From positions 51,299 through 115,298 of the forward strand of contig CAYHHA010000001.1 in NCBI GenBank assembly GCA_964356315.1: a stretch of DNA of 64,000 nt, in the 5' to 3' direction. Within the stretch, counting starts at the first letter, position 1, and every line of letters begins with the position of its first letter. This DNA is from an uncultured Gammaproteobacteria bacterium (GTDB taxonomy: Bacteria; Patescibacteriota; Microgenomatia; UBA10105; UBA927). Below, piece after piece: positions 1 to 64,000 of the stretch. Made by a program: the position numbers and the translations under genes. The notes under the pieces are model-generated. The model was not told the DNA's origin and did not search any database. It saw only the letters and a list, made by a program, of their open reading frames with translations.

Positions 1-575
1 ATAATACCAACTTCCAACAGTTCTTTTTAGGTTTTGGTCTTATTCACTATAGCTATGTTAGAAACATTAAACCCGCTCATATATTATGCGTCGGTTCACG
101 CATGGGGTATATACCAGCGATTCTTGCGCTGGCATGCAAAGATAACGGAACAGGCCATGTGGATTTTGTTGACGCCGGATATGATCGTGACAATATAAAA
201 AATAACTGGAGTGGCACTGGGTTTTGGAAAAAAAACGACCCTAACAAACATTTTTCGAAATTACGAATTTCTAATTACATTACCACCCATGTGATGACAA
301 CACAGGAATATGCCGATACATATCCTAAACGCACCTATGAGTATATTTATATAGATGGTGATCATTCTTACAAAGGAGTCTCACTGGACTATTCCTTGTT
401 TTGGCCAATGCTGTCTAACAAAGGGTTTATGGTATTTCACGACGTGCATGTTAAATGGACAAAAAATCTTGGGAGATTTGGAGTATGGAGGCTTTGGAGA
501 GAGTTAAAAAATAAAAATAAAATAATTTTTCCTTTCCCTGAAGATTCAGGGCTTGGCATTTTGCAAAAAATATAA
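1..575 (+). CDS. Class I SAM-dependent methyltransferase (TylF/Methyltransf_24-like), 5' end probably outside window
   Basis: Frame is open from window start to the ATG at 102 with no in-frame start. The upstream translation ...KPAHILCVGSRMGYIPAIL resembles motif I (xLExGxxxG) of TylF-type O-methyltransferases, and a downstream DGDHSY / FHDV acidic motif is present. Confidence 0.45.
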   Translation, partial: NTNFQQFFLGFGLIHYSYVRNIKPAHILCVGSRMGYIPAILALACKDNGTGHVDFVDAGYDRDNIKNNWSGTGFWKKNDPNKHFSKLRISNYITTHVMTTQEYADTYPKRTYEYIYIDGDHSYKGVSLDYSLFWPMLSNKGFMVFHDVHVKWTKNLGRFGVWRLWRELKNKNKIIFPFPEDSGLGILQKI

Positions 576-598
576 CACCTATCTTAACCCAATATTCT

Positions 599-1768
599 TC
601 ATATGAGAACTGGCTCTCGGCTATCCACATGTTTGACAATTGATTCAAATTTTCTATCCCAACTCTGTTTTTTGGCATAGATTTTCATTTCCATTCTTTG
701 CCTCTTAGATAGAGAGGTGTTGAGTAGGCGTCGAATGCTCAGATTCCAATCCAAAGAGGTATCACAAAGGGAAATATATTTTGATAGAAATCTAAATTCT
801 TCAATAGGAGTTGAAATAATAGGCTTCCCAAAATACATATATTCCATTACCTTCATTGGGTAACTTAAACGATTAAATTCTAAAGAAATATCATATGGAA
901 TCATGCAGATAGTAAATTTTGAGATATACGACGGGAGACAAGATCTAGACACGTACGGTATATACTGGACATTTGGCAAAGCTAATACGGCAGAGATTTT
1001 AGGCAGTACTTCGTTTTGAAATATCGCAGTGGCCTCTCTCTGTTGAATTTGACCAACAAAGACAAATCTGACCTGCGAGTTACTTTTTATGACAGTAGTT
1101 AATAACTCGAAATCTAATCTTGAGTTAATTCCTCCTATATATCCAATTATTTTTTTAGACCTTTTGGGGATAGCGGGTTGCACGCTTCGACACACAGAAA
1201 AGGCCTTCACATCAAACCCTAGAGGCACGATGGTCACATCGTTTCGAATATTTTTATATATGCAGTACAGTGAATGAGAATTAACGACTATTGTGTTGCA
1301 CCTTTTCAGCAAGGCACCTTCTCTATTGCTTGTTTCCTTATCCCTGTGATGGTCTACACAATCATAAACAAGATGAAATGCTGAATCAAATGATAGCGCA
1401 GTGACAGTTTGCTCTGGATTGAATATCCATACATACTTTCCGGATACTTTTTTCATCATAGATTGAAATATGCTGAGGAAAATGCGAAGTAGAAATATAT
1501 TTAGTAAAATATTTATCTTTCGGACGAATCGAAATCTAATAAACGGGATAAATGCAAAAGGGGTAATTACGACATGGCGACTGCTTATCCTTTGAATGAA
1601 ACGATAAGACTGGCCAAGAAAAATAAGCTCTTTTAGCGAGCGCGTATCTTTCAGGAGGACATCTATAACATAATTATTTTTTTTAAAATAGTTACTCGTT
1701 TGAGTACAGTAATCAGAGGTATGCTCAATAGGGTGATCATACAGTATAATGACGAGTGCGTCTTTCAT
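599..1768 (-). CDS. Glycosyltransferase family 4 (GT-B, GT1-type)
   Basis: C-terminal E-x7-E-like motif EFNRLSYPMKVMEYMYFGKPII; GGINSRLDFELL nucleotide-sugar binding region; sits in a glycan gene cluster. Confidence 0.7.
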   Translation of the reverse strand: MKDALVIILYDHPIEHTSDYCTQTSNYFKKNNYVIDVLLKDTRSLKELIFLGQSYRFIQRISSRHVVITPFAFIPFIRFRFVRKINILLNIFLLRIFLSIFQSMMKKVSGKYVWIFNPEQTVTALSFDSAFHLVYDCVDHHRDKETSNREGALLKRCNTIVVNSHSLYCIYKNIRNDVTIVPLGFDVKAFSVCRSVQPAIPKRSKKIIGYIGGINSRLDFELLTTVIKSNSQVRFVFVGQIQQREATAIFQNEVLPKISAVLALPNVQYIPYVSRSCLPSYISKFTICMIPYDISLEFNRLSYPMKVMEYMYFGKPIISTPIEEFRFLSKYISLCDTSLDWNLSIRRLLNTSLSKRQRMEMKIYAKKQSWDRKFESIVKHVDSREPVLI

Positions 1769-3235
1769 TTTATGAATCGATTATATACATTTAGCAGGGA
1801 AATAGGTACCGCTATATCAGCGTGGACTATAGGGAAAAAACTATTTTTTTGGTCACTCTTGTATCTTTGTGCGATATTATACATCCCCAACAACAAGGCG
1901 CTCCTGCTGTCTGCGATCGCATTTCTATTCGGACTGATATATATATTTAAAAATATAAAATCTGCGCTATTGTACTCTGCGATTTTTCTTCTACCACTAC
2001 AGAGCGGTAAAGGTATAAACTTTGTTGTAATTACTCCTGAGCATGGATTCGAAAAACTTCCGTTTGTTATGACGGTCAACATGACTTTGACAGGATTCCT
2101 GGCCATGACGCTAATGTATCTATCAATTCGAGATTATATATATAATTTTCGTTATGTCGTTATTTCTAAATATGCACTTCATATCAACGACGTATGTATG
2201 GCAGTATTTTTTTTAGCGAACATCGTATCTAGCATTATTTCTCCAATTCCTTCTTTATCGTTTTTGTTGACATTACAGTTCACACAATACCTATATATTT
2301 ATTACTACATAAAGCAAAACCGACTACAAGAGTGGGTGGCTCATATCATGCTACCGATGTTATCCTCATTGGCATTATTTGAGGGATTCGTTAGCGTGCT
2401 TCAGGTCTTAAACAAAGGTCCTTTAGGGAAATTGTTTGAGAATTCTAGTGACCCATCACTATCAGGAGGTTTTATACATAGAACTGTGGAAGATACGTCA
2501 ATTGTCCGCATACAGGGGACATTTACCCATCCAAATTCTTTAGGATTTTTTATAGCACTCATAGCTCCAGTTCTTTTTTACTACTCTGTATCAAAAAATA
2601 TTTCAAAATTCGAGAGAATTATTTCATCTGTTGCATTCGTGGCATCCATAACTGCGTTGGTTTTAACGGCGAGCAGGCTTTCTTGGCTCGTTACGTTTGT
2701 AGAAATTCTCTATATTTTTTTCAAGCTAAAGGAAAAAACAGCACTTCCAATGCTGTATAAAGGGTTTGGAATTATACTCCTATTGGTAATGCCTTTTGTC
2801 GTCATACCGAGGCTATCACAATTAGTTATCACTCTTGGGTCGAAAGGTGGAGTATTTTTTAGATGGAATTTACTCTTAATCAGCCAACAGATTGCATCAG
2901 AAAATCCTTTTGGCATAGGCCTCGGCACATTTCCATTAATACAACTTGAAAGAATAGGAGAATTTACATCTTCGCCAACCCAACCTCATAATATTCTTGC
3001 CCAAATTCTAGTATCCTCCGGGTATATAGGATTATTTTCGTTTTTATTATTTTTCTACTTCAAAAGAAACGTCTTTATTCAGTATATGAGGTTAGTAAAA
3101 GAACAAATATTTACGCAACGCTCTATCTTTTTTATCCCCTTTGTGGCATTTGTGATCATCTCTCAATTTTACCCGATTCTTACAGAACAACAGATAATAG
3201 GATGGCTTTGGATCTTTTTATCTATCATTGCCTAA
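1700..3235 (+). CDS. O-antigen ligase / Wzy-like polytopic membrane protein (true start possibly at M25, nt 1772)
   Basis: About 10-12 predicted TM helices; Wzy_C-like loop with ...LTASRLSWLVTFVEI...; context next to glycosyltransferases. Confidence 0.5.
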   Translation: MSTVIRGMLNRVIIQYNDECVFHFMNRLYTFSREIGTAISAWTIGKKLFFWSLLYLCAILYIPNNKALLLSAIAFLFGLIYIFKNIKSALLYSAIFLLPLQSGKGINFVVITPEHGFEKLPFVMTVNMTLTGFLAMTLMYLSIRDYIYNFRYVVISKYALHINDVCMAVFFLANIVSSIISPIPSLSFLLTLQFTQYLYIYYYIKQNRLQEWVAHIMLPMLSSLALFEGFVSVLQVLNKGPLGKLFENSSDPSLSGGFIHRTVEDTSIVRIQGTFTHPNSLGFFIALIAPVLFYYSVSKNISKFERIISSVAFVASITALVLTASRLSWLVTFVEILYIFFKLKEKTALPMLYKGFGIILLLVMPFVVIPRLSQLVITLGSKGGVFFRWNLLLISQQIASENPFGIGLGTFPLIQLERIGEFTSSPTQPHNILAQILVSSGYIGLFSFLLFFYFKRNVFIQYMRLVKEQIFTQRSIFFIPFVAFVIISQFYPILTEQQIIGWLWIFLSIIA

Positions 3236-4113
3236 AACCTAATTTCGAGTATAATTACATCGTGCCTATACTCATTGCGAAAATATATATTTTCATAAAG
3301 AAACTGAGACCTCTTGATTGGTTTTTTACCATACTATCGGTGGGCATAATAGGCTTTTTAATCGTAACTTCATTGAACCAAGACCGATGGATTGCTGTAG
3401 AATTTGTAATATTAAACTCTACGAATTACCTCCCCAACGATAGAGGAGAAGGCGTGCCTGCATGGGTAGTAGAAAATCTAAAACCAGGAGATGTCCAATA
3501 TGATGATTTTGGTAAAAAAAACCTCGAAATACTTCGCGTAAAAAAATGGGGCTATCAGAATAAAGAAACCTGGGTGACAGCCTCAGTAAGAGCGAAATAT
3601 AAGAGCAAACAGAATAAATATACGTTTATGTATCAACCTTTAGAGGTGGGCAGATCAATAAATATTACGGTAAATGGATCAAACATTAACGGAATTGTCT
3701 CTACTATCCATGGATTTTCCGACAAAAGAACGACTTATGACATCACGGTAAAAGCCAGGCTTATAGAATTGTATACTAGCTATTCAGTAAGCACGATGGG
3801 AATAGACCCATGGGTCGCGCAAGCAGTTAAGAAGGATGAAAAATTTGAAGATCCCGCAGGGAAAGTTCTAGCAAAAATTATTGATGTAGAAACGAGACCT
3901 GCAGAGAGAGTGGTGACGACCAGTGATGGAAAAACCTTTATCACCGATGACCCTATAAAAAAGGATGTTTTTATCACAGTTCAACTAAATGTCATCAAGC
4001 GGGGGGGCACGTATATGTTTCTTGAAAACAAACCCGTACTCATTGGAAAGCCAATTCCTCTTTTTTTCGATAATTTATATATAGAGCCGGTAATTACAGA
4101 TATTTTATATTAA
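3202..4113 (+). CDS. Hypothetical membrane-anchored protein (N-terminal TM, extracytoplasmic beta-rich domain)
   Basis: Single N-terminal hydrophobic segment FFTILSVGIIGFLIVTSL; no recognisable catalytic motif; start codon uncertain. Confidence 0.3.
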   Translation: MALDLFIYHCLKPNFEYNYIVPILIAKIYIFIKKLRPLDWFFTILSVGIIGFLIVTSLNQDRWIAVEFVILNSTNYLPNDRGEGVPAWVVENLKPGDVQYDDFGKKNLEILRVKKWGYQNKETWVTASVRAKYKSKQNKYTFMYQPLEVGRSINITVNGSNINGIVSTIHGFSDKRTTYDITVKARLIELYTSYSVSTMGIDPWVAQAVKKDEKFEDPAGKVLAKIIDVETRPAERVVTTSDGKTFITDDPIKKDVFITVQLNVIKRGGTYMFLENKPVLIGKPIPLFFDNLYIEPVITDILY

Positions 4114-4140
4114 TTATCGGATTATTTATATTTTGCGTAT

Positions 4141-7100
4141 ATGTTTCGATCTCATTCTAGCCTCAGGAATATAAAAATTTTAACGATCGTAGTTTTTTGT
4201 TCTGTTTTATTAGCATTTTTTTTAGTAAATACTCAATCGCATTTTTTTGATAATCTTGGCGGATGGCAATTCTCTTTGAGAGAGCCAAGTGTAGAGCAGA
4301 TGGCGAATTCTGGGGTTCGACCAGTATTTTCTGTTCATGAATCTTTTTTATATTTTAATGGCCTAGACGGAAAGACCTACTCTATAAACCCAAAAATAGG
4401 CAGATTGAATTGGATAAATGAAGAGCTAAATTTAATATTTTCAAGCCAAAATAATCTAGTTTTTAGCACAAATAACGACACAAACATATATGCTCTTAAC
4501 ACCAGAACGGGTGAGGAGATTTGGAGATACACAACGCCAGACAGAGTAAAAATCGATACGATTCCTGTTTTGACAGGTAGGGACATATTATTTGGGGGGA
4601 GAGATGGCGTGCTATATGCCATAAGCAAAGAGGATGGAAAATTTCGCTGGTCTTTCAAAACAAAATCTATAGATAAATCCTATCACAAGGGAGGGGAAAC
4701 CATTTTACATTTTGGAAAATTTACAACAGATAAAACGACGCTATATTTAAACAGCGCAACTGAAAATAAACTATTTGCAATAAATTTAGAATCAGGGAAA
4801 AAACTATGGCAGAGAGATCTAGAAAATTATTACTTTACTGAACCAACACTTTTTGACTCAAGCGTATCTTTCTGGGATTCTCCCAATAGCTATAAAATTG
4901 TAAATAAGACATCAGGCGAATTATTGATCGATATTAAGACTGAAAAAAAATCACTCTATGAAGGAAAATCTTGTATATACATAATTGCGATAGATAATAG
5001 CATCGAATGCACTGATCCCAATCTGGGGAAACCTTTATGGAAATTATCCGAACCATATGACCGGGCGACAAACATCCAGGAGACAAGCGAACATCGTACG
5101 CATATTACCTATCCAAACGTCAGCTCTACCATCGTGGAAACTGTAGACAACCGAAATGGAAAAGTGGCATGGTCGTACTCGTTTTCAAATTTTGAAACAT
5201 TCAAATTTCGCTCCACAAACTCGAATGTTATTCTGATTGGACAGAAAATTCAATGCGCATTTTCAATGCTAGGGGAATTACAATGGTGCACAAATAAAAC
5301 GCTAGATTTAATCGATTCACTCATATCGACAGATGGTGTCTATATACTTTCAAAAAAAGAAGACAATATTGTAATTGATTACATCGACATAAATAGTGGG
5401 AAAACCAAGTGGGTGTTTAGATCTAAAGATATAAATCCGGATACTTTTTACCTATTCCGGAACGATCTCTACTTTTTAGGCAAGAATGGTTTCAGCGTTG
5501 CGAAGCTAAACTCGGATTTTAGAAATATTGCATTATCAGGGTCAAATCTCAAAAAAATTGGTGGCATAGATATACCACTGTCTAATTGGGTTAAATTTCT
5601 AAAACGATTAGGGAAATTTGAAAAAGAGGTAATAACCATAGATGATCCTCAAAAATTTGTGCAAAAATTCGAGACATTTGAATTGACAATTCACTCTAAC
5701 ATACCAACGTTAGAAAAATTACAATCAAATAGAATACACGTTATCAAAATGACTTCTCCCAGTGGAGCAGAGTATACCCTTAAAGGATTCTACTATGACC
5801 TAAAAACATGGAAATTCCGCTTTACACCTGGAACGATAGGGCTATGGAAATGGTCATTAGAAACGAAAGCGAAAATAAAAGATGGCAACAAGGAAGGAGC
5901 ATTTATCGTAGGAGAGTCAGATAGTAAAGGATTCATATCACTATCCAAAATAAACCCAAAGTATCTAGCGCAGTCGAATGGAAATATTTTTTTACCGATA
6001 GGAATTCAAAATTGTGTAAACGACCTACATCAAGATGGAAACCCTCTAAACTCCTGGCCCCTCGACGATGAAGCGATAGGATCCAAGGTCGCAACGGGAT
6101 ATAAAACAACAACCATGGAAGATTATGTTACCACGTACGCGGAAAGCGGATTTAACACATATAGATGGGGAGCAGGAAACTGCAGCTTCATGCTATGGAA
6201 CTTTGACCGCACGAGGCTAGGCCCCCTTGTGAACGAAGGGATCTTATTGGATACCATTTTTGCAACATTAAAAAAAAATCGCTTTCATGTTTGGATGAGT
6301 CTGCTTAGCTTTGAATTGCCATACGAAGCCACTCTTCCGTTCGCTGATCAAAAGGCTATTTTAGAAAAATATTTAGATTATATCGTCTCACGATATGCGT
6401 CATATGTTGACGTTTGGGAGCTCGCGAATGAAATCAAGCTGAGCGATCCTATTATTCAATTTATGGCAAGCCATATCAGATCAATAGATCCATACAAGCA
6501 CCCAATTACTACAAGCTGGGAGAGAACTGATCTACAAGACATAGAAATTATTTCATATCACTGGTATAGCGGGGAGTGCAATAAATACTGCGATCAAGAT
6601 CTTATCAGAGAGGTAAATAAGTTCGAAAAATTTAACAAGCCGACGGTATTCACAGAGCAGGGGAATAATTATGCAAATTGGGATGATGCATCTCCTGATC
6701 GTTTTAGAATACGACTTTGGTTAAGCTTTTTCAAACAAATATCGTTTATCTCATGGAACATGCCGAACGTCTATTTTGAAAATGACACCGGCCCTTCCAA
6801 TTTATACATTGGCCCCGTAGAGCGATCGTATGCATTAATATTTTCTAAATTTGTAAAAGATGTCAGTGATAATAACGACATTCAGAAAATTCCTATTACC
6901 TCAACAGAAAAACAACAAAGAACATTTGCTGTATCATCCGGTAACAATATATACGGATATGTGTACTCAACAATTTTCAATGTCGAAAAATCTCTTGCCA
7001 AGATCTCTCTGGTAATGGACAATGACGGCACCATACAGTGGGTAAACCCATCGAGCGGTGAGGTGTTAAAACAACAATATGTTTCAAAAGGTCAAACTGA

Positions 7101-7164
7101 TATTATTGGACCAATGTTTACCACAGACATCGCTTTTAAATTTTCCAAGCAATCTGGAATTTGA
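4141..7164 (+). CDS. Secreted 1007-aa protein: PQQ-like beta-propeller repeats fused to a putative TIM-barrel glycoside-hydrolase-like C-terminal domain
   Basis: N-terminal signal/TM (ILTIVVFCSVLLAFFLV). Repeated IYALNTRTGEEIWRY / VLYAISKEDGKFRWSF / LFAINLESGKKLWQRD motifs typical of PQQ/BamB-like propellers. C-terminal WELANE and HWY motifs reminiscent of GH5-like clan GH-A hydrolases. Confidence 0.45.
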   Translation: MFRSHSSLRNIKILTIVVFCSVLLAFFLVNTQSHFFDNLGGWQFSLREPSVEQMANSGVRPVFSVHESFLYFNGLDGKTYSINPKIGRLNWINEELNLIFSSQNNLVFSTNNDTNIYALNTRTGEEIWRYTTPDRVKIDTIPVLTGRDILFGGRDGVLYAISKEDGKFRWSFKTKSIDKSYHKGGETILHFGKFTTDKTTLYLNSATENKLFAINLESGKKLWQRDLENYYFTEPTLFDSSVSFWDSPNSYKIVNKTSGELLIDIKTEKKSLYEGKSCIYIIAIDNSIECTDPNLGKPLWKLSEPYDRATNIQETSEHRTHITYPNVSSTIVETVDNRNGKVAWSYSFSNFETFKFRSTNSNVILIGQKIQCAFSMLGELQWCTNKTLDLIDSLISTDGVYILSKKEDNIVIDYIDINSGKTKWVFRSKDINPDTFYLFRNDLYFLGKNGFSVAKLNSDFRNIALSGSNLKKIGGIDIPLSNWVKFLKRLGKFEKEVITIDDPQKFVQKFETFELTIHSNIPTLEKLQSNRIHVIKMTSPSGAEYTLKGFYYDLKTWKFRFTPGTIGLWKWSLETKAKIKDGNKEGAFIVGESDSKGFISLSKINPKYLAQSNGNIFLPIGIQNCVNDLHQDGNPLNSWPLDDEAIGSKVATGYKTTTMEDYVTTYAESGFNTYRWGAGNCSFMLWNFDRTRLGPLVNEGILLDTIFATLKKNRFHVWMSLLSFELPYEATLPFADQKAILEKYLDYIVSRYASYVDVWELANEIKLSDPIIQFMASHIRSIDPYKHPITTSWERTDLQDIEIISYHWYSGECNKYCDQDLIREVNKFEKFNKPTVFTEQGNNYANWDDASPDRFRIRLWLSFFKQISFISWNMPNVYFENDTGPSNLYIGPVERSYALIFSKFVKDVSDNNDIQKIPITSTEKQQRTFAVSSGNNIYGYVYSTIFNVEKSLAKISLVMDNDGTIQWVNPSSGEVLKQQYVSKGQTDIIGPMFTTDIAFKFSKQSGI

Positions 7165-7199
7165 AATACCACAAGGCCACAGCATTCACCTGTTTAATA

Positions 7200-7925
7200 T
7201 TACTGGAGACTATGCATTGTTAAACGATAGGATACTATTTTTATGAAAATATATCCAATTAAATATAGTCCTTTGCAAAGACTTATGGATGAATGCCCGT
7301 ATTTTCGAATGCCCATGGGAATAGAAATCTCAGCAATAGAAAACTTTTTTTTCTGCAAATTCAAAATAATTTCTGGCTCTGGGAATATCTTCGGATAATT
7401 CATACATAGGTATTCCAGACCAACTCTATTGATCGCCCGAAATCCCGAAGTAGAATCAAAGATTTTGATACCGAGAAATTTTCTGAATATCATTGATATG
7501 ATTTGGGTAGCGAATGCTCGGATCTTTTGCGTACTCTGTGGAGTATCCAGATAATATCGACTGGCAATCACATAGTCAACGTTATCATGGAGACGGGATA
7601 ATAATTTTGGTATATACACGGGATCATGTTGCCCGTCAGCATCCATAATGACCACCGCATCAGCATGTTTTTGTAAAGAATACTGGAGGCCCTTTTTCAC
7701 CGCACTCCCTGTACCCTCGTTATGCGAAGACTGTATGATCACAGCCCCAGAACGCCTCGCTAAGACTGCTGTATCATCCTGAGAGCCATCATCTACAACA
7801 ACACACGTATCTATCCGACGGAGAGAGAGCGCGGACTTTACGATAGCTCCTATCGAAGGCGCCTCATTGTAAGCCGGTATAACAACAAATACTTTTTTAC
7901 ATGTGCTAGATTTTGTATTATTCAT
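7200..7925 (-). CDS. Glycosyltransferase family 2, Dpm1/ArnC-like (polyprenyl-phosphate sugar synthase type)
   Basis: VVIPAYNEAPSIGAIV...VVDDGSQDDT...IMDADGQHDP: canonical GT2 DxD/DAD motifs. Start codon overlaps the stop of the GT-C gene upstream (ATGA at 7918-7925). Confidence 0.75.
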   Translation of the reverse strand: MNNTKSSTCKKVFVVIPAYNEAPSIGAIVKSALSLRRIDTCVVVDDGSQDDTAVLARRSGAVIIQSSHNEGTGSAVKKGLQYSLQKHADAVVIMDADGQHDPVYIPKLLSRLHDNVDYVIASRYYLDTPQSTQKIRAFATQIISMIFRKFLGIKIFDSTSGFRAINRVGLEYLCMNYPKIFPEPEIILNLQKKKFSIAEISIPMGIRKYGHSSISLCKGLYLIGYIFIKIVSYRLTMHSLQ

Positions 7926-9411
7926 GAAACGTAATTGCGCACGATTCGCGACTTGAATTATGGGCGAATTTATATATATCTGCGTGTCTCTTGTCCAGGC
8001 GAATACTCTTTACGAGAATCAAATTTGACATTAAATCTTTAGATTTTTGCAAAGCCTGGAAATAACCTAACCCATTAAGATGATCAAAATATCCGCCCTG
8101 CCCATCAGTCTGGTTATCGAATACCACATAGATATCTGTCCCCTGGGAACAGAAGTCTTGTGACCAAGTTGATAGTTTGGTGGTATCGATGACACGCACC
8201 AGGGGATTTTTAATATAGTATTGATATACATAATATTCAAATGAATAAACCACGATTTTTCTATGTATGTTTGCATTAAGCCATTCGGAAGCAAATCGTC
8301 TTTCCGCCCTGTCCCATCTCTGGTCATTTGTGAACATAGGACCATTTATCAATGAAAAAAATAGTATCAATGAACTTAAAACGGTCATCACAACTGCAAT
8401 GCAGACTTTCTGATATATAGATCGCTTATTTCGCAAGAGAGCAATCGGCCAGCAAAGCAAAATATATACAAAAGGAAGCAGTGGATAGCTATATCGAATA
8501 ACAGGGTCAGGGAAAATGAAGTGGATTACTGTATACCCCACAACAAACCCGCACATTAGTAGCGTGCTCATTTGATCTCGTCGATAAAAATATATTGCGC
8601 CAAATAGTAGCCATGTTAGGACTAACATAAGAACGATTGATTCATATGGGAACGAATCAAACTGCTTAGTAAAAAGCAACAAGTTATAAGAAAATGGCGC
8701 TCGAATGAATGAATTTTTCAGGAAAGCCATATTTGGAATTTCTGCAGAGCGATTCACCATTTCTTCAACATAGTTATCGCGAGGGACAACTGGTCGGATG
8801 TACCAAATAACAACCACGGCAAACAGAGCGATAATAATCTTGGGACAACGAAATTTTCTAAAATAAAAAATATCCAGAATAAAAAAAAGCGGGAAAAGAA
8901 CTATTGCCTCAATGCGTGTTAGCATTGCGAGAATTACCAAAAGGTACGCCGTGGATGGGGCTATGGGATACTGATACATTGCAACAAAGACAAACAGCAA
9001 TGCCAAGGGAATGTTTGATGGTTGCAACACCACAGAAAGTGTGACGTGGTTGATGGCAAAAAAAACGACTGGGAGAAGCGCGTAGGCACCTAACCATCGG
9101 CGGGACAATATCCAGGCAAAATATAGCGTTAGTATGAGAAAAATGATATTTATCGATATCCCTCCGAAAACACCAGGTGATGACATTGGCAACACAATCT
9201 CCAACATATAAACAATAACAGAGTAAAGAGGGGCGCTTGTTATAACGGGGTCTATAGGATTCGCCAACATTCGTTGACCTACATTTAAATAGTTTAGGAA
9301 ATCAGAATTTGGAACGATATAGGTATTCATTTGAGTACTTATCCATATAAATACTCCAATGAGAAATATTGATAAGAAAATATTTGTGCGATTAAAAGAA
9401 TACTTTTTCAT
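7918..9411 (-). CDS. GT-C family polytopic membrane glycosyltransferase (ArnT/PMT-like, GT39/83-type)
   Basis: 497 aa with more than 10 TM helices; translationally coupled to the downstream Dpm1-like GT2. This pairing is the classic lipid-sugar donor synthase plus GT-C transferase arrangement. Confidence 0.5.
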   Translation of the reverse strand: MKKYSFNRTNIFLSIFLIGVFIWISTQMNTYIVPNSDFLNYLNVGQRMLANPIDPVITSAPLYSVIVYMLEIVLPMSSPGVFGGISINIIFLILTLYFAWILSRRWLGAYALLPVVFFAINHVTLSVVLQPSNIPLALLFVFVAMYQYPIAPSTAYLLVILAMLTRIEAIVLFPLFFILDIFYFRKFRCPKIIIALFAVVVIWYIRPVVPRDNYVEEMVNRSAEIPNMAFLKNSFIRAPFSYNLLLFTKQFDSFPYESIVLMLVLTWLLFGAIYFYRRDQMSTLLMCGFVVGYTVIHFIFPDPVIRYSYPLLPFVYILLCWPIALLRNKRSIYQKVCIAVVMTVLSSLILFFSLINGPMFTNDQRWDRAERRFASEWLNANIHRKIVVYSFEYYVYQYYIKNPLVRVIDTTKLSTWSQDFCSQGTDIYVVFDNQTDGQGGYFDHLNGLGYFQALQKSKDLMSNLILVKSIRLDKRHADIYKFAHNSSRESCAITFHE

Positions 9412-9475
9412 GCGTTATACGTCAGATGAGTATAAAAATTATACTCCTATTTGGCAGTATTTTTGCCGAAAGAAT

Positions 9476-10570
9476 TTATGATAGTATCGTGTGTATAAAC
9501 TCCCTTTGGGATCGGTGAGAAAATTTACTGCCTACAAATTCTTGAGCTTGTTTTCCCATGTGCTCTCGCAGCTTTCTATCTTTTAATAGCTTACGGGTAA
9601 AAAAGACTAACTCTTTGTAGGTATCTGATATGTATCCCGTTTTTCCATGCCTAATGACCTCATGCGAACCGTTAAACCCTAACACAACAGAGGGGACTTG
9701 CAACATCGCTGCCTCCAATACTACATTTGGCATCCCTTCGCTCAAAGAGGGGAGTAGTAGTAATTTAGATCGTCTCATAAAAGTCGGCGCATTAGGGGTA
9801 AAACGCATAATTTGCATATTTTTTTGTATCCCTAGGTGTATAATTCGTTTTTGTAATTCGATTAGAAGATCTCCTGATCCAATCAGAACACCTCGCAAAC
9901 TTGGAATAGTGAGAGAGATTTCTTTTATCAAATCGCAAATAATTAATACGTTTTTTTCTTTATCAAATCTTCCAATGTATGCGATATCGTATAGCGGGCG
10001 TGGTCGATATGTACTCCTTTTTATTAATGTCCAATTTGAAATGACTTCAATATGATCCGCCCGTATGGAGAATGAGGAAATCAAGTCCTCTTTACCTGCG
10101 AGGGTAGGGACGATAATAACATCGGCATGATTGTAGGTCATAGAGACAAGCCCATGAACCCACTCTAATCTATTTGTCACCAGATACTCGCTTAAAATCA
10201 CGCCTTCGTTAATTATGAGTTTCGTTTTGGTCCAAAATGCAAGTTTTTTTATCGTACACATCGCTACCCCTAGCAACGGGAGAAAGGTCAGGCATGAATT
10301 TGGCCGAATTTGTATATATCGCCAAAAAATCCAGAAAAAAAATCCGGCAATCGGTCGAACACGCATGTTGTTATACGGGTATGTCTCGATTATTAATCGG
10401 TCTGTGCTTGGAAATTGCTCTTGGAAACTTTCATCAAGAGCCCTTCGCGTGAGAATAATCACATTCCAGCCTTTTCGTTGAGATACTATTGTGATAACTA
10501 AATCACGAATTCGTTTTTGAATACCTCCGATCCCGAGGTTCCAATATATTATGACGAGAGTTTTATTCAT
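9476..10570 (-). CDS. Glycosyltransferase family 4
   Basis: EGMPNVVLEAAMLQVPSVV E-x7-E motif; GRFDKEKN. Confidence 0.7.
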   Translation of the reverse strand: MNKTLVIIYWNLGIGGIQKRIRDLVITIVSQRKGWNVIILTRRALDESFQEQFPSTDRLIIETYPYNNMRVRPIAGFFFWIFWRYIQIRPNSCLTFLPLLGVAMCTIKKLAFWTKTKLIINEGVILSEYLVTNRLEWVHGLVSMTYNHADVIIVPTLAGKEDLISSFSIRADHIEVISNWTLIKRSTYRPRPLYDIAYIGRFDKEKNVLIICDLIKEISLTIPSLRGVLIGSGDLLIELQKRIIHLGIQKNMQIMRFTPNAPTFMRRSKLLLLPSLSEGMPNVVLEAAMLQVPSVVLGFNGSHEVIRHGKTGYISDTYKELVFFTRKLLKDRKLREHMGKQAQEFVGSKFSHRSQREFIHTILS

Positions 10571-11727
10571 ATTTCAAGAAGTGTCGCTGTGAATTTTTCG
10601 ACCTCTTTTGCCCCAAATCTCTTTGTTACCTGTACATATGCTTCTTCGCCCATTTTTTTTCTACGAGAAGGATTGGACAACAAACAGTCAATCCCGCTGG
10701 CCATGTCTGAAATAGAATTATATAATAACCCTGTTTTATTGTGCAGAATAATTTCTTGAGATCCGATAAATGATGTGGAGACACAAGGAACCCGTTGCAT
10801 TCCAGCTTCTAAAACGGAGACAGGGAGCCCTTCATTGAGTGTCATAGAAACAAGTATTTTTGCTTTACCAAGCAATACCTCAGGGCTTGAAGAAAAGCCT
10901 GCAAATATAATGTTTTTGTTCAAGCCGTATTTGCTACTCTCTTCGCGCATCTGCTTCTCCAAGGATCCTTTACCCACTAGACATAGTGAAATACGCGGGT
11001 AGCGTTTTTTTAGTATCCTTACCAGGGCAATGAGAGCAAGAGGATTTTTTTCTTTTTCGAATCTTCCCAAATACATTAGATCATATATCTTTTTTGAGGC
11101 TCTCGCTTTTTTAACGGTTGTCCAGTTAACAGTTATATAAATTATTGATTCTAGGATATGGAAACTTTCTACCAGGTCATTTTTACACGCCAGGGTTGGG
11201 ACAAGAATGCAATTTGCCTTTGGATAGAGCATTTGTATACAGAGATTCCAGAGCCAGCGTGGATACTTATTAATTTGGATATATGAAGAAGTAACGACTC
11301 CTTCAGCCAAAACCAGTTTCACTTTTTTCCAAAAGAAAATTTTCTTCAGCGCAATCATAAAGAAAGACAACTCAACTAAAAAGGTCAAGCAAACATCCGG
11401 ACGAATTGTTATATAGCTATATGCAACCCATATCAAAAACTGTAGATGCCTGAGTATGCGGTTTTTCCCATTGCCAGTTCTTAGGGAATATATTTGCGTA
11501 AACCCATCATTTTTTAGTTCTTTTAAAATATGACTATCGGTACTATTTTTTATAAAAACTAAAACAGAGATGTTTGGACGAGTTTTGCGAATATGCTGAA
11601 CGACATCTCGAATAATCGTTTGAAGCCCGCCTATCCCAAGATCCCAAAAAACGATCATTACTGTGAATTTTTTCATATTCGTATGTCGTTTCGATCCATC
11701 CATCTCGTGAGTACGATCATGCTCCAC
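10567..11727 (-). CDS. Glycosyltransferase family 4
   Basis: EGLPVSVLEAGMQRVPCVST motif; paralog of the adjacent GT4; 4-nt overlap with the downstream gene. Confidence 0.7.
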   Translation of the reverse strand: MEHDRTHEMDGSKRHTNMKKFTVMIVFWDLGIGGLQTIIRDVVQHIRKTRPNISVLVFIKNSTDSHILKELKNDGFTQIYSLRTGNGKNRILRHLQFLIWVAYSYITIRPDVCLTFLVELSFFMIALKKIFFWKKVKLVLAEGVVTSSYIQINKYPRWLWNLCIQMLYPKANCILVPTLACKNDLVESFHILESIIYITVNWTTVKKARASKKIYDLMYLGRFEKEKNPLALIALVRILKKRYPRISLCLVGKGSLEKQMREESSKYGLNKNIIFAGFSSSPEVLLGKAKILVSMTLNEGLPVSVLEAGMQRVPCVSTSFIGSQEIILHNKTGLLYNSISDMASGIDCLLSNPSRRKKMGEEAYVQVTKRFGAKEVEKFTATLLEI

Positions 11728-13487
11728 AGCTTGTTAGCATGGTTTTCTGATCCATCCAAGTGGTCTTGTATGATATTTTTATATTGGCTGGTTGAAAATA
11801 TTTCTGGGTAAGAGGCTGCCACAGAGAGAGATTCGTTCACAAATGGCTTCAGGTCCCTTTTTAACCAATCATACAGAGGAATATCAAACCCGTGTTTTTT
11901 ACGCCAAATGAACTTTTTGGGGAAATATTTTTGGGCGACTTTTTTAAGAAGTATTTTCCCCTGGAACATCCAAACTTTTTGGGAATCTGGTAAAGAAAAG
12001 GCGTAGTCAATGATCTTAGAATCTAGATACGGAGCCCGAGCTTCAAGATTGCATGCCATAGTTGCTTTATCTACTTTATTCAACAATTGCTCGACCATAT
12101 ATCCTCTATAATCTGCCAACTGGAGAGAAGACAAGCAAGAGACATCTGTCTCAAGAATATTTTTATCTCTTAATACAGCGGGATGTGAGTGCTTGCCAAT
12201 CAAATCATGTAGATCTTGACTATTCCACACATTTTGAGGACTATATCGCTCAGAAAGTGGCAACAAAATACGGGAGTGAGATGCTCCAAACATCATGTTC
12301 CATATGCGTTTTGATTGCTCGGTCGATATTAGCATTCGGTGAAGTGATTCTCTTAGAATTTCATGCGGGTATCGTGAATATCCACCAAATAATTCATCTG
12401 CACCCTCTCCAGTTAAAACAACTTTCACTTTTTTCCGCGCCTCTTTTGCCAAAAGGATAGTGGGGAGAAACGCAGGATCAACAATTGGCTCATCGATCAC
12501 GTCTCCAATAGCGCTAACGATGTCTACAATGGATTTGCCAGTACAATTCACTTGAGTGTGCCTGGTGTGTAATTGACTTGATACATACAAAGCAAAGGAC
12601 GACTCATCGTGCTTTTCATATCCTGGAAAGGCAACAGAATACGTATGGATATTCTTTTGTTGTTTTGACGCATAATAGCTGATCAAGCTAGAGTCGATGC
12701 CACCGCTTAAAAAACAGCCGACCGGGACATCTGCCATCAGTCGAAGCCGAACAGACTCTGAGAGCAGTTGATCTAAAACATCCTCAGGACGAAAATTCTG
12801 CCGAGCTATAGGAGTGGTCGAGCGTTTTGGACTTATCTCCCAATACTTTCCGACCGCTATGGAATGCGATTTTACGTTGTATTGTAGATAGCTTGAAGGT
12901 GGGAGCTTTTGAATTGATGTCATCAAAGTATTGGGAGATCGCACGAATCCATCGGTAAAGTATTCAGAAAGACATCTCTTGTTGAGTATTCCCTTTATGT
13001 GAGGAATTGACGCCAATACTTTCATCTCTGATGAAAAATAGAACTCTGTGGTCGTTTTTGAGTAATATAATGGTTTTTCTCCCGATTTATCTCTAGCCAG
13101 AATTATTACCTGTTTTTTAGCATCATAAATACTTATCGCAAACATTCCTTCGAGCATCTCAAACGCTTTTGAACCATAAAGGTGAAACAGCGGAAGAATC
13201 ACCTCAGCGTCACTCTCTGTCTTAAATCGATTGCCGTGTTTTTCTAGTTTTTGTTTTAGCTCTTTATGGTTATATATTTCTCCATTAAATACTAGAGTGA
13301 AATGCTTATATGTCATGGGGTACAAATTGTCAGACAGATCCACGATAGCCAACCTATTCATTCCCATGTGGACTTTTTGTTTAAAAAACAGACACTGGCC
13401 ATCACGGCCCCGATGATGAATTATCGAGAGGAGTTGATTGAGCCGTTTAGTATTCTTTTCTCCTGTAAATCCGAGTATTCCACACAT
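11673..13487 (-). CDS. asnB: Asparagine synthetase (glutamine-hydrolysing) family amidotransferase
   Basis: N-terminal MCGILGF Ntn-amidotransferase Cys2; SGGIDSS PP-loop ATP pyrophosphatase motif; 604 aa. Confidence 0.85.
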   Translation of the reverse strand: MCGILGFTGEKNTKRLNQLLSIIHHRGRDGQCLFFKQKVHMGMNRLAIVDLSDNLYPMTYKHFTLVFNGEIYNHKELKQKLEKHGNRFKTESDAEVILPLFHLYGSKAFEMLEGMFAISIYDAKKQVIILARDKSGEKPLYYSKTTTEFYFSSEMKVLASIPHIKGILNKRCLSEYFTDGFVRSPNTLMTSIQKLPPSSYLQYNVKSHSIAVGKYWEISPKRSTTPIARQNFRPEDVLDQLLSESVRLRLMADVPVGCFLSGGIDSSLISYYASKQQKNIHTYSVAFPGYEKHDESSFALYVSSQLHTRHTQVNCTGKSIVDIVSAIGDVIDEPIVDPAFLPTILLAKEARKKVKVVLTGEGADELFGGYSRYPHEILRESLHRMLISTEQSKRIWNMMFGASHSRILLPLSERYSPQNVWNSQDLHDLIGKHSHPAVLRDKNILETDVSCLSSLQLADYRGYMVEQLLNKVDKATMACNLEARAPYLDSKIIDYAFSLPDSQKVWMFQGKILLKKVAQKYFPKKFIWRKKHGFDIPLYDWLKRDLKPFVNESLSVAASYPEIFSTSQYKNIIQDHLDGSENHANKLWSMIVLTRWMDRNDIRI

Positions 13488-13521
13488 AATATTATTTCTT
13501 AATTATTCATAAGATGATATC

Positions 13522-14544
13522 ATGAAGGCTGTCAGATACCAACGCTCTATGTCAAAAGATTCACCGATATATTTAGTAACCGGATCCGCAGGCTTTATTG
13601 GAAGCAATATTTGCGAATATCTATTATCCAATAATACACACCCAGTTGTTGTGGGGATAGACAATTTACATGAGTATTATTCATCAAAAATAAAGCGGTA
13701 CAGGCTTCATAAGCTTAAACGTCATAAAAGGTTTATTTTTTATACTGCATCTATTCTTGAAGAGAATCGTATACAAAAGATCATAAAACTTCATAAGCCT
13801 ACGATACTTATTCATACTGCGGCAGAGGTGGGAGTTCGAAGCGGGGAACAACACCCCTTGGGGTACTTTTCAACAAACGTTATCGGAACACTTTGTCTCC
13901 TTGAAGCATGTCATCAATACATAAATCACGCCATCATATTTAGCTCTTCGTCTGTATACGGATCTTGTAAGAAAATACCTTTTTCTGAGACGGAGAAGAT
14001 TGATTTATCAACGCCTATTTCGACCTATGGAGCGTCAAAGGCGTCTATGGAAATTGCGGTAAAGAATTTCTACGAACGGACAAAAATCTCCACCACTATT
14101 ATTCGCCCTTTTAGCGTATACGGCCCAAACGGCCGACCGGATATGTTACCAATAAAATTATTAATTTCTGCAAAAAATAATGTGCCAATTGAGATATATG
14201 ATCCTGATCGACTCTCCCGCGACTGGACGTATATTGATGACTTTATTCATCTGTGTATCACTTCTATAAACAATCCTTCTGCGTTTCAAATTATAAATAT
14301 TGGGACAGGAAAACCGATTCTTCTCACGACAGTAATTGGGATAGCTCGGGAAATTATTCAGAATCACGGCCTAACTCTTCAATACTCTACGCACAAAGCC
14401 AGCGCCACTGAGATGTCGCAAACATGGGCAGACAATAAAAAGGTTCTGTCTCTTGGGGATTCATTTTCGTTCACAGATTTTAGATCTGGATATAAAAAAA
14501 CAGCAGATTTTTTCTTCGCCCACCCAGATCTATACAATTCATGA
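13522..14544 (+). CDS. NAD-dependent epimerase/dehydratase (UDP-sugar 4-epimerase-like SDR)
   Basis: Rossmann motif VTGSAGFIGSN; YxxxK catalytic motif (STYGASKAS). Confidence 0.8.
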   Translation: MKAVRYQRSMSKDSPIYLVTGSAGFIGSNICEYLLSNNTHPVVVGIDNLHEYYSSKIKRYRLHKLKRHKRFIFYTASILEENRIQKIIKLHKPTILIHTAAEVGVRSGEQHPLGYFSTNVIGTLCLLEACHQYINHAIIFSSSSVYGSCKKIPFSETEKIDLSTPISTYGASKASMEIAVKNFYERTKISTTIIRPFSVYGPNGRPDMLPIKLLISAKNNVPIEIYDPDRLSRDWTYIDDFIHLCITSINNPSAFQIINIGTGKPILLTTVIGIAREIIQNHGLTLQYSTHKASATEMSQTWADNKKVLSLGDSFSFTDFRSGYKKTADFFFAHPDLYNS

Positions 14545-15641
14545 ACAAATCTCTTGTAATCATATATTCCAACATTGGTATAGGAGGCATGCCTGTAAGA
14601 ATCATAGATCTGGTAAACATGGTGGGGAAAGAGCGCCCTAAAACACGCGTCTATCTACTCCTAAAAGAGAGACGAGATTTTGATTTACGATCAAGGATAC
14701 AGAATCCCTCTTTGACAATTAGAGCTTTTTATAAAACGTCATGTTTTGACAGCGGTGTACTATTTATGTTGTGGGCGTGGTATCAGATATTTATTTTGAA
14801 CCCAACTACCATATTGGCATTTATCAGTCCTTATGCGATTACCGCTCTTGCGACACGATTCTTGTTCTTCTGGAGAAAACCAACAATCATAGTGAACGAG
14901 GGACATTTTACCTCGTCGATGATAAAGACGATGGCTTTTCCTTCTCTGCAAAAGCTGGGCATTCGTCTGTTATATCCACGTGCAGATGCAATCATCGCGC
15001 CCACAAACGCAATCAAAAGAGATCTTCACCACTCGTTTGCTGTTCCCTTAAAAACTATTCACGTGGTTCTAAATTGGTCTAGATATGCCAGAGAAAAGAT
15101 AGGGGACACCCACCGACCATACGACATTATATATTGTGGAAGATTTGAAAAGGAGAAAAATATCCTACCATTATTAGGAATATGCAAACATATTATTTCT
15201 ACATCGATTCCATCACTTTCTTGTGTTCTTGTAGGAGACGGATCTCTAAAGGCGGAGTGCTTAAGATATATTTATGACAATGCCTTAAGCGAAAATATTT
15301 TCATCAAGAACCCCACTATACACATCTCCTCATTGATAAAAAAAACAAAGATTTATGTTTGCAACTCCGATAAAAACACAGAAGGGTTTCCTGTTTCCGT
15401 ATTAGACGCAATGTCTCTGGGGACATTGGTTATCTCAAGGCGGTTTGAGGGAATAGAGGATGTGTTGGATAATACACGCGCGTTTATCGCAGATTCAGAC
15501 AAGCAATTATCACAATCGATAACTCAAGCGCTTTTTTCATATAAGGACCAAACTGCGCTAATCAGGAGAGCAAAACAGCAGGTAGAGCAGAACCACTCAG
15601 TACAAAACGCACTATTCTATATCGATCGTTTTGCTTTATAA
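14541..15641 (+). CDS. Glycosyltransferase family 4
   Basis: GT-B architecture, EGFPVSVLDAMSLGTLVIS motif; 4-nt overlap with the epimerase gene. Confidence 0.6.
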   Translation: MNKSLVIIYSNIGIGGMPVRIIDLVNMVGKERPKTRVYLLLKERRDFDLRSRIQNPSLTIRAFYKTSCFDSGVLFMLWAWYQIFILNPTTILAFISPYAITALATRFLFFWRKPTIIVNEGHFTSSMIKTMAFPSLQKLGIRLLYPRADAIIAPTNAIKRDLHHSFAVPLKTIHVVLNWSRYAREKIGDTHRPYDIIYCGRFEKEKNILPLLGICKHIISTSIPSLSCVLVGDGSLKAECLRYIYDNALSENIFIKNPTIHISSLIKKTKIYVCNSDKNTEGFPVSVLDAMSLGTLVISRRFEGIEDVLDNTRAFIADSDKQLSQSITQALFSYKDQTALIRRAKQQVEQNHSVQNALFYIDRFAL

Positions 15642-15647
15642 ATAAAC

Positions 15648-16637
15648 ATGGAGAAAATAGCAATTATCGGGGCAAGGAGTATCCCTAAAAATTTTTGGGG
15701 AACCTCTGGGGTGGAATCATACATAGAACAACAACTACCCGTTTTAACTCAAGACAACGAGGTTGACTGTTATATCCGTTCGTGGGCAACCAACCATGCA
15801 GAGAAGCGCCTCTTTGGAGCCAATCTAATTCGCATTTTGAGCCCAAATTCGACCTACCTTGACACCATTTCTTACAGCTTTTTTGCATCGATACATGCGT
15901 CGTTTAGCGGGTCAACGATCGTTTGGTATCACGGGATGGGTCCCGCAGTTTTTTCTTTTATTCCAAAGGTGTTCAATAAGCGTGTTTTTACAACAATTCA
16001 TACGCTTGATTGGAAAAGAAAAAAATGGAACATTTTTGCTCAATTATTTTTAAAACTTTGTGAGCAAATCGCTTTTTTAAATTCAGATACGATAATAGTA
16101 GTTTCAAAAAGCCTAAAACTACATTACGAACAACAAGGGAAGACCGGTGTTTTGCTTCAAAAGTACAAATTAATACAGCGTTCTAAAATTCTTACAAAAC
16201 ACTCCCTCGATACCTATCATCTTAAAAATAACTCATACATCCTCTATGTTGGGAGGTTTGTTCCCGAGAAGCGATTAGAGTGGCTCGTTAAAGCGTCTTG
16301 TGACATGACTATGCCCATTGTGATGGTTGGTGGATCCAGTCATACAGAAGCGTACGAGGCGAAAATTCGTCGTTTAGCAATTGGCAGGAACATACTGTTT
16401 ACCGGCTATTTATTCGGAAAACAGAAAGATGAGCTTATCAGCCACTGCAAGGTATTTGTATTGCCTTCTCAGACAGAAGGCTACCCAGTTAGCGTTGTTG
16501 AGGCTCTTGAATTACAAGCCCCTTGCCTAGTTGGTGATTTTTTGAGAAGTGAATTTGGAAGAAAGCCCCTTTTAACGTATTTTAAATCAGATGATTATGA
16601 TAACTTTCTAACAAAACTGAGACGTGCCGTAAGCTGA
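15648..16637 (+). CDS. Glycosyltransferase family 4
   Basis: EGYPVSVVEALELQAPCLV E-x7-E motif. Confidence 0.65.
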   Translation: MEKIAIIGARSIPKNFWGTSGVESYIEQQLPVLTQDNEVDCYIRSWATNHAEKRLFGANLIRILSPNSTYLDTISYSFFASIHASFSGSTIVWYHGMGPAVFSFIPKVFNKRVFTTIHTLDWKRKKWNIFAQLFLKLCEQIAFLNSDTIIVVSKSLKLHYEQQGKTGVLLQKYKLIQRSKILTKHSLDTYHLKNNSYILYVGRFVPEKRLEWLVKASCDMTMPIVMVGGSSHTEAYEAKIRRLAIGRNILFTGYLFGKQKDELISHCKVFVLPSQTEGYPVSVVEALELQAPCLVGDFLRSEFGRKPLLTYFKSDDYDNFLTKLRRAVS

Positions 16638-16664
16638 TATGAATTACGTTAGTTAGGATAAATT

Positions 16665-17642
16665 TTAAAAATTTTGCACTAGCGCGTCTATCACTCCTGA
16701 AGCAGCTTGAGGCAGTATCATTGCTAGCCTTTTTTTCATTATAGATTTCGCGGTGCACACCATCCAACAGGCATTACATGCAGCAACCTTTTTTGCGTGG
16801 ATATTCCTTTTAAAAATCGCCTCCAGACTATCCTGTCGAATATTTCCCATAATCCATGGCTTTAAATGGCAGGTATATACGTTTCCTATTGAATCCATAT
16901 AGTAAAATCCTTGTCCCGCGTCGCACGGGAGTGATCTTTTCCCTGTGCGCATATAATCCACTAATCCTTTCACAAACCACCCTCTGACGATCTCTTTCGG
17001 ACTCAAATGACCATAATGATCACGAGAGAGATTTAGTAATTGTTCTTCCAGGTTTTTTTGGTTTTTTGGTCGCATGGATCCTTTATCCGGACCAAAATAA
17101 ATAACAGAGTTTGTCGCAACGGTAACAGAAAATTCTAGATTGCGCTCAACACAAAATTTTCTTACCTTTGGAATTTCTTGAATATTTTGGTCAATGGCGG
17201 TAAAGGAAACTCCGAGGTCTTTAATTCCAGCAGTCCTCGCCACATCTAGCGTTTTTAGGATTTTTTCAAAACCGCCTGGAATTCTTCGTATTTCATCATG
17301 CGCCTTGCCTATTCCATCTATAGACACGCGAAAGGCAAACTTGGGGTCGATCGTATGAATTTTTGGCAGATCTTCTGCAGCTCTGTGCGGCATAAAACCG
17401 TTGGATATCATTACGAGTCGCGCTTTTGGCGCAGCTTTTTTCATATTCGCTATTATTTCCACCAAGTCTTTCCGTAAAAAGGGCTCTCCACCAGTTATAT
17501 TTATATCCACGAGGGAGGGTGGGATCTTTAAAAATTCTTGTGGGAGCAACTCATTGGTAATGCGGTTTTTCCAAATATCACACATAATACAACGGGAGTT
17601 GCAATTGAGCGTGACTGCGATGATCGCATGTTTTGGATACAT
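16665..17642 (-). CDS. Radical SAM enzyme with C-terminal SPASM-like Cys cluster
   Basis: CNSRCIMC (CxxxCxxC) 4Fe-4S/SAM motif near the N-terminus; C-terminal CHLKPW...CNACWMVC auxiliary-cluster cysteines. Confidence 0.75.
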   Translation of the reverse strand: MYPKHAIIAVTLNCNSRCIMCDIWKNRITNELLPQEFLKIPPSLVDINITGGEPFLRKDLVEIIANMKKAAPKARLVMISNGFMPHRAAEDLPKIHTIDPKFAFRVSIDGIGKAHDEIRRIPGGFEKILKTLDVARTAGIKDLGVSFTAIDQNIQEIPKVRKFCVERNLEFSVTVATNSVIYFGPDKGSMRPKNQKNLEEQLLNLSRDHYGHLSPKEIVRGWFVKGLVDYMRTGKRSLPCDAGQGFYYMDSIGNVYTCHLKPWIMGNIRQDSLEAIFKRNIHAKKVAACNACWMVCTAKSIMKKRLAMILPQAASGVIDALVQNF

Positions 17643-17643
17643 A

Positions 17644-19650
17644 TTATTGTATAAATTTTACACTGGGGTCAAACACGCTTTTTTGAGGTAATATCCCTTT
17701 ATCAAACTGGGAACAGTGACCTCGCGCGTTTGGATTTTCCTTACATAATTGTATCACCTGTTTTGCTGTGTTTTGATTGTTCTCGCTCCACAACAGCAAA
17801 GAGGCATAGTCGATATAGATCGTACTCCAACTAGGCAGAGAGTCAACGGCGATTTGCATAAGTTTTTTTGCATCTTTCTTGTTACTATTTTTAACAAGGC
17901 ATAAAGAGGCATAGTATATTGATTTTGCCTGATAGGTGTCCATATTTGGTGAGTCGTCCCAAATTAGCGCGTCTTCGTTAAAACAACTTGATATATCTTT
18001 CCAGTGATTCTCTATAAATATTCGGTCTTCTTTTTTGTGGATGGAGATTGTTTCTATCATAACTGTTATAACGTACAAAAGATCCTCACTCCTTTTGCTG
18101 TTGAGAGTGGTTGTGATGTATCTCTCGAGAAGGAGTCTGTTTTGAGGATCAGCTTCTATTGCTTTTCTCATGTGCCTATTGTATTCAGCTGGGCTTTTTT
18201 CACTTACTGCGAGTTTAGATAAAATATCTGGGTTATAAAGATGGAAAGCTTGGAGATAAGTATTGACATTTTTTTTGTATGGTTGTTTTTCGCCTAAAGT
18301 ATCTAGATATTTCCCAACTGTCTTTTCATCATACGGCATGCTGAGCGCAGACCATACAGATCCCTTTTGTTTAAATTGAAAAGCCGTCCCCAGCACAGAA
18401 CTTAGACAAAACAACCCAATAAAAAACATGGGGGAAAATAGCGACACGCTGACATAGCTTTGTTTATTTTCTGTGGAGAGTGTTTTTTGGTTGACCACGC
18501 CCAACAATATCCAAAACAACACCCACACGACAGTAAAATCCAGATTTATCTCCACACAGCTGTACAAAAACACCAACAAGAGACCAAGGGATAGTGACAA
18601 CCGGTGGTCGTTGAAATCGCGCGTCCGCCATAATCCTATAAGAGGGCGTAGTAATATTTTGATTATTATCAAAGACATTGCGAGAAAACCCAAAATGCCA
18701 AGCTCTGATAGAATTTGGATGGGAAAGCTATGAGCAAACCATGAATAGGAGTCGGGGGCTCGCTGGAATCTTTTTGAAACGAGCGCAAATGAACCCGGTC
18801 CCCAACCTAATAGTGGCTTTTGTACAATAGCATCCGAGGCTTGTATCCAGTATTTAACCCTGCTCTCAGCGAGTGACGTTTTTTTACTGATTCGACCGAG
18901 AGACAGCAGGGTTGTGTTTTCAGCCGGTAAACGGAGAGATAGGAGCGCCAGTGTAAAGACACACACTAGAACTCCAACAATACCCAGAGCTCTTTGATGA
19001 AACTGTTTAAATTTACCCACGCATAAAACAACAGGAAATAAGCACGCCAATAAAAGAACCATAACTGCCCCTCTTGAAGACGCGGTCAAAACCCCTACAA
19101 CCAAAACTGCTACAAGTAAAATCGGCAGTGGGGATGGTTTTCGCCAGGCCAACAAGAATCCATACGGGATAACAAAAAATATTATATCTACTATGTGGTT
19201 ATGACCATATGAGGTATACAATACGTTCATTTTTGGCACGAGACTTTGAAGGGAAGGAAATAGCATAAATAGATAAGAGGCTCCAACCATGGTCCCAACC
19301 CAATAAAAGAGAGGGTGGGAGAACGTTGAAACAGATAGTTTTTCCCCTTTGTTGGAAACGTATACAAATAAAAGAAAAGCATCTACATACCTAACTATAT
19401 TGGTTACTGCATATCCTAGGCTAAGAGGGTGAAGAGAAGAAAAAAACAATGACACAAAGAGCAACAACCAGCAGGGTAGTAGTCTTTTTTCTATATACAG
19501 CTTTTTTGGTCCAAACCGCCAATCACGAAAAAATAGATAAAGTATCCCTAGTGTGGAGATAAATAAAACAATCGATTGTTTTTCATCTCCCAAGAAAACC
19601 ATCACTGTTAACACGATCAGCACTAGGTATGTTTGAAAAGAGGTAAGCAT
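17644..19650 (-). CDS. O-antigen ligase/Wzy-like polytopic membrane protein with C-terminal soluble (TPR-like) domain
   Basis: 12 or more TM helices, ASSRGAVMVLLLA Wzy_C-like loop; about 250-aa hydrophilic C-terminal extension. Confidence 0.5.
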   Translation of the reverse strand: MLTSFQTYLVLIVLTVMVFLGDEKQSIVLFISTLGILYLFFRDWRFGPKKLYIEKRLLPCWLLLFVSLFFSSLHPLSLGYAVTNIVRYVDAFLLFVYVSNKGEKLSVSTFSHPLFYWVGTMVGASYLFMLFPSLQSLVPKMNVLYTSYGHNHIVDIIFFVIPYGFLLAWRKPSPLPILLVAVLVVGVLTASSRGAVMVLLLACLFPVVLCVGKFKQFHQRALGIVGVLVCVFTLALLSLRLPAENTTLLSLGRISKKTSLAESRVKYWIQASDAIVQKPLLGWGPGSFALVSKRFQRAPDSYSWFAHSFPIQILSELGILGFLAMSLIIIKILLRPLIGLWRTRDFNDHRLSLSLGLLLVFLYSCVEINLDFTVVWVLFWILLGVVNQKTLSTENKQSYVSVSLFSPMFFIGLFCLSSVLGTAFQFKQKGSVWSALSMPYDEKTVGKYLDTLGEKQPYKKNVNTYLQAFHLYNPDILSKLAVSEKSPAEYNRHMRKAIEADPQNRLLLERYITTTLNSKRSEDLLYVITVMIETISIHKKEDRIFIENHWKDISSCFNEDALIWDDSPNMDTYQAKSIYYASLCLVKNSNKKDAKKLMQIAVDSLPSWSTIYIDYASLLLWSENNQNTAKQVIQLCKENPNARGHCSQFDKGILPQKSVFDPSVKFIQ

Positions 19651-19783
19651 GAGCTACAACAATGGTAACATGAGGACTGCACTTTTTACACCATGTGGAC
19701 AACTTATCCACAATATGATATAACCCAAAGTGCCTCCCAACACTACACACTAGGGGATTAATCTACCCCAACACACTACAATC
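19651..19783. promoter_or_regulatory. dnaA upstream region with inverted DnaA-box pair (oriC part I / dnaA promoter)
   Basis: TGTGGACAA (19694-19702) directly abutting TTATCCACA (19704-19712): consensus DnaA box and inverted partner. Confidence 0.55.
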
Positions 19784-21151
19784 ATGGACACTGACAAACT
19801 TTGGAAAACTGTTCTCGCTGAAATCGAGCTTTCTGTATCTAAGGCTACGTTTCAGACGCATTTTGCAAGCTCTCGGCTCATCTCTTTATCTCAAAACGTC
19901 GCCTCTATAAGCTTTACTAGCCCACTCATGAGAACCCTCGTAGAAACACGGTATTATTCTTTGGTCAAAAGTATTCTTGACCACCACACCCATGAAAACA
20001 TTAGCATGGTGTTTTCTGTGGCTCAGAAAAAGGAAGTGCTTTCCTCAAAAGACGCAGGACCTTTATTTGCAGATATCGCCTCTCACAACCATGAACAAGA
20101 CATGTCTTCGCTCTCCCGAAGACTTCACATCAGACCGGATGCAACATTTGAAAACTTCGCGGTATCTACCACAAATCAAATGGCCTACGCCGCCGCCACA
20201 GCTGTCGCTAGGTCTCCAGGAACCGCGTATAACCCGCTGTTTATTTACGGTGGTGTTGGAGTAGGGAAGACCCACCTTATGCACGCGGTGGCAAATAGCA
20301 TTCTCCAGAGAAAACCAACGACAAGGGTGGTGTACTGTATGGGAGAAGAGTTTTTAAATGAGATTGTTGAAGCGATTCAAACAAAAACTGCCCGGCAGTT
20401 TAAACAGAAATATAGGAATGCGCAACTTCTCCTGGTTGATGATGTGCAGTTTATCGCGGGGAAGCTAACCGCGCAGGAAGAGTTTTTTCACACGTTTAAC
20501 GCGGTCCACAGAGAGGGTGGACAGATTATTCTCATATCTGATCGCCCACCAACGGAAATATCTAAACTTGAAGACAGGCTTCGTAGTCGGTTTGAGGGCG
20601 GGTTGACTGTGGATGTTGCAAGCCCGGACTTTGAGCTTCGGGTCGCCATTATCAATATAAAATCCATTGCCCTTGGCATATCTGTTTCTTCCGAGTCTGC
20701 ACAACTTATAGCCGCAAACATCTCTGATACAAGGGCGATAGAGGGGTTTCTAAAGCGCCTTATCACAGAAACCGCCACAAGAAACACTGGTGTAACACCA
20801 GAACTCATAGCGTCTCTGTTGAGTATTAAGCCGTCGATCAAACAGACAGAGCGCGCGCAAAAAAGGGTGCCCCCTCAAGACCTGCTAGAGGCGGTCGCCG
20901 GGTACTTTGGGGTAAAATCAACAGCGCTCCGGGGACCAAAAAGAGACAGGCCCATAGCGAGACCCCGGCAGATATTTATGTACCTCTGCAGGACAGAGCT
21001 CGGGCTCACACACGGGGACATTGGCGGGCTTCTTGGCGGAAGAGATCACACGACTGTTATGCACGGGGTGGAGGCAATTACAAGAGAATTATCCACAAAC
21101 GAGAGGCTTCGTGGGGATGTAGAGGGGATTAAAATACGGGTGTGGGCATAA
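19784..21151 (+). CDS. dnaA: Chromosomal replication initiator DnaA
   Basis: AAA+ Walker A GGVGVGKTHLMHAV, Walker B LLLVDDVQF, C-terminal DnaA-box-binding HTH (DHTTVMHG). Confidence 0.95.
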   Translation: MDTDKLWKTVLAEIELSVSKATFQTHFASSRLISLSQNVASISFTSPLMRTLVETRYYSLVKSILDHHTHENISMVFSVAQKKEVLSSKDAGPLFADIASHNHEQDMSSLSRRLHIRPDATFENFAVSTTNQMAYAAATAVARSPGTAYNPLFIYGGVGVGKTHLMHAVANSILQRKPTTRVVYCMGEEFLNEIVEAIQTKTARQFKQKYRNAQLLLVDDVQFIAGKLTAQEEFFHTFNAVHREGGQIILISDRPPTEISKLEDRLRSRFEGGLTVDVASPDFELRVAIINIKSIALGISVSSESAQLIAANISDTRAIEGFLKRLITETATRNTGVTPELIASLLSIKPSIKQTERAQKRVPPQDLLEAVAGYFGVKSTALRGPKRDRPIARPRQIFMYLCRTELGLTHGDIGGLLGGRDHTTVMHGVEAITRELSTNERLRGDVEGIKIRVWA

Positions 21152-21366
21152 CTTTGTCAGGATTATCCACTTACCCACATTTGGGAGAGAGTTATCCACA
21201 GGGTTATCCACCTATGTTTCCACCGTTTTTGTGCTGTGGGAAGGTCACTGTTCGTCTTGACACGATACTCCGTTGACTTGCTGGCAAAAAAGACATACAC
21301 TTTTCCACACCGTTTTCTATATACTAATACTATATATATTTAAGTAAGGTAAAAGCGATTCCCTAT
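21152..21366. promoter_or_regulatory. DnaA-box cluster and AT-rich unwinding-like element (oriC part II) between dnaA and dnaN
   Basis: TTATCCACT 21163-21171, TTATCCACA 21192-21200, TTATCCACC 21204-21212, TTTTCCACA 21301-21309, then AT-rich tract tatatactaatactatatatatttaag. Confidence 0.65.
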
Positions 21367-22470
21367 ATGAACATACACATACTTCAAGAAAACTTGCTAA
21401 AAGCCTTGCTTCGAGCAGGGCGCATCGTGCCATCAAAACCCCAACTACCGATTATACAGAACGTTCTCCTGAATACTGAGAGCGGCAGGTTAAAGATCAC
21501 CGCTACAAACCTGGAAACCACAGAAACGGTTTTAGTAGGAGCGAAGATTATAGAAGAGGGCGGGATATGCGTCCCATCAAAGCTACTTAGTGAATACGCA
21601 TCATCTCTTCCACAGGGGACAGTTGAACTGTCTGTTAAGGAGGGATCTCTCCATATACAATGCTCTGGATATAAAGCAACAATTCCCGGAGTTCCCGCAA
21701 GCGAATATCCGCCAATCCCAGAGTCTAGTCAGAAGCAGGCGATCGAACTAGACAAAGAAACACTGGTGAAAAACTTAAACCGCGTGGTCTTTAGTGCAGC
21801 GACCGATGAGGGGCGCCCCGTGCTGACCGGAATACGGATTATAGAGAAGGATTCAGAGATAATATTTGCGGCGACCGATGGATACAGGCTTTCAGTGAAA
21901 AAACAGACCACAGACACATCTCAGGGCCTAGACCTACTTGTTCCCGCGCGAGCGATAACAGAGGTGTTAAAGATAGCGGTGGAAGAGAAAGAAGCAAAAC
22001 AAATACTGGTATCCAAGCAAAAGGATAACCAACTGCTATTTGTTATAGGGGACACAGAGATCCGAACCAGACTAATAGACGGAGACTATCCAAACTATGA
22101 GCGAATTATCCCAACAAAGTACAACACGAGGGTGTATTTTGAGAGGGAAGAGCTCCAGAGAGCAGTAAAATCAGCGAGTATTTTTGCCAGAGACAGCGCG
22201 AACATTATTCGCCTAGACATACAACCACAAGGAATTATGGTGAGTGCAAATACCCCTCAGGTGGGGGAGGACCAAATAGAAGTGGAAGCCAAGGTGGAAG
22301 GAGAGGGTGGGGAGATGGCGTTTAATAGCAGGTTCCTTTCAGATTTCTTGTCGAATGCACAAGAAGAAGAATTGCTTTTTGAGATGACCGGGTCGCTAAA
22401 CCCTGGGGTGTTTAGGTCAGCAAAAGACGAAACCTATCTCCATATAATTATGCCGGTGAGGGTGAGTTAA
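21367..22470 (+). CDS. dnaN: DNA polymerase III beta subunit (sliding clamp)
   Basis: 367 aa, three-domain clamp pattern; canonical position downstream of dnaA. Confidence 0.9.
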   Translation: MNIHILQENLLKALLRAGRIVPSKPQLPIIQNVLLNTESGRLKITATNLETTETVLVGAKIIEEGGICVPSKLLSEYASSLPQGTVELSVKEGSLHIQCSGYKATIPGVPASEYPPIPESSQKQAIELDKETLVKNLNRVVFSAATDEGRPVLTGIRIIEKDSEIIFAATDGYRLSVKKQTTDTSQGLDLLVPARAITEVLKIAVEEKEAKQILVSKQKDNQLLFVIGDTEIRTRLIDGDYPNYERIIPTKYNTRVYFEREELQRAVKSASIFARDSANIIRLDIQPQGIMVSANTPQVGEDQIEVEAKVEGEGGEMAFNSRFLSDFLSNAQEEELLFEMTGSLNPGVFRSAKDETYLHIIMPVRVS

Positions 22471-23510
22471 GGGGAGGCCCAAAGGAAATAAGAGGCTTCT
22501 TGCCTTGCTCCCCTGTTTGTAATTCCTTCCCCAGAGATGAAAAACGCGGGCAAATACAGGCCATTCTTAAGTGTGTAGAAAATTGACACAGACCTTATTG
22601 AAAAAGATTTAAAAGGAGGGTTTGGACCGCTACTCTCTAATCCCCCCGATTTAAGCGCGACAATAGACCCTCTCTGGGATTCTAAATTAAAAAGTAACTG
22701 TTCAGGCGTTAGTATCACCACGGACCCAAGTATAGCTATGGGTATCTTGGGAATAAAGATGGTAGCAGATCGAACGACACCAGAATTATCAGTGACAATA
22801 GAAGCGGAAAAATTATTAATGGAATTTGTGCTAAATGGATAATTGTTATACACAAAAGAAGCAGAGAAACCCGAGAACCTTTTGGGTTTAGGGGAGTCTA
22901 ATACAAGCAGGCCATCAAATTCTCCACCAGTCTCTTCAATATAGATACTGCTGTTCTCAAAAAGAGAAGAAAACAAATCAATAAAGCGCCTAGCTCCTAA
23001 CTCTGGGGACGATATCAACCCACCAGAAGATCGAATCCTCTGATATGTAATAGTTTGACTCTCTTTACTGGATGTTAAAATTAAAGAGAATGTGCTTGGG
23101 GAGCTCCATTTTGTTGTACGAATTGATCCTCTAATTATACTTGAGGGGGTCGCGGAGACACCAAGAGACTGAAGTATTTCTGGAATTGCAGAAACCAGAC
23201 TGTCGCCGTTAACAGATTCCCATGAGTAAGCAGGAAGCGTTTTTGGGAGAGTGGGAGTAGATATAAACGAAAACCTTGTTCCTGGGCTTTGTATAAAATA
23301 ACCAGTTGGAGCAAGAGGGACCAGTGGTTTACTCTCGACAACGGGAATGGCCGGCGTGGCTTCCTTTTTTTGATACGATAAAAAAACCGCAACAGAGATG
23401 GTGATAAACACAAATAATAGTAAAAAAATATGTCGTGTTTGCATATGTTTAACCACCCGTCGAAATAGGTTTTCCTGGGCAGTCGCCACAGCTGACATTG
23501 CACCCACCAA
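22467..23510 (-). CDS. Hypothetical secreted/membrane-anchored protein, first gene of the T4SS-like gene block
   Basis: N-terminal TM HIFLLLFVFITISVAVFLSY; Ser/Thr-rich extracellular region; no catalytic motifs. Confidence 0.35.
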   Translation of the reverse strand: MVGAMSAVATAQENLFRRVVKHMQTRHIFLLLFVFITISVAVFLSYQKKEATPAIPVVESKPLVPLAPTGYFIQSPGTRFSFISTPTLPKTLPAYSWESVNGDSLVSAIPEILQSLGVSATPSSIIRGSIRTTKWSSPSTFSLILTSSKESQTITYQRIRSSGGLISSPELGARRFIDLFSSLFENSSIYIEETGGEFDGLLVLDSPKPKRFSGFSASFVYNNYPFSTNSINNFSASIVTDNSGVVRSATIFIPKIPIAILGSVVILTPEQLLFNLESQRGSIVALKSGGLESSGPNPPFKSFSIRSVSIFYTLKNGLYLPAFFISGEGITNRGARQEASYFLWASP

Positions 23511-25740
23511 GACCTGGTGTTACGGGTAAAAGATTTAATACATTACCTCCAGATAATACCCCGAAATGTAGATGATCTCCAGAGGATGCTCCTGTTTGAT
23601 CCATGATGCCAACCTGAGAAGTTGGTGTGACTTGTATTCCTGGTTTGGCCGGGTCGACGTCTTGGATGTCTATAGCAGAAGAAAGGTGTCCAAAAATTAC
23701 CGTGTATGGGATTCCATCTTTATCGACCCCCGTTACCACCACGTGGTTTCCATATCCCTCGTAACCACTTTTACCACACAAGTTTTTCGGGTTTCCGGTA
23801 TTATCAACACAATCAGAGTGCACACTTGTTACAGTCCCAGTTAGCATAGCATATACAGGAACGCCCCCGCCCCCGGTTGCGATATCAATAGCGTTCTCGT
23901 CTGTTCCCCCACTATGCGAGCCACACGACGCTCTTGGTCCTTGGGTTATATAGCCAGATGTCGGCCAACGGCAATCACCAACACATGGAGTGTATGTGCA
24001 AACAGGATTCGATAATTTTACCGAAGGATCGTTACAATCAATAACACCTCCGCCTGTTTCAGATGACTCGCTACTCCCGCCTGTGCCCACTGAAAAAAAC
24101 TGTGCGGTTCTGGTCTCGTTCAATCTAAACGTTGAGAAAAATATCCAAATGAAAGTGGTTGATACAACCGCTAAAGCCCATATCCTAGCCTGTTTATCAG
24201 CTGGGCTTTCTGTATACGTGGCCCCGAGCATGTTTTGGACAATGCCTGTCACCGCCCCGCTCGCCGCCCGTATAGACACAATGCCCCCGTTTAAAAAACC
24301 AGAAAACGCAGACGCCCCAAACTTTTTAATTGTTCCAGAAAACGCAGATGCTGCCAGTATTGTCCACCCTACCACTGGCGCAAACCCCATTAGCTTTGAG
24401 CCCGCATTTATACCTAGTTTGAGTAGAGCTTCAGTTCCGACCCTTTTTGCCCCCGCACCCAAAACTCCCCGCTCTACCCCTCCCTTTCCTATGTTAAGCG
24501 CCCACGTGGATATGCCCGGATCAAAAGTAAAGTGGAATTCCTCGGGGCGTCTCCCAAACGCCACAGACTTAAACATTCCCTGTGCGCTTGGGGCTTGATT
24601 ACCTGTGATTGCTCCAATAAGATAATTTTGCCCCTCATGCATGATTCTTTCTCGATAATCTGAGGTTTCATCAATACTACTAGCCCAAGCTTTAACCTTT
24701 CCGCCATCTCTTTTTGTCGCTTCATTTTCTGCTTCTTTAAGAATATGGAGCACTTCGCTTTCTGATGCTACCCCTCCTGATTTTTCAACTATCTTTTGCG
24801 CGAGTTTGTCTTTATCCTTGGTAGCTGCAATGATTCTCGCTGAATATGCGTGGGAAATCACACCTTCTTTATTTGATCCTTGGTTGTATTCTGGATACGC
24901 TTGTTTTGCAGGAATGTTTTTAGTATCAGCAGGGGGTTTTCCTGCTATATATTGAATTCTTGACGCGGTAAGAGGATCACCAAAGTTTGATGGTCCAGAA
25001 AATGAGGCATCGATAAATGTGGTAACAAGCTCTGGGGGAGAGTCTGGATGCTCCAAGTACGCTTTTGTAGCTGCTCGTGTCTTTTGTTCTATGTCCCAAG
25101 CATTTTTCTGGAATTCTTTATCTTCAATAATTTTATACGCAAGCTCTCGAGCTTCTTCATTAAGGGCAGTTGATGCTTCTAGTCGCTGTCTGTATGCGTC
25201 ATAAACACCATCTAAGGTCTTGGATTTGGGTGATTTATTCAGTTCTTCAATAATAATCTCGTCCTGTGAACCTAGGGCTGATTGTCGCTGTTTCTTTATA
25301 AGCTCCTTACGATAGCCTTCCATATAAACGGATATATTATCCGTTTGTTTTTTAACCGCCTCTTGTCGTTTCTTTAAAAGAGATGATCGAAACTCTTCAG
25401 GCTGCATCGAAAACGAATTCGCTTCTGGTTTTCTGTCACTCAAAATCTTTATTGCGCTGGTTTGTTCATCCTCCGTGTGGGGGCTTGTTGGAGATTCTTT
25501 GCTTAAAAATGCGTACGGATTTTCAGCGATTTGAAGGGCAACCTCAATAGCTTTCTCTAAGTTGTCAGGGTCAAGTAGCGTGTCTGCAAGATCTATATTC
25601 TGGATAAAAAAAGCCTTTCCTTCTGTATAATGAAATAGGTTTGTTGCAAACCCAGAGGGGGAAATCTCCCCTTTGTTTAACCCCTCAACTGCGCCTGATA
25701 AGTATTGGCTGAGTGGTAATTCGTTATCAATAGTGCTCAT
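23449..25740 (-). CDS. Multidomain membrane protein with C-terminal M23 (LytM-type) peptidoglycan endopeptidase domain
   Basis: C-terminal GYGNHVVV...HLSS...DHLHFGV (HxH) and upstream H-x-D metal-ligand motif. Central Gly/Ala-rich TM segments; about 450-aa charged N-terminal domain. Confidence 0.7.
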   Translation of the reverse strand: MSTIDNELPLSQYLSGAVEGLNKGEISPSGFATNLFHYTEGKAFFIQNIDLADTLLDPDNLEKAIEVALQIAENPYAFLSKESPTSPHTEDEQTSAIKILSDRKPEANSFSMQPEEFRSSLLKKRQEAVKKQTDNISVYMEGYRKELIKKQRQSALGSQDEIIIEELNKSPKSKTLDGVYDAYRQRLEASTALNEEARELAYKIIEDKEFQKNAWDIEQKTRAATKAYLEHPDSPPELVTTFIDASFSGPSNFGDPLTASRIQYIAGKPPADTKNIPAKQAYPEYNQGSNKEGVISHAYSARIIAATKDKDKLAQKIVEKSGGVASESEVLHILKEAENEATKRDGGKVKAWASSIDETSDYRERIMHEGQNYLIGAITGNQAPSAQGMFKSVAFGRRPEEFHFTFDPGISTWALNIGKGGVERGVLGAGAKRVGTEALLKLGINAGSKLMGFAPVVGWTILAASAFSGTIKKFGASAFSGFLNGGIVSIRAASGAVTGIVQNMLGATYTESPADKQARIWALAVVSTTFIWIFFSTFRLNETRTAQFFSVGTGGSSESSETGGGVIDCNDPSVKLSNPVCTYTPCVGDCRWPTSGYITQGPRASCGSHSGGTDENAIDIATGGGGVPVYAMLTGTVTSVHSDCVDNTGNPKNLCGKSGYEGYGNHVVVTGVDKDGIPYTVIFGHLSSAIDIQDVDPAKPGIQVTPTSQVGIMDQTGASSGDHLHFGVLSGGNVLNLLPVTPGLGGCNVSCGDCPGKPISTGG

Positions 25741-25744
25741 GATG

Positions 25745-27679
25745 TTATGGTGTGGTCTTTGTGTCTACGACAGTTTCTGTTGTAAATATTGGTCTGTTTG
25801 ACGGCTTAGGCTGTTGGGAGGGCGTCCCTGATTGTAGTACGGTCGTGCTGTTTTGAACAGGTTGGGGTTGAATCAGTTGCGAGGAGGCTAATTTTTGCGC
25901 CTCTAACTCTTGAGGTTTTGTGGTGATAAGAGCAGTTTCTTGTGGTGATGCTATTACTCTGATGGCGGCATGAGCGGGTCCCGCAAAAAATAACCCCTCT
26001 CCAACCCCTGCGGTCAAAAGGAAATGCCGCTCTCCTTCAGAGAGGAAAAACACCTCAGCTATCCTATCTATGGCCGCGGTTGACTGTTTTAGCAGTATTT
26101 GAAGCGAACTGTTTTGGATAATAGTTTTTCCAAGATCCACAGACATAAAATCTTCCACATCCTGCGTGATGGTGGTAAGACCAAGGTAGTATTTGCGCGC
26201 CCGCTTGGCTATAGAGTTTAAAAATGCCGCAGAATCAGGATACTTCATCATGTACCACGCTTCGTCAACGATGAGAATTCTCTTTTTTTTGCTTTGTCTC
26301 ACTTTTGTCCAGATAAAATCAAGGATCAAGTACATGGCGATCGGCCGGAGCTCGTCTTCAAGGTCCCGTATCGAAAACACCGTGAGTTGATTTCTGATTT
26401 CGAAATTTGTCTGATGGTCAAAGATGCCCACCAAGCTTCCTTTGACAAACTTCTCTATGCGATCGGAAAGCCCGCGAGCGACCACATCCTCCATGCCCAC
26501 AAGCGTTTTATATAAATCTTCCATAAGCGGAGGTTCTTTTGATTGAGTTTCTGGATCTGGGGTAATCCCCTTCATTTTATAGGTAAGGATAAGCGCTCGG
26601 TCCAGAAGCGCATCTTCCATAGGGGTTAGCTTTCCCATGACAACACGGAAAAACCCATGAAGAGATAATATTTTTTGGTTTAACTCGCTTTCTTCTTGTG
26701 TAGAGCCCTTTTGATGGAGGAGCGCTAGATCAAATGGATTGACCTTGGTGGTTGCGCCAAAGTGAAAGCGGATATATTCACCACCCAGTGCATGAGTAAG
26801 TGTTTCGTATTCATTTTCAGGATCAATGACGATGACTTCGGTGTCAAACATAAGACTCCGGAGGATCTCAAGCTTTACGAGAAACGACTTTCCCGCCCCG
26901 GATTTTCCAAACACCACCGTGTTGGCATTTTCCAGCGTAAACCGGTCAAAAATAACCAAGCTATCATTGTGTTGATTGATGCCATACAGGATTCCCTCAT
27001 TTGCCGTCAGCTCAGATGTGGTAAATGGGAACGTGGTGGCAAGCGATGTCGTGTCCATGTTGCGGGTAATAACCAACCTATCTTGACCCATCGGAAGCGT
27101 GGTCTTAAACCCTTCTTCCATTTGGAGTGTTGCGCGTTTTGTAACGATAAGGAGTGAAGAAAGAGTCGCCTCCACTTGTTTGCTTGCTTTGTTGAGGTCT
27201 TCAATGTCTTTCGCGGGTATGGTGACATAGAGTCCAAATTGGAAAAATCGCTGGGCGCCCTTTGCAAGTTCTTGTTGCAGGGAGAGCGCGTCTTCCAAGG
27301 CAACCTGAATAGACGGCTCTATGACACGACCCCGTTTCATATCTGACTGAATAGTCGCTTCCATCTCTCCAACTTTTCTCTTTAGGCTTTCGAGCACCTC
27401 TTCGCTTCTCGTGGGGTAAATATACATAGAAATATCCAGCGTGTGATTAAAGGAGATCAGTGGCTCTAGCCAGTTCGCACTGACGAAGCGCGGGTATCCA
27501 GAGATAAATAGCGTGCGGTAGTAAAAATTGCCAATTTTTAACAGGTCAAAATCCACCTCTATAGAGGGCGGGGCGATGAGATCATTTATGCTTATGGGAC
27601 CCGTTATTCTTAGAGGCGCTTCTAGCGCTTGTTGTGGCTTGGGGTTGATAAATTGTTGTAAGGACGATGTAAGTGTCAT
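25745..27679 (-). CDS. VirB4/TrbE/TraC-family type IV secretion ATPase
   Basis: Walker A VVFGKSGAGKSFLVK; Walker B ILIVDEAWYMM (the DEAW signature typical of VirB4); Pro/Gln/Thr-rich C-terminal tail. Confidence 0.7.
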   Translation of the reverse strand: MTLTSSLQQFINPKPQQALEAPLRITGPISINDLIAPPSIEVDFDLLKIGNFYYRTLFISGYPRFVSANWLEPLISFNHTLDISMYIYPTRSEEVLESLKRKVGEMEATIQSDMKRGRVIEPSIQVALEDALSLQQELAKGAQRFFQFGLYVTIPAKDIEDLNKASKQVEATLSSLLIVTKRATLQMEEGFKTTLPMGQDRLVITRNMDTTSLATTFPFTTSELTANEGILYGINQHNDSLVIFDRFTLENANTVVFGKSGAGKSFLVKLEILRSLMFDTEVIVIDPENEYETLTHALGGEYIRFHFGATTKVNPFDLALLHQKGSTQEESELNQKILSLHGFFRVVMGKLTPMEDALLDRALILTYKMKGITPDPETQSKEPPLMEDLYKTLVGMEDVVARGLSDRIEKFVKGSLVGIFDHQTNFEIRNQLTVFSIRDLEDELRPIAMYLILDFIWTKVRQSKKKRILIVDEAWYMMKYPDSAAFLNSIAKRARKYYLGLTTITQDVEDFMSVDLGKTIIQNSSLQILLKQSTAAIDRIAEVFFLSEGERHFLLTAGVGEGLFFAGPAHAAIRVIASPQETALITTKPQELEAQKLASSQLIQPQPVQNSTTVLQSGTPSQQPKPSNRPIFTTETVVDTKTTP

Positions 27680-28341
27680 GTTCTCGTATTTGTTAGTGCG
27701 TTTTTTATAGTCTCATCATCTGGCATCGGGACACCCGCGTTATAGGTGATAAATAACAATCTCACAAGCTGTTCATTGGTGAGTTGTCTGGCATTAAGCC
27801 CAAGTCTTATGAGCAGTCGAAGTACGTGGTCCCGTTTTGGATTGAGCGCTGCGAGTGCCTTTTCAAAAATATACTCTTTTTTAAATGGAAGCCCCCGTTT
27901 TTTGCTACCAAAAAACATGCCCATAGATGCGCCAAGTTCTAGGCTGGAAAAGGGGATGATAATATAGAATTTTTTATCGAGCACATCTTTCTCTTTGACC
28001 GTCGCTGCAACAAAAATTCTATAGTCATGTATGCTTTTTGATAATTTTGGATTTGTCTGCTTTCTTTCCTGATCTTCCAGTAGCCGGAGATATGCGGTGA
28101 CGTCTTTGTGTTGTGTTCTGATAAGAAGTTCGATAGGAAACGAAAGAGAATTGAGTAGGCCTGCGTACGCCGTGATGATAGAATCTTGCTCTTTCTCAGA
28201 AAGCAGTCCAAAGTTTACTGCAGAGGCAGTAATAACAAGGGAGCATGACCCATCTGTATAGAGAATGATGTTTTGTTCTATGGTCTCTATTTCTGTAAAT
28301 ATCTGAGTTGTCGATTTAATTGGTATTATTGTTTCCGCCAT
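27676..28341 (-). CDS. Hypothetical cytoplasmic protein, translationally coupled to virB4-like gene (start set at MAETIIPIK)
   Basis: The ORF-track N-terminus (FMVHGSWFMVHGSW) is a translation of the (ATGAACC)7 array, so the start was moved to ATG at 28339-28341. 4-nt overlap with the downstream ATPase gene. Confidence 0.4.
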   Translation of the reverse strand: MAETIIPIKSTTQIFTEIETIEQNIILYTDGSCSLVITASAVNFGLLSEKEQDSIITAYAGLLNSLSFPIELLIRTQHKDVTAYLRLLEDQERKQTNPKLSKSIHDYRIFVAATVKEKDVLDKKFYIIIPFSSLELGASMGMFFGSKKRGLPFKKEYIFEKALAALNPKRDHVLRLLIRLGLNARQLTNEQLVRLLFITYNAGVPMPDDETIKNALTNTRT

Positions 28342-28357
28342 ATTCCCATCCTTTTCT

Positions 28358-28406
28358 ATGAACCATGAACCATGAACCATGAACCATGAACCATGAACCA
28401 TGAACC
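28358..28406. repeat. Perfect (ATGAACC)x7 heptanucleotide tandem array
   Basis: Read directly: atgaacc repeated seven times, 28358-28406, between two minus-strand T4SS-locus genes. Confidence 0.95.
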
Positions 28407-28411
28407 CCGCG

Positions 28412-29872
28412 CTATGTTCTGTTTCCAAACAACTCTTTTGTCAGCTGGTCTCTCGTGATTTGCTTTTGACTTTTTGTGATAATTTCTAGAGCTGGGACAA
28501 TTGATCCGTTTAGGGTCACCTGAACTCTGTCAAATGTGTAGCGTTGCCTCGGGTCTTCTATCTCAACAAAATACACACCGTTTGAAAGTGGGGTGGAAGC
28601 GGCAAATTGTCCAAGCCGATTTGTTTTGAGCGCTCGTACAGGTATACCTTCTTTGTCTTTCACTGTTACGAGAACGCCTGGTAGAAAATTATTATCGCTA
28701 TCTTTGGTGATTCCGGTGACGACGTTTGGAAATGTGGTAAGCCTTGGGAGCCCTGCTGTTACCGCTCCCTCCGGTGTGATAATTTTTACCGTTGGTTGTT
28801 TTTGTGACTGAAGCGGGATGGTTGGTTTTGGGACTTCAGGTTTCGCAATCGGTGGGAGTGGTGGGATTGGCGCCTGTGTGGTTATCTGCTGTATTGGCGC
28901 AGCCGCCTGTCTTGTGGATGTGGCTTGAATCTGCTGTTGTAATTTCGCCATCTCTCGTCCCATTTGGTCTTTTTGCTCTAACACTTCTGTGAGTTGTTTT
29001 TGTAGTTCCAGTATCCGAGATTCGGCAATAGATTTATTTTCTAGTTCGTGGGTGAGAGTAGAGAGTTTTTCTTCGAGTATTTCTTCCCTTTTTACTACCT
29101 CCTGAATCTTTTGTCTTTCTGGGTCGGGAGGTTTGACGACGGGTGGCATAGAGAGATCCAGCCTGGTTCCGACAATCGATGGGGTCTTGACGACCGGCGC
29201 CTGACTGGGTGTTGCGGGAGCAATGCGTGGTGCGATGGTTGGTTGCGGGCCTTTTATCGCAAAGAGCGAAAAAAACCAATCAAATAAACCAAGTTTCTTG
29301 GCCGGTGCGGGCTGCGAGAAACCGCGTTGGATTGGTTGTGTTTGGGGTAGAGTGGTTTGTTGGCGCGGGGCGTACATATTTGTTATGACGCTTGTCGTTG
29401 TTTTTTGCGGGGCGGATTGTGGCGCCACGCTTGTTCTGCTTTGTTGTGTTGGTTGGGCTTGTTGAGTCACCAAAGTTGGTATTTTTTGTGCGACCGGGAT
29501 AGTCTGATGTGTTGGGGCGAGGTATTGGCTTGCTCTCGCCTCGGTGAATACTGGGTTTTGAAGAGGCGGAGCTGCCTTTTTTTCTACTGATTTTTCCCAC
29601 ACATAGAGCGTGGGATTGTAAATGTTTTTTATAAAGGATAATGCCCACACGTCCATTGGTCTGTCCTCTATTGGAACAAAAGCAAATCCGACTCCACCCA
29701 AGGCAAATATGGTGGTAAGTGGCCACGTGAAGAAAAACGGCAACGGAAGCTTATACGATATATATGCGAGGATTAATCCACCCGCGAGGTATCCAAACTG
29801 CTTTATGGTCATGTCGCCTATAAGGCGGAACTGAAATGTTGTAACATTTTGCGGGACAGGATGTTGCTCCAT
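28412..29872 (-). CDS. T4SS-associated membrane protein: VirB3-like two-TM N-terminus, Pro/Gln-rich linker, coiled coil, C-terminal beta domain
   Basis: Two N-terminal TM helices (FGYLAGGLILAYISY, PLTTIFALGGVGFAFV). Long P/Q/T-rich low-complexity region, heptad-like ELQKQLTEVLEQKDQMGREMAKLQQQIQ, and a C-terminal carboxypeptidase-regulatory-like beta sandwich (GVLVTVKDKEGIPV...). Confidence 0.4.
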   Translation of the reverse strand: MEQHPVPQNVTTFQFRLIGDMTIKQFGYLAGGLILAYISYKLPLPFFFTWPLTTIFALGGVGFAFVPIEDRPMDVWALSFIKNIYNPTLYVWEKSVEKKAAPPLQNPVFTEARASQYLAPTHQTIPVAQKIPTLVTQQAQPTQQSRTSVAPQSAPQKTTTSVITNMYAPRQQTTLPQTQPIQRGFSQPAPAKKLGLFDWFFSLFAIKGPQPTIAPRIAPATPSQAPVVKTPSIVGTRLDLSMPPVVKPPDPERQKIQEVVKREEILEEKLSTLTHELENKSIAESRILELQKQLTEVLEQKDQMGREMAKLQQQIQATSTRQAAAPIQQITTQAPIPPLPPIAKPEVPKPTIPLQSQKQPTVKIITPEGAVTAGLPRLTTFPNVVTGITKDSDNNFLPGVLVTVKDKEGIPVRALKTNRLGQFAASTPLSNGVYFVEIEDPRQRYTFDRVQVTLNGSIVPALEIITKSQKQITRDQLTKELFGNRT

Positions 29873-29890
29873 ACTCTGATTATTCTACGG

Positions 29891-29959
29891 GCGAAACAAC
29901 TGTTTCGCAATAGCACAAAGCTCATCAGGACCGTGAAAACCTCCTATTTGAGTTTTCAC
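29891..29959. promoter_or_regulatory. Two palindromes in the divergent promoter region of the T4SS-like locus
   Basis: CGAAACAacTGTTTCG (29891-29906) and CGTGAAAAC-n11-GTTTTCACG (29931-29959), between minus-strand gene 28412..29872 and plus-strand gene 30041. Confidence 0.3.
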
Positions 29960-30040
29960 GAAATATTCATGTGGAAAAAACTATTTCTAATCGTTCGTGG
30001 TGTCCCGTGTTGGTCTTGGATTTTATGATAAGATGAACGC

Positions 30041-32227
30041 ATGGAGTCATCATTTGTGCTATTGGAAGTAAAAAACTCCCGGGAAAGTGAAGAAACGCCA
30101 GCTGCGATGGAGCAGGTGTATGCGGCGCTCGGCGCGACAGCGGGGCATGGTGGTTTTCTTGCTTCGTTATTCGGCCCGCGTCACGCTCCAAAATTTTTCA
30201 GCCTTGAACTAGTCTCTGTAAACTCACGACTGCATTTTTTCATCGGCATGCCATCTCTTTCTCAGTCATATGTAGAGAGTCAGATCACCGCGCAGTACCC
30301 GAAAGTGCTTTTATCTCTTTCTCCAGACTATGTTCCACATTTTTTTACACTGCCTCACACCAGTGCGCATCTGACGCTCTCAAACTCGTTTTATTATCCG
30401 CTTAAAACGTATAAAGATGTAAAAGAATTGGATGTATTGGCAAGCGTGTTAGGACAAATGGCAAAATTACCAAATGATGAAGCTGCCACAGTACAGATTT
30501 GGATATCTCCAGCAGGCCACAGCTGGCAACACACAGCGGCTTCTGTTGTTGCTCGAGGGATTCCCGACCTAAGCTCTCCGACCCCTGGTCGTATGAAGCC
30601 ACACCCGCATGCGCGACTTATTGAAACAAAAATTGCTCAGGTGGGGTTTAGCGCAGCAGTACGAATTGCGACGGTCGCTGCAAACGAACACCGAGCAAAC
30701 GAACTACTTCAATCTTTAGGTGGAACGTTTGGTGTATATACATTGGGTGGAGGAAATTCTCTACAACTCACAGAACCAGCATTTTGGAATAAAAAGCGTC
30801 TAGAAAAAGCAATGATTACCAGGAGTGGTGATTTGCTTCCCCGGAACCAAATATTAAACGCATCTGAGCTTGCATCTTTGTGGCACCCGCCTGGGCTCAC
30901 GCTCTCAATGATCAAAAACATCTCATGGGGATCGCAACTCACTGGGGAGGCTCCAGAAAATTTACCCATCGCAACAGACAGCGAAGAAGAGAAAAAAGAA
31001 ATAAATTTTTTCGCCAAGGCGGAACATAAAAATAAGCTGACGACTTTCGGTATTAAAAAGGATGATCGGCGACGACATATGTATATTATTGGGAAGACGG
31101 GGACTGGAAAATCTACCATGATTGCGAATATGGCAATCAATGACATGAAAAATGGAGAAGGCGTTGCTGTCGTTGATCCACATGGAGATCTTTGTGATAT
31201 CCTTTTGGACTATGTACCGTCTCACCGAATAAATGATGTTGTCTATTTGGACCCCGCTGATATTGAGTACCCGTTTCATTTAAATCCACTGGAGGTTCGA
31301 AATCCGGCATACAAAGAGCTCGTCTCCTCTGGCATCGTGTCTATCTTCTATAAACTCTATCATTTGAGTTGGGGGCCGAGACTCGAATATATTTTACGAA
31401 ACACAATTTTAACTCTGACGAACGTTCCTGGTAGCACGCTTTTGCAGGTTCCAGAACTTCTCACGAACGAAACGTATAGAGCAAAAGTTATTGAAAAAAT
31501 GACAGATCAAGTATTAAAAAATTTCTGGCTCAATGAGTTTGCAAAAATGAGCCCACAAATGCGTTCAGAAGCGGTCTCTCCAATTTTAAATAAAGTTGGG
31601 CAGTTCTTGTCATCGCAAACAATCCGAAATATTGTGGGCAGTAGCGTCTCAACTATTGATCTGGAAGACCTGATGAATCAAGGGAAAATTGTTCTCGTTA
31701 ATTTGTCACAAGGGAAACTCGGTGAAGATACGAGCGCACTTTTGGGAGCCATGATCATCACAAAAATGCAACTCGCCGCCATGAACCGTGTGTATCTAGC
31801 AGAGGGAGATCGGAAAGATTTCTACTTGTATGTCGATGAATTCCAAAATTTTGCCACAACCTCATTTATAAAAATTTTGTCTGAAGCCCGCAAATACAGG
31901 TTGGACCTTATTCTTGCAAATCAGTACATAGGGCAAATAGATGAAGATGTGCAGAGTGCTATTTTTGGCAACGCCGGATCTATTATCTCTTTTGGCGTTG
32001 GAGCCGCAGACGCACGACTCCTCACCCGTGAGTTTGGAGAAAAATATGAAGAGAGCGAATTGGTTGCTCTTGGAAATTATGAAACAATGTTAAAGCTCTC
32101 TATCGATAACCACATGAGTTTGCCATTTAGTGCGAAAACCCTCCCGCTTCCAAAGTCCCGAAACCAAAATAGGGAAAAGGTGATCCGCGCCTCGAGGGAA
32201 AGATATACGAAGAGAGTTGTGAAATAA
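30041..32227 (+). CDS. VirD4/TraG/TraD-like (FtsK/HerA-superfamily) P-loop ATPase, putative type IV coupling protein
   Basis: Walker A YIIGKTGTGKST followed by VAVVDPHGD (T4CP-like), Walker B YLYVDEFQNFA; 728 aa; no clear N-terminal TM, so the call is family-level only. Confidence 0.55.
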   Translation: MESSFVLLEVKNSRESEETPAAMEQVYAALGATAGHGGFLASLFGPRHAPKFFSLELVSVNSRLHFFIGMPSLSQSYVESQITAQYPKVLLSLSPDYVPHFFTLPHTSAHLTLSNSFYYPLKTYKDVKELDVLASVLGQMAKLPNDEAATVQIWISPAGHSWQHTAASVVARGIPDLSSPTPGRMKPHPHARLIETKIAQVGFSAAVRIATVAANEHRANELLQSLGGTFGVYTLGGGNSLQLTEPAFWNKKRLEKAMITRSGDLLPRNQILNASELASLWHPPGLTLSMIKNISWGSQLTGEAPENLPIATDSEEEKKEINFFAKAEHKNKLTTFGIKKDDRRRHMYIIGKTGTGKSTMIANMAINDMKNGEGVAVVDPHGDLCDILLDYVPSHRINDVVYLDPADIEYPFHLNPLEVRNPAYKELVSSGIVSIFYKLYHLSWGPRLEYILRNTILTLTNVPGSTLLQVPELLTNETYRAKVIEKMTDQVLKNFWLNEFAKMSPQMRSEAVSPILNKVGQFLSSQTIRNIVGSSVSTIDLEDLMNQGKIVLVNLSQGKLGEDTSALLGAMIITKMQLAAMNRVYLAEGDRKDFYLYVDEFQNFATTSFIKILSEARKYRLDLILANQYIGQIDEDVQSAIFGNAGSIISFGVGAADARLLTREFGEKYEESELVALGNYETMLKLSIDNHMSLPFSAKTLPLPKSRNQNREKVIRASRERYTKRVVK

Positions 32228-32282
32228 TGGTTCATGGTTCATGGTTCATGGTTCATGGTTCATGGTTCATGGTTCATGGTTC
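32227..32282. repeat. Perfect (ATGGTTC)x8 heptanucleotide array (the ATGAACC unit in inverted orientation), starting at the stop codon of the upstream ATPase gene
   Basis: Read directly; TAA stop of gene 30041..32227 overlaps the first unit. Confidence 0.95.
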
Positions 32283-32292
32283 AGGGGGAAGC

Positions 32293-32640
32293 ATGTTTAA
32301 TTTTGAAAAACTGCGTGTGTACGAGGATTCTTTGGAGTTTGTAGATCGTGTGTATGAGGAAATTTTCTTGTGGCCTAAAGATGAAAAATTTGGACTCGCT
32401 GATCAGTTTAAACGAGCTGCATATTCAATCACACTAAACATTGCAGAAGGAACAAGTAGGACAAAAAAGGATTTTAGCCGCTTCTTAGATTTATCCAGAG
32501 GGTCGTGTTATGAGTGTGTCTCAATACTTAAAATTGCACTGAACAGAAAGTATTTATCACCTGAAAAATATCTTGTGTTATATAATGATCTTGAAATTCT
32601 TTCAAAGAAAATAAGTGCTCTCAAAAATTCTCTACTATGA
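32293..32640 (+). CDS. Four-helix-bundle protein of the 23S-rRNA-IVS-protein / DGR Avd family
   Basis: MFNFEKLRVYEDSLEFVDRVYEEI...ADQFKRAAYSITLNIAEG...SRGSCYECVSIL matches the conserved pattern of PF05635-type four-helix bundle proteins. Start moved to ATG 32293, after the repeat-derived pseudo-N-terminus. Confidence 0.75.
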   Translation: MFNFEKLRVYEDSLEFVDRVYEEIFLWPKDEKFGLADQFKRAAYSITLNIAEGTSRTKKDFSRFLDLSRGSCYECVSILKIALNRKYLSPEKYLVLYNDLEILSKKISALKNSLL

Positions 32641-32720
32641 ACCATGAACTATGAACCATTAACAGTCTACTATCAACCATTAACAGTCTACTATCAACCA
32701 TGAACTACGAACCATGAACA
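32634..32720. repeat. Degenerate heptamer array (ACTATGA ACCATGA ACTATGA ACCATTA ACAGTCT ACTATCA x2 ... ACCATGA ACA), ATGAACC orientation, containing a 21-nt direct duplication
   Basis: Read directly. Includes the TGA stop of the 4HB gene and the ATG start of nadD; ccattaacagtctactatcaa is duplicated at 32657-32677 and 32678-32698. Confidence 0.85.
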
Positions 32721-33274
32721 TTTCTTTACTCGGTGGGGCATTTAACCCACCACATAACGGACATTTGATGATCGCCCAGCAAGTGTTAGATTTTACTAAC
32801 ACTGATGAGGTGTGGTTTTTACCAAATTTCAATCAGAGTCCTCCAAAGCCAGTGGCGTCTATGGAAGATCGATTGGCTATGACACAGCTCTTGGATTTGC
32901 CAAAGACCCGCGTGTCGACCATTGAAATAGATAGCAAGCTTGACGGAGAAACGATTCACATCCTGCCATATTTACCGAAAGAGCATTCATTTTCTTTTAT
33001 CATCGGGTCAGACCAGCTGCCAACACTTCATTATTGGCAAGGATGGGAGGAGCTCCTCCAACAAATGCCATTTTTTGTGTTCCCAAGGTACGGGTATCCG
33101 AACGAACCACTGTATCCAAATATGCACGTTATATCTGATGAACTTCTTGTTGGAAGCAATATTTCCTCTACAAAAATCCGCGAAAGGGTAAAGCGAGGTC
33201 TCCCGATAGACCAACTGGTACCACAAAACATAGCAGAATATATTAGGAAGGCTGGTTTGTACAAGACCTCTTAA
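32714..33274 (+). CDS. nadD: Nicotinate-nucleotide adenylyltransferase
   Basis: N-terminal LLGGAFNPPHNGHL (HxGH nucleotidyltransferase motif); 186 aa. Confidence 0.85.
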   Translation: MNISLLGGAFNPPHNGHLMIAQQVLDFTNTDEVWFLPNFNQSPPKPVASMEDRLAMTQLLDLPKTRVSTIEIDSKLDGETIHILPYLPKEHSFSFIIGSDQLPTLHYWQGWEELLQQMPFFVFPRYGYPNEPLYPNMHVISDELLVGSNISSTKIRERVKRGLPIDQLVPQNIAEYIRKAGLYKTS

Positions 33275-33297
33275 CAGGTCTTGACAGATGACCTGTT
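33273..33297. promoter_or_regulatory. Palindromic operator-like element overlapping a TTGACA -35 hexamer upstream of the antitoxin gene
   Basis: AACAGGTC-ttgacagat-GACCTGTT (8-bp arms), 20 nt upstream of the Phd-like start. Confidence 0.4.
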
Positions 33298-33316
33298 TAT
33301 ATATACCATATAGTGT

Positions 33317-33556
33317 ATGAATACTATCTCAATATCTCAGCTAAAAATAAATCCAGCTTCAGCGATAGCTACCGCCATTGATTATCCGCTGGCAGTAGAG
33401 AGTCGAAATAAAATCGAAGCATACCTTGTGGGTAAAACACTGTTTGAAAAAATAATCTCCATGATCGAAGATAAAACAGACACTGTCGTGGTTAAGAGGA
33501 CAGATTTTTCAAAAGGGAAAAATTTTGAGAATGTTGCAGGCGAACTAGGCATATGA
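33317..33556 (+). CDS. Phd/YefM-family type II antitoxin
   Basis: MNTISISQLKINPASAIATAIDYPLAV... resembles the YefM/Phd N-terminal fold; 4-nt ATGA overlap with the downstream toxin. Confidence 0.6.
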   Translation: MNTISISQLKINPASAIATAIDYPLAVESRNKIEAYLVGKTLFEKIISMIEDKTDTVVVKRTDFSKGKNFENVAGELGI

Positions 33557-33816
33557 ATATCCGAATATCGCCCCGGGCAGAAAATGAATTTAAGAAACTT
33601 CCCAAATTTGACCAGATTGCCATTGCTCAAAAAATTCGATCACTTGCTGGCCCCTCTGTCTTGGTGGAAGAGAAGCTTTCCGGGTTCCAATTCATTTTTA
33701 GGGTTCGGGTGGGAAGTTATAGAATCGTATACAAAAAAACAAACGATGAGCGATATATCGTCCTTATCGGACACAGAAAAGATATATACAAAAAACTTGA
33801 AGATTTGTTGAGATAA
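33553..33816 (+). CDS. RelE/ParE-family type II toxin (mRNA interferase)
   Basis: ...FRVRVGSYRIVYKKTNDERYIVLIGHRKDIYK: canonical RelE/ParE C-terminal core. Confidence 0.75.
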   Translation: MNIRISPRAENEFKKLPKFDQIAIAQKIRSLAGPSVLVEEKLSGFQFIFRVRVGSYRIVYKKTNDERYIVLIGHRKDIYKKLEDLLR

Positions 33817-33843
33817 ATTTTATAAAGATTCTATAATAGTACC

Positions 33844-33946
33844 ATGGATATGGGAATGTCCTTAGAATGCAGGTTGAAATTATCATATAATGTATGAGAA
33901 ATCTCGTGAAGAGCAGTATGTTCTTTTGATTCACCATAGAAAAGAT
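33844..33946 (+). pseudogene. Frameshifted, truncated second copy of the RelE-family toxin gene
   Basis: Frame 1 gives MDMGMSLECRLKLSYNV* and frame 2 continues NYHIMYEKSREEQYVLLIHHRKD. Together these parallel FRVRVGSYRIVYKKTNDERYIVLIGHRKD of the intact toxin immediately upstream. Confidence 0.5.
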
Positions 33947-34082
33947 AGCCACAAAGCCCCAGGGGGTATTTGTGAGAGATTAGATTTTTACCTCCTTCCT
34001 CTAGGTCGTAGCACTTGCAATGAAAAGCGAATTGCGACCCAATCGTCTTTGAGATACAATTGATAGGTATTCGGAGAAATGT

Positions 34083-37000
34083 ATGAATGAAATAGATAAG
34101 GGGCCATGGAGATTTTTCAAAGATCTAATAAATAAAATACGTAAAGAGCCTATTAAACCACCTGAAAAACCGGTGTATAAGAAAGTAGCCGAGATACGCC
34201 CGCGGAATCGTCCAGAAAGAGTCCTCAAAAAGGCTGACACAGAAAATCTTCAAAAAAAAGAGGTTTCAAAAAAGATAGATAATATTGGTAGGCCACCCTC
34301 CCCAAAAGAAGCTATTGATATATTAAGCGACGCTACAGCGTCAAGCACAGTTGAAGGAGCAAGGCTCGTGTTGGGTCTCCAGCAACTTAAATCTGTTGAT
34401 TGGTCAGCTGTTGACAAGAAAGCAGAATGGCAAAAAATCAACACTGCAATTCTCGGATTGCCTAAAACAGAGTCTCTTACAAGCGCGGATGATATTTTCC
34501 TAAGACAAGCTGCGGAAAAATATGCATCTGTATTTTATTATCAAAATGTTGCAGAAATTGCGGCGGTTCCTGGTTCCGTTGATTGGGTGGGCCCACATAA
34601 AGATTTTGCCGAAGCTCATGCAAGGGATTTGACAGAGCGTACCGCACAGATACAGCGAGCTGAATCTGAAGGTGTAAGCGCACAAAACATTTTGAAAGAC
34701 CTGGATGATGGCCATAAAGATAATCCTCAAACTGTTGAAGAGATAGGTAAGCTTGCCTGGCCCCCCAAACAATACACAGCGGATGATGGATCTAGGCGTA
34801 TTGGAGCGCTATTGGGGGCTTCGGATTATGCCGATTGGATACAAACTGCAGCAGGAAAAACTGATAATCCGCAGGTGATTTCGTTTCTTGTAAACTTGGC
34901 GGAATCTGGCCCAGATGCATTAAAGGATCCAAAATTTTTGTTCACAAAGGCAGTGCAGTTTCGAGAAAAATTAATAAAACCAATGTCGTCAGATGCTGCC
35001 TCTCGTGGCGGTCTTGATTCAATACTTCAGGACATGACAAATCAGATTCAGAAATGTGTTAAAGATGGTGCTCCTTTGTTTGAAAAAATTGGTCCAAACG
35101 AGAAAATGGGACAAATTATTGGCAAGTTTCCGGTGGTAGATTTAGAAACAAAATCAAAAATAGATACGAGCAAATGGTTTGTTAAAGATTCTGGTGGAAA
35201 AGTACACTTTTATGATGATACCACAGGTAAGATAGATGTGCCTGCAGGGTCGCCTATCGCGGATCAGTTGAACGGCTTGGCTGAAGAATTTAATCGGTTA
35301 CAGAACCAAATTAATTCAGAGCCAGAGTCTCTGGTCCAAGGTAATTTGAATCTAAGGGGCACCCGAGAAAAATTGGATAGTATTATGTATGAAATTCGAG
35401 CTAAAGGAGGGGTTGTTCCAGGCATGGCGGTTGAAAAATATCAAGAATTACTGGGCCTGGAGATTGGGTTATATGATCACGGACATGATTACACTGGCTT
35501 AGGCCTTGATGAGCAGTGGAAGGTTGCCGTGCGAGAAAAGGGATTCACGGCTGTAGTAGAAGAGCAAATGCGAATTATTGAAAAGAATACAAGATCTCAT
35601 GAGGGGGATATGTATCAAGGTCAGGCGGCCGCACAAACAATGCAGTATCTGTTTGGATGGTCACAGTATCCTGGGTATATCAATGAATGGACGATTGAAT
35701 TGTCCCGAAAAGGTCTAAATAACGAGCAAATTGCAAAACGATTAAAAGAGATTCTTGACGAGCGAGATATGGCCTCAAAAATCATAAACGCTCGCAAGCA
35801 GCTATTAAGCGCCACCACGCTCTATCATGCTGCTGGGATTCCGTCTGAAAAAATGCCTCAAGTCATGTCTCCAATAGGAGATGAGGGACCACAATTTTTA
35901 TTGACCATCAATGATGGAAGAATTGCAAAAATTCGCGATTTTCTCGATGAATATTATAACAGTGGACAATTCGTGGAAGGTACAGATGATACGCGTCGAT
36001 ATTATGCCCAGACATTTGAAAAACTTAGTAAGGATATGGAGCAGGATCTTGAATATGCAAGTGACTTATTTGGGCTTACACCTGGTCAGATTGAAGAAGC
36101 AGCTTTTCTTGCTGATGAGCTTGCGACTATCACCGACCGAAAAGTAGTGATGATTGGAAAAGGAAAAGCACCTCAAGAGGACAATGTTCACCATATGTAT
36201 TTAGGTGGTGACAGAGCAGAGGAATATGCCTCTGATAGAGAATTCGGCAGGTTTAAGTTTTTCCGTTGGGCATTTTTAGACAACGTGGCTATCCATATGT
36301 ATGAATCTTCAAGTTACTTTGTAGCAAAAATGAGGGGTGCAGAAAAGGTGATAAGCGCGCGCATCGCTGAGGCAAGTAGCCGTCCGGGAGGTAAAGAAGA
36401 GCTGGTAAAAGAATTGTGTTTTATCACAGAGCGTCATATGAGTCTGCCAGAGCCAGACCGAATCAAGACTATAGAAGATCATTTGAAAACACAATTTCGT
36501 AGTAAAGACATGAGAGCAAATAAGAGAACAAAGAATGTTCTTTGGGCAAAGAAAATACCAAAAACGCTTGAAGAAGCGGCGAAGGATGAAAAATGGTTAA
36601 AAGAGCGTATGATGATTCAAGTGGGTTCCAAACAATATGATCGAAGTTTGATGTCTTATACATACTACGACTCCGGGCCCATGGTGTCTGAGGTCTTGGG
36701 GCAGATTCGGGAAATGTTTGAGCCTAATATTGCAGACACGCTTGGGATTAATATGAGCGTCAGAGATGCGTATGCTAATCTCCTTGGAGCAAAAGATCAT
36801 AGTGCAAAGCATCACGCTGAACATGCTCTTAAGCATGAGTTGCAACGGGCTGCAAAATATAATCCTTTAGAGCTCTTCCGAGCTCATGTAGCCCACCACG
36901 ATTTTTATACAAAAGACTGGTTTTCGGGTCTTGATAAAAATATAATGAATGCATTTTTATCAGATAAAGAGATGGCTAAAGGCATACAGAGCTCAGGTGA

Positions 37001-38033
37001 TCTGGTGAAAGCGCTAGGCAAACGACTGATAGCGATAGATACACTCGTTAAAGACGAGGTAAAACAGAATAAATTTATAGCCAGAATTGACTGGAGTAAA
37101 GATTTATCCGCAGAGCATTCGTCCATTGTAAGAAGAGTTCTTCAATCTTTCTCTGGCGCTTCAGGTGGAGGGGATTTGGAAATTGGGTATGAAGAATTTA
37201 CGGGTCTCATGCAAGATATTTCAACACAAGTGGTGGGACAGGACTATTCAATTCACCGCATGATGGATATCGATTACTGGGACTATGGGTATCAGACAGA
37301 ATCTGTGCATGATAGCTGGTTGGATCTACTTGAACAGCCAGATAAGTATGGAAATAAGACGGGTCACACTGATCTTATAAAATTATCACACAGGCTGGGT
37401 GCAAAAAATGGATACGGATCAGGGTCTTTGCTGGTTCGAAATCATGGAGATAAAGAACCGGCAAGAAAGTGTGGTGATTTGATGCTTCAGTTTTATACAA
37501 AAGGCATGGATCAAAAATCACTCATGGAAGCGATTAAAGAAATTGCATTTCAAGATCGTATGGTTTATGGGTCTCCTTGGGACAAACGATCTGTAATCTA
37601 CTTGCTTTCGGGACTATTAGATCAAGCAGCTGTAGACTCAGGATCTGAATGGACATTTGGGACTCTTGATTTTTTTGCACCTAAAAATTCGCCACTTCGA
37701 AGATTGCTAAATGAAAAAGCTGAGGGGTGGACTATACATGACCGATATGAATTCGTGGAAATTATGGAAAATCAAATCCGATCTAATCTTCATGAGATTG
37801 ACCACGAAATGGCAGATGGATTTTTGCAATATGTGAAAATAAATATGAGTCTCCCTGGTTTTAATAAAATAGCAAACGGTAATGTGTGGAAGAAACGCAT
37901 GTATACTGTCGGCGCTATCGCAGCTGTTTCAGGTGCAATTGCGCTAGGAGGTGTGTTTTTAAGCGAGGCAAAAGTAACTTCTCCTGGGTCAGGCGGTGGT
38001 GGCGGGGATGAACATGTGCCACAACATCATTAG
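34083..38033 (+). CDS. Giant (1316 aa) acidic hypothetical protein with C-terminal TM anchor and poly-Gly tail; T4SS-locus cargo or structural component
   Basis: No recognisable domain. Single C-terminal TM (VGAIAAVSGAIALGGVFL) followed by SPGSGGGGGDEH; convergent with the VirB6-like gene. Confidence 0.5.
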   Translation: MNEIDKGPWRFFKDLINKIRKEPIKPPEKPVYKKVAEIRPRNRPERVLKKADTENLQKKEVSKKIDNIGRPPSPKEAIDILSDATASSTVEGARLVLGLQQLKSVDWSAVDKKAEWQKINTAILGLPKTESLTSADDIFLRQAAEKYASVFYYQNVAEIAAVPGSVDWVGPHKDFAEAHARDLTERTAQIQRAESEGVSAQNILKDLDDGHKDNPQTVEEIGKLAWPPKQYTADDGSRRIGALLGASDYADWIQTAAGKTDNPQVISFLVNLAESGPDALKDPKFLFTKAVQFREKLIKPMSSDAASRGGLDSILQDMTNQIQKCVKDGAPLFEKIGPNEKMGQIIGKFPVVDLETKSKIDTSKWFVKDSGGKVHFYDDTTGKIDVPAGSPIADQLNGLAEEFNRLQNQINSEPESLVQGNLNLRGTREKLDSIMYEIRAKGGVVPGMAVEKYQELLGLEIGLYDHGHDYTGLGLDEQWKVAVREKGFTAVVEEQMRIIEKNTRSHEGDMYQGQAAAQTMQYLFGWSQYPGYINEWTIELSRKGLNNEQIAKRLKEILDERDMASKIINARKQLLSATTLYHAAGIPSEKMPQVMSPIGDEGPQFLLTINDGRIAKIRDFLDEYYNSGQFVEGTDDTRRYYAQTFEKLSKDMEQDLEYASDLFGLTPGQIEEAAFLADELATITDRKVVMIGKGKAPQEDNVHHMYLGGDRAEEYASDREFGRFKFFRWAFLDNVAIHMYESSSYFVAKMRGAEKVISARIAEASSRPGGKEELVKELCFITERHMSLPEPDRIKTIEDHLKTQFRSKDMRANKRTKNVLWAKKIPKTLEEAAKDEKWLKERMMIQVGSKQYDRSLMSYTYYDSGPMVSEVLGQIREMFEPNIADTLGINMSVRDAYANLLGAKDHSAKHHAEHALKHELQRAAKYNPLELFRAHVAHHDFYTKDWFSGLDKNIMNAFLSDKEMAKGIQSSGDLVKALGKRLIAIDTLVKDEVKQNKFIARIDWSKDLSAEHSSIVRRVLQSFSGASGGGDLEIGYEEFTGLMQDISTQVVGQDYSIHRMMDIDYWDYGYQTESVHDSWLDLLEQPDKYGNKTGHTDLIKLSHRLGAKNGYGSGSLLVRNHGDKEPARKCGDLMLQFYTKGMDQKSLMEAIKEIAFQDRMVYGSPWDKRSVIYLLSGLLDQAAVDSGSEWTFGTLDFFAPKNSPLRRLLNEKAEGWTIHDRYEFVEIMENQIRSNLHEIDHEMADGFLQYVKINMSLPGFNKIANGNVWKKRMYTVGAIAAVSGAIALGGVFLSEAKVTSPGSGGGGGDEHVPQHH

Positions 38034-38050
38034 CCCCTTTTATAAATTTA

Positions 38051-39586
38051 TTATTCGTGATCAACTCCTGGCGGTGGTTTCCCAGCTCCAAGCATTTGAG
38101 GAGCCGCTTTCTCTCCCTTGATGTGCTTCATATAGTATATAAGGGAAGATATTTGAGATCCATAAGAGAGTGCACTTGCCAATGCTCCACCACCTCCACC
38201 TCCAGCTCCTGCGAACGCAGGCTTTGCCTTCAGCGCTTCTTTTACCGATCCAGCTACTGTTGGGATGGCAAAAAGAACACCAAGGGATACAAGTGATGCT
38301 ATTTGTGCCATATCTCCTGAGACTGGTGCATAGGGCGGTGTCCATAGTTTTCCTGCGGAGGCGTTGTTGGAAAAATGGGTAAACACATTTGCAAGCATAA
38401 ACATCCCGGCTCCGATGGGGAACACAGCTAGATTAGAGATCAGATTATTAAACCACGAAGAAAATGCAGTGCTCCCTGGTATGGCCTCCATCATAAGTTG
38501 AAGTGGCGCAAGAAGGAGCGAAAGGATAATTTGAATATAAGACATAAGGAAAAATGCCACAAGGCGAACAAACAGGAAAATAATCGCAACAGTAAGGATA
38601 ACATGAATTATAGGAATGCTTAGGCTTGCTATTCCAACTGGAGCTGCGATTAGTGCGGCCCCTGGCACTGTTGCTAATGCAAGAGCGAAAATAATTCCCC
38701 CAACAGAGAGGTATTTTGCCGTGGCCTGCGCTACAGCATTCGTCCCAAAAAGTATTTTATCTACATCCCAAGAGAGGTTGAAGAAATTTTGCATCAATCC
38801 GCCCTGTCCATAAAGCTGTTCAGGTGTTTTAAATCCTTGAGAGAGTGCAACCCCCTGAGGAGCGTCAAGTAGCGTTGTCGACTTGAATAGCGCAATCAAA
38901 ATATAGATAATCACATACATAAAATCGATCAAAATACCTACAATGGCATAAGAAAATGTGATGAGGATAAGCGCTAGGACAACTTTAGGGATAGCATTTT
39001 GTGCGGTGACGACCGTATGAGGGTCAATTTTTTTCCGGAACATGATCATAAAACCAAGTACAATCATGACAATTGCCATCAGTAAGTATGCGACGTTTCG
39101 AAATGCTTTCCAGACAGGCAAGAGGGGAGCCATGCCAGAAAAACCAATGCCCTGGCCTTGTGCAAACGCCTGTTGGGGTATAAATCCGAGCGTGCGACCT
39201 GTGTCTGCAATCCAGAGTCCTGTATCTGCGGGTCTTTGTGTAAATGTTAAAGCCACAACGTCATTTAATTTCCCAAATGCGCTGTTTTGTATATATGTTT
39301 GCATATCTGCTGGATTGTCTGTGCAGTCAAAGCCAACTCCTAAGCATGACAGTGAATATAATCCATAAATATTGCTTGAGTGTACAGATGATTCCGAATT
39401 CATGGGTGTACCTTGTAGAGCTTTGCCAAATTGGGAAGGAGGCGGAAATTTCCAGGACTCTGCAGCGTGTACAGTGACAGTCAAAGAAAAACAGAGTGCT
39501 ATGCCAGCTAGGTAGAGTGATATGGTGTGTAAATATCTCTTCATGCTTCCTCTATTATTGAGTAATTGTGTTATGGCGTCAATCAT
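38051..39586 (-). CDS. VirB6/TrbL-like polytopic inner-membrane protein (putative T4SS channel component)
   Basis: Signal peptide (LYLAGIALCFSLTVTVHA), about 120-aa periplasmic segment, then six or more TM helices and a Gly-rich tail; directly upstream of the pilin gene array. Confidence 0.4.
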   Translation of the reverse strand: MIDAITQLLNNRGSMKRYLHTISLYLAGIALCFSLTVTVHAAESWKFPPPSQFGKALQGTPMNSESSVHSSNIYGLYSLSCLGVGFDCTDNPADMQTYIQNSAFGKLNDVVALTFTQRPADTGLWIADTGRTLGFIPQQAFAQGQGIGFSGMAPLLPVWKAFRNVAYLLMAIVMIVLGFMIMFRKKIDPHTVVTAQNAIPKVVLALILITFSYAIVGILIDFMYVIIYILIALFKSTTLLDAPQGVALSQGFKTPEQLYGQGGLMQNFFNLSWDVDKILFGTNAVAQATAKYLSVGGIIFALALATVPGAALIAAPVGIASLSIPIIHVILTVAIIFLFVRLVAFFLMSYIQIILSLLLAPLQLMMEAIPGSTAFSSWFNNLISNLAVFPIGAGMFMLANVFTHFSNNASAGKLWTPPYAPVSGDMAQIASLVSLGVLFAIPTVAGSVKEALKAKPAFAGAGGGGGGALASALSYGSQISSLIYYMKHIKGEKAAPQMLGAGKPPPGVDHE

Positions 39587-39969
39587 GGTGATTGCAAGAT
39601 ATTAAATTTTGTTATGGTGTCTGTTGTCCCCGTGAATGATCCAATCACCCGGAGGATCAGATATGCGCTCACAATGACGACGAGTCCGATAATGGCATTG
39701 GTTAACGTTCCCTTGGCTTGTTCGAGCTTTTTTTGATCTCCTTGGGAAAAAAGAAACGAAAACCCACTAACGATGAACATGAGAAATAATGCTACAGCCC
39801 CAAGGGAAATGGCTGTTTTCACAAAATTTCGAAACAAATTTTCGAGCGACCCGATGGTTGCGACATCTGTTCCTTCGTATGTAGTTAGGGTTTCAGCTAT
39901 GGCATAGGGAGCAAGTCGTAGAGACATAATCCCGAGGGCTATATAGCTTGCAATTCTCTTTGCAGTCAT
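39583..39969 (-). CDS. TrbC/VirB2-like T4SS pilin paralog 1
   Basis: Signal/TM, then FSQGDQKKLEQAKGTLTNAIIGLVVIVSAYLIL: the shared pilin motif (x-GD-x-K-x3-A-x3-I-x2-A-x-IGL + second TM). Confidence 0.6.
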   Translation of the reverse strand: MTAKRIASYIALGIMSLRLAPYAIAETLTTYEGTDVATIGSLENLFRNFVKTAISLGAVALFLMFIVSGFSFLFSQGDQKKLEQAKGTLTNAIIGLVVIVSAYLILRVIGSFTGTTDTITKFNILQSP

Positions 39970-40092
39970 AGGTATATTGTAGCACGTACACTCTGGGATT
40001 ATGAATAATGAGCTGAAACTATTTAGGAATACTTACGTACACATCATGATATTTCCATGATTCATTCTTCATGATTCCCGATTCAGATTGTT

Positions 40093-40422
40093 TTAATAAG
40101 GCTTTGGGAAGTTTACTGCTCCACCGATGATGGTGACACCCAGGAAGTTCTGGATAAGGAGCATGACCGCCCATGCTGCGCCGACGATGATAAGTCCGAC
40201 GATGGCATGCGTGATTTTATTTCGGGCCGCTTCCATGCCTGCTTTGTCTCCACCTGAGGTGATCCATTGGATTCCTCCGAGTATGAGAAAGAAAAACGCA
40301 AGAAGTGCTGCGATAATAAGGAGTGTGCCAACGAGTGCACTAATAAGCTGGCCTATGTCGTTTATTTTCATGTTTGTCGGTTGGCCAATTGTGATTTGTG
40401 GATCTGCTGCAAATACTTTCAT
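40093..40422 (-). CDS. TrbC/VirB2-like T4SS pilin paralog 2
   Basis: ITSGGDKAGMEAARNKITHAIVGLIIVGAAW. Confidence 0.6.
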   Translation of the reverse strand: MKVFAADPQITIGQPTNMKINDIGQLISALVGTLLIIAALLAFFFLILGGIQWITSGGDKAGMEAARNKITHAIVGLIIVGAAWAVMLLIQNFLGVTIIGGAVNFPKPY

Positions 40423-40501
40423 ACGTTCCTCCTATTTTATATATCTATATTATATCCTATTTCTTATTGTTGCGCAAAAAGATAGAGACTGTCAATGCCA
40501 T

Positions 40502-40849
40502 TTATCGTCCAACCGTTGGAATTTGGAGGCTTTTGAGATCGAGACCGAAGAAGCCAGCGACCAACGTTGTCAGTGCAAACGAAGCGCCTACAATGATGAT
40601 ACCGATAATTGCATTAGTGATATTGTCTCGTGCCGCCTCTAGCTTCGTCTTATCTCCTCCAGCGCTAATCCATGATATGCCACCTGTAATCAGGTAAACG
40701 AATGCCAATAAAAATCCTGCAATAAATAGTGCTCCAACAAGACTGCTGATAAGTGACCCCAATGCTTTTCCGCCCTCTTGATAATTCCCGCCACCAATAG
40801 CGCGGGGGAGGATAGGGTTGGTAAGTGCTGCAAGAAATTTTTGGTGCAT
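40502..40849 (-). CDS. TrbC/VirB2-like T4SS pilin paralog 3
   Basis: ISAGGDKTKLEAARDNITNAIIGIIIVGASF. Confidence 0.6.
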   Translation of the reverse strand: MHQKFLAALTNPILPRAIGGGNYQEGGKALGSLISSLVGALFIAGFLLAFVYLITGGISWISAGGDKTKLEAARDNITNAIIGIIIVGASFALTTLVAGFFGLDLKSLQIPTVGR

Positions 40850-40850
40850 A

Positions 40851-41240
40851 TTATTTTAATTTGAATAATTCGTTTGTCGCCGGTCCTAACAATATATCGT
40901 ATCCGAAAAATTGTCCCGCCACAGCCAAAAGGCTCCATGATCCGATGACAATGACAAGGCCGACAAACGCATGAGTGATGCGGTCTCTGGCTGATGCAAT
41001 TTTTTTGGCATCTCCTCCAGCGCTGATCCACTCGTATCCTGCGAACAACAGCATGAATAAAAACCAAATGCTGGCAAATACGGTCAGCATGCCAACGATA
41101 TCGCTCACGTAATTTGTAATCGTTTCGACAGGATTGCTTATCGCTTTTCCCGCGAATGGTCCCAGTTCTCCGCCGTTTCCCTCTCCGATTGTTCCCAGAG
41201 ATTGTCCTAACGCTACTGATTTAGCAAGAAGTGTTGTCAT
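40851..41240 (-). CDS. TrbC/VirB2-like T4SS pilin paralog 4
   Basis: ISAGGDAKKIASARDRITHAFVGLVIVIGSW. Confidence 0.6.
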   Translation of the reverse strand: MTTLLAKSVALGQSLGTIGEGNGGELGPFAGKAISNPVETITNYVSDIVGMLTVFASIWFLFMLLFAGYEWISAGGDAKKIASARDRITHAFVGLVIVIGSWSLLAVAGQFFGYDILLGPATNELFKLK

Positions 41241-41241
41241 A

Positions 41242-41607
41242 TTAGTTTGGACCGTATATTGACGGGCTTAGGATGGCGCTTGGGCTACCAAAGAATACTT
41301 GACCCATCAGAGCGGCGATTGCAAAAGACCCCACAATCAACACAAGTCCGAGAAGTGATTGGTAGATCCTGTCCCATGCCGCGGATACTGACTTAGAATC
41401 ACCACCAGCGTTCATATACTGGAATCCTGCAATGATAAAGTTGAAAAACGCAAAAATCCCCGCAACCACAAACACCAGTCTTAAAATATTACTGAGAAAT
41501 AGGATAAGCCCGCCCCCTGCGCCTGCTGCTCCAATAATATTTTTATATTGTGCCGGTAGCGGGTTTGTGACCGTTCCGATAATATCGTCTGCGTAAACTT
41601 TAAACAT
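41242..41607 (-). CDS. TrbC/VirB2-like T4SS pilin paralog 5 (start set at internal Met to avoid overlap)
   Basis: MNAGGDSKSVSAAWDRIYQSLLGLVLIVGSF; the ORF-track N-terminal 30 aa overlap the next gene. Confidence 0.5.
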   Translation of the reverse strand: MFKVYADDIIGTVTNPLPAQYKNIIGAAGAGGGLILFLSNILRLVFVVAGIFAFFNFIIAGFQYMNAGGDSKSVSAAWDRIYQSLLGLVLIVGSFAIAALMGQVFFGSPSAILSPSIYGPN

Positions 41608-41618
41608 ATAATTAGCAT

Positions 41619-41954
41619 CTACCTCGGTAAAATACAAAGTGTATTTACACAATCTCCCTTTAAACCTGTTAGGGTCTCTATAATCTGAATGATCCAAAAC
41701 GATCCGAGTACAACGATAAGACCTATGACTGCGCCGGTAATTGCCTTTTTCCCCGACTCCATTTTTTTCGTATCTCCGGATCCTGCAGCTTGTATCATAC
41801 CAAATCCAGCGAAAACTAACAAAAGAAACGCGATAACACCTGCGAGCATAAAAGCATTTGGCACGATCACCGACACCAAATCACCTAGGTTGGTAAACTT
41901 TGTTATAGAGGGAAATTCAGTTCCAATATTCACAGCTGCAAATACGCGTTCCAT
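41619..41954 (-). CDS. TrbC/VirB2-like T4SS pilin paralog 6
   Basis: IQAAGSGDTKKMESGKKAITGAVIGLIVVLGSF. Confidence 0.55.
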   Translation of the reverse strand: MERVFAAVNIGTEFPSITKFTNLGDLVSVIVPNAFMLAGVIAFLLLVFAGFGMIQAAGSGDTKKMESGKKAITGAVIGLIVVLGSFWIIQIIETLTGLKGDCVNTLCILPR

Positions 41955-42044
41955 ATATGGTTAGTGTAGGCTAGCAGGGCTTGGCGTGTCAATTCGAAAA
42001 TTTGTCGGTAGTGGCGCAAATATGGTATAGTTTCCCCATATTCT

Positions 42045-42596
42045 ATGACGGACTATGTGAACGATCGTCAGTTGATAGCAAAAATTCTCTCACGGGATAG
42101 GCATGCCTTGGCGTATTTTTATAAACGGTACACACCAAAGCTCATGTCGTATATCCATGCAAAGGTGCACAATCCTGCAGATGGGGAGGAGATACTACAA
42201 GATACATTGTTTGCGTTTCTTGAAGCACTTCGAGATTTCCATGGATCATCCAGTATCTCTACATTTCTCTATGCTATTTGTCATCATAAAATAATCGATT
42301 TTTATCGTCGGAAAAAACTAAAGCAATTGGTATTTTCTCAGATGCCAAACTTAGAAGTCCTTATATCACCGTCTAAAAACCCTGAAGAAGAATTGGATGT
42401 TGTGCTTCTAAAAGAAAAAATTCAAACGGTGTTTGGGAAGATTATGCCTCATTATCGGACGCTTTTGATGTCAAAATATATCGAAAATTTATCTGTTTCA
42501 GACATAGCAGAGAAATTTGCGCTGTCTATGAAGGGTGCCGAGTCCCAGTTATTTCGTGCCAGAAAAGCATTCGTAGAATTATTTGTATCTATATAA
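42045..42596 (+). CDS. ECF-type RNA polymerase sigma-70 factor
   Basis: Region 2 (YFYKRYTPKLMSYI...DGEEILQDTLFAFL) and region 4 HTH (LSVSDIAEKFALSMKGAESQLFRARK). Confidence 0.75.
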   Translation: MTDYVNDRQLIAKILSRDRHALAYFYKRYTPKLMSYIHAKVHNPADGEEILQDTLFAFLEALRDFHGSSSISTFLYAICHHKIIDFYRRKKLKQLVFSQMPNLEVLISPSKNPEEELDVVLLKEKIQTVFGKIMPHYRTLLMSKYIENLSVSDIAEKFALSMKGAESQLFRARKAFVELFVSI

Positions 42597-42611
42597 TCAA
42601 AAAATACGTCT

Positions 42612-42884
42612 ATGAAAACAATATCAACACCAATTTCCCATCGCACTCAACGCGAAGACCATCAGATGTACCGACGGTTTGTTAAAAGATGGGAAGAGGT
42701 GACAGATTTGCCCGTCCAAACGATGGGCCCATTTACTTCTCTATACAAAATATTAGTAAAACGGCTGAAGGTGATGCCCCTTATCGCGCTGGTAGCCAGC
42801 TCGCTCCTTCTTGTCATTGGTCTGTATGTGCTCTTTGGATCTGCAATCACCGTGCTTACCAGTATTCTTCAAAAAGGATTCTAG
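42612..42884 (+). CDS. Putative membrane-anchored anti-sigma factor
   Basis: Small protein with charged N-terminus and one C-terminal TM, immediately downstream of the ECF sigma gene. Positional inference only. Confidence 0.3.
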   Translation: MKTISTPISHRTQREDHQMYRRFVKRWEEVTDLPVQTMGPFTSLYKILVKRLKVMPLIALVASSLLLVIGLYVLFGSAITVLTSILQKGF

Positions 42885-42957
42885 TCGCCGTAGCTTCCCC
42901 GCATGATTCTTCATTCTTTTCCGACTACTATTTTAGGGCCATGTAGGGCTCCATTTT

Positions 42958-43575
42958 ATGATTACTTATATCAAAAAAGCGTTTGTTAGATTTGGATTGA
43001 ATGTCATTGGTCTTATCCTTAAGCCATACGAAACGTATCGGGCTATAATCGAGCGGTCTGGCTATGAAGAGCTGGGAATTATTGGGCTACTGGTTGCTGT
43101 CTATTTTGCAGTTGCTTCGCTTGTAAAAACATCTCTTTTTCGACCGTTTCTTCTGACTAAGCAATGGATTGTTCTTATGAGTGGAAGCATTCTGACCTTT
43201 ATCGTTTGTGTGAGTTTGTTCTGGTGGGTAGGCTCAATGCTTGGGAGATCTGGAAAACTCAAAGGATTTATTTTAGGGTGGGGGTATTCACTTGTCCCAA
43301 CGATCCTTTGGTTTTGGATGACCTCTATCTTGTATATTATCCTTCCTCCTCCGCGGACAACCGCAAACACTGGGATTATATTTAGCGCATTATATTTATT
43401 GATTTCGTTAACACTTCTGTTTTGGAAAGTAGTAGTATCGTACTTATCTTTGCGGTTTGGGTTGCGATTAGATTTTGGAAAAATACTGATACTTAGTGCC
43501 GTAGTGTTGCCGATCTTGGGCGTCTATAGCGTTCTCATGTATCGTATGGGGGTGTTTAGGATACCGTTTATATAG
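42958..43575 (+). CDS. Hypothetical polytopic membrane protein (Yip1-like topology)
   Basis: Five predicted TM helices; no motif. Confidence 0.3.
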   Translation: MITYIKKAFVRFGLNVIGLILKPYETYRAIIERSGYEELGIIGLLVAVYFAVASLVKTSLFRPFLLTKQWIVLMSGSILTFIVCVSLFWWVGSMLGRSGKLKGFILGWGYSLVPTILWFWMTSILYIILPPPRTTANTGIIFSALYLLISLTLLFWKVVVSYLSLRFGLRLDFGKILILSAVVLPILGVYSVLMYRMGVFRIPFI

Positions 43576-43682
43576 AAATAATCCAATAAACAATAAGTAA
43601 ATAAGGAATAAGGAATAAGGAATAAAAAAATAAGCAGTAAACAATAAGCAAATAAGGAATAACAAATAAACAATAAAGAAGT
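43576..43682. repeat. AATAA-rich degenerate heptamer array including (AATAAGG)x3, immediately upstream of the HMG-CoA reductase start
   Basis: Read directly: ...aaataaggaataaggaataaggaataaaaaaataagcag...aaataaggaataacaaataaacaataaagaagtATG. Confidence 0.8.
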
Positions 43683-44828
43683 ATGAATTTAAGAAATGTA
43701 CAATCGGTTTTGGAGAGGAGAATGCTACTTGAAAAAGAGCTTTCTGTGGATCTGTCGGTTATTGGGTCAAGCGGAATAAATACATCTATCGCTTCATCTA
43801 GACACTGCGAAAATATGATTGGGTACACGCAGATTCCTGTGGGAGTCGCAGGTCCATTGTTAATACAGAGCGAAAAAGGAAAAGACAAAAATTTCTATAT
43901 CCCACTGGCAACCACCGAAGGAGCGCTTGTTGCTTCTGTGAGTCGTGGGTGTAAAGCCATTACTAAGTCAGGGGGCGCGTTTGTGGATTCGTATAAAATC
44001 GGCGCAACAAGAAGCCCTGTTTTTAAGGTGGAAAATATCACTCAAAGCAAACATCTTTTTGAGTTTGTGAACGCCCATGAAGTTGATCTACAAAAGATTG
44101 CTTCCTCGACATCGTCTCACCTAGCTCTTACAAAAACCATGGTAACGGGCGTCGGGAAATATTTGTATCTGCGATTTTCGTTTGATACCCAGGATGCGAT
44201 GGGTATGAATATGGTTACAATCGCAGCAGACCGATTGTCTGTATATATCGAAGAACAAACCGGATTTCCTCTTATTGCCGTTGCCGGAAATATTGACGCT
44301 GATAAAAAACCTGCATGGTCTCATGCTATTTTACACCGGGGGATAGAGGCTTGGGCGGAGTGTACGATATGTGAGGAGGTTCTCCAAAAGGTGCTAAAAA
44401 CTACGGCAAAAAAAATCTATGAAGTCTGGTTGTCCAAATGTATGATCGGAAGCGCGCTGTCAGGATCAATCGGCTTCAATGCGCAGATGGCAAATATTCT
44501 TTCTGGATTGTTTATCGCAACTGGACAGGATCCCGCACATGTCGTTGAGGCAAGTACAGGCATGACCACAGCCGAAATTGTCGAGGGCACAAATGATTTA
44601 TATATAAGCGTTTTTCTTCCTGATCTCATGGTTGGAACGGTCGGTGGGGGAACAGGTCTTCCAACGCAAAAAGAAGCACTTTCTCTTATCGGCGAAACTA
44701 CAAGTCAAGGGTTTGCTCAAGTTGTCGCTGGCGCGGTATTGGCAGGAGAAATTTCCCTGCTTGCATCTCTTTCCGAGGGCACGCTGTCAAAGGCGCACAA
44801 GAGACTGGGAAGGGGAGAGTGCGTATGA
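43683..44828 (+). CDS. hmgA: Hydroxymethylglutaryl-CoA reductase, class I (archaeal/eukaryotic type catalytic domain)
   Basis: EGALVASVSRGCKAI, DAMGMNMVT and GTVGGGT class I signature motifs; 381 aa, no membrane domain. Confidence 0.85.
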   Translation: MNLRNVQSVLERRMLLEKELSVDLSVIGSSGINTSIASSRHCENMIGYTQIPVGVAGPLLIQSEKGKDKNFYIPLATTEGALVASVSRGCKAITKSGGAFVDSYKIGATRSPVFKVENITQSKHLFEFVNAHEVDLQKIASSTSSHLALTKTMVTGVGKYLYLRFSFDTQDAMGMNMVTIAADRLSVYIEEQTGFPLIAVAGNIDADKKPAWSHAILHRGIEAWAECTICEEVLQKVLKTTAKKIYEVWLSKCMIGSALSGSIGFNAQMANILSGLFIATGQDPAHVVEASTGMTTAEIVEGTNDLYISVFLPDLMVGTVGGGTGLPTQKEALSLIGETTSQGFAQVVAGAVLAGEISLLASLSEGTLSKAHKRLGRGECV

Positions 44829-45874
44829 AATCGGTCGGCATTACCTCATATGGGACCTATATCCCAACTTACCGGGTGAAGCTGGATGATATCGCGCGCG
44901 CGTGGGACAAAAATGGCGTTGAAATTCAAGGGTCGCTGGGTATAGCGGAAAAATCCGTTCCCGGCGTTGACGAAGATGCCGTAACCATTGCTCTTGAAGC
45001 CGGGGTAAACAGTCTTTACGGCCACAATGGAAAACCGACTGATATCGGTGTATTGTTTGTTGGAAGTGAGAGCCACCCTTATGCCGTCAACCCTACTTCA
45101 ACGATTGTTGGAGAATTATTAAGCATAGGAACATCGTACCTCGCGGCTGACTTACAATTTGCGTGCAAAGCGGCGACAGCAGGAATGCAGGCTATTGCGG
45201 GACTTGTCGCTTCTGGGCATGTTTCCTATGGCATGGTGATAGGCGCGGACACAGCGCAAAGCAAACCACACGACGCCCTCGAATACACCTCTGCGGCAGC
45301 AGGGGTTTCTTGCATTTTGGGATCAAAAGGGTGCATTGCAAATCTATTGGCATATACGTCGTATTCATCTGATACCCCAGATTTTTGGAGGCGCGATGGA
45401 TTAAAATACCCTTCTCATTCAGGGCGATTTACGGGAGAGCCTGCGTATTTCGCCCATGTCCTTGGCGCATCAAAACAACTTCTCGAGCAAGCGAAATTAA
45501 CACCAAAAGAATTTACGTACTGCGTATTTCATATGCCAAATGGAAAATTCCCACGGGATGTGGCAAGACGGTTAGGGTTTTCAAAAGAACAACTTGCCCC
45601 TTCTCTCACCGTGGATGACATAGGAAACCCATATTCAGCTTCTGCCCTGTTGGGTCTTGCGGCGGTTCTTGATATAGCGCAACCAGGGGATAAAATTTTT
45701 ATGGCTTCTTATGGGTCAGGAGCGGGGAGCGATGCCTTTGTTTGGGAGGTAACACCAGATATGGTAGCGTATAGAGAGGCGACCTCTGCAGTAAAAAAAA
45801 CAGTGAAACAACAAATAGAGCAAAAAGTGTATATCGATTATGTAGGATATTTAAAAAAGACACATAAGATTTAA
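44819..45874 (+). CDS. HMG-CoA synthase, short archaeal-type
   Basis: 351 aa thiolase-fold with SYGSGAGS near the C-terminus and an active-site Cys context (A-C-K-A-A-T); overlaps the hmgA end by 10 nt. Confidence 0.8.
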   Translation: MRMKSVGITSYGTYIPTYRVKLDDIARAWDKNGVEIQGSLGIAEKSVPGVDEDAVTIALEAGVNSLYGHNGKPTDIGVLFVGSESHPYAVNPTSTIVGELLSIGTSYLAADLQFACKAATAGMQAIAGLVASGHVSYGMVIGADTAQSKPHDALEYTSAAAGVSCILGSKGCIANLLAYTSYSSDTPDFWRRDGLKYPSHSGRFTGEPAYFAHVLGASKQLLEQAKLTPKEFTYCVFHMPNGKFPRDVARRLGFSKEQLAPSLTVDDIGNPYSASALLGLAAVLDIAQPGDKIFMASYGSGAGSDAFVWEVTPDMVAYREATSAVKKTVKQQIEQKVYIDYVGYLKKTHKI

Positions 45875-45877
45875 ATG

Positions 45878-45963
45878 TTATTGGTTCAGAGTTCATGGTT
45901 CATGGCAAAAAAAACATGTTGACCACCGGCTATGAACCATTAACCACCAACCATGAACCATTA
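45878..45963. repeat. Inverted heptamer arrays: (TGGTTCA-like)x3, A8-containing spacer, then (ACCATGA/ACCATTA/ACCACCA)x6, ending at the thiolase start
   Basis: Read directly: tggttcagagttcatggttcatgg caaaaaaaacatgttg accaccggctatgaaccattaaccaccaaccatgaaccattaaat ATG. Confidence 0.8.
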
Positions 45964-45966
45964 AAT

Positions 45967-47136
45967 ATGAATATCTATATAACAGGCGTATCGACAACAA
46001 AATTTGGAGAATTATGGGGGGTGTCCCCAAGGGTTTTGGCACGCGAGAGTGTGACCGGTGCACTTTCGGACGCGGGGCTTGAGCCACGCGATGTGGACGC
46101 ATTGTTTGTAGGGAATATGCTCTCTGGCATGCTTGGGGGACAAGAGCATTTGGGGGCATTTTTTGCAGAGGAATTAGGCCTTTCTATCCCCGCATTTAAA
46201 ATAGAAGGCGCATGCGCTTCTGGCGGGCTTGCCGCACACAACGCCGTTAACAGTGTCCTATCAGGACAATACAAAACAGTCGTTGTCTTAGGTGTAGAAA
46301 AAATGACCGACCATAAGCCAGAAGATGTCGCAACAGCACTAATGGGCGCAGGAAGCGAAGCCGAACGATTGTCCGGCATAACATTCCCAGGATTGTATGC
46401 AATGCTCGCTGGAGCGCACATGAGAGCGTTTGGGACTACTAGGGCGCAAATGGCGTCGGTTGCCGTGAAAAATCATTTTCACGCATTGGCAAATCCTAAT
46501 GCGCAGTTTCATAGCGCAATTACTGTGGAGCAGGTTCTTCGAAGCTCTTGTATTGCAGACCCATTAACACTTTTGGATTGTTCGCCAATATCTGATGGAG
46601 CGTCGGCGGTTGTTATATCCAGTAGTAAGGGGAATGGAAAAAGTAGTAAGGATTCTATTGAAATTCTTGCAAGTGTTGCGGCCACTGATACGCTGTCTCT
46701 GGCTCAGAGAGAAAGTCTTGTTGAGCTTAAGGCTACTCGAGTGGCAAGCAAAAAAGCATATGAAATTGCCGGAATTACTCCACCTGAAATCGATATCGCT
46801 GAAGTGCATGATTGTTTTACTATTGCAGAAATTCTCGCGATGGAAGATTTGGGGTTATACGAAAAAGGGATGGCCTCGGTATCGATTGAGAACGGCGAAA
46901 CAACACTTGGATCATCAAAACGTGTCGTAGTAAATACATCAGGAGGTCTAAAAGGATGCGGGCATCCGGTTGGTGCCACAGGGGTAAAGCAACTCGTGGA
47001 GATCGTCGAACAGCTACGTGGCTCTTGTGGAAAGAGACAAGTGGATGGTGCTCGTGTTGGGCTCACTCATAATGTGGGAGGAAGCGGGGCGACGGCAGTG
47101 GTGCACATACTTATGAATAATTCAATAAACAAATAA
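45967..47136 (+). CDS. Archaeal-type acetyl-CoA C-acetyltransferase (thiolase)
   Basis: 390 aa; MNIYITGVSTTKFGEL N-terminus and GACASGG active-site Cys region typical of archaeal/SCP2-type thiolases. The ORF-track N-terminal 24 aa are repeat-derived. Confidence 0.8.
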   Translation: MNIYITGVSTTKFGELWGVSPRVLARESVTGALSDAGLEPRDVDALFVGNMLSGMLGGQEHLGAFFAEELGLSIPAFKIEGACASGGLAAHNAVNSVLSGQYKTVVVLGVEKMTDHKPEDVATALMGAGSEAERLSGITFPGLYAMLAGAHMRAFGTTRAQMASVAVKNHFHALANPNAQFHSAITVEQVLRSSCIADPLTLLDCSPISDGASAVVISSSKGNGKSSKDSIEILASVAATDTLSLAQRESLVELKATRVASKKAYEIAGITPPEIDIAEVHDCFTIAEILAMEDLGLYEKGMASVSIENGETTLGSSKRVVVNTSGGLKGCGHPVGATGVKQLVEIVEQLRGSCGKRQVDGARVGLTHNVGGSGATAVVHILMNNSINK

Positions 47137-47196
47137 TCCAATAATCCAATGATAAATATATTAGAATATTAGTTTATTGGAATATTGGAGTATTAT
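47132..47196. repeat. AATAATCC direct repeats and inverted ATTGGAAT/ATTGGAGT partner flanking the RBS of the downstream gene
   Basis: aataatccaataatccaat at 47132-47150 versus attggaatattgga at 47176-47189; GGAG RBS at 47187-47190. Confidence 0.5.
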
Positions 47197-47197
47197 T

Positions 47198-47497
47198 ATG
47201 ATCAGTCCAGTAAAAGTGTGGAGAAACCAAAAATATGTTGCTAGAATGATCGGGAAAACCGGGGTTATTGTCGCGGTGACTATTATTCGGGTTCCTCCCG
47301 CAAATTTTGGGCATCAAGCGCCGTATGCTGTCGCTATCGTTTCTTTGGATGGTGGAGAATCCGTTTGCTCTCAGGTGGTTGATTGTTCTCTTTCGGATGT
47401 ATGTGTTGGAAAGAGGGTGGTGACGGTTGTGCGCAAAACCATCCAATCTGAAGTAGATGATGTTATCCCATACGGCATTAAAGTAAAGCTCGCGTAG
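47198..47497 (+). CDS. DUF35-like OB-fold protein (thiolase/HMG-CoA-synthase scaffold partner), lacking an N-terminal Zn-ribbon
   Basis: About 99 aa, beta-rich (VIVAVTIIRVPP...YAVAIVSLDGGESVCSQVVD...GKRVVTVVRK). Position immediately after the thiolase matches the archaeal thiolase/HMGCS/DUF35 gene triad. No CxxC pairs are present. Confidence 0.45.
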   Translation: MISPVKVWRNQKYVARMIGKTGVIVAVTIIRVPPANFGHQAPYAVAIVSLDGGESVCSQVVDCSLSDVCVGKRVVTVVRKTIQSEVDDVIPYGIKVKLA

Positions 47498-47502
47498 AAG
47501 TG

Positions 47503-47545
47503 GAGCTTCGTAGCTTAGAACTTAGAACTTAGAACTAAGCAGCCT
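47503..47545. repeat. (TAGAACT/GAACTTA)x3-4 heptamer array upstream of the mevalonate kinase gene
   Basis: agcttcgtagcttagaacttagaacttagaactaagcagcctaagc. Confidence 0.75.
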
Positions 47546-47558
47546 AAGCATACTAATT

Positions 47559-48503
47559 ATGGTAACCGTTTCTGTTCCAGGAAAAATTCATTTAATGGGT
47601 GAGCATGCCGTTGTCTACGGATATCCCGCTATACTTTCTGCAATAAATCTGCGTCTGCGGGTTTCGATATCCGAAGACTTAGAGGGGGAGGGAGTACGAG
47701 TACTTTCCCATGACCTTACCTCTCACGCGCAGTATGCCGCTGACTTTATGCTCAAATCTCTGCATATTGCGTCACCGGTTCCCTCAAAGATATCTATCGA
47801 ATCAGATATTCCGTCTGGGTATCATTTGGGATCTTCCGCCGCGATGGCAGTTGGTGTTACTGGAGCGATGATGTATTTTTATAAAAAAATTTGGAATCCA
47901 ATAAAAATAAATGAACTTGCCTATGAGATCGAAAAACAGCAACATGGAAATCCTTCTGGGGGAGACAATACCACCGTTACCATGGGGGGATTTATTTGGT
48001 ATCGCAAGGAACTTGAGTTTCTCAAAAGTATTTGGCAATTACCGTTTAAACCACATGCATCACTGCGACATTTTTTTCTCATAAACACAGGGAAACCCAA
48101 AGAATCCACCAAGGTGATGGTCGAACATGTCAGCGCTCTTGTATCCAAAGACCCATCCACATACGAGCATATTTTTCACGAAAATGAAATCCAGGTGAGA
48201 CGAATGACTGCAGCGCTAAAAAACGGGAGCAAGGATGAGGTGATCCACGCAATGCAAAAAGGAGAGTGCACACTAGAGCAGATGGGGGTAGTGAGCGAAT
48301 TCGTGCGTCCTAGTATTCGGGAGATCGAAAAGAATGGGGGAGCCGTGAAAATATTAGGCGGGGGAGGGGTAAAAAAACAGGTTGGATTCATGTTGTGCTA
48401 TCACGAAGATCCGCAACTCGTCGAAGCGCTTATTAGACCATATAATTTTTCGCTCCAGAAGATTTCTCTTGGAGAAGAAGGGGTACGGCTAGATGAAAAA
48501 TAA
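47559..48503 (+). CDS. mvk: Mevalonate kinase (GHMP family)
   Basis: PGKIHLMGEHAVVYG N-terminal motif; PSGYHLGSSAAMAV GHMP ATP-binding motif. Confidence 0.8.
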   Translation: MVTVSVPGKIHLMGEHAVVYGYPAILSAINLRLRVSISEDLEGEGVRVLSHDLTSHAQYAADFMLKSLHIASPVPSKISIESDIPSGYHLGSSAAMAVGVTGAMMYFYKKIWNPIKINELAYEIEKQQHGNPSGGDNTTVTMGGFIWYRKELEFLKSIWQLPFKPHASLRHFFLINTGKPKESTKVMVEHVSALVSKDPSTYEHIFHENEIQVRRMTAALKNGSKDEVIHAMQKGECTLEQMGVVSEFVRPSIREIEKNGGAVKILGGGGVKKQVGFMLCYHEDPQLVEALIRPYNFSLQKISLGEEGVRLDEK

Positions 48504-49977
48504 TCAATCTATCACCGCGAGTGCTCCTGGAAAATTATTGTTACTGGGGGATCACGCGATTGTCTACGGACAGCCCTGTATTGTCACTGCAGTCAATCAG
48601 CGGATGTTCGTGACGGTGTCCCAAACAAATGACGATCTATTGACCATTAACGCTCCTGATGTAGAAATTTCCGGATATCAAAAAGACATGCATGCGCTTA
48701 CCCAAGGGGATCTGCCGAAAGGGGTCAGATTTATTGAGCATGCCACCTATAATTATTTCAAAGCGTACCCGCATGAGGGTGGCGTTTCGATATCCACTGC
48801 ATCAGAATTTTCCAGCACGTTTGGTTTCGGTTCATCATCTGCGACAGTCGTCGCTGTTATAGTCTCGCTGTCTCAATTGTTTGAACAACATCTTGATAAC
48901 CGGGCGGTATTTGACCTTGCGTATAAAACGGTTTTAGATGTGCAGGGAGTTGGGAGTGGTTTTGATGTGGCCTCTGCAATCTGGGGAGGGACAATCTTTT
49001 ATTCAAACAAAGGAGAGCATATCGAGCCATTATCTATTGGAACGATTCCCTTGGTCGTCGGGTATAGTGGCACAAAAGCAGACACGACGACCATGGTCCA
49101 AAGTGTTGCCGAAAAGTATAAAGCGAATACCGAGAAAATGGACCGGATCTTTCTAGCAATCGGACAATTTGTAAACGATGCGAAAGAAAAATTACTTGAG
49201 GGCGATTGGGAGAGGGTGGGGAAGCTGATGGAGTTTAATCAGGAATACCTTCGGGACATTGGGGTTAGTACTGAAAAACTTGAAGGGATGATCCACGCAG
49301 CAAAACAAGCGGGAGCATACGGCGCAAAATTATCCGGAGCTGGAGGTGGGGATTGCATGATCGCCCTGGTCCCAGAGAGTCGTGCGCAGTCTATTTCAGA
49401 AGCTATGACAGCTGCTGGGGGACTGGTTTTGCCTGTTATCTGTGGGGCTCAAGGCGTTCGTGTTGAAACAACAGATAACCAAGATGAGCAGCTAATAGTG
49501 ATAAATGATCAGGATGAGATTATTGACTATCGATCTCGAAGTGATTGTCATTCTGATCCATCGCTTCTTCATAGAACAGTTGGCGCGGTAATACTAAATG
49601 ATTCTGGAGAAATTCTTCTGCAAAAGCGAAGTAAAACAAAAGATATGGATCCGGGGTTTTGGGGAATATCTGCAGCAGGTCATGTATCTCGTGGGCAAAC
49701 AGATGAAGAAGCGGTCAAAAGGGAAGTGAAAGAGGAGCTCGGCGTCGTAGTGGATTTTGTTTTTGTCGGCAATATGATGGTTCGAAACGAGAAAGAGTCA
49801 GAAAGGGCCGCGATATTTAAAGGGTTACATAATGGACCATTTGAAATAAATCCCCAGGAAGTTGATGAAATAGTTTTTTTGAATCCTAAAAAAATTCAGG
49901 CCCATATCGCGTCCAAAGCAATGGTGTTTACCAAAGCGGCGATCCAGGCGTTAACACTCACAGGAGCGCTTTCATGA
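48493..49977 (+). CDS. GHMP kinase (putative phosphomevalonate kinase) fused to a C-terminal IPP-isomerase-type-1-like Nudix domain
   Basis: N-terminal APGKLLLLGDHAIVYG plus FGFGSSSATVVAV GHMP motifs. C-terminal LLHRTVGAVILNDSGEILLQKRSKTKDMDPGFWGISAAGHVSRGQTDEEAVKREVKEELGV is colinear with E. coli Idi ([41 protein letters not shown]), but with Ala in place of the catalytic Cys. Confidence 0.7.
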   Translation: MKNNQSITASAPGKLLLLGDHAIVYGQPCIVTAVNQRMFVTVSQTNDDLLTINAPDVEISGYQKDMHALTQGDLPKGVRFIEHATYNYFKAYPHEGGVSISTASEFSSTFGFGSSSATVVAVIVSLSQLFEQHLDNRAVFDLAYKTVLDVQGVGSGFDVASAIWGGTIFYSNKGEHIEPLSIGTIPLVVGYSGTKADTTTMVQSVAEKYKANTEKMDRIFLAIGQFVNDAKEKLLEGDWERVGKLMEFNQEYLRDIGVSTEKLEGMIHAAKQAGAYGAKLSGAGGGDCMIALVPESRAQSISEAMTAAGGLVLPVICGAQGVRVETTDNQDEQLIVINDQDEIIDYRSRSDCHSDPSLLHRTVGAVILNDSGEILLQKRSKTKDMDPGFWGISAAGHVSRGQTDEEAVKREVKEELGVVVDFVFVGNMMVRNEKESERAAIFKGLHNGPFEINPQEVDEIVFLNPKKIQAHIASKAMVFTKAAIQALTLTGALS

Positions 49978-50957
49978 AAATCACCGCGCAGGCCCCAGCA
50001 AATATTGCATTTTTAAAATACTGGGGGAAAACTGATGATGCACTCCGGATCCCTGCAAACTCGTCGTTCTCGATGAATCTTTCTGAGGCAATTACCACAA
50101 CTACCGTAGAGTTTTCAGACGCACTGTCTCGGGATGTTGTTGAGTTTGAGGGGGATTCCCTTTCAGAACATGAAATAAGCCGTATTGTTCATTTCCTTGA
50201 CCTAGTTCGCGACAGAGCGGGGGTCCGCCTGTTTGCGCGAGTACGAACGAAAAATTCTTTCCCGAAAGGAGCAGGGGTTGCATCTTCTGCATCAGGATTT
50301 GCTGCGCTTGCTGTGGCATCAGTCAACGCAATCGGACTTTCTCTCTCGGAAAAGGAATTATCTATTCTTGCTCGGCTTGGATCTGGTTCCGCATGCAGAA
50401 GCATCCCTGATGGGTTTGTTAGGTGGGAAAAAGGTCAGGGGACGAGCGACACCTCCTTTGCTCACTCTGTTGCGCCAGCTGATTTTTGGGATATACGCGA
50501 TATCCTTTGCATTGTGGATCCTGCGATGAAAAAGGTGTCCACAACAGATGGGCATACATTTGCTTCAACAAGCCCATTATGGAACAAGAGAATGGAGCAG
50601 TTGCCGTCTGTTGACGTAGCCATGATGGATGCGTTTTGGAAAAAAGACTTCTCTATATTTGGGCAAATAGTTGAGGGTGAATGCGATAACATGCATGCGG
50701 TAATGCAGTCACAGACCCCTCCACTCTATTACTGGTCTGATGCGACTGTTAATATCATGGAAAAAGTAAAAGAGTGGCGCGCACAAGGGGTATCCGTTTA
50801 TTATACGATCGATGCGGGAGCCAACGTGCATGTGCTTTGCGAACAAAAAAACGAAGCTGTTGTTGCACAGCTAGCTGGGAATTGTGCGGGAGTTCTGCGC
50901 ATTGTAATAAACCGACCGGCAAACGGCGCGAGAGTAATTCACTCTCACTTATTTTAA
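49974..50957 (+). CDS. mvaD: Diphosphomevalonate decarboxylase
   Basis: N-terminal APANIAFLKYWGK motif; GHMP fold; 4-nt overlap with the upstream kinase gene. Confidence 0.85.
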   Translation: MKITAQAPANIAFLKYWGKTDDALRIPANSSFSMNLSEAITTTTVEFSDALSRDVVEFEGDSLSEHEISRIVHFLDLVRDRAGVRLFARVRTKNSFPKGAGVASSASGFAALAVASVNAIGLSLSEKELSILARLGSGSACRSIPDGFVRWEKGQGTSDTSFAHSVAPADFWDIRDILCIVDPAMKKVSTTDGHTFASTSPLWNKRMEQLPSVDVAMMDAFWKKDFSIFGQIVEGECDNMHAVMQSQTPPLYYWSDATVNIMEKVKEWRAQGVSVYYTIDAGANVHVLCEQKNEAVVAQLAGNCAGVLRIVINRPANGARVIHSHLF

Positions 50958-50987
50958 CCATGAACAATGAACCATGAACCATGAACA
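50958..50987. repeat. (AACCATG/AACAATG)x4 heptamer array whose last unit supplies the uppS ATG
   Basis: ttaACCATGAACAATGAACCATGAACCATGAACACTAAG; uppS begins ATGAACACT. Confidence 0.8.
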
Positions 50988-51691
50988 CTAAGTCACACAC
51001 AATTCCCAAGCACATTGCCATCATTATGGATGGAAACAGGCGGTGGGCCAAAGAGCACCATCTTCCGATTCTTGAGGGTCACAGAAGAGTTGTCGATACG
51101 ATTTTGGAGCCCCTTATCGAGCATGCGTCTGACTGTGGCATATCCTATCTGACGCTCTGGGCATGGTCAACAGAAAACTGGAAACGGGACAGCACCGAGG
51201 TTCAAGGGATTATGAATCTCCTCCGGTACGGGTTTAAAACATTTGGAAATCGAATGCACAAAAAAGGCATCCGAATACGGATCATTGGTGACACGAGTCA
51301 ATTTGATGAGGATATTCAAACGCTTCTTTCATCATATGTTGAAAAAACAAAAGAGAATACGAAGATCACTGTTGTGTTTGCTCTTAATTACGGCGGGAGA
51401 GATGAAATTATTCGAGCAATACATTCTATGAGCCAAGATCCAAGATCCAAAATCCAAGATCCAAAAATATCTGAAGAATATTTTTCACAATTTTTAGACA
51501 CTGCTGGCATTCCAGATCCGGATATCATTGTGCGAACCGGAGGAGAGAAGCGACTAAGTGGGTTTTTGCTCTGGCAGAGTCAGTATAGTGAATTGTTTTT
51601 TGAAGATTGGCATATGCCGGATTTTATCGCGGAAAAATTGGATGAGATTCTGTCCGAGTTTGAGCATCGTCAGCGGAGGTTTGGGGCGTAA
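50981..51691 (+). CDS. uppS: Undecaprenyl-diphosphate synthase (cis-prenyltransferase)
   Basis: IIMDGNRRWAKE and ALNYGGR...RTGGEKRLSGFLLWQ motifs. Confidence 0.9.
   Translation: MNTKSHTIPKHIAIIMDGNRRWAKEHHLPILEGHRRVVDTILEPLIEHASDCGISYLTLWAWSTENWKRDSTEVQGIMNLLRYGFKTFGNRMHKKGIRIRIIGDTSQFDEDIQTLLSSYVEKTKENTKITVVFALNYGGRDEIIRAIHSMSQDPRSKIQDPKISEEYFSQFLDTAGIPDPDIIVRTGGEKRLSGFLLWQSQYSELFFEDWHMPDFIAEKLDEILSEFEHRQRRFGA
51434..51468. repeat. In-frame (CAAGATC/CAAAATC)x5 heptamer array inside the uppS coding sequence
   Basis: agccaagatccaagatccaaaatccaagatccaaaaat encodes the SQDPRSKIQDPKIS insert in a variable loop of UppS. Confidence 0.75.
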
Positions 51692-51694
51692 GGG

Positions 51695-52039
51695 TTATCC
51701 AAAAATTGCTTTGATTGCGTCAAATCCAAAGACGAACCCAAAGATTTGCACCATCCAATACGCAGAGAAGATAATGAAGAATCCCAAAATAGCATAGGTA
51801 ATTTGTTGTTTCCCTTTTTCAAGACTTTTCGCATCTCCAGCGCTGGTTAAAAATGTGAATCCTCCCAAAAGAAGCATTAAAAGAAGTCCAATGCCACCAA
51901 ACAGAAATACCAATTTCATAGCGCTAGATACAAGACCGCCGACACCCATGCCTGCAGCGCCACCTTCGAGAGGGCCATTTACAGAAGCGGAAGTGCCTAC
52001 CCACGGAAGTGTGAGGTTTTGCGCAAGTTGTTTTATCAT
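51695..52039 (-). CDS. TrbC/VirB2-like T4SS pilin paralog 7 (distal copy)
   Basis: LTSAGDAKSLEKGKQQITYAILGFFIIFSAYW: the same motif as the six-gene array at 39.6-42 kb. Confidence 0.6.
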   Translation of the reverse strand: MIKQLAQNLTLPWVGTSASVNGPLEGGAAGMGVGGLVSSAMKLVFLFGGIGLLLMLLLGGFTFLTSAGDAKSLEKGKQQITYAILGFFIIFSAYWMVQIFGFVFGFDAIKAIFG

Positions 52040-52042
52040 AAT

Positions 52043-52507
52043 TTATTTAAATCCTGGTATTCCAATAATATTAACTCCAATAAACTGTAGGATAAATATA
52101 GAGAAAATAATCAGAAGAAGTCCTGTGATTGCAGATGTGACAAGTTCTCGACCAGCATTTAGTTGCTCTGGATTTCCGGCACTGGTCATAATCTGAAGCC
52201 CGCCAAATAAAATTAACAAGAACGCAATGCCACCCGCTATTCCCATAGCGAACCTGATTACTTTTTCCAACAAACTATTCGGATTAGATTGAATATCATC
52301 AATACAGCCAATCGCTGTCCAAACTCCTGGAGAAGTGTCATCTCCCATACAACTCTCGCAACCTGATTTTTGCTTAGGGTCTGTGATCGTGCTACAGGCC
52401 CTCGTGTTTATCTCAAAGGCCGTTTTCTCTGCTTTTACGACAAAAACATGTCCTACTAAAGCTGTGAATACTATGAAAAAAGCCGTAACAACGCCAAATA
52501 TACGCAT
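52043..52507 (-). CDS. TrbC/VirB2-like pilin paralog 8 with Cys-rich N-terminal extension
   Basis: Signal peptide, a segment with five Cys, then IMTSAGNPEQLNAGRELVTSAITGLLLIIFSIF. Confidence 0.5.
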   Translation of the reverse strand: MRIFGVVTAFFIVFTALVGHVFVVKAEKTAFEINTRACSTITDPKQKSGCESCMGDDTSPGVWTAIGCIDDIQSNPNSLLEKVIRFAMGIAGGIAFLLILFGGLQIMTSAGNPEQLNAGRELVTSAITGLLLIIFSIFILQFIGVNIIGIPGFK

Positions 52508-52570
52508 GTCTTAAGTGTACCAAATTACCCGAGGGAAAGAAAGAATGATAGAATGGAAGAGGCCTTATAT

Positions 52571-52729
52571 AATAAGGAATAATAAATAATAAATAAGGAA
52601 TAATAAAGAATAAAATAAGGAATACATACATCATGAAGTATCAAACACAAAAAATTGCACATAGAGTGTTCCTCATTTGTATATTTGTTGCTTGTTATTC
52701 CTTATTCCTTATTCCTTATTCCTTATTCC
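52571..52729. repeat. Inverted heptamer arrays (GGAATAA-type upstream, (TTATTCC)x5 downstream) bracketing the start codon of the SpoIID-like gene, within the divergent promoter shared with pilin paralog 8
   Basis: 52571-52625 aataaggaataataaataataaataaggaataataaagaataaaataaggaatac; 52695-52729 ttattccttattccttattccttattccttattcc. The latter encodes SLFLIPYSLFLIS of the signal peptide. Confidence 0.8.
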
Positions 52730-54381
52730 TTATTTCCCCGGTTCACGCTGCGGAATGTGATCCAAGTTGCGCAAACGCGATTGAATGCCGGGATAAAATT
52801 GCCAAATGTAAAGAAGCATGGGATCAGATGGAGTCAGCAAAACGCCCCCATGTCGATGCGCTCAAAAAAATGGAGTCGGATATCGCGATATTTCAAAATC
52901 GCATAAAATCTATCGAAATTTCTGTTGTCCAAAAAGCCTCTGCGATCGCAAAAGGGGAAGAACAGCTCGGAGAGCTCTTGATTCTGGCAAACCGCAGGAT
53001 ACGGGAATTTTATATAAATAATACGCGATTTACGCCCCTTTCCACATTTTTAGCTTCTACATCCATAGGTTCGATGTTGCGTGTGATGGCATACCAAAAT
53101 GCTGTGGTAAACACCGATAAAAAGGCTATTACCCAAACGGCAATTTCAGTAAAAGATCTGGAGGATAAGAAAAAATCCCTCGAACAGGAAAAAAGCTCCC
53201 TTGCGTATCTAAAAGAAGAAACAGACAAGAGAGCCGCGTCCGTGCGAAAGCTCGTGGGCGATGCGGACGCATATCAGAGTAAATTAACCGGCATCATCGC
53301 AAATCTTTCCACGTTGCAACAGTCTATTTTGAGCGCAAAAACGGGGACGTTTCAAACAAGTGTCGGTGATGTTCCGCTGGCAGATGATACTGCTTCCAGG
53401 CCGGATTATAATCCTGGATTTTCACCGGCGTTCGCCGCATTTAGTTTTGGCGCCCCGCACTTTAAAGGAATGAGCCAGTATGGAGCGTTTGGGCGGGCAA
53501 AAAGTGGCCAAAATTATGAACAGATACTCAAGGCCTACTATGGATCGGGGATAGAAATACGTGATCACAATCCGGATGCACAAATAAATGTGACAGGGTA
53601 CGGATCCTACTCTTTGGAAGACTATGCAAAACGGATCTATGAAATGCCAGGTAGCTGGGGGGACGAAGGGGGAATGGAGGCTCTGAAGGCTCAGGCGATC
53701 GCGGCGAGAAGCTATGCACTGGCGCGGGGAAGCACTATTTGTGCAACCGAGAGTTGTCAGGTGTTTAAACCGGGAGCAAAAGGTGGAAAATGGGAGGAGG
53801 CGGTAAATCAAACGCGAGGGAAAGTGGTGTATGCAAACGGATCGCCATTTTCAACATGGTATGCATCAACCAGTGGAGGATATCAGGAGTCATACAGCGC
53901 AAATGGCTATACAACACCTGGGTTTTGGGATACGGCAAATGGGAGAAGTGGATGGACCAGTCAAGCGTATGAAAAAATTGGAGGAAGTCCTTGGTTTTAT
54001 AAAGGGTGGTGGAAGGATAGATCTGGAGACAGTTGTGGCAGAAGTCACCCGTGGTTAAACAGTGAAGAAATGGCAGACATCCTAAACGCATGGTCCGCCT
54101 TATTCAAAGGGGGCGGGGATAGCTCTCGAGTGACTCCGAAGGGATCGTGTTGGGGTGGGAATCCGTATAACACCGACGAACTGCGGTCGATCGGAGGATT
54201 TTCTAGTGTCTCCGGAGTGAATGTGACCTATTCCGACGGTGGCGTAACTGCTAACGTGACGTTTGAAACAAACAAAGGAAGTGTGACAATAAATGGAAAC
54301 GATTTTTATAAATCGTTTAATCTACGAGCTCCTGGGAGGATTTCTCTAAAGTCTGGACTCTATAACATTGAGAAAAAGTAA
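52633..54381 (+). CDS. SpoIID/LytB-domain protein with signal peptide and N-terminal coiled coil
   Basis: EALKAQAIAARSYALARGS...CATESCQVF motif typical of SpoIID/LytB (lytic transglycosylase/amidase enhancer) domain; coiled-coil segment at residues 60-230. Confidence 0.65.
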   Translation: MKYQTQKIAHRVFLICIFVACYSLFLIPYSLFLISPVHAAECDPSCANAIECRDKIAKCKEAWDQMESAKRPHVDALKKMESDIAIFQNRIKSIEISVVQKASAIAKGEEQLGELLILANRRIREFYINNTRFTPLSTFLASTSIGSMLRVMAYQNAVVNTDKKAITQTAISVKDLEDKKKSLEQEKSSLAYLKEETDKRAASVRKLVGDADAYQSKLTGIIANLSTLQQSILSAKTGTFQTSVGDVPLADDTASRPDYNPGFSPAFAAFSFGAPHFKGMSQYGAFGRAKSGQNYEQILKAYYGSGIEIRDHNPDAQINVTGYGSYSLEDYAKRIYEMPGSWGDEGGMEALKAQAIAARSYALARGSTICATESCQVFKPGAKGGKWEEAVNQTRGKVVYANGSPFSTWYASTSGGYQESYSANGYTTPGFWDTANGRSGWTSQAYEKIGGSPWFYKGWWKDRSGDSCGRSHPWLNSEEMADILNAWSALFKGGGDSSRVTPKGSCWGGNPYNTDELRSIGGFSSVSGVNVTYSDGGVTANVTFETNKGSVTINGNDFYKSFNLRAPGRISLKSGLYNIEKK

Positions 54382-54403
54382 GTGTTTGTAGTACAATAGA
54401 AGC

Positions 54404-55063
54404 GTGCCAACTGTATTTGAGTCTTCAAAAAAAACCACACCCACCCCTTCTGATATAAAAAAATCAGATACTACTTCGATGAAGAAAGAATCGCTAGGGA
54501 AGCGGGCAATGGGTCCTCTTGCTTGTTTTGCTCTCAATCCTTCTGGCGTACGGTTTGAGACTCAAGACGAAAATGAAGTAGTTGAATTGTTTTTGAGGCA
54601 ACATTTTATCGTCAACGTTCCATGGTTGTTCACCACTCTATTTCTCTTATTTGTCCCAGCGGTGTTTGCTCCACTTTTATTTCAATCTCTCGGAGTTTTT
54701 TCTAGTATCCCGTTTGGATATGGAATTGTTGGAGCTGCATTTTGGTACACTGCCGTGTTTGGATTTGTCCTCGCAAAATTTTTAGGATGGTTTTTTAATA
54801 TCTATATCGTGACGAACGAGCGTGTGGTTGATATCGATTTTTATAATTTGCTCTATAAAAAATTTTCCCAAGCAGAGCTCGACAAGATTCAGGATACATC
54901 GTTTGAGTCGGGTGGTATCGTTGCTACATTTTTCAATTATGGAAATGTATCTGTGCAGACTGCTGGAGAGTCTCCAAATCTAGAGTTTGACAAGGTGCCG
55001 TATCCTGAGCGCGTTGTGGAAACTATCAGACGTCTTACGGAAAATAAGGAGAAAAAACCATGA
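54404..55063 (+). CDS. Membrane protein with bacterial PH-like (bPH_2/YdbT-like) domain
   Basis: Two TM helices followed by IYIVTNERVVDIDF...GNVSVQTAG pattern. Confidence 0.4.
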   Translation: MPTVFESSKKTTPTPSDIKKSDTTSMKKESLGKRAMGPLACFALNPSGVRFETQDENEVVELFLRQHFIVNVPWLFTTLFLLFVPAVFAPLLFQSLGVFSSIPFGYGIVGAAFWYTAVFGFVLAKFLGWFFNIYIVTNERVVDIDFYNLLYKKFSQAELDKIQDTSFESGGIVATFFNYGNVSVQTAGESPNLEFDKVPYPERVVETIRRLTENKEKKP

Positions 55064-55278
55064 GCCCAGATGTCTTACCTGTTGTCATGTTGATCTTAAA
55101 GGTTCTCGTGATTCTATCTCTTTTGATTTATGCAGTTTTCGCTTTTGTGATGGTCAGGCAAGAACATCTCATGGAAACTGTCCTGGAGGAGAAATTTGAG
55201 CCGGTGCTTCGATTGCTTACGTATATTCACATGGCGCTGTCCATTGGGCTCATTTTATTGGCTCTCGTTCTTCTGTAA
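55060..55278 (+). CDS. Small two-TM membrane protein
   Basis: 72 aa, two hydrophobic helices; 4-nt overlap with the upstream gene. Confidence 0.25.
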   Translation: MSPDVLPVVMLILKVLVILSLLIYAVFAFVMVRQEHLMETVLEEKFEPVLRLLTYIHMALSIGLILLALVLL

Positions 55279-55320
55279 TCTTTTCGTCAGCGTGACCCTT
55301 CTTCATGGTACACTAGATTT

Positions 55321-57171
55321 ATGCGGATAAAGCCTTCACTCGGTTTAGTCGTTGGTCCTGTAAATGCTACCCATTGGAGTCAAGTGTTGACTATGCCTAG
55401 CGCATACGGAGTGGTTGAGGTCCGCGATCCTTCTGGTCATGCGCAGGAGCATGGAGTTCGTGTCTTGTCCCAGTTGGGAGAAGGGCTCAATCATGAGATA
55501 TTGAGTCTTCGTGAGTTGGAAAAAATATGCGACGCTATACCCACAGAATATCTTTGTTCTTTGATTGTGTTTGTTCCTGTTGGAAAGGTCATATATTTGG
55601 TCATGAAGGGGAAAGGTATTGTGTATGTAAAACGTGGATCAGAACTTGCAAGTCTGATGCATCAGGATGGATCGATCTCCGGCGAAGTAAAAATACATGA
55701 CACCCTTCTTTTAGCATCTGAGGGGTTCTCTGGCGTACTTACTCATGAGGAGTTGTCGGGATTATTTGACCATTTGCCTCCTTCGGAAATTGCAGAAAAG
55801 CTAACACTGCTTCTTCATGAAAAAACGGGTGGAGAGGGGAGTGTCGCGCTCGTATTTGGGGTGACAGAATTTATTGATCCAGAGGTCGTGGTTCTAGAAC
55901 ACAGCGAAGACAAAAATTTTCCAAGTATCGTCGAGGAAATTTCGCCCGATAAAAAAGTGGGAGTGAAGCAGGTTGATGAGCCCGTGTCTTTGGTGTCAAA
56001 GGTCGGAAATAAATTTCTGCATGTCCCAAAAATTTCTCTAAAGGAATTGATCGCCAAGATCAAATCTCAACCAAAAATAATCACTGCGAGTTTCGCCATT
56101 GTATTTACTCTATTTTTTATTGTCAGTGTTATCTTGGGAGTCATAAAGCAGAGAAGCGTCACAATGAATCAAAAGGTTGCAGTGATATTGTCTCAGGCTC
56201 AGCATTCGCTCGATGAAGGAGTTGCTTTGGTAGAGCTTAACCCGGCGAAAGGCAGAGAACGGTTAGAAGAAGCGAAAAGGTTGGTAGAACCGCTTCGAGA
56301 AACGGTTTCCACAAGGACCATGGAAGGGAGGAGGGTTGCAGAGCTCTATAGGACAATTTCGGACAATCTGACACAGGCATTGCATATCACAAAAATAGAC
56401 CCTGTATTGTATTACGATGTATCTCTGGTCAAAAAAGAGGGAGTAATCCATTCGATGGCACGGGATGGAGAAGATTTGGTGATGTCCGATAGCGCAACCA
56501 GCACGATTTATCGCATGGATGTAGCTTCCAAAAATGCGCAAATCATCGGCGGGGGGACTGACATGAAAGGGTCGCTCCTTGTCACGTCGCACGGGAAAAA
56601 ATCCTATGCGATGACAGATGCCGGGGTTATGGAAATCTCTCCTGGCACAAAAAAGCCACTGCTTGCTATAAAAAAAGATGAAGAATGGGGGACTATTCAG
56701 TCGGTAATTTCTTTTGGTGGAAACATCTATCTATTAGATGTGATAAAAAGTCGGATTTGGAAATATGTTGCGACAGAAAAATCATTTTCAGAGCGCAGAG
56801 AGTATTTAAATCCTGACACGCTTCCTGACTTGACTCGCACCAGTGGTATGGCTATCGATGGATCGGTATTTATGGGAAATGCGGATGGATCAATACTTCG
56901 GTTTACCCAGGGGAAAGAAAATACGTTTATCGTAAAGGGTGTTGATCCAGCGTTTGGGCCTTCCCCGATTGTTTATGCAAGTGATGATGCTAAATTTATT
57001 TATGTATTGGACGGAAAAAATTCCCGTATCGTCGTGTTGGACAAAGAGGGGATGTATGTGGCCCAGTATCAATACTCAGGAGAAATACCAAAACAATTTG
57101 TGGTATATGAAGAATTAAAAAAGATAGTGCTTCTCATCGGCGGGAAGTTATACACAATAGATTTGAAATAA
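55321..57171 (+). CDS. Hypothetical 616-aa single-pass membrane protein (N-terminal cytoplasmic domain, C-terminal beta-rich domain)
   Basis: Central TM (IITASFAIVFTLFFIVSVILGVI); no confident motif. Confidence 0.3.
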   Translation: MRIKPSLGLVVGPVNATHWSQVLTMPSAYGVVEVRDPSGHAQEHGVRVLSQLGEGLNHEILSLRELEKICDAIPTEYLCSLIVFVPVGKVIYLVMKGKGIVYVKRGSELASLMHQDGSISGEVKIHDTLLLASEGFSGVLTHEELSGLFDHLPPSEIAEKLTLLLHEKTGGEGSVALVFGVTEFIDPEVVVLEHSEDKNFPSIVEEISPDKKVGVKQVDEPVSLVSKVGNKFLHVPKISLKELIAKIKSQPKIITASFAIVFTLFFIVSVILGVIKQRSVTMNQKVAVILSQAQHSLDEGVALVELNPAKGRERLEEAKRLVEPLRETVSTRTMEGRRVAELYRTISDNLTQALHITKIDPVLYYDVSLVKKEGVIHSMARDGEDLVMSDSATSTIYRMDVASKNAQIIGGGTDMKGSLLVTSHGKKSYAMTDAGVMEISPGTKKPLLAIKKDEEWGTIQSVISFGGNIYLLDVIKSRIWKYVATEKSFSERREYLNPDTLPDLTRTSGMAIDGSVFMGNADGSILRFTQGKENTFIVKGVDPAFGPSPIVYASDDAKFIYVLDGKNSRIVVLDKEGMYVAQYQYSGEIPKQFVVYEELKKIVLLIGGKLYTIDLK

Positions 57172-57199
57172 CCCCTTTTTCGTTTCTCTTTAGTACCGC

Positions 57200-57661
57200 G
57201 TGATAAAATACCTCTATATGGGCATAGTAAATAAAAAAGCCACATTTGATTATCAGATACTGGAGCGCTTCGAGGCAGGGGTTTCTCTGTTGGGCATGGA
57301 GGTAAAATCTATAAAAACAGGCCATGCGTCATTGGATGGATCATTTGTTAAAGTGATTGATGGGGAGGCATTTTTGATAAATGCCCAAATTTTTGCCTAC
57401 CAATATGCACGACCTGACCATTATGATTCAAAACGCACACGAAAACTCCTACTGCATAAAAAAGAATTGCTCCGTCTGCAAACAAAGATGAGTGGATCGA
57501 ATTTGACCGTCATTCCGATCTCTTGGTATAATAAGGGTCCTCGAATAAAACTTGAGATAGCCCTCGCAAAAGGGAAAAAGCAATTTGAAAAACGTGAAGC
57601 AAAGAAAAAAGAGATTGTGCGTAGAGAATTAGATCGGGAATTTCGGGGGAAGGTAAAGTAA
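57200..57661 (+). CDS. smpB: SsrA-binding protein SmpB
   Basis: FDYQILERFEAGVSLLGMEVKSIK...RTRKLLLHKKE motifs; C-terminal basic tail. Confidence 0.9.
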   Translation: MIKYLYMGIVNKKATFDYQILERFEAGVSLLGMEVKSIKTGHASLDGSFVKVIDGEAFLINAQIFAYQYARPDHYDSKRTRKLLLHKKELLRLQTKMSGSNLTVIPISWYNKGPRIKLEIALAKGKKQFEKREAKKKEIVRRELDREFRGKVK

Positions 57662-57804
57662 AAAAATAGATCGCCCGACTAAGTTCAGCAATCGCCTTAC
57701 CTACTATTCGTAGCGCGGCTCATGCTTCACTTGGTCGTCGGGCATAAGAAACACTAGACTCTTTGTCCCATACATGTGGGACAAAATCGTTGAGTGTTTC
57801 TAAT

Positions 57805-58234
57805 GGGGATGAATGATTCGACGGATGGTGGCACATTAAAAACAGCAAGCCGACTTTGAGCAGTAGTCGTAAAACAGGTTCAAACTTTATCTGCTGATTT
57901 ATCAGACAGAAAACAGGCACTCCGAGAAGAACTCGCAGCTTTGCGAGAATATTTCGGTATGTCTTCCTACTCTCCTATGTTCGCAGGGCGACTTGCAGCA
58001 TAAGATGACGAAAGACGTCTCATGTTAATTTTTTCCGGTGAATTACATGAGGCGGAAACTTAGCCGGGACATCAGGACGTACTTGACCTACTACGTTCGG
58101 CGCACTTTTGGTCAACCCTTCCCGCCAACTACTTTGTCCATTTATAGGTAGGCGGGAAAAAATAAATGGACTACGCTTGTAGACGTTTTTAGTTGCTCTG
58201 TTCGGACCCGAGCTCAATACTCGGCATCTCCACC
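57805..58234 (+). ncRNA. ssrA: tmRNA (ssrA), one-piece
   Basis: 5' GGGGATGAATGATTCGACGG (acceptor 5' strand + D-analogue consensus GGAUUCGACGG). 3' CCGAG-CTCAATA-CTCGG T-arm, then CATCTCC-ACC pairing with GGGGATG including a G3:U wobble (alanylation determinant). Internal tag ORF ends ...FAGRLAA-TAA (stop at 58001-58003). Confidence 0.8.
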
Positions 58235-58355
58235 CTTCGCTCTCGACTTTCAGTCGGAGCTACGGGTGGCACGGCCACCTTTTAAAAAGAGAGACTTTAT
58301 CGTGTGTCGCGAAGGGTGTCCCACGTAGTCCCTCTGAACGGGACGAAGTGGGGCT

Positions 58356-58592
58356 ATGTATTACGTATATATACTCCGGCTTTGTAACAATACATATTAT
58401 CAAGGATTCTCTTCGGATTTGAGGACAAGAATCATAGCTCATATTGAGGGATCAGTTTCCCAAACAAGGAATTTTCGTCCACTTCAACTTGCCTATTACT
58501 GTGCTTTTATATCTAAAAAACAGGCGTTAGATTTTGAAAAATACTTGAAAACCGGATCCGGCTTCGCATTTAGAAATAAGCATTTAGTATGA
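58356..58592 (+). CDS. GIY-YIG nuclease-family protein (YhbQ/UPF0213-like)
   Basis: MYYVYILRLCNNTYYQGFSSDLRTRIIAH matches the GIY-x10-YIG core with conserved Arg. Confidence 0.65.
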   Translation: MYYVYILRLCNNTYYQGFSSDLRTRIIAHIEGSVSQTRNFRPLQLAYYCAFISKKQALDFEKYLKTGSGFAFRNKHLV

Positions 58593-59278
58593 CCATCCTT
58601 GATTTCATATTTCCAAAACAATGTGTATCCTGTGGGGCGATTGGCAGATATGTTTGTAAACGCTGTGTAAAACAAATGAACCCGATTGCCACAAATGAAT
58701 GTATTTGCCCTATGTGTGAAAAACCAGCAATCGCCGGAAAAACACATCCCCGGTGTCAGACGCGCTTTGCTCTCGATGGTCTTACGAGTTTTTTCTACTA
58801 TAAAAACGTGGTGAAAAAAATCATCACTTCTATAAAATATTCATTTGTACGAGATATGGCTCAGGAGTTTGCTTCATATGTTCCATATTCAGGATACACA
58901 ACTGCATCGTTGATTGGAAACGCTGATGCTATGTTGGTTCCCATCCCGCTTCATGCAACACGATTTAGATTTCGAGGATTTAATCAGTCCGATGTTCTTG
59001 GTTCCTGTGTTGCGAGACACCTACGCATACAGTATAGTTCAGGAGTTCTCACGAGAATTCGAGCAACGAATGCTCAGGTGAGTATGAAACACAAAGTGAA
59101 TCGGCTAACGAATGTCCGTCACGCGTTTGCGCTCGGGACATCGCCGATTTCTTTAAGTGGAAAGACCATCCTCTTGTTTGACGATGTCTTTACCACAGGA
59201 GCAACACTCAGAGAAGCGGGGAATGTGTTAAAACGAAACGGAGCAACGTGTGTTTGGGGAATTACGATGGCACGATAA
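58589..59278 (+). CDS. comF: ComF-family protein (Cys4 zinc finger + phosphoribosyltransferase domain)
   Basis: N-terminal CVSCG...CKRC and C-terminal LLFDDVFTTGATL PRPP-binding motif. Confidence 0.75.
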   Translation: MTILDFIFPKQCVSCGAIGRYVCKRCVKQMNPIATNECICPMCEKPAIAGKTHPRCQTRFALDGLTSFFYYKNVVKKIITSIKYSFVRDMAQEFASYVPYSGYTTASLIGNADAMLVPIPLHATRFRFRGFNQSDVLGSCVARHLRIQYSSGVLTRIRATNAQVSMKHKVNRLTNVRHAFALGTSPISLSGKTILLFDDVFTTGATLREAGNVLKRNGATCVWGITMAR

Positions 59279-59283
59279 ACAAT

Positions 59284-59925
59284 ATGAAAACATCACGGGT
59301 TATTATCGTCAGCAATGGAGCTCTGTATGAATCGATCATTTTAGATATTAAAAAGAATGACGTCGTCATCGGCGTTGATCGCGCGGCATATTGGTTACTA
59401 CAGCATGGCATTATCCCGACCATTGCGGTCGGGGATTTTGATTCCACGACAGCAGAAGAATATGCCCATATTCAAAAAAGCGTTTCTGATATCAGAACAT
59501 TTCCTCCGGAAAAAGATTTTGTTGATACAGAGCTCGCGCTTATAGTCGCGCTTGAACAGTCTCCAAAAGAAATAGTGATATATGGGGGATCGGGGACACG
59601 GATGGATCATGAGTTGGCCACCTTATCTTTGTTGGAACGCGGAATTGCGAAGCAGGTGAAGATATTGTTTAGAAATGAAACGAATGAAATACAGCTCATA
59701 TCCAGATGTCGCACAATAGTAAAAAAGAGGGGAGGGTTTCGTTATATTTCCATCGTCCCGTATTCTGATGCAATTGTTGTATCTCTTGAGGGATTAAAAT
59801 ATCCATTGTCCCATGCGGTCATCTCCCGCGGTCAGACCATTGGTGTCAGCAACGAATTTTTGAATGACCGCGCAACAGCAACACTGCACGAAGGAACGGC
59901 ATTTATTATCCAAAGTAAGGATTAG
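59284..59925 (+). CDS. Thiamine pyrophosphokinase
   Basis: VIGVDRAAYWLLQHGIIPTIAVGDFDS TPK catalytic motif; start moved to ATG 59284. Confidence 0.65.
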   Translation: MKTSRVIIVSNGALYESIILDIKKNDVVIGVDRAAYWLLQHGIIPTIAVGDFDSTTAEEYAHIQKSVSDIRTFPPEKDFVDTELALIVALEQSPKEIVIYGGSGTRMDHELATLSLLERGIAKQVKILFRNETNEIQLISRCRTIVKKRGGFRYISIVPYSDAIVVSLEGLKYPLSHAVISRGQTIGVSNEFLNDRATATLHEGTAFIIQSKD

Positions 59926-60046
59926 TTATTTGACAAGAATAACAGACGGCAAAGTGATTGTCTTCCGATGCTATCTCTTTTGTTGTTTGAAAATATTTTT
60001 CGCTATGCTTATGTAACCTCGCTCATGAGGTTTGTCAGTGCCAGAA

Positions 60047-61468
60047 TTATTTTGAATACACGTAATACTGACATACTTTCCCCATGAAAAAATCTATGCC
60101 ACAGATCGGCTCTTCATGGTAATTACTATGTATTTTTCTTGGTGAAATTAGCAATGATTTTGGGTTTATATCTTGATCAAATAATTGATATGATTCGTTC
60201 GCTACTATGGAAAGAGCCTCTTGGGATGTTTCTTTTGCTTTGTTCAGTGTCTCTGGTTTAGGGAAAAATATTGGTGTAATGTTATTTGTTTTCCACTGGG
60301 TGGTATACAGATATATTTTATCTGCTTTTTCAAAAATTTCTTCGGCTGAGTAAACACTGTATCCACTTAGATTATGATCAAGTATATAGCTCACTAGCGC
60401 GCCTTCAGTGATATGTCGATAGTGCCCTGCTTTCATTGTGTCGAGGCTGATGGGAAGATAGATGGCACTTATGATAATTAGCATTGCATTTAATACTATC
60501 AATGTTGCTCTTTTCGAAATTCGGAATTCCACACAGCAAAAATGGGCAGTCAGTACTCCATAAATCAATGTCGAAGTTTGAGTTGGTAAATAGTAATAGA
60601 AGGTATCCATCTTCCAGATCGCCAAGGGAAATATAGATTGTACAAGTAGCGCGATAATTATCACGTAATCAGGAGGGATGTATCTTTTTTTTCTCCAGAT
60701 AAAAAACCACAGCGGAATGCTTGCTAATAAATAAAATAGTATTGGAGATATGGCGTATGCTAAATGAATGTTTTTGAAGTTAAACATAGCTTGGTGGATA
60801 TAGACATCCGTTGATGTCCTTATTTTCCAAATCATGCAAATTGAAAATATGACGCCTATAAAAGCTGTTAGGGCAAATGATTTGCTCTTCTTGTTCAGTG
60901 CAAAATAAATCAAAGGGATAATTAGAAAAAAAATCGAGGTTTCTTTTATAAATAATAATGCTGAAAATATGGCGATTGATAATCCATGTCTATTTTTTAT
61001 CAATGTTATTAGGGCGATAAGCAAAAAAAGCACTTGCAGTGGTTCATCGGTTCCCAAGCGATAGTAGTTTTCCGCTACGCTAGGAAGCGTCATAAAAAAT
61101 ATACTTGATGGTATAGCCAAATATTTCGAAAAATTGTATATCAATAAAAAATAATTTAGTAAATAGCAAGTTGCGGATAATACCAGTGCATTAACAAAAA
61201 AATAGTAAGATAAGCGCGTTCCAAATAGTGAATAGAATGCTTTTCTATAAATCATTCGCAAAGGTCGATTTCGCTCAGAAAAACGCAATTCGTTTTGCAA
61301 CAGCGCTGTATATGACATCTGTTTTACTGTCAATAAATCAGTTCCATCGTCTATTAATGTCGGATGTGTTGTGTAAAATTGAGGGAAAAGCAGGAGTATA
61401 GAAAGAAAGAAGTATAGGAAAAATATTCTAAATTCCTTAAATATACTAAACATATTTATATCCATCAT
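60047..61468 (-). CDS. GT-C-type polytopic membrane protein (ArnT/PMT-like glycosyltransferase family 39/83-like)
   Basis: 473 aa, more than 10 TM helices, architecture matching GT-C enzymes; weak motif support. Confidence 0.4.
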   Translation of the reverse strand: MMDINMFSIFKEFRIFFLYFFLSILLLFPQFYTTHPTLIDDGTDLLTVKQMSYTALLQNELRFSERNRPLRMIYRKAFYSLFGTRLSYYFFVNALVLSATCYLLNYFLLIYNFSKYLAIPSSIFFMTLPSVAENYYRLGTDEPLQVLFLLIALITLIKNRHGLSIAIFSALLFIKETSIFFLIIPLIYFALNKKSKSFALTAFIGVIFSICMIWKIRTSTDVYIHQAMFNFKNIHLAYAISPILFYLLASIPLWFFIWRKKRYIPPDYVIIIALLVQSIFPLAIWKMDTFYYYLPTQTSTLIYGVLTAHFCCVEFRISKRATLIVLNAMLIIISAIYLPISLDTMKAGHYRHITEGALVSYILDHNLSGYSVYSAEEIFEKADKIYLYTTQWKTNNITPIFFPKPETLNKAKETSQEALSIVANESYQLFDQDINPKSLLISPRKIHSNYHEEPICGIDFFMGKVCQYYVYSK

Positions 61469-61537
61469 TATATTAAATAAGATCTAATACCATTAGTTTG
61501 ATGTGGCGTAAAGATTCAACAGTGCGATCGGAGTTTT

Positions 61538-61936
61538 CTATCTATTAACTTCATCTGGATTATAAAATGGAATAAAGTATTTTTTATAGTCTAAATACTC
61601 ATCAGAAATTCCTTGGCTTTTTCCAAATTCTTGTGCCTGATTCATCTGATTTGATGTCCATCCATCCGGAAGATCTATGGTGAATCGTTTTGTATCAAAT
61701 ACTATGAAAAGCACTCTCTTATTCCAAAAAAATGAATACCAAGAATATAGCATTTCTTTCTGTATGTCGATGATTGATTGATCTATGTCTTCGTCTGAAA
61801 TTTGTAATAAAAAAATATAATGGTATTTGCTCACCGAAGAATTTGGTTCAAATTGAATAGATATTTTTAAATGTTTATAGTTGTTCAATATTGTTGGATT
61901 TTTTAACGAAGACGAGTCGATAAGCGCATAGTACAT
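61538..61936 (-). CDS. Hypothetical protein
   Basis: 132-aa ORF with coding-like composition; no motifs. Confidence 0.25.
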   Translation of the reverse strand: MYYALIDSSSLKNPTILNNYKHLKISIQFEPNSSVSKYHYIFLLQISDEDIDQSIIDIQKEMLYSWYSFFWNKRVLFIVFDTKRFTIDLPDGWTSNQMNQAQEFGKSQGISDEYLDYKKYFIPFYNPDEVNR

Positions 61937-62081
61937 AGATGAATTATAGCATTTGATTGTCCATCCAGTTGTTTGTCTTGGCAGGACTGGTCATGACGAA
62001 GGATCAAGCCTCTCTGGCTATTGGAAAGCTTTATAATACGAATTGATCACCGTTGTGAAAAAAGCTAAGATTTAATCTTAT

Positions 62082-63725
62082 ATGAGAATACAAAATACTT
62101 TGGATAAAATACGCACTTCTCAGCAATTACTTATATTTCCACTTTTTGCGCTTTTGATTACAAGTGGTTTTTTTGTATATCACAACGTAATTCCGTACGG
62201 AATCCTTGGATGGGATGAAGCGTCCTTTGAGCTCTGGGGAGCTCGTGTCTTTTTTGCCATCCGTTCATGGGATATTCGAGAGGTGGTTTTCCTCGTCCGA
62301 CAGCAATATATTTATCCACCTCTCCAGTCGATATTTTGGGGAATCTCGCTTTTACCGTTTGGATTTACTGTTCTCTCGGCGAGGATCGCTAATCTTTTTT
62401 GGTTCTTCTCAGGCGGGATGCTCATCTATGCCACCGCGATGCTTCTGCCCGCGCAAAAGCGAAGTGTTGTTAACTATGCCGGAATAATTGCGGTGCTTTT
62501 ATATGTACTTTCTCCTATGGTGCTTGTTCATGCCGGCTTAGGACTAAAAGAGATGATGGGTGTCACGCTGACCTTGGCATTTGTTTATTGCTATTTTCGT
62601 GCTCGTAATTCTCCGAGTTTTTTATGGACATGGGTAACAGGTTTTTCCGTCACCCTTCTAGTTTTAACAAAATATAACTATGCAGCGTTCGCTGGTTTAA
62701 CGCTTGTGATTGAGGTCCTTATTAACGAGGTATTTTTCAAGCGCAATGACATGATTCGAAAAAAACATCAGATCATGCTTGGGGTTGTTGCTGTCGGGAT
62801 AAGTATTTGGGTCATGCTTGAAAGATCCGCGCTCCTTGCGTATTTATCCTCGCAAAATGAGATGACTATAGGAATAGGAACATTTGCCGACAGAATTTTA
62901 TTCTATCCTAGATCGATAATCTACCTATTCGCTCCTCTTCCAATCATAGGGACGGCACTCCTCACTCTATTTGCAATGGGATTATTTTTCGTTCGCAGAT
63001 ATTATCATATACGTTTTATGGTAATTCTTGTTTTCGTGACGACTGTTAGTATGGGGACCTGGACAAATAATCTTCACGATAGATACATCATGACGTGTAT
63101 TCCATTTATATTTTTAATTGGCGCGTGGATGGTTCAGGGTTGGATTTCGAAGGTGAAACGCAAATGGAGCCCAATTATTCTAGTAGTTCTATTGATCGCT
63201 CCTATTGTAGTAACTAGGGTATATCTGGTTCCATCGTTTCGTAGCATGGTATATGGGGTTGGGTCATATAGCTTAAGGATTCCAATTTTTAACCAGATGG
63301 ATTTTAGGGATTACTGGTTTCAGTATGACAAATCATTATGGGCAAGCGCCGACCCATGGAGTTCAACCGAAAACCCGAACGATGTTTTTTTGTATATTAT
63401 GAACACCATAAATATTGAAGAGAGCTATACTCTTATCGGATACACAAATGCATTTTCCACAAAAGCGATACGACTGAATAGTTATCTGTATTCAAGCGCC
63501 ACATCCGCACACACCATAAAGGCACCAGTTGTTACTGTGGAAGTGCTTCCAACTTCGCGATACTATACGCGCGAATATAGTATGTACAGTTCTCAGGATT
63601 TGGCTCGCATTGCGGATATGAAACGGGATTCCCGATATGTTATGACGAATCACCGTTTGTTTCCCGAGTTAGGATTTGATGTCTGTGTGTATGTTCCAGT
63701 AGATCCCATGCATAGTACTCCATGA
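62082..63725 (+). CDS. GT-C-type polytopic membrane glycosyltransferase (ArnT/PMT-like)
   Basis: 547 aa, more than 10 TM helices, large C-terminal extracytoplasmic domain; paralogous in architecture to 7918..9411 and 60047..61468. Confidence 0.45.
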   Translation: MRIQNTLDKIRTSQQLLIFPLFALLITSGFFVYHNVIPYGILGWDEASFELWGARVFFAIRSWDIREVVFLVRQQYIYPPLQSIFWGISLLPFGFTVLSARIANLFWFFSGGMLIYATAMLLPAQKRSVVNYAGIIAVLLYVLSPMVLVHAGLGLKEMMGVTLTLAFVYCYFRARNSPSFLWTWVTGFSVTLLVLTKYNYAAFAGLTLVIEVLINEVFFKRNDMIRKKHQIMLGVVAVGISIWVMLERSALLAYLSSQNEMTIGIGTFADRILFYPRSIIYLFAPLPIIGTALLTLFAMGLFFVRRYYHIRFMVILVFVTTVSMGTWTNNLHDRYIMTCIPFIFLIGAWMVQGWISKVKRKWSPIILVVLLIAPIVVTRVYLVPSFRSMVYGVGSYSLRIPIFNQMDFRDYWFQYDKSLWASADPWSSTENPNDVFLYIMNTINIEESYTLIGYTNAFSTKAIRLNSYLYSSATSAHTIKAPVVTVEVLPTSRYYTREYSMYSSQDLARIADMKRDSRYVMTNHRLFPELGFDVCVYVPVDPMHSTP

Positions 63726-64000
63726 CGGGCATGACAGAATGGTTGAAGCGGGTGAATGATTATGGTAAAAATTTGGAGATTTATAACTTTTTAGTTTTTT
63801 AAACCTATTTAGTAAGAGTATATGGGCATGTATTGTCATTCTTATACCAAAAAGGGGAACACGAATCTTGCCACATTGAGCATTGGCCAGTAATTCTGTT
63901 TCTCACTGGAGTAAAGGTTTGGAAACAAATTCCTAAAAAATTTTGAACGAAGATGTAGCCTATTAAAATAAGCGCAATAATTATGATGCTTATTTTAATA

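Follow-up and report, generated by a model that had tools for sequence, protein, structure and literature searches.

The 64,000-nucleotide stretch of DNA analyzed here (the window) carries, within a type IV secretion system (T4SS) locus, a gene for a large protein, called BIG, that belongs to a previously undescribed family. The pairing of this gene with one for a VirB6-like protein outlives general synteny in distant loci. We tentatively favor a reading in which BIG is an accessory component, specific to this lineage, of the chromosomal monoderm-type T4SS of Microgenomatia (Patescibacteria), anchored by its tail and facing the cytoplasm. We give this reading somewhat less than an even chance; within it, we infer the function of BIG, its topology, its physical association with the machine and a scaffold or adaptor role.

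A large gene in a type IV secretion locus

The 1316-aa open reading frame (ORF) proposed in the initial annotation was confirmed at 34083..38033 on the forward strand (1316 codons plus stop). Its ATG is preceded 6 nt upstream by GGAG, and the ORF is a real gene. One protein record, P0001, is identical to its product; another, P0002, is a near-identical variant in which three adjacent residues differ, all within the disordered N-terminus, and is uninformative. Further upstream, TTGAGA-18-TATAAT (33808..33837, forward strand) resembles a sigma-70-like promoter at 11/12 positions, as a consensus match only.

A gene for a VirD4-type coupling protein lies upstream on the same strand (30041..32227, forward), and genes assigned by Pfam or NCBIfam to an M23 peptidase (763 aa), VirB4 (644 aa), a TraC/TrsD-like protein (250 aa) and a PrgI/VirB3-like protein (486 aa) occupy 23449..29872 on the reverse strand. 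On its other side, BIG is indeed convergent with the VirB6-like gene (38051..39586, reverse), across a gap of 17 nt, and an array of six T4SS_pilin (PF18895) genes follows downstream of the latter (39583..41954, reverse). The 511-aa product of the VirB6-like gene found no match in Pfam or in a PDB sequence search. The top six PDB hits for its AlphaFold model are all R388 TrwI/VirB6 chains, with probabilities of 0.87-1.00, target-normalized TM-scores of 0.35-0.47 and E-values of only 0.02-0.17. At the level of predicted fold, this polytopic neighbor is VirB6-like.

Sequence features and membrane topology

The BIG protein opens with an amphipathic helix motif, WRFFKDLINKIRK (residues ~8-20; 34104..34142, forward strand, as are all segments below), and similar motifs, such as LFKRLSEAAKKA and LTKLFKKKP, stand at the start of many family members. 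A basic Pro/Lys/Glu-rich linker follows (residues ~21-75; 34143..34307), which is probably disordered, judging from composition and low pLDDT. Beyond it lie a variable helical N-terminal region modeled with low to medium confidence (residues ~76-479; 34308..35519) and a conserved all-alpha body (residues ~480-1255; 35520..37847; pLDDT ~90) with near-invariant residues G848, R1119, D1123, G1163, R1169 and S1203. A hydrophobic helix, the putative tail anchor (residues ~1273-1293; 37899..37961), is followed by a C-terminal tail, SEAKVTSPGSGGGGGDEHVPQHH (37962..38030), which is supported by family statistics and has a Gly run at 37992-38006 and a terminal His-His. Similarity is mosaic: the L002 protein is 30% identical to BIG within the N-terminal variable region only.

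Several earlier descriptions of this protein needed adjustment. The N-terminus is hydrophilic and basic, and the absence of a signal peptide was upheld; the label "acidic" is weak at a whole-protein pI of 5.96 (residues 1-100 have a pI of 9.9). As for the supposed poly-Gly end, a Gly run does follow the helix, but the true end is ...DEHVPQHH, and the terminal His-His therefore belongs to the tail feature.

Strongly hydrophobic windows start only at residues 1272-1281 (KD 1.99 over 19 residues), in agreement with the single C-terminal transmembrane segment seen at the outset. A second strongly hydrophobic 19-mer occurs in 1 of 107 family members. The helix reaches a KD of 1.5 over 17 residues in 59/107 members and stays below it in 48/107, and many members have ~14-16 hydrophobic residues in it, such as YWWVPILATLAIAA. 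Across the family, K+R around the helix come to 2.9 upstream vs 2.05 downstream, and the net charge is +1.7 before and -0.3 after, a modest bias. Read from sequence, this bias favors a cytoplasmic bulk of BIG with the tail outside the cell. The tail of the VirB6-like protein, which follows KEALKAKP, is probably cytoplasmic, and the two tails may therefore face opposite sides of the membrane.

Database searches and structure prediction

No domain had been recognized in BIG from the letters, and none was matched in Pfam, NCBIfam, PHROGs or PADLOC, nor did a PDB sequence search return a match. Pfam found no family in BIG or in any of 35 family members; XVIPCD, BID and relaxase domains, which mark known T4SS effector or substrate classes, were detected neither by Pfam (BIG and the 35 members) nor by NCBIfam (BIG). 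A word-index homology search with BIG alone or with a 35-sequence family alignment returned only BIG itself. The term "orphan" holds for that search only, since syntenic homologs exist. An exhaustive phmmer search of 1.84 billion representatives gave 19 hits, namely BIG and 18 homologs, the best of which is 34% identical over ~1140 residues and has the same gene context. No description of the family was found in the literature, and the published surveys examined are silent on BIG.

The homologs from the exhaustive search served as alignment input for an AlphaFold model of BIG. The model is compact and all-alpha, with helices of 4-36 residues, a mean pLDDT of 77 (~90 across the C-terminal two thirds, <50 at the start) and a pTM of 0.67. 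Foldseek found no fold match to it in the PDB, only generic alpha-solenoid hits with TM ~0.1, and a BFVD fold search likewise gave no match (TM ~0.08). Weak BFVD alignments include tape-measure proteins (E ~0.03). Remote-homology and structure searches had been proposed as a check on BIG; those described above matched no family in Pfam or NCBIfam and no PDB sequence or fold.

Conservation of the gene and its position

A second proposed check concerned synteny. Two collections provided ~95 related Microgenomatia loci in which an ORF of 700-1500 aa lies at the BIG position, convergent with the VirB6-like gene, and more than 100 such ORFs make up one very divergent family. Among genome loci, 66/80 have an ORF of 700-1517 aa convergent with the VirB6-like gene; in nearly all others the contig ends too early, and locus L064 is the only clear absence. 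All complete metagenome loci (29/29) carry a large ORF at this position. An iterative HMM grouped at least 44 genome-locus proteins with BIG, and an HMM built on the full set of 107 non-redundant proteins, which had been selected by position and exhaustive phmmer matches, recovered almost all metagenome-locus proteins. As far as sequence searches indicate, no member falls outside this lineage.

Members open with an amphipathic helix and a disordered basic linker, and toward the C-terminus they have a single hydrophobic helix with a short charged linker after it; many, though not all, add a Gly run and His at the extreme C-terminus. Conservation is densest in the last ~450 residues ahead of the hydrophobic helix.

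In distant loci, the genes for VirD4, the cytidylyltransferase, Yip1 and HMG-CoA reductase or other mevalonate enzymes are gone. The same loci still group pilins, the VirB6-like gene, the large ORF, PrgI, the TraC-like gene and VirB4. BIG therefore goes with the secretion locus in which it had been placed, its position being kept even where VirD4, cytidylyltransferase and mevalonate genes are missing. By hhalign, the large ORFs at the BIG position in distant Microgenomates loci have no significant profile similarity to the family (best probability 23-36%).

A tail shared with the VirB6-like protein

Gly-rich C-termini were also sought in other proteins, as the initial annotation had advised. 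Across 3342 ORFs with a length of 80 aa or more, taken from the window and ~75 related loci, C-terminal Gly-run tails are almost confined to the BIG and VirB6-like families. A terminal His is present in 62 of 107 BIG family members, against a His background of 2.1%, and VirB6-like proteins end in a Gly run and His in 19/67 genomes. Both proteins carry this ending at 17 loci vs ~9 expected. The claim of a shared Gly-rich terminus is thus sound for relatives, in which both proteins end in GGGGH or GGGGHH. In the window, however, the VirB6-like protein does not end in a G6 tail as had been stated: its G6 (residues 462-467; 38186-38203) lies in a disordered linker 44 residues before the C-terminus, and its end is ...GVDHE. 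We conclude that the Gly-run and His tail is a protein-level feature common to BIG and the VirB6-like protein.

Pace of evolution and possible export

In the window's clade, BIG is the fastest-diverging gene of the locus, with mosaic similarity among relatives, and it diverges 10- to 15-fold faster than VirD4 (dN 0.44-0.63 vs 0.03-0.05). Such divergence looks more like that of a host-interaction factor than of a scaffold. In a sister clade, its dN/dS is ~0.01-0.05 and its identity equals that of VirD4 and the VirB6-like protein; there BIG is under purifying selection and keeps the same pace as VirD4, as a machine part would.

The rapid, mosaic divergence of the first clade would suit a dedicated T4SS substrate, that is, an effector recruited by VirD4 and exported into the host bacterium, where its helix would insert in the host membrane. 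We hold this to be unlikely, albeit with a real chance of being right. The missing signal peptide fits export, and the C-terminal concentration of conservation is as in effectors with C-terminal recognition domains. BIG also lies on the same strand as virD4, which in relatives is followed directly by the cytidylyltransferase gene and BIG, an arrangement found in most loci. Furthermore, the T4SS of Patescibacteria probably exports proteins, with a substrate yet to be named (PMC10633639; PMC12102498). However, a single copy at a fixed place in nearly every locus is the behavior of a core part rather than of a variable effector, the sister-clade proteins evolve like VirD4 under strong purifying selection, and distant loci with no VirD4 nearby still hold the large ORF in place. 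Nor did Pfam find a known effector signal domain, and the tail probably does not signal export, because the VirB6-like machine subunit carries the same one.

CagA of Helicobacter pylori, a largely alpha-helical protein of ~1200 aa without relatives, is encoded in a T4SS locus, evolves fast and has no signal peptide; its translocation as an effector is proven, and no transmembrane helix is present at its C-terminus. BIG is like CagA in size, helicity, T4SS locus, fast evolution and absence of a signal peptide, a likeness that does not extend to sequence or fold in PDB searches.

Gene neighborhood

In close relatives, the conserved gene order also takes in dnaA, dnaN, the cytidylyltransferase, a sigma factor, Yip1 and mevalonate genes. 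Because synteny there spans genes outside the T4SS, position alone is weak evidence in these genomes. BIG, in which Pfam detects no T4SS domain, could on this basis be a membrane-anchored protein unrelated to secretion, its T4SS neighborhood arising from the conserved gene order of small genomes. We judge this improbable: in distant loci that have lost the housekeeping neighbors, a large ORF is still found between the VirB6-like gene and PrgI/VirB4, the Gly-run and His tail is common specifically with the VirB6-like protein, and the family is lineage-confined, with its 19 hits in the exhaustive search.

Origin of the Gly runs

The Gly ends might instead be a nucleic-acid feature, if the GGN runs of the convergent gene ends paired as a GC-rich hairpin that served as a bidirectional terminator. 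Predicted junction folds average -29 kcal/mol where both genes have Gly runs vs -13 without them, and the two runs pair in several minimum-energy folds. Compared with versions whose synonymous codons are shuffled, however, the real junctions gain no stability (mean z +0.3 at loci with both runs), so third codon positions are not matched. The window junction folds no better than its shuffles (z -0.27, +0.81 and +0.77), and no terminator-like site was called there. Moreover, tails persist over gaps of 130-490 nt and when one partner only carries a tail, and the terminal His is kept even without a Gly run. The tests thus gave no support to this origin, which seems quite improbable.

Some M23 enzymes cut Gly-Gly bonds. 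Binding of the Gly tail to the M23 peptidase of the locus gains no support from co-occurrence, since M23 adjoins VirB4 in loci with and without the tail, and is kept as speculation only.

Comparison with known systems

Southlakia epibionticum SEML1_0011 and SEML1_0013 (VirB6-like) are essential ~1000-aa T4SS proteins, each with a large ARM-repeat-like all-alpha C-terminal domain (PMC10633639 Tables S1, S2), and extended VirB6 proteins with a large hydrophilic domain have been reviewed (PMC12857230). In these proteins, which include F-plasmid TraG and Rickettsia RvhB6 as well as the Southlakia pair, a large hydrophilic helical domain is tied to the VirB6 channel, as proposed here for BIG. The Southlakia gene order (peptidase, VirB4, TrsD, PrgI, large protein, VirB6, pilins) also parallels that of the window, a likeness drawn from published descriptions. 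Unlike extended VirB6, the VirB6-like protein here is short (511 aa), and the helical giant is encoded by a separate convergent gene with its own single C-terminal helix. A split form of extended VirB6 was also considered. In hhalign, a 1091-aa polytopic protein encoded at a distant VirD4 locus scored a probability of 0.08, and the family HMM matches no such protein. Since the 1091-aa protein is probably unrelated, a split VirB6 is an analogy only.

Bacterial tail-anchored proteins have no signal peptide, one hydrophobic helix that lies within ~45 residues of the C-terminus, and a short tail after the helix. This class is one of topology and not of homology, and BIG would be an unusually large member whose helix is weak in many relatives. 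LPXTG/sortase, GlyGly-CTERM/rhombosortase and PEP-CTERM signals also combine a motif with a hydrophobic helix at the extreme C-terminus, as in BIG, and GlyGly-CTERM shares the glycines. There, however, the motif comes ahead of the helix and a basic cluster after it, whereas in BIG the order is reversed: helix, acidic or mixed linker, Gly run, terminal His. BIG does not fit a GlyGly-CTERM or PEP-CTERM signal, since its Gly run comes after the helix, with His at the end. Features of PrgB-like adhesins or sortase substrates were also sought in BIG, which has no signal peptide or LPXTG motif and a tail past the helix that is acidic or Gly-rich.

A surface adhesin, pilus-tip protein or phage-tail-like tape-measure protein, all raised initially, is very improbable: size, the adjacent pilin array and the weak BFVD tape-measure alignments (E ~0.03) are all that point that way, against the missing signal peptide and wall anchor, flanking charges that favor a cytoplasmic body, no PHROG family, a TM of ~0.1 in BFVD (~0.08) and PDB, a longest helix of 36 residues at pTM 0.67, and neighbors that are T4SS and housekeeping genes, with phage genes absent nearby.

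Proposed role and significance

As an accessory T4SS subunit, BIG would be made without a signal peptide and become tail-anchored through insertion of the lone hydrophobic helix at its C-terminus in the membrane of the producing cell. The all-alpha body of ~1270 residues would then remain cytoplasmic, next to the VirB4 and VirD4 ATPases and the VirB6-like channel subunit. Contact with the machine would fall to the conserved C-terminal part of the body, close to the membrane. Variable partners, for example substrates or regulators, would be bound by the variable N-terminal part together with the amphipathic helix at the N-terminus. The short tail past the helix, often a Gly run with His, would be a protein feature held in common with the VirB6-like subunit. 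Besides the lasting pairing with the VirB6-like gene, the position, HMM homology, purifying selection in the sister clade, architecture, all-alpha model and shared tail argue for this subunit role, and the all-alpha domains of SEML1_0011 and SEML1_0013 offer a published analogy. Against it count a helix that is short or weak in many members, similar tails that may lie on opposite sides of the membrane, the 10- to 15-fold faster divergence than VirD4 in the window's clade, distant same-position ORFs without significant profile similarity to the family, and close-relative synteny that extends to non-T4SS genes.

A bolder idea, somewhat less likely still than export as an effector, is that the family supplies the dedicated substrate or host-contact factor still missing for the T4SS of Patescibacteria and that the Gly run and terminal His form a new C-terminal docking motif tying the protein to the channel. 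Such docking could involve metal-bridged pairing or binding of the locus-encoded M23 peptidase.

The Patescibacteria T4SS lacks a relaxase, carries a cargo that is not known and is required for epibiotic growth in the one tractable species (PMC10633639, PMC12102498). BIG is a 4-kb gene without known relatives that is kept in the T4SS locus across a whole class. Since genomes of ~1 Mb retain it there, it is very likely important to the working of the machine or to what it delivers. It offers structural and interaction studies a concrete target, and the Gly-run and His ending, common to two neighboring proteins, provides a simple mutational handle.

Conservation of a large ORF opposite the VirB6-like gene

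The large ORF (34083..38033, plus strand) is intact and encodes 1316 aa, with GGAG 6 nt upstream of its ATG; the promoter-like site at 33808-33837 (+) is a sequence match only. The initial annotation called the product acidic, which holds only mildly (pI 5.96), and residues 1-100 are basic. Residues ~1273-1293 form its sole strongly hydrophobic stretch, and its C-terminal end is SEAKVTSPGSGGGGGDEHVPQHH. Searches of Pfam, NCBIfam, PHROGs and PADLOC found no domain and PDB sequences gave no match, bearing out the earlier impression of a protein without recognizable domains. The convergent arrangement is likewise as described: 17 nt away lies the VirB6-like gene (38051..39586, minus strand), encoding a 511-aa polytopic membrane protein. 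Pfam and PDB sequence searches did not support the VirB6-like label, which agrees with the published remark that VirB6 is difficult to detect in Microgenomatia. For an AlphaFold model of this protein (30-sequence alignment, pLDDT 72), the best six PDB matches were R388 TrwI/VirB6 chains (probability 0.87-1.00; TM 0.35-0.47, normalised to target; E-values 0.02-0.17).

A word-index search with the large protein returned only itself, and it had been regarded as an orphan. The contexts of VirB6-like homologues, however, contain Pfam-less ORFs of 1349-1400 aa in the equivalent convergent position, with 20-30% identity to the large protein. Scanning genomes with the VirB6-like alignment as seed gave 80 loci, and a convergent ORF of 700-1517 aa is present in 66; nearly all the remaining loci either lie on contigs cut off before that point or are ones where the search motif chose a wrong ORF, and locus L064 is the sole clear exception. 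A metagenome scan seeded with VirD4 added 29 complete loci, all 29 with the large ORF. Iterative HMM searching joins at least 44 genome-locus proteins with the large protein, so it is not an orphan. An HMM from all 107 non-redundant proteins, themselves collected by position and by exhaustive phmmer, retrieves almost all metagenome-locus proteins. Exhaustive phmmer against 1.84 billion representatives yielded only 19 proteins, the best with 34% identity over ~1140 residues and the same gene context as in the window. Pfam domains were found in 0/35 members, the family profile had no match among PDB sequences, and we found no description of the family in published work on Patescibacteria T4SS.

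Architecture and evolutionary rate

The AlphaFold model of residues 71-1270 (19-sequence alignment; mean pLDDT 76.9, pTM 0.67) is all-alpha; its helices span 4-36 residues, and confidence is ~90 over roughly residues 480-1255. Conservation is focused on the ~450 residues preceding the hydrophobic helix, and near-invariant residues are G848, R1119, D1123, G1163, R1169 and S1203; the N-terminal third is variable and mosaic among relatives. Family members begin with a short amphipathic helix and a Pro/Lys/Glu-rich linker. They end with a single hydrophobic helix, often of the form RKYWWV... (weak in 48/107 members), and a charged tail (median 14 residues). His occurs in the last two residues of 62/107 members (background 2.1%), with a Gly run before the terminal His in 38/107. 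Across the 107 members, K+R flanking the helix average 2.9 before versus 2.05 after, with net charge +1.7 versus -0.3; the excess before the helix favours a cytoplasmic body.

In the closest loci, identity to the window protein is 71-91% for VirD4, 80-84% for VirB4 and 70-97% for the 109-aa pilin. The large protein reaches 22-32% in most of these loci, over partial alignments, and tblastn found no match for it in 3/8. Two regimes emerged when L049/L051/L050/L060 were compared with L003/L005/L008/L009/L011/L012. Pairwise within the window clade, large proteins share 40-52% identity and the accompanying VirD4 proteins 94-96%, and dN of the large protein is 10-15 times higher (0.44-0.63 versus 0.03-0.05). 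In the sister "KYWWV...GGGGH" clade, the large protein tracks VirD4 and VirB6-like (e.g. 95/95/95% identity), with dN/dS of ~0.01-0.05. These pairwise rates indicate that the large gene is functional and under constraint, with accelerated evolution in the window lineage. With dS saturated, the cause may be positive selection or relaxed constraint.

Gene order of the T4SS locus

Patescibacteria T4SS are described as chromosomal, monoderm-type and close to dnaA, with pilin arrays (PMC12102498), and the window locus is such a system. The order starts with dnaA and dnaN (19784-22470), which directly adjoin the T4SS genes, in agreement with the published near-origin placement; GC climbs at ~20 kb from ~0.36-0.40 to ~0.44-0.47. 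A 347-aa ORF without assigned function (22467-23510, minus) follows and closes the M23-VirB4 gene string. It had no Pfam or NCBIfam match, has a 330-aa counterpart in the equivalent place in the related locus L087, and could be a further T4SS component that has escaped recognition.

The minus strand then carries M23 peptidase, VirB4, TraC/TrsD-like and PrgI/VirB3-like genes. The 250-aa TraC/TrsD-like ORF (27676-28428) overlaps the 5' end of the gene for the 644-aa VirB4 (25745-27679) and its product resembles the N-terminal part of VirB4. The VirB4 N-domain is thus a separate protein here, in line with what has been reported on TrsD in Patescibacteria. The PrgI/VirB3-like protein (28412-29872) is, at 486 aa, much above the usual length, diverges quickly (44-61% identity) and carries at its C-terminus a beta-sandwich resembling CarboxypepD_reg (weak Pfam match).

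On the plus strand follow VirD4, a 23S rRNA intervening-sequence protein, a cytidylyltransferase-like gene, a ParE toxin-antitoxin pair and the large ORF. The intervening-sequence gene (PF05635; 32227-32640), directly 3' of virD4, is present in L005 and absent in L002, L003 and L087; this patchiness indicates a variable insertion in the virD4-to-large-ORF string. The antitoxin and ParE-family toxin genes (33317-33816), which separate the cytidylyltransferase gene from the large ORF, are missing from syntenic loci L002, L003, L005 and L087. Just downstream, a 57-codon ORF (MYEKSREEQYVLLIHHRKD...; 33890-34066) resembles the remnant of a second RelE/ParE-type toxin.

The minus strand next holds the VirB6-like gene and six tandem T4SS_pilin genes (39583-41954). 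Between genomes, the 109-aa pilin (40093-40422) is 70-100% identical, mostly ~90% or above, and the adjoining 128-aa pilin ranges from 23% to 99%. The order ends with a sigma factor, Yip1 and mevalonate-pathway genes (43683-50957: HMG-CoA reductase, HMG-CoA synthase-like, thiolase, GHMP kinases and decarboxylase). Such a run is unusual for bacteria, and it is kept beside the T4SS locus in relatives.

A shared C-terminal tail

C-terminal Gly-run tails, surveyed in 3342 ORFs, are almost confined to the large-protein and VirB6-like families, following up the earlier suggestion of a common Gly-rich terminus. Many VirB6-like proteins of relatives end ...GGGGH. In the VirB6-like protein of the window, however, the G6 thought to be terminal lies at residues 462-467, 44 residues before the end. 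Across 67 loci, large and VirB6-like proteins respectively carry a Gly run in 22 and 28, a terminal His in 39 and 26, and both in 21 and 19. Gly runs occur on both partners in 17/67 loci versus ~9 expected, in a set of loci that are not phylogenetically independent. Large ORFs in the distant Microgenomates loci L073 (8521-11190, minus) and L081 (11202-15122, minus), also convergent with VirB6-like genes, end ...VGGGGGRH or ...GGGGGHGGGHGGH; they have neither a C-terminal hydrophobic helix nor detectable similarity to the family. Some M23 enzymes cleave Gly-Gly bonds, and a biochemical link to the tail is conceivable; however, loci that lack the tail contain M23 just as loci with the tail do.

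Possible roles of the large protein

In close relatives, conserved gene order reaches well past the T4SS genes, so adjacency by itself proves little. Distant loci lack the VirD4, cytidylyltransferase, Yip1 and HMG-CoA reductase genes but still hold pilins, VirB6-like, a large convergent ORF, PrgI, TraC-like and VirB4 as a block. Homology of these distant large ORFs to the family profile was undetected (best hhalign probability 23-36%). Our tentative reading is that the large protein is a tail-anchored, cytoplasm-facing accessory T4SS subunit. Its nearest analogy, as a likeness only, would be the extended VirB6 class. In Southlakia, whose T4SS gene order parallels the window locus, SEML1_0011 and SEML1_0013 are essential T4SS proteins of ~1000 aa with ARM-repeat-like helical domains (PMC10633639).

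A dedicated translocated effector is a less likely but plausible alternative: placement after virD4, the missing signal peptide and rapid mosaic divergence in the window clade would suit one, but the fixed single-copy position, the low evolutionary rate in the sister clade and a tail common to a VirB6-like machine subunit argue against it. Less likely than either is a function outside the T4SS, which we consider improbable. The adhesin, pilus-tip and tape-measure roles initially proposed are not supported. When two convergent genes specify one and the same peptide, their ends form an inverted repeat, which prompted a test of whether the tails arose at the RNA level. That origin, too, ranks below the subunit and effector readings and is very doubtful. 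Junctions with two Gly runs have a more stable predicted fold, but synonymous-codon shuffles of them fold at least as stably (mean z +0.3). Shuffled versions of the window junction likewise fold as well as the real one, and tails are kept across 130-490 nt gaps and where only one partner carries one. The shuffle tests, long gaps and one-partner tails thus identify the Gly-run and His tail as a protein-level feature.

The family of the large protein is undescribed, and the system with which it is associated is of a known kind. As an accessory subunit, the large protein would contact the T4SS machine through its conserved membrane-proximal part and use the variable N-terminal part to bind variable partners.

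Follow-up and report, generated by a model that had tools for sequence, protein, structure and literature searches.

Does a row of divergent pilin-like genes hold interchangeable variants of one surface protein, or does it encode the different subunits of one structure? The question is raised by a 64-kb stretch of DNA (the window). Six such genes lie in tandem at 39583-41954 on the minus strand, and two distal ones lie at 51695-52507. The first-pass annotation had placed eight paralogous VirB2/TrbC-like pilin genes here and had proposed antigenic variation or a major/minor pilin assembly. All eight open reading frames were found where it had placed them, every one on the minus strand.

All eight copies match PF18895 (T4SS_pilin) in a Pfam profile search (E 2e-12 to 4e-5). 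Seven lie above its gathering score (26.6 bits). An HMM trained on the copies themselves was searched against all six-frame open reading frames of the window. It matched the same eight only (E 1e-34 to 1e-39; next best, E 0.38). This is far above chance, and the window contains exactly eight PF18895 paralogs. The alignment confirms the common GGD/AGD core, which reads hydrophobic helix 1 - G-G/A-D-x-K...A-R/K..I-T.A..G-L - hydrophobic helix 2. G50, G58, G76, and G95 are invariant, and D59, T71, and A73 are nearly so. The proposed VirB2/TrbC-like identity stands as to the VirB2-like PF18895 family, matched by 46 of the 48 family members, and as to the T4SS setting. It is weaker as to canonical TrbC/VirB2 (PF04956). 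That is the second commonest Pfam family among the members, but it is matched by only 4 of 48. The match of pil1 scores 17.7 bits (E 0.004; cutoff, 27.9), and PDB pilin sequences gave no sequence match to family members. Homology to the canonical family is thus only weakly detectable.

The first gene of the array is pil6 (41619..41954; orthogroup A). It encodes 111 amino acids (PF18895, E 1.9e-7) with the N terminus MERVFAAV, two hydrophobic segments only, and no signal peptide. Its orthologs stand at position 1 in loci L006, L007, L008, and L015 and in 35 complete metagenome arrays. The second gene, pil5 (41242..41607; orthogroup B), encodes 121 amino acids from the ATG at 41607. It falls just under the PF18895 gathering score, with 24.1 bits. 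It has no signal peptide, contains a conserved C-terminal motif, ILSPxIYGPN, and groups cleanly with position-2 orthologs (58-87% identity). Its start is most likely the ATG at 41607, because orthologs start there and the ENA contig gene call agrees; an overlapping TTG at 41697 is unlikely. The genes pil4 (40851..41240; orthogroup C; 129 amino acids) and pil3 (40502..40849; orthogroup D; 115 amino acids) both match PF18895 without a signal peptide. Each start is coupled to the preceding stop, of pil5 and pil4, respectively, via TAATATG. The candidate major subunit, pil2 (40093..40422; orthogroup E), encodes 109 amino acids and matches PF18895. The last gene, pil1 (39583..39969; orthogroup F), encodes 128 amino acids (PF18895, E 2.1e-12). 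It contains a classical signal peptide, ending in YAIA before ET, as a third, N-terminal hydrophobic segment. Its stop overlaps the start of a VirB6-like gene (ATGA). The distal pil7 (51695..52039) encodes 114 amino acids (PF18895, E 9.8e-8) without a signal peptide and branches beside orthogroup A. Its ortholog L015.1 is 51% identical and likewise adjoins uppS. The distal pil8 (52043..52507) encodes 154 amino acids (PF18895, E 3.8e-8). It carries a signal peptide and the predicted Cys-rich extension, which is N terminal and contains four Cys residues.

The VirB6-like gene (38051..39586, minus strand) is translationally coupled to the array. It encodes a polytopic membrane protein of 511 amino acids with no Pfam or NCBIfam match. 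The best PDB matches of its AF2 model are the TrwI/VirB6 chains of the R388 T4SS (E 7.7e-3, prob 1.00, TMt 0.41-0.47). The gene directly follows the array wherever a contig extends beyond the last pilin gene. Convergent with it is a gene for a 1,316-amino-acid protein with a C-terminal membrane anchor and no significant Pfam match (34083..38033, plus strand). Other T4SS genes lie 4-16 kb from the array and begin directly after dnaA-dnaN. They include a VirD4/TraG-like coupling ATPase (30041..32227, plus strand) with TrwB_AAD_bind, TraG-D_C, and DUF87 domains. On the minus strand are a PrgI (VirB3-like) domain protein (28412..29872; PF12666, E 5.6e-7), a TrsD-like open reading frame resembling the N-terminal part of VirB4 (27676-28428), and the VirB4-like ATPase that it precedes (25745-27679; P-loop_TraG, AAA_10, and CagE_TrbE_VirB domains). 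The region 25745..28428 also matches NF045975 and NF041427. A 763-amino-acid protein with a C-terminal M23 peptidase domain (23449..25740, minus strand; PF01551, E 2.6e-8) is a candidate for the cell wall hydrolase of the system. An ECF-type sigma factor (42045-42596, plus strand; Sigma70_r2/r4_2 domains) and a 90-amino-acid membrane open reading frame (42612-42884, plus strand) diverge from the array. This arrangement is kept in L006 to L008, in L015, and in about 40 metagenome loci, and the two may be a regulator pair. The large open reading frames of the window yielded no relaxase.

This setting bears on whether the genes belong to a T4SS at all. They could be small holin-like or stress-related membrane proteins that merely lie nearby, and pil7 and pil8 do adjoin uppS and SpoIID, not T4SS genes. 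There are also isolated Pfam matches to a holin family, RseC, and DUF6112. These are below-cutoff singletons, however, against the near-universal match to PF18895. The array overlaps the VirB6-like gene translationally, and it keeps its synteny with the coupling protein, PrgI, and VirB4. In the saccharibacterium S. epibionticum, the family is an essential part of the T4SS cluster (Wang et al. 2023, PMC10633639; review, PMC12857230). We find an unrelated function hardly credible.

A separate question is whether the proteins are pilins or resident membrane proteins. The first-pass annotation had listed a signal/TM element in the core, and it had named the lack of a cleavable signal peptide in advance as evidence against its reading. 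This hydrophobic element is present in all copies, but it forms the hairpin's first helix and is not a signal peptide. Only pil1 and pil8 have, in addition, an N-terminal signal peptide ahead of it. For the other six, the stop-to-stop frames allow 1-9 upstream codons or an upstream stretch without a hydrophobic segment. These six retain a relic signal peptidase cleavage site, M-x-x-VFA-A/Q. We read the absence as secondary loss because more distant orthologs carry normal signal peptides; it does not mark these as another kind of protein. At about 35 residues, each of the two hydrophobic helices exceeds what a bilayer requires. The AF2 model of pil2 is a helical hairpin (H20-55/H60-94). A Foldseek search of this model against the PDB gave no significant match. 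The best hit, with E = 2, was the conjugative pilin 8dfu, and ATP synthase subunit c matched about as well as pilins did. The search does not discriminate because the two-helix fold is too simple. An N-out topology is plausible rather than proven, since six copies lack a signal peptide and the loop shows little charge bias (net 0 to +2; -1 in the signal-peptide-bearing pil8).

On another reading, the hairpins remain in the cytoplasmic membrane, where they would be stoichiometric inner-membrane channel subunits around VirB6 and VirB4, with no extracellular pilus. They would then resemble VirB3 or the small CDS15-type protein that Mycoplasma ICEs encode. The missing signal peptides suit resident membrane proteins, as does the subunit c match, and a pilus is generally absent from monoderm T4SSs (Quinonero-Coronel et al. 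2025, PMC12102498). NCBIfam NF045849 (Mbov_0395 family, the "pilin-like conjugal transfer protein" of Mycoplasma ICEs) matches 39 of the 48 members (best E, 2.2e-9). By locus tag number, Mbov_0395 lies two genes from the ICE VirB4 (Mbov_0397). CDS15, CDS16, and CDS17 are required for ICE transfer, and CDS13 and CDS15 have been termed VirB3-like; the equation of Mbov_0395 with CDS15 is itself presumed from locus tag order. Against this, the PrgI and VirB3 models match no member, while TrbC/VirB2 does match some. The locus already contains a separate PrgI/VirB3-like gene. The length of the helices goes beyond that of a simple transmembrane hairpin, and six distinct conserved subunits, one of them over-conserved with a strong ribosome-binding site, resemble a major/minor (pseudo)pilin set. 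A channel of this kind seems rather unlikely, and the pilin-like reading is carried forward below.

The six tandem genes form six orthogroups, A to F, whose members correspond one to one by position. Identity is 57-97% between orthologs and 26-55% between paralogs, the latter with a mean of 34% (about 30-34%). A neighbor-joining tree contains six position-specific clades, collinear even where the VirB6-like protein is only about 30% identical. Among metagenome loci, partial and complete, 80 of 80 are substrings of the order sigma factor, A, B, C, D, E, F, VirB6-like, and 35 contain the complete array. The dN of the pilins is 0.02-0.25, compared with 0.33-0.37 for the adjacent VirB6-like gene. 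Omega is 0.01-0.06 where dS could be computed, a rough value because dS is saturated. Conservation across genomes is 0.74 for E, 0.60 for B, and about 0.5 for the other pilins, next to 0.63 for HMG-CoA reductase (HMGR) and 0.41 for the VirB6-like protein; the pilins are thus about as conserved as HMG-CoA reductase. The orthogroups are ancient, and the array is a fixed, strongly conserved set under purifying selection. Its genes probably encode non-redundant subunits, not interchangeable variants.

These data weigh on antigenic or host-range variation, in which alternative surface subunits would be expressed singly or recombined to evade recognition or fit a host. It has also been raised, as speculation, for published arrays (PMC12102498). 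The paralogs differ most in their N- and C-terminal tails, which would be exposed, and the VirB2 paralogs of Bartonella and Anaplasma are a precedent (cited in PMC12102498). Three promoter-like sites, not above chance, could separate expression of pil6 to pil3, pil2, and pil1. The invariant order and the low dN argue the other way, and the paralog-specific tails are themselves conserved among close orthologs (0.56-0.86). No DNA-level repeats common to different copies, tandem repeats, long homopolymer tracts, or truncated or silent copies were found in the array. No SNP was found in it across five population contigs from independent assemblies. The hypervariable gene of the locus is instead that of the 1,316-amino-acid protein, which is about 20% identical to the syntenic gene in L006, L007, and L008, where the coupling protein is 82-91% identical. 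Antigenic variation is largely refuted for this clade, and we regard it as highly improbable here. The other proposal of the first-pass annotation, a major/minor assembly, fits the fixed, ordered orthogroups.

The likely major subunit is pil2. No other protein of the locus is as well conserved (97, 94, 89, and 88% identity to orthologs, against 57, 59, 50, and 48% for the VirB6-like neighbor), and its dN is 0.02-0.07. It has 1,311 relatives in the database, and each of the top-ranking 120 is at least 77% identical. The metagenome sample, which was built from pil2-type seeds, overstates its conservation rank. No other gene has an AGGAGG ribosome-binding site, which in pil2 lies 5 nt ahead of the ATG. 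An intergenic region of its own upstream (40423..40501, minus strand) also contains a promoter-like TTGACA-18-AACAAT, a consensus match in a region where such matches are not above chance overall.

With moderate confidence, we conclude that all eight are VirB2-like T4SS_pilin hairpins of a chromosomal, origin-proximal, monoderm-type T4SS in a Gottesmanbacteria-like bacterium (Microgenomatia, Patescibacteria), and that the six tandem ones form a fixed heteromeric set with pil2 as major subunit. Each protein would enter the membrane as a two-helix hairpin. Both ends would lie outside and the conserved GGD-K..AR loop inside, by homology with signal-peptide-bearing orthologs. The hairpins would be recruited, presumably by the VirB4 ATPase, to the co-translated VirB6-like platform and may assemble there into one heteromeric structure, a pilus, short pseudopilus, or conduit. 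The pil2 protein would be abundant, and the other five may use their paralog-specific outer tails to serve as accessory, priming, or tip subunits. We know of no T4SS pilus observed in Patescibacteria to date, so filament formation is something that we infer.

Arrays of this kind have been published, and this one does not differ in kind. Tandem rows of two to 11 divergent VirB2-like pilin genes are described from T4SS loci of the ultra-small Patescibacteria, loci that are chromosomal, dnaA-proximal, and of monoderm type. Such rows are reported to be especially abundant in Microgenomatia, and S. epibionticum is reported to have six genes, in an array that is essential and lies in its T4SS cluster (PMC12102498, PMC10633639, PMC12857230). 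The published arrays, like this one, have low within-array identity (mean 25%, maximum 54%; here 30-34%, maximum 55%). Both belong to a chromosomal MPF-FATA-like T4SS beside dnaA/dnaN with no relaxase nearby. A recognizable coupling protein is present here, unlike in S. epibionticum. What this clade adds is six position-specific orthogroups in invariant order, strong purifying selection that runs against the published variation speculation, an almost universal absence of signal peptides, and a partner resembling VirB6, homologues of which are reported to be scarce in this class.

Canonical TrbC/VirB2/TraA pilins of diderm T4SSs (PF04956 and relatives) are also small, with two long hydrophobic helices and a short polar loop, and their genes accompany those for VirB4, VirB6, and a coupling protein; part of the family here matches PF04956 below threshold. 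The canonical pilins differ in having one gene rather than six to eight paralogs and long leaders, often with cyclization or acetylation. The copies here fall below the PF04956 cutoff, match no solved pilin sequence, mostly lack a signal peptide, and belong to a monoderm host without VirB5, VirB7, VirB9, or VirB10. Mbov_0395/MMCAP2_0565 (NF045849) are likewise small hairpin proteins of monoderm T4SSs, near VirB4 by locus tag number, and the matches span nearly all 80 positions, though all fall under the 40-bit equivalog cutoff. They are single copies on a mobile conjugative element, whereas this system has six to eight copies, is chromosomal, and lacks a relaxase. The VirB2 families of Bartonella and Anaplasma and pilE/pilS of Neisseria also contain several tandem pilin-type genes. 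Those show lineage-specific amplification, sequence variation, or inter-copy recombination; the copies here are ancient, ordered, free of common repeats, and under purifying selection. If the model is right, the set would function like the major and minor (pseudo)pilins of T2SS and type IV pili (GspG with GspH-K). These are not homologous: they have an N-terminal helix and a globular domain in place of a hairpin, a prepilin peptidase motif, and another ATPase. Both sets would combine one highly conserved, highly expressed major subunit with several conserved, non-redundant minor subunits in a single operon of fixed order.

Eight paralogous pilin-like genes are present in the window. Six consecutive ORFs of 109 to 129 aa form a tandem array on the minus strand at 39583-41954. 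They are pil6, pil5, pil4, pil3, pil2, and pil1, corresponding in that order to orthogroups A to F. Two further ORFs are on the same strand at 51695-52039 (pil7) and 52043-52507 (pil8). The first-pass annotation had described eight such paralogs with a shared core, and this observation was confirmed. All eight matched Pfam PF18895 ("T4SS_pilin") with E values of 2e-12 to 4e-5. Seven passed the gathering score of 26.6 bits (31.5 to 47.4 bits), and pil5 scored 24.1 bits, with its orthogroup clustering inside the family. An HMM built from the eight copies recovered exactly these eight among the six-frame ORFs of the window (E ~1e-34 to 1e-39), and the next best ORF had an E value of 0.38. The alignments contain helix 1, a G-G/A-D-x-K...A-R..I-T.A..G-L loop, and helix 2, and the alignments, hydropathy, and AF2 hairpin place two hydrophobic helices around the GGD..K..A(R)..IT loop. 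On sequence, the array proteins can be assigned to PF18895. All copies contain start codons and are full length. The start of pil5 is most likely the ATG at 41607 (121 aa) and not the overlapping TTG. The pil4 and pil3 genes are coupled via TAATATG junctions. The Cys-rich extension described for pil8 is also present and contains four Cys residues.

The array proteins do not appear to be canonical members of TrbC/VirB2 (PF04956; gathering score of 27.9 bits). Among the window copies only pil1 matched this family (17.7 bits; E = 0.004), as did 4 of 48 relatives at E < 0.01. A cleavable signal peptide, which is expected of canonical TrbC/VirB2, is encoded by two of the eight window copies and is absent in 325 of 337 related ORFs. 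The family profile had two chance matches among all PDB sequences and matched no pilin sequence. A VirB3-like identity was rejected, with no PrgI or VirB3 match among 48 members. With reference to the PF18895 family and the type IV secretion system (T4SS) context, the label "VirB2-like pilin" can be used.

The homologs have source names of Gottesmanbacteria, Microgenomates, or Patescibacteria. Judged from these names, the window comes from the chromosome of a Gottesmanbacteria-like bacterium in the Microgenomatia (Patescibacteria). Many TPA MAG records containing this Patescibacteria locus (L006 to L018) are titled "uncultured Gammaproteobacteria" or "Pseudomonadales bacterium," and these public taxonomy labels are probably wrong. 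The dnaA gene (19784-21151) is followed by dnaN, which is directly followed by a monoderm-type T4SS. It encodes an M23-peptidase protein, a VirB4-like ATPase after a TrsD-like ORF, a PrgI/VirB3-like protein, and a VirD4-like coupling protein. Onward, the gene order is a 1316-aa orphan, a 511-aa polytopic protein, the pilin array, a divergent ECF sigma factor, and a mevalonate operon. The genes for VirB4, the TrsD-like ORF, PrgI, and the coupling protein are all within 16 kb of the array, and dnaA and dnaN are adjacent. No relaxase was found among the large ORFs of the 64-kb window. The TrsD-like ORF (250 aa; 27676-28428; minus strand) is directly upstream of the VirB4-like gene and overlaps it. 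It matches TrsD/TraD and the N-terminal part of the VirB4 of Mycoplasma integrative and conjugative elements (ICEs) (NF045975, positions 101-233), which points to a putative split VirB4 or TrsD-like partner.

The ECF sigma factor and a 90-aa membrane ORF (42045-42884; plus strand) are divergent from the array, and this layout is conserved in ~40 loci. The membrane ORF is a possible anti-sigma factor. Upstream of the array, no promoter of the ECF type was recognized. Promoter and terminator scans of the region were not above chance, and the positions alone are suggestive. Two -10-like hexamers, which are consensus matches only, are present on the minus strand. TACAAT ends 7 nt before the ATG of pil1 (39970-40005), and TACACT ends 9 nt before that of pil6 (41955-41992). 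They would place transcription starts at or beside the start codons, and the mRNAs may be leaderless. The mevalonate-pathway operon (43683-50957; plus strand) is apparently complete. It encodes HMG-CoA reductase, an HMG-CoA synthase-like protein, thiolase, two GHMP kinases (one NUDIX-fused), and diphosphomevalonate decarboxylase. The uppS gene, a neighbor of the distal pilin gene, is only ~1.5 to 6 kb upstream of the main array in three related loci (L013, L015, and L016). A ParE-toxin/antitoxin pair is encoded at ~33317-33816 (plus strand) between a cytidylyltransferase gene and the gene for the 1316-aa protein, and the corresponding gap in L006, L007, and L008 is too small for it. The 23S-rRNA-intervening-sequence protein gene at 32227-32640 has no space for a counterpart in L006 and L007. 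Both are apparently small insertions into the T4SS locus that are specific to the strain.

The 511-aa protein gene (38051-39586; minus strand) overlaps pil1, the last pilin gene, by ATGA. The protein had no Pfam or NCBIfam match, and there was no Pfam domain in any of its 120 listed homologs. Its AlphaFold model was built on 30 homologs. In a Foldseek search against the PDB, the top five meaningful matches were all TrwI/VirB6 chains of the R388 T4SS stalk. The probabilities were 0.87 to 1.00 and the TM scores on the target were 0.35 to 0.47 (best matches, 0.41 to 0.47), with E values of 7.7e-3 to 0.15, none reaching 1e-3, at a model pLDDT of 73. We read the protein from this model as a putative divergent VirB6. 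VirB6 homologues have been reported as scarce in Microgenomatia (PMC12102498), and the 511-aa protein may be the "missing" VirB6 noted there.

The tandem array is best described as a fixed set. Related loci were gathered with the VirB6-like protein and later with the most conserved pilin. The closest genomes (L006, L007, L008, L009, and L015) each contained one ortholog per window gene in the same array position with 57 to 97% identity, and the second-best match, a paralog, was 33 to 58% identical. Paralogs inside the window array were 26 to 55% identical (mean, 34%; local alignments). A neighbor-joining tree of 57 sequences contained six position-specific clades, A (pil6) to F (pil1). The A-B-C-D-E-F order persists where the VirB6-like protein is only 29 to 31% identical, and extra copies in L013 and L016 are duplicates within an orthogroup. 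Divergence within the family alignment of 48 sequences was too great for it to serve as the seed of a metagenome scan, and an orthogroup-E alignment was used, so the 80 loci retrieved are confined to this clade. The gene order on every contig was a contiguous section of "ECF sigma (divergent) / A B C D E F / VirB6-like." Complete arrays were present in 35 of these loci, and two apparent exceptions were frame artifacts. In distant loci reached through the VirB6-like protein (L012 and L017 to L023, labelled Saccharibacteria, Dojkabacteria, and others), no pilin genes were detectable in flanks of up to 10 kb.

The array is also conserved in sequence. Synonymous sites were saturated between the window and its closest relatives (pS, 0.61 to 0.85). 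Besides dN, which was low, only a few rough omega values were usable. Against L006 and L008, dN was 0.02 to 0.07 for pil2, 0.085 to 0.25 for the other pilins, and 0.33 to 0.37 for the VirB6-like gene. Across the 35 arrays, orthogroup E had a mean pairwise identity of 0.74, a value inflated by the seeding; orthogroup B had 0.60, and each of A, C, D, and F had ~0.5. The mean was 0.63 for HMG-CoA reductase, 0.41 for the VirB6-like protein, and 0.30 for paralogs within an array. The tails that differ among paralogs are conserved among orthologs at close range. The array is under purifying selection.

Antigenic variation was one of two readings offered in the first-pass annotation, and population variation among the copies was expected with it. 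Neither was borne out. No DNA repeats of >24 nt are common to the copies, there are no silent cassettes, and no relevant phase-variation signals (tandem repeats, long homopolymer tracts, or inverted repeats) were found. The array was identical, with 0 SNPs, in five contigs from independent assemblies. Neither rapid turnover of the copies by lineage nor diversifying selection on them was seen. Variation was located in another gene. The 1316-aa protein gene (34083-38033; plus strand) encodes a C-terminal membrane anchor and had no domain matches. It is syntenic in relatives but only ~20% identical, whereas the coupling proteins are 82 to 91% identical in the same genomes and the flanking T4SS genes are 76 to 91% identical. 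Of the window's seven differences from ENA contig L001, five cluster in codons ~32 to 48 of this gene (window ~34178-34225). The 1316-aa protein gene is the truly varying gene of the locus. Antigenic variation of the pilins by switching or recombination is thus not supported, given the one-to-one orthology, invariant order, low dN, and the lack of shared repeats and SNPs, with the variation in the giant gene. The data support a fixed set of non-redundant subunits. The 1316-aa protein is a better candidate than the pilins for host specificity or an effector role.

A "signal/TM" element had been reported for all copies, but a signal peptide is present in only two. Its absence had been named as a refutation of the pilin reading. 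It is missing in six of the eight copies, but distant orthologs carry it. In the six leaderless copies, either the frame is closed 1 to 9 codons before the ATG or the stretch ahead of the ATG encodes no hydrophobic segment. The 325 leaderless metagenome ORFs each encode two hydrophobic segments and no more, even when the first Met of the open frame is taken as the start, and they include 63 of 70 group-F genes. Ordinary Sec signal peptides are present in distant orthologs (L013.6, L013.7, L016.3 to L016.9, and L011.2), where they end in VLA|Q, AFA|V, or AHA|Q. In the leaderless forms, the N terminus is a few residues before the cleavage site, for example in MKVFAAD, MERVFAAV, MNLLAQL, and MLKIFAAD. 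These forms contain a relic of the signal-peptidase site at the N terminus, M-x(1-4)-[VIL][FYL]-A-[AQ] (window 40093-41954 and 51695-52039; metagenome loci L024 to L103). These sequences indicate that all six orthogroups repeatedly lost the signal-peptide hydrophobic core and kept the cleavage-site region. An alternative genetic code was rejected as the source of the short N termini, with long table-11 ORFs throughout the window. Miscalled starts were also rejected; there is too little room in the stop-to-stop frames, and dozens of genomes have the same N termini. The hairpin would insert without a leader, with an N-terminal tail of ~21 to 45 residues translocated. The leaderless hairpins would keep the topology of the orthologs with signal peptides, with both ends out and the loop in. 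An extracytoplasmic placement of the Cys-rich extensions of pil8, L015.5, and L016.7 fits this topology. The charge bias of the hairpins is weak.

One copy stands out. The pil2 gene (40093-40422; minus strand; orthogroup E) encodes the most conserved protein of the whole locus, 97, 94, 89, and 88% identical to its orthologs. It had 1311 database relatives, and the best 120 of the 1311 all had identities of 77% or more. The gene is preceded by an intergenic region of its own and has, alone among the genes examined, a canonical AGGAGG ribosome-binding site. The pseudopili of type II secretion, with a major subunit and minor ones, have a similar pattern. AlphaFold modeled pil2 as a hairpin whose two helices have 35 residues each, and its hydrophobic stretches have the same length. 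In this model, the helix length would be a better fit for conjugative pilins that form filaments than for an ordinary transmembrane hairpin. Foldseek retrieved nothing significant for the hairpin from the PDB, and the top match was the Aeropyrum pernix conjugative pilus with an E value of 2; the fold is too simple to discriminate. Major/minor assembly, the other option of the first-pass annotation, is the best-supported reading with its fixed non-redundant subunits and the pil2 pattern, and we consider it probable.

A serious rival is that the proteins are membrane-resident channel subunits and do not form a filament. The helix length of pil2 favors a filament, and we consider the rival rather unlikely. 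It is supported by a link to Mycoplasma ICEs. Seven of the eight window copies matched NCBIfam NF045849 ("Mbov_0395 family pilin-like conjugal transfer protein"), as did 39 of 48 relatives at E < 0.01, far outnumbering the TrbC/VirB2 matches. The matches covered nearly the full length of the model, with a best E value of 2.2e-9. The window copies scored 17 to 25.7 bits, under the 40-bit equivalog cutoff, and the array proteins are related to this family but not members. The TrsD-like ORF also matches these elements. In Mycoplasma agalactiae ICEA, CDS15, CDS16 (VirB6-like), and CDS17 (VirB4) are needed for transfer, and CDS13/15 have been called VirB3-like. Judged from locus-tag order only, Mbov_0395 would be CDS15. 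The similarity suggests that a small pilin-like hairpin protein is present in at least one branch of monoderm T4SSs and hints that a pilin-like subunit may be native to them. It bears on the question of whether Patescibacteria pilins were imported from diderm systems (PMC12102498).

We also offer a fuller model that is tentative and unlikely to hold in every part. In it, a single heteromeric VirB2-like (pseudo)pilus or conduit, mostly leaderless, would be built on a highly divergent VirB6, and each of the six ordered paralogs would be an obligate subunit. Most members match the small "pilin-like" protein of Mycoplasma ICEs, and on this ground the VirB2-like subunit would be ancestral in monoderm (MPF-FATA) T4SSs and not a diderm import. 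The Sec signal peptide, lost stepwise and in parallel in all six orthogroups, would then have given way to signal-peptide-independent insertion. Few machines have been shown to be essential for the epibiotic life of Patescibacteria, and the T4SS is among them. With a fixed six-subunit set, heteromer reconstitution, structures of pil2-type filaments, and per-paralog knock-downs would be more useful than searches for variation.

Arrays of this kind are already published, and the present array is a further example; its practical value is limited for this reason. With PF18895 and PF04956, 441 arrays of 2 to 11 VirB2-like genes were found in 383 Patescibacteria assemblies, and they were especially common in Microgenomatia and Saccharimonadia (PMC12102498). 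The T4SS was near dnaA, and relaxases were generally lacking (PMC12102498). The multiplicity was speculated to reflect antigenic variation or adaptation to different hosts (PMC12102498), the same idea as in the first-pass annotation. A predicted pilin series in the T4SS cluster of Southlakia epibionticum is essential (PMC10633639), and six structurally conserved, sequence-divergent VirB2-like pilins have been described (reviewed in PMC12857230). Published arrays contain at least two tandem VirB2-like genes near virB4 and other genes of the MPF-FATA type on the chromosome (PMC12102498), and six in tandem are present here. Within-array identity is low in both, with a mean of 25% and a maximum of 54% in the published arrays (PMC12102498) and a mean of 34% and a maximum of 55% here (0.30 across the 35 arrays). 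The present analysis adds the invariant six-orthogroup order, purifying selection, the leaderless state, the VirB6-like partner, the Mycoplasma ICE link, and the hypervariable giant neighbor. These are useful refinements of a known system and not a new kind of system.

Follow-up and report, generated by a model that had tools for sequence, protein, structure and literature searches.

Mevalonate operon of a Gottesmanbacteria-like Microgenomates bacterium with a Zn-ribbon-less DUF35 protein and a kinase-fused, Cys-less Nudix domain

The window, i.e., the whole 64-kb stretch of DNA that was analysed, contains eight co-directional and intact ORFs spanning positions 43683-51691 on the + strand, and three of the gene junctions overlap (44825/44828, 48493/48503 and 49974/49977). 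All eight gene positions given in the original prediction were correct. The operon and its accompanying features are:

43576..43682, no strand assigned: AT-rich leader with AATAAGG-type 7-nt tandem repeats upstream of the operon, identified by reading the sequence
43683..44828, + strand: class I (NADPH-type) HMG-CoA reductase (HMGR; PF00368, TIGR00533, best PDB match 6HR7)
44825..45874, + strand: archaeal-type HMG-CoA synthase (HMGCS), 349 aa, start overlapping the HMGR stop (NF003274, TIGR00748)
45882..45961, no strand assigned: two ATGAACC-type 7-nt arrays, inverted relative to each other, in the gap between the HMGCS and thiolase genes
45967..47136, + strand: archaeal-type acetoacetyl-CoA thiolase, 389 aa, ORF opening at 45895 (NF004720)
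47198..47497, + strand: DUF35-family protein, 99 aa, N-terminal helix and OB fold, Zn ribbon lost by deletion, presumed to scaffold the thiolase/HMGCS complex (PF01796)
47559..48503, + strand: K1, 314-aa GHMP kinase of the mevalonate kinase family, MVK or MVK-derived PMK (TIGR00549, 162.3 bits)
48493..49470, + strand: kinase moiety of K2, about 326 aa of a 494-aa fusion, archaeal-MVK-like GHMP kinase (TIGR00549)
49471..49977, + strand: Nudix domain resembling IDI and YfcD, C-terminal part of the K2 fusion ('type B'; PF00293, 60.2 bits)
49974..50957, + strand: MVD-family decarboxylase, probably diphosphomevalonate decarboxylase (TIGR01240, PDB matches)
50981..51691, + strand: undecaprenyl-diphosphate synthase (UppS), a cis-prenyltransferase (PF01255, TIGR00055)

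The leader carries its repeat arrays at 43584-43676, and a promoter scan of 43576..43682 scored no better than shuffled sequence. The ATGAACC-type arrays are specific to this genome; as RNA, those at 45882..45961 are predicted to fold into a hairpin of -26 kcal/mol (z = -3.15), and the start of uppS lies within the last unit of such an array. As the long thiolase ORF opens with 24 codons made of 7-nt repeats and homology begins only at residue 26, translation likely starts at 45967 and not at 45895. For HMGR, an alternative start at 43722 would yield 368 aa. The window also contains a tmRNA gene, T4SS-pilin genes on the flanks of the operon, and genes for undecaprenyl phosphate consumers (Bac_transf, WecG, Wzy_C and glycosyltransferases).

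The profile comparisons bore out the enzyme types originally proposed for the upper pathway. HMGR matched PF00368 (HMG-CoA_red, Pfam) with 366.7 bits and the class I model TIGR00533 with 374 bits, as opposed to 63 bits for the class II model TIGR00532, and contains the motifs DAMGMNM and GTVGGG. HMGCS exceeded the cutoffs of both archaeal models, with 473.8 bits for NF003274 (cutoff 244) and 420.8 bits for TIGR00748 (cutoff 353), whereas the bacterial mvaS model TIGR01835 reached only 119.6 (cutoff 360). The thiolase was recognized by NF004720 (475.6 bits, cutoff 420) over residues 26-408 of the long ORF. Catalytic Glu/Cys/His/Asn residues are present in HMGCS, and the thiolase has its catalytic Cys and an HDCF motif. 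The best solved structures for HMGR (6HR7, 300 bits), HMGCS (6ESQ_I, 349 bits), thiolase (6ESQ_A, 314.5 bits) and the DUF35 protein are all Methanothermococcus thermolithotrophicus enzymes. Thiolase and HMGCS would condense three acetyl-CoA to HMG-CoA, which would then be reduced to mevalonate by HMGR.

The small ORF downstream of the thiolase gene proved to be a true DUF35 homologue lacking the Zn ribbon, as had been predicted. It matched PF01796 (OB_ChsH2_C) with 49.4 bits (cutoff 27.1), and the best PDB fold match of its AlphaFold model (pLDDT 89) was 6ESQ_E (E 1.8e-7, TM 0.70), the DUF35 subunit of the archaeal thiolase/HMGCS complex. No paired CxxC motifs occur in the 99-aa ORF. Homologues of about 99 aa numbered 155, the alignment has 22 invariant columns, and 50 aligned homologues share the N-terminus M-x-SPVKVWRNQK, which starts at 47198. 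When the profiles were aligned, residues 48-128 of 6ESQ_E paired with positions 18-99 and, weakly, residues 3-21 with positions 5-23, indicating that the Zn ribbon was lost via an internal deletion, not an N-terminal truncation. The loss extends to all 66 CPR loci carrying a DUF35 gene, and a pair of CxxC motifs was found in no OB ORF among the CPR loci compared; the thiolase gene has the OB gene as a companion in 66 of 69 loci. The protein would probably hold thiolase and HMGCS together, as in the M. thermolithotrophicus channelling complex.

With respect to the two GHMP kinases, K1 scored barely below the TIGR00549 cutoff of 163.05 and K2 above it (203.6 bits). The family profile of K1 reached 110-150 bits to MVK structures vs 43 bits to PMK 1K47, and that of K2 214 bits to Methanosarcina mazei MVK (4HAC) vs 62 bits to Streptococcus pneumoniae PMK (1K47). 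The catalytic Lys9/His16/Ser135/Asp138 of M. mazei MVK are retained in both kinases, as K9, H16, S133 and D136 in K1 and as the conserved K14, H21, S155 and D158 in K2, and the named homologues of the fused kinase in public databases are annotated as mevalonate kinase. By sequence comparison, K1 and K2 are thus mevalonate kinase paralogues, neither of them resembling a known PMK, with K2 closest to archaeal MVK; the label 'PMK' first given to the fused kinase had to be dropped. No orthologue of known PMKs is present in the operon. K1 and K2 would perform the two phosphorylations, one or the other acting as a PMK non-orthologous to the known enzymes.

The predicted succession of an MVD-like gene and uppS was confirmed by TIGR01240 (262 bits, cutoff 171) and TIGR00055 (238.4 bits, cutoff 109.55; PF01255, 241.9 bits). 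Mutagenesis has been reported to change PMD to DMD specificity (Thomas et al., PMC9254496), and the engineered variant 6N0Z differs from wild-type Anaerolinea thermophila PMD (6N0X) by an Asn-to-Lys and a His-to-Met substitution. At these positions the decarboxylase carries Lys19 and keeps His194; position 19 is Asn in the Anaerolinea enzyme but Lys or Arg in 71 of 75 CPR sequences. The protein is probably a diphosphomevalonate decarboxylase, i.e., an MVD-family enzyme close to Chloroflexi phosphomevalonate decarboxylase that, with the Lys of 6N0Z, would convert diphosphomevalonate to IPP. UppS would elongate an allylic primer with IPP to make the undecaprenyl carrier lipid that serves peptidoglycan and surface-glycan synthesis. 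The 64-kb window showed no gene for a trans-prenyltransferase, an IPK or a type 2 IDI.

Hoshino and Gaucher (2018; PMC6107057) have described the same MVA gene set in the majority of Microgenomates, including its synteny with the cis-prenyltransferase (cis-IPPS), and reported that the CPR enzymes group as a single clade that agrees with the CPR species tree. The closest homologues occur in Gottesmanbacteria, the Microgenomates group and the Patescibacteria group. Of 80 related loci, drawn from many CPR phyla, 56 show the colinear order HMGR-HMGCS-THL-OB-K1-K2, and nearly every CPR operon compared carries two kinases. One relative, L087, shares the sigma70-Yip1-operon-pilin synteny; its operon includes K1, MVD and a Nudix gene that stands alone, but no K2 kinase, so the pathway may sometimes do with one kinase, unless K2 is encoded elsewhere in that genome. 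The G+C content of the operon (0.45-0.46) lies within the window range (0.33-0.48), i.e., without compositional anomaly; together with the conserved gene order, this gives no sign of recent transfer. Very probably, the region is an MVA operon that a Gottesmanbacteria-like bacterium of the Microgenomates (CPR/Patescibacteria) inherited vertically and that leads from acetyl-CoA via IPP to UppS.

The NUDIX domain comprises residues 359-469 of the 494-aa fusion protein. Alignment to E. coli Idi placed Ala395 at Cys67 and Glu437 at Glu116, in agreement with the predicted GHMP-kinase::Nudix fusion with a Cys-to-Ala exchange and a retained Glu. The domain retains all five metal ligands of IDI as well as the catalytic Glu but lacks Cys67, Tyr104 and Trp161. 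Among 120 homologues of the fusion, H353, H360, H397, E435 and E437 are invariant or nearly so, R410-E411-x-x-E414-E415 is invariant, and Cys67 never occurs. The domain remained under the cutoffs of both the IDI model PRK03759 (81.9 bits, cutoff 127) and the YfcD model (78.1 bits, cutoff 152), and the best fold match of its structural model (pLDDT 95.8) was YfcD 2FKB (TM 0.87, rmsd 1.4 Å). The domain did not cluster with ADP-ribose/MutT hydrolases and falls into an IDI/YfcD/DR0079 sub-group; its assignment as an IDI proper, however, was not upheld.

Among 80 loci, 26 have the domain fused to K2 and 12 encode it as a separate gene adjoining K2; relatives are fused to UppS or canonical IDI. The ExE motif is decayed in three of five loci with another IDI-like gene vs three of 33 without (Fisher p = 0.02, uncorrected for phylogeny). 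The window has no other Nudix/IDI-like ORF, and the domain would act on C5 isoprenoid diphosphates. We tentatively favour a Cys-independent IPP/DMAPP isomerase, with slightly less than even confidence. A non-catalytic ligand sensor appears unlikely. Somewhat doubtful, but to be taken seriously, is an active diphosphatase that would convert IPP/DMAPP or diphosphomevalonate to the monophosphate as a kinase-coupled overflow valve or regulator, with the true IDI located elsewhere. Such an activity would fit the canonical Nudix box G-x5-(Q/E)-x7-R-E-U-x-E-E-x-G-U, which is intact and invariant here whereas true IDIs have lost it and carry RRxxYE (PMC5389931), and the best sequence and fold matches, YfcD and DR0079, the former of which also has the GPF motif and the deletion around Tyr104. 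Many standalone proteins in contexts without a link to isoprenoids show the domain's residue pattern as well, and the domain co-occurs with canonical IDI (L031, L032) or is fused to it (P0241, P0243, P0246, P0254). However, YfcD lacks the five metal ligands that are invariant here, it is difficult to see why a hydrolase that undoes the pathway's product would be conserved in the operon and attached to a pathway kinase, no other IDI-like gene lies within 10 kb in 24 of the 26 fused loci, and type 2 IDI is reported to be sparse in CPR (PMC6107057).

A lower pathway of the Chloroflexi/haloarchaeal type, running from MVK via phosphomevalonate decarboxylase to isopentenyl phosphate and a kinase, would have IPP made by one MVK paralogue or by an IPK elsewhere in the genome. 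It would be in line with the much higher score of the decarboxylase against Anaerolinea PMD (284 bits, its best PDB match) than against any DMD (at most 209 bits, Enterococcus faecalis MDD), the retained His194, the single kinase in the operon of L087, IPK homologues in some CPR, and the placement of CPR near Chloroflexota (PMC11052028). We consider it unlikely given the prevalent Lys/Arg19, the two kinases of nearly every operon, the lack of an IPK within the window, and a score of 171 bits with the PMD model NF040704 (cutoff 475), whereas TIGR01240 was passed. Structural relatives of the thiolase/HMGCS/DUF35 trio include PhlA, PhlB, PhlC and MucC, but a repurposed acyltransferase like PhlABC or MucABC that does not form HMG-CoA is extremely improbable: the archaeal complex scores much higher (HMGCS, 349 vs 193 bits; thiolase, 314 vs 95 bits), the Glu/Cys/His/Asn and HDxF motifs lost from repurposed complexes (PMC12960953) are intact, and the genes lie between HMGR and the lower-pathway genes. 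The original prediction took the operon for an exceptional archaeal-flavoured one, acquired horizontally from archaea or a deep relic, with a PMK::type 1 IDI as second kinase. The methanogen structures closest to the upper-pathway enzymes and DUF35, the colinearity of the Nudix domain with Idi including metal ligands and Glu, and the deep ancestry also discussed by Hoshino and Gaucher speak for this view. It is nevertheless improbable, as the operon is the Microgenomates norm with an order kept across CPR phyla and ordinary composition, the fused kinase is MVK-like, and the Nudix domain misses the IDI cutoffs and three IDI residues.

Compared with the 2018 description, two components of the operon were previously undescribed, the Zn-ribbon-less scaffold protein and the Cys-less isomerase-like domain on the kinase. 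Relative to the M. thermolithotrophicus complex, the scaffold is minimal, consisting of an N-terminal helix and an OB fold without the Zn ribbon.

The stretch 43683-51691 was found to hold eight open reading frames, all in the same direction and separated by short gaps or overlaps, which were identified by Pfam and NCBIfam models.

Genes of the operon (43683-51691, + strand) in their order; scores in bits, with the model cutoff
HMGR, + strand: class I; TIGR00533 374 (below the equivalog cutoff of 441.8), class II model TIGR00532 63
HMGCS, + strand: archaeal-type; NF003274 473.8 (cutoff 244), TIGR00748 420.8 (cutoff 353)
Thiolase, + strand, start most likely 45967: archaeal-type (SCP-x-like) acetoacetyl-CoA thiolase; NF004720 475.6 (cutoff 420)
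OB, + strand, start 47198: small 99-aa DUF35 protein, OB-fold domain PF01796 49.4 (cutoff 27.1)
K1, + strand: 314-aa GHMP kinase; mevalonate kinase (MVK) model TIGR00549 162.3, less than 1 bit under the cutoff of 163.05
K2::Nudix, + strand: 494-aa fusion of a GHMP kinase (K2; TIGR00549 203.6, above the cutoff of 163.05) and a Nudix domain from about residue 327
MVD, + strand: MVD-family decarboxylase; TIGR01240 (DMD model) 262 (cutoff 171)
UppS, + strand: cis-prenyltransferase; TIGR00055 238 (cutoff 109.55), PF01255 241.9

The operon of the original prediction is real and was placed correctly, and most of its parts had been rightly named; three small corrections were needed. Boundaries were corrected for the thiolase gene, the DUF35 gene and the Nudix domain, whose starts are those listed here. 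The translation of UppS contains the motifs DGNRRWA and RTGGE..LSGFLLWQ. The window further carries a tmRNA gene, dnaA, dnaN, a T4SS-like cluster rich in T4SS-pilin genes and glycan genes that depend on undecaprenyl phosphate. All eight operon proteins have database entries, none of which bears a name; the named homologues of the fusion protein belong to Candidatus Gottesmanbacteria, the Microgenomates group and the Patescibacteria group (CPR). The presence of dnaA and dnaN probably marks a replication-origin region. dnaA and dnaN, the T4SS-like cluster and the pilin genes occupy 19784-22470, 25745-32227, 39583-41954 and 51695-52507; the cluster encodes VirB4/TraG-like ATPases, a PrgI-like protein and an M23 peptidase, at least eight small T4SS_pilin-family genes in the window bracket the mevalonate operon, and two large ORFs, 34083-38033 (1316 aa) and 38051-39586 (511 aa), had no Pfam match at E <= 0.001.

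One genome per GTDB species was scanned, which yielded 468 stretches encoding a relative of the fusion protein, and the best 80 of these 468 loci were annotated with the window's own proteins. HMGR, HMGCS, thiolase, OB, K1 and K2 were colinear in 56 of these 80, the loci belonging to Gottesman-, Davies-, Roizman-, Woese-, Levyi- and Shapirobacteria and to some Parcubacteria, and among the 80 K2 was usually followed by MVD and then UppS. In one relative, locus L087, the flanking sigma70-Yip1 genes and pilin genes are also the same as those of the window. Hoshino and Gaucher (2018; PMC6107057) describe a mevalonate gene cluster in the majority of Microgenomates, a combination of archaeal-type and bacterial-type features in CPR and a typical synteny of the cluster with cis-IPPS; its gene order is borne out by the 56 colinear loci. 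Our operon is a further example of this published operon, ordinary for its lineage, and should not be presented as a surprising bacterial gain of an archaeal pathway. As it is standard in the lineage and already published, the earlier statement that it is unusual and suggests horizontal acquisition holds only relative to cultivated bacteria. Recent horizontal transfer was considered and rejected in view of composition (the operon's G+C of 0.45-0.46 lies inside the window's range) and of the conserved synteny. A promoter scan found promoter-like sites no commoner than in shuffled sequence, and a terminator scan found no convincing operon terminator. MAG titles reading 'uncultured Gammaproteobacteria bacterium' on L003, L004, L006 and some 35 other operon-bearing loci clash with the gene content and look like systematic mislabelling in that submission series.

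Hoshino and Gaucher name the second kinase PMVK and the Nudix gene IDI-I; in the searchable text of their paper no mention was found of DUF35, of the kinase::Nudix fusion or of missing catalytic residues. Comparison of the residues supports neither name.

Tandem arrays of 7-nt units (ATGAACC, AATAAGG, CTTAGAA, CCAAGAT), perfect or nearly so, occur at gene boundaries and in some cases inside ORFs (28358-28406, 32227-32283, 32637-32719, 43584-43676, 45882-45961, 47514-47536, 50956-50986, 51433-51464, 52569-52624 and 52695-52734). The start of uppS falls in the last unit of one array, and the signal-peptide region of a SpoIID-like ORF is encoded by one. None of 90 related loci has the ATGAACC array, which is thus specific to this genome. 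At 32227-32719 a 137-aa 23S_rRNA_IVP-family gene (PF05635, 104 bits) lies between inverted ATGAACC arrays, the one at its 5' end having eight units and the one directly after its stop about 12, which are degenerate. A similar inverted pair with a 26-nt spacer occupies the gap between the HMGCS and thiolase genes (45882-45961; predicted hairpin of -26 kcal/mol, z = -3.15), and the two sites may represent a small cassette, mobile or invertible, and its empty counterpart.

The enzymes of the upper pathway were identified as predicted. HMGR belongs to class I, the class I model and structure being favoured over class II; its best PDB match was the class I M. thermolithotrophicus HMGR 6HR7 (300 bits), and the catalytic Glu, Lys, Asp and His motifs are present in the translation (TTEG, DKKP, DAMGMNM, GTVGGG). 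The archaeal type originally assigned to HMGCS and thiolase was supported by the family models passed and the catalytic motifs kept. HMGCS reached 119.6 bits with the bacterial mvaS model (cutoff 360) and 349.3 bits with its best PDB match, 6ESQ_I, from the thiolase/HMGCS/DUF35 complex of M. thermolithotrophicus. The Glu-Cys-His-Asn tetrad of HMGCS (PMC12960953) is found in GSESHPY, FACKAA, VFHMPNG and IGNPYS. The best PDB match of the thiolase was 6ESQ_A (314.5 bits), its score with the M. thermolithotrophicus-specific model NF053570 (460.6 bits) was below the cutoff of 600, and its translation includes GACASG with the catalytic Cys and HDCF as the HDxF motif. A repurposing of the thiolase/HMGCS/DUF35 trio in the manner of PhlABC was considered as well and is ruled out by the intact catalytic motifs.

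The small protein following the thiolase had been described as a DUF35 homologue without the Zn ribbon, and comparison with DUF35 structures agreed with this. Its family comprises at least 155 clusters, almost all of about 99 aa, with 22 invariant columns that include an N-terminal SPVKVWRNQK. The AlphaFold model (pLDDT 89) consists of a helix followed by a five-stranded OB fold and matched 6ESQ_E best by fold (E 1.8e-7, TM 0.70, 32% identity), followed by the DUF35 subunits of MucABC, PhlABC, Ltp2-ChsH2 and benzoylsuccinyl-CoA thiolase. The family profile scored 68.7 bits against 6ESQ_E, aligning positions 18-99 with residues 48-128 of the 130-aa archaeal protein and, weakly, positions 5-23 (VKVWRNQK...) with residues 3-21 (VRSWRHMK...); in this alignment the 99-aa protein has no counterpart of residues ~21-47. 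The alignment on both sides of the gap thus indicates that the Zn ribbon was lost when about 27 internal residues were deleted, with the N-terminal helix kept. Paired CxxC motifs, the knuckles of the rubredoxin-like ribbon, were found neither in the 99-aa protein nor in any of 66 CPR OB ORFs, so that the ribbon-less DUF35 is a feature of all CPR loci sampled. OB accompanies or adjoins the thiolase in 66 of 69 loci (from the best 80 of the 468), an adjacency from which its role as a scaffold bridging thiolase and HMGCS is put forward as putative. If the ribbon-less protein works in this way, it would be a minimal version of the thiolase/HMGCS channelling complex.

In the lower pathway the decarboxylase retains its catalytic Asp, Ser and Arg (DAGAN, SSAS, SACRS). 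Its best PDB match by a wide margin was 6N0X (284 bits versus 209 for the best classical MDD), the phosphomevalonate decarboxylase (PMD) of Anaerolinea thermophila (PMC9254496), and by sequence it looks like a close cousin of PMD; with the PMD model NF040704 it scored 171 bits against a cutoff of 475. According to PMC9254496, Thomas et al. turned PMD specificity into DMD specificity by mutagenesis. The engineered variant 6N0Z has Lys for the Asn of 'YWGN' and Met for the His of 'TQGH' in 6N0X, and from this difference we infer the two specificity-marker positions, where the window decarboxylase carries Lys19 and His194. Of 75 homologues from CPR, 71 have Lys or Arg at position 19, and His, Gln and Met are about equally frequent at position 194. 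Lys19, the two kinases and the lack of an IPK in the window together favour diphosphomevalonate as the probable substrate.

The fused kinase had been labelled a PMK, a label that could not be upheld, as models, profiles and named homologues (mevalonate kinase in public databases) all make K2 MVK-like. The PMK models TIGR01220 (cutoff 165.7) and NF040957 (cutoff 500) gave 90.8 and 85.9 bits for K2 and 54.9 and 30.8 bits for K1. Family profiles of both kinases were built from the related loci and run against solved structures; that of K2 scored 214 bits to M. mazei MVK versus 62 to the S. pneumoniae PMK 1K47, and that of K1 150 bits to MVK (146 to M. mazei MVK) versus 43 to 1K47. With PMK models and structures far below those of MVK, neither kinase is a PMK orthologue. 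The Lys/His/Ser/Asp set of M. mazei MVK (Lys9/His16/Ser135/Asp138) is conserved in both families, and NCBIfam scores, single-sequence and family-profile PDB searches and catalytic residues gave no distinction between K1 and K2 as the PMK, both being equally MVK-like. Should diphosphomevalonate be the substrate of the decarboxylase, the PMK step must fall to one MVK paralogue, and one of the two presumably phosphorylates mevalonate 5-phosphate. At L087:5704-8180, K1 is accompanied by a standalone 171-aa Nudix gene of the window's type and MVD, with no K2 kinase moiety in the operon.

For the Nudix domain, the replacement of the catalytic Cys of type 1 IPP isomerase (IDI) by Ala and the retention of its Glu had been predicted, and the alignment with E. 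coli Idi gave the same reading (Cys67 to Ala395, Glu116 to Glu437). Cys never occurs at position 395 in 120 homologues of the fusion, 90 of which have Ala there, 20 Gly and 8 Ser. The IDI metal site His25/His32/His69/Glu114/Glu116 corresponds to H353, H360, H397, E435 and E437, conserved in 116-120 of the 120, while the segment with Tyr104 has been deleted and there is no Trp161. The domain has the Nudix box G396-x5-Q402-x7-R410-E411-V-K-E414-E415-L-G417-V, of which 113-120 of the 120 homologues retain R, E, E, E and G, and the first Glu is usually Gln (position 402: Gln in 84, Glu in 33). In true IDIs this box is degraded to RRxxYE (PMC5389931). The curated IDI models PRK03759 (81.9 bits, cutoff 127) and TIGR02150 (52.4 bits, cutoff 105.8) were missed, as was that of YfcD (78 bits, cutoff 152). 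By sequence, the PDB matches were YfcD over the whole domain (66 bits), DR0079 (47 bits) and IDIs over the N-terminal half only (37-45 bits); by fold (model pLDDT 95.8), YfcD was again first (TM 0.87, rmsd 1.4 A), ahead of the human and E. coli IDIs at 0.82 and of DR0079 at 0.80. YfcD is not known to have a firmly assigned substrate. An invariant Cys352 was considered as a relocated catalytic Cys and rejected, since human IDI1 has the same 'CH' motif ('CH...LLHR') as the window domain besides a separate catalytic Cys.

The IDI-like genes near CPR mevalonate operons fell into three main types.

Main types of IDI-like genes near CPR mevalonate operons
Type A: canonical IDI-1; Cys67, Arg83, Tyr104 and Trp161 present
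Type B: the type of the window; joined to K2 as one protein in 26 loci, its own gene beside K2 in 12 (best 80 of 468)
Type C: HPLH insertion, Tyr104 and Trp161 kept, no Cys67; standalone or fused to UppS

In type C an invariant Cys immediately precedes the ExE motif ('CENE'). The type stands alone in Daviesbacteria-like loci, and in two loci it forms the N-terminal part of a fusion with UppS; examples are L052:12817-14082, L070 from about 12756, and many loci downstream of MVD such as L053:12226-12828 (- strand).

With both cutoffs of the IDI models failed and Cys67, Tyr104 and Trp161 absent, the identification of the fused domain as a type 1 IDI could not be upheld, which leaves its chemistry to be weighed. 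A canonical IDI and the K2::type B fusion are both present in L031 and L032, Cys-containing IDI-1 and type B are joined in tandem in P0241, P0243, P0246 and P0254 from the representative search and in L086:74-2759, where K2 and MVD genes follow, and many standalone proteins of about 170 aa show the residue pattern of type B, some of them in surroundings that have nothing to do with isoprenoids. This co-occurrence and spread argue against type B being simply the IDI. On the other side, no other IDI-like gene was found within 10 kb in 24 of the 26 fused loci and no second Nudix or IDI-like gene in the 64-kb window, and type 2 IDI is reported to be sparse in CPR (PMC6107057). A search with the canonical IDI from L031 gave only two close relatives before Bacteroidota IDIs at ~45% identity, a weak hint that it was acquired sporadically from Bacteroidota-like donors. 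The ExE motif of type B has decayed in three of five loci with another IDI-like gene versus three of 33 without (Fisher p = 0.02, uncorrected for phylogeny). On these grounds type B may after all be the IDI. We therefore regard a non-canonical isomerase as quite possible, at slightly less than an even chance; a diphosphatase acting on C5 diphosphates is conceivable, if somewhat improbable, and a ligand-binding or other role is unlikely.

A reading that joins these parts, which we hold tentatively and judge to be less than probable, is that the kinase-fused Nudix domain is the sole IPP/DMAPP isomerase, acting with an MVK-paralogue PMK and a PMD-like decarboxylase that has acquired the 6N0Z-type Lys. 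The isomerase would then work without the Cys/Tyr/Trp triad, on the retained His3Glu2 metal site; Glu437 would serve as acid, and the base would be either a glutamate of the Nudix box or a water bound to the metal. If this were true, the domain would be a surviving stage between Nudix hydrolases and type 1 IDI, and a eukaryote-type lower pathway would have been caught near its origin.

A literature search for the kinase::Nudix fusion, a Cys-less IDI, the function of YfcD and DUF35 in CPR found nothing relevant. The residue-level facts on DUF35, on the Nudix domain and on the kinases and decarboxylase are common to hundreds of CPR sequences, and no description of them was found in the literature searched. 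The gene that CPR metabolic reconstructions routinely count as 'IDI-I' lacks the residues that make an isomerase and appears to be hydrolase-like, which leaves the DMAPP supply of these organisms unexplained, and a CPR 'PMK' that is an MVK paralogue together with an 'MVD' nearest to PMD bears on models in which the eukaryote-type lower pathway arose from the haloarchaeal type. Judged from the sequences, what appears noteworthy across CPR is the ribbon-less DUF35, the putative chemistry of the kinase-fused Nudix domain, the lack of a recognisable PMK and the PMD-nearest decarboxylase with its 6N0Z-type Lys.

Compared with known systems, the putative thiolase/HMGCS/DUF35 complex resembles the archaeal 6ESQ/6ET9 complex in that all three subunits have their best PDB match there; its three genes lie side by side and keep their catalytic motifs, whereas its DUF35 protein has 99 instead of 130 aa, the region of the Zn ribbon between N-terminal helix and OB fold being deleted. 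With archaeal MVK (M. mazei 4HAC/6MDE) the kinases share the catalytic set, and their family profiles match it with 214 bits (K2) and 146 bits (K1); unlike in M. mazei, they are two paralogues in tandem, K2 with a C-terminal Nudix domain. The decarboxylase has the GHMP-fold MVD family and the PMD His194 in common with AthPMD (6N0X), but Lys19 where AthPMD has Asn. The Nudix domain has the fold of type 1 IDI (E. coli Idi, human IDI1) including the N-terminal extension, and equivalents of His25, His32, His69, Glu114, Glu116, Arg51, Lys55 and Glu87 are conserved; it differs from these enzymes in the lack of Cys67, Tyr104 and Trp161 and in the change of Arg83 to Glu within an intact Nudix box. Like YfcD (E. 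coli, 2FKB; 31% identity) and DR0079 (D. radiodurans), it has lost the Tyr104 region by deletion and has the GPF motif and a complete REUxEE box. However, the equivalents of His25, His69, Glu114 and Glu116, absent in YfcD, are invariant here, and, unlike YfcD and DR0079, the domain is fused to a kinase and sits in an isoprenoid operon.
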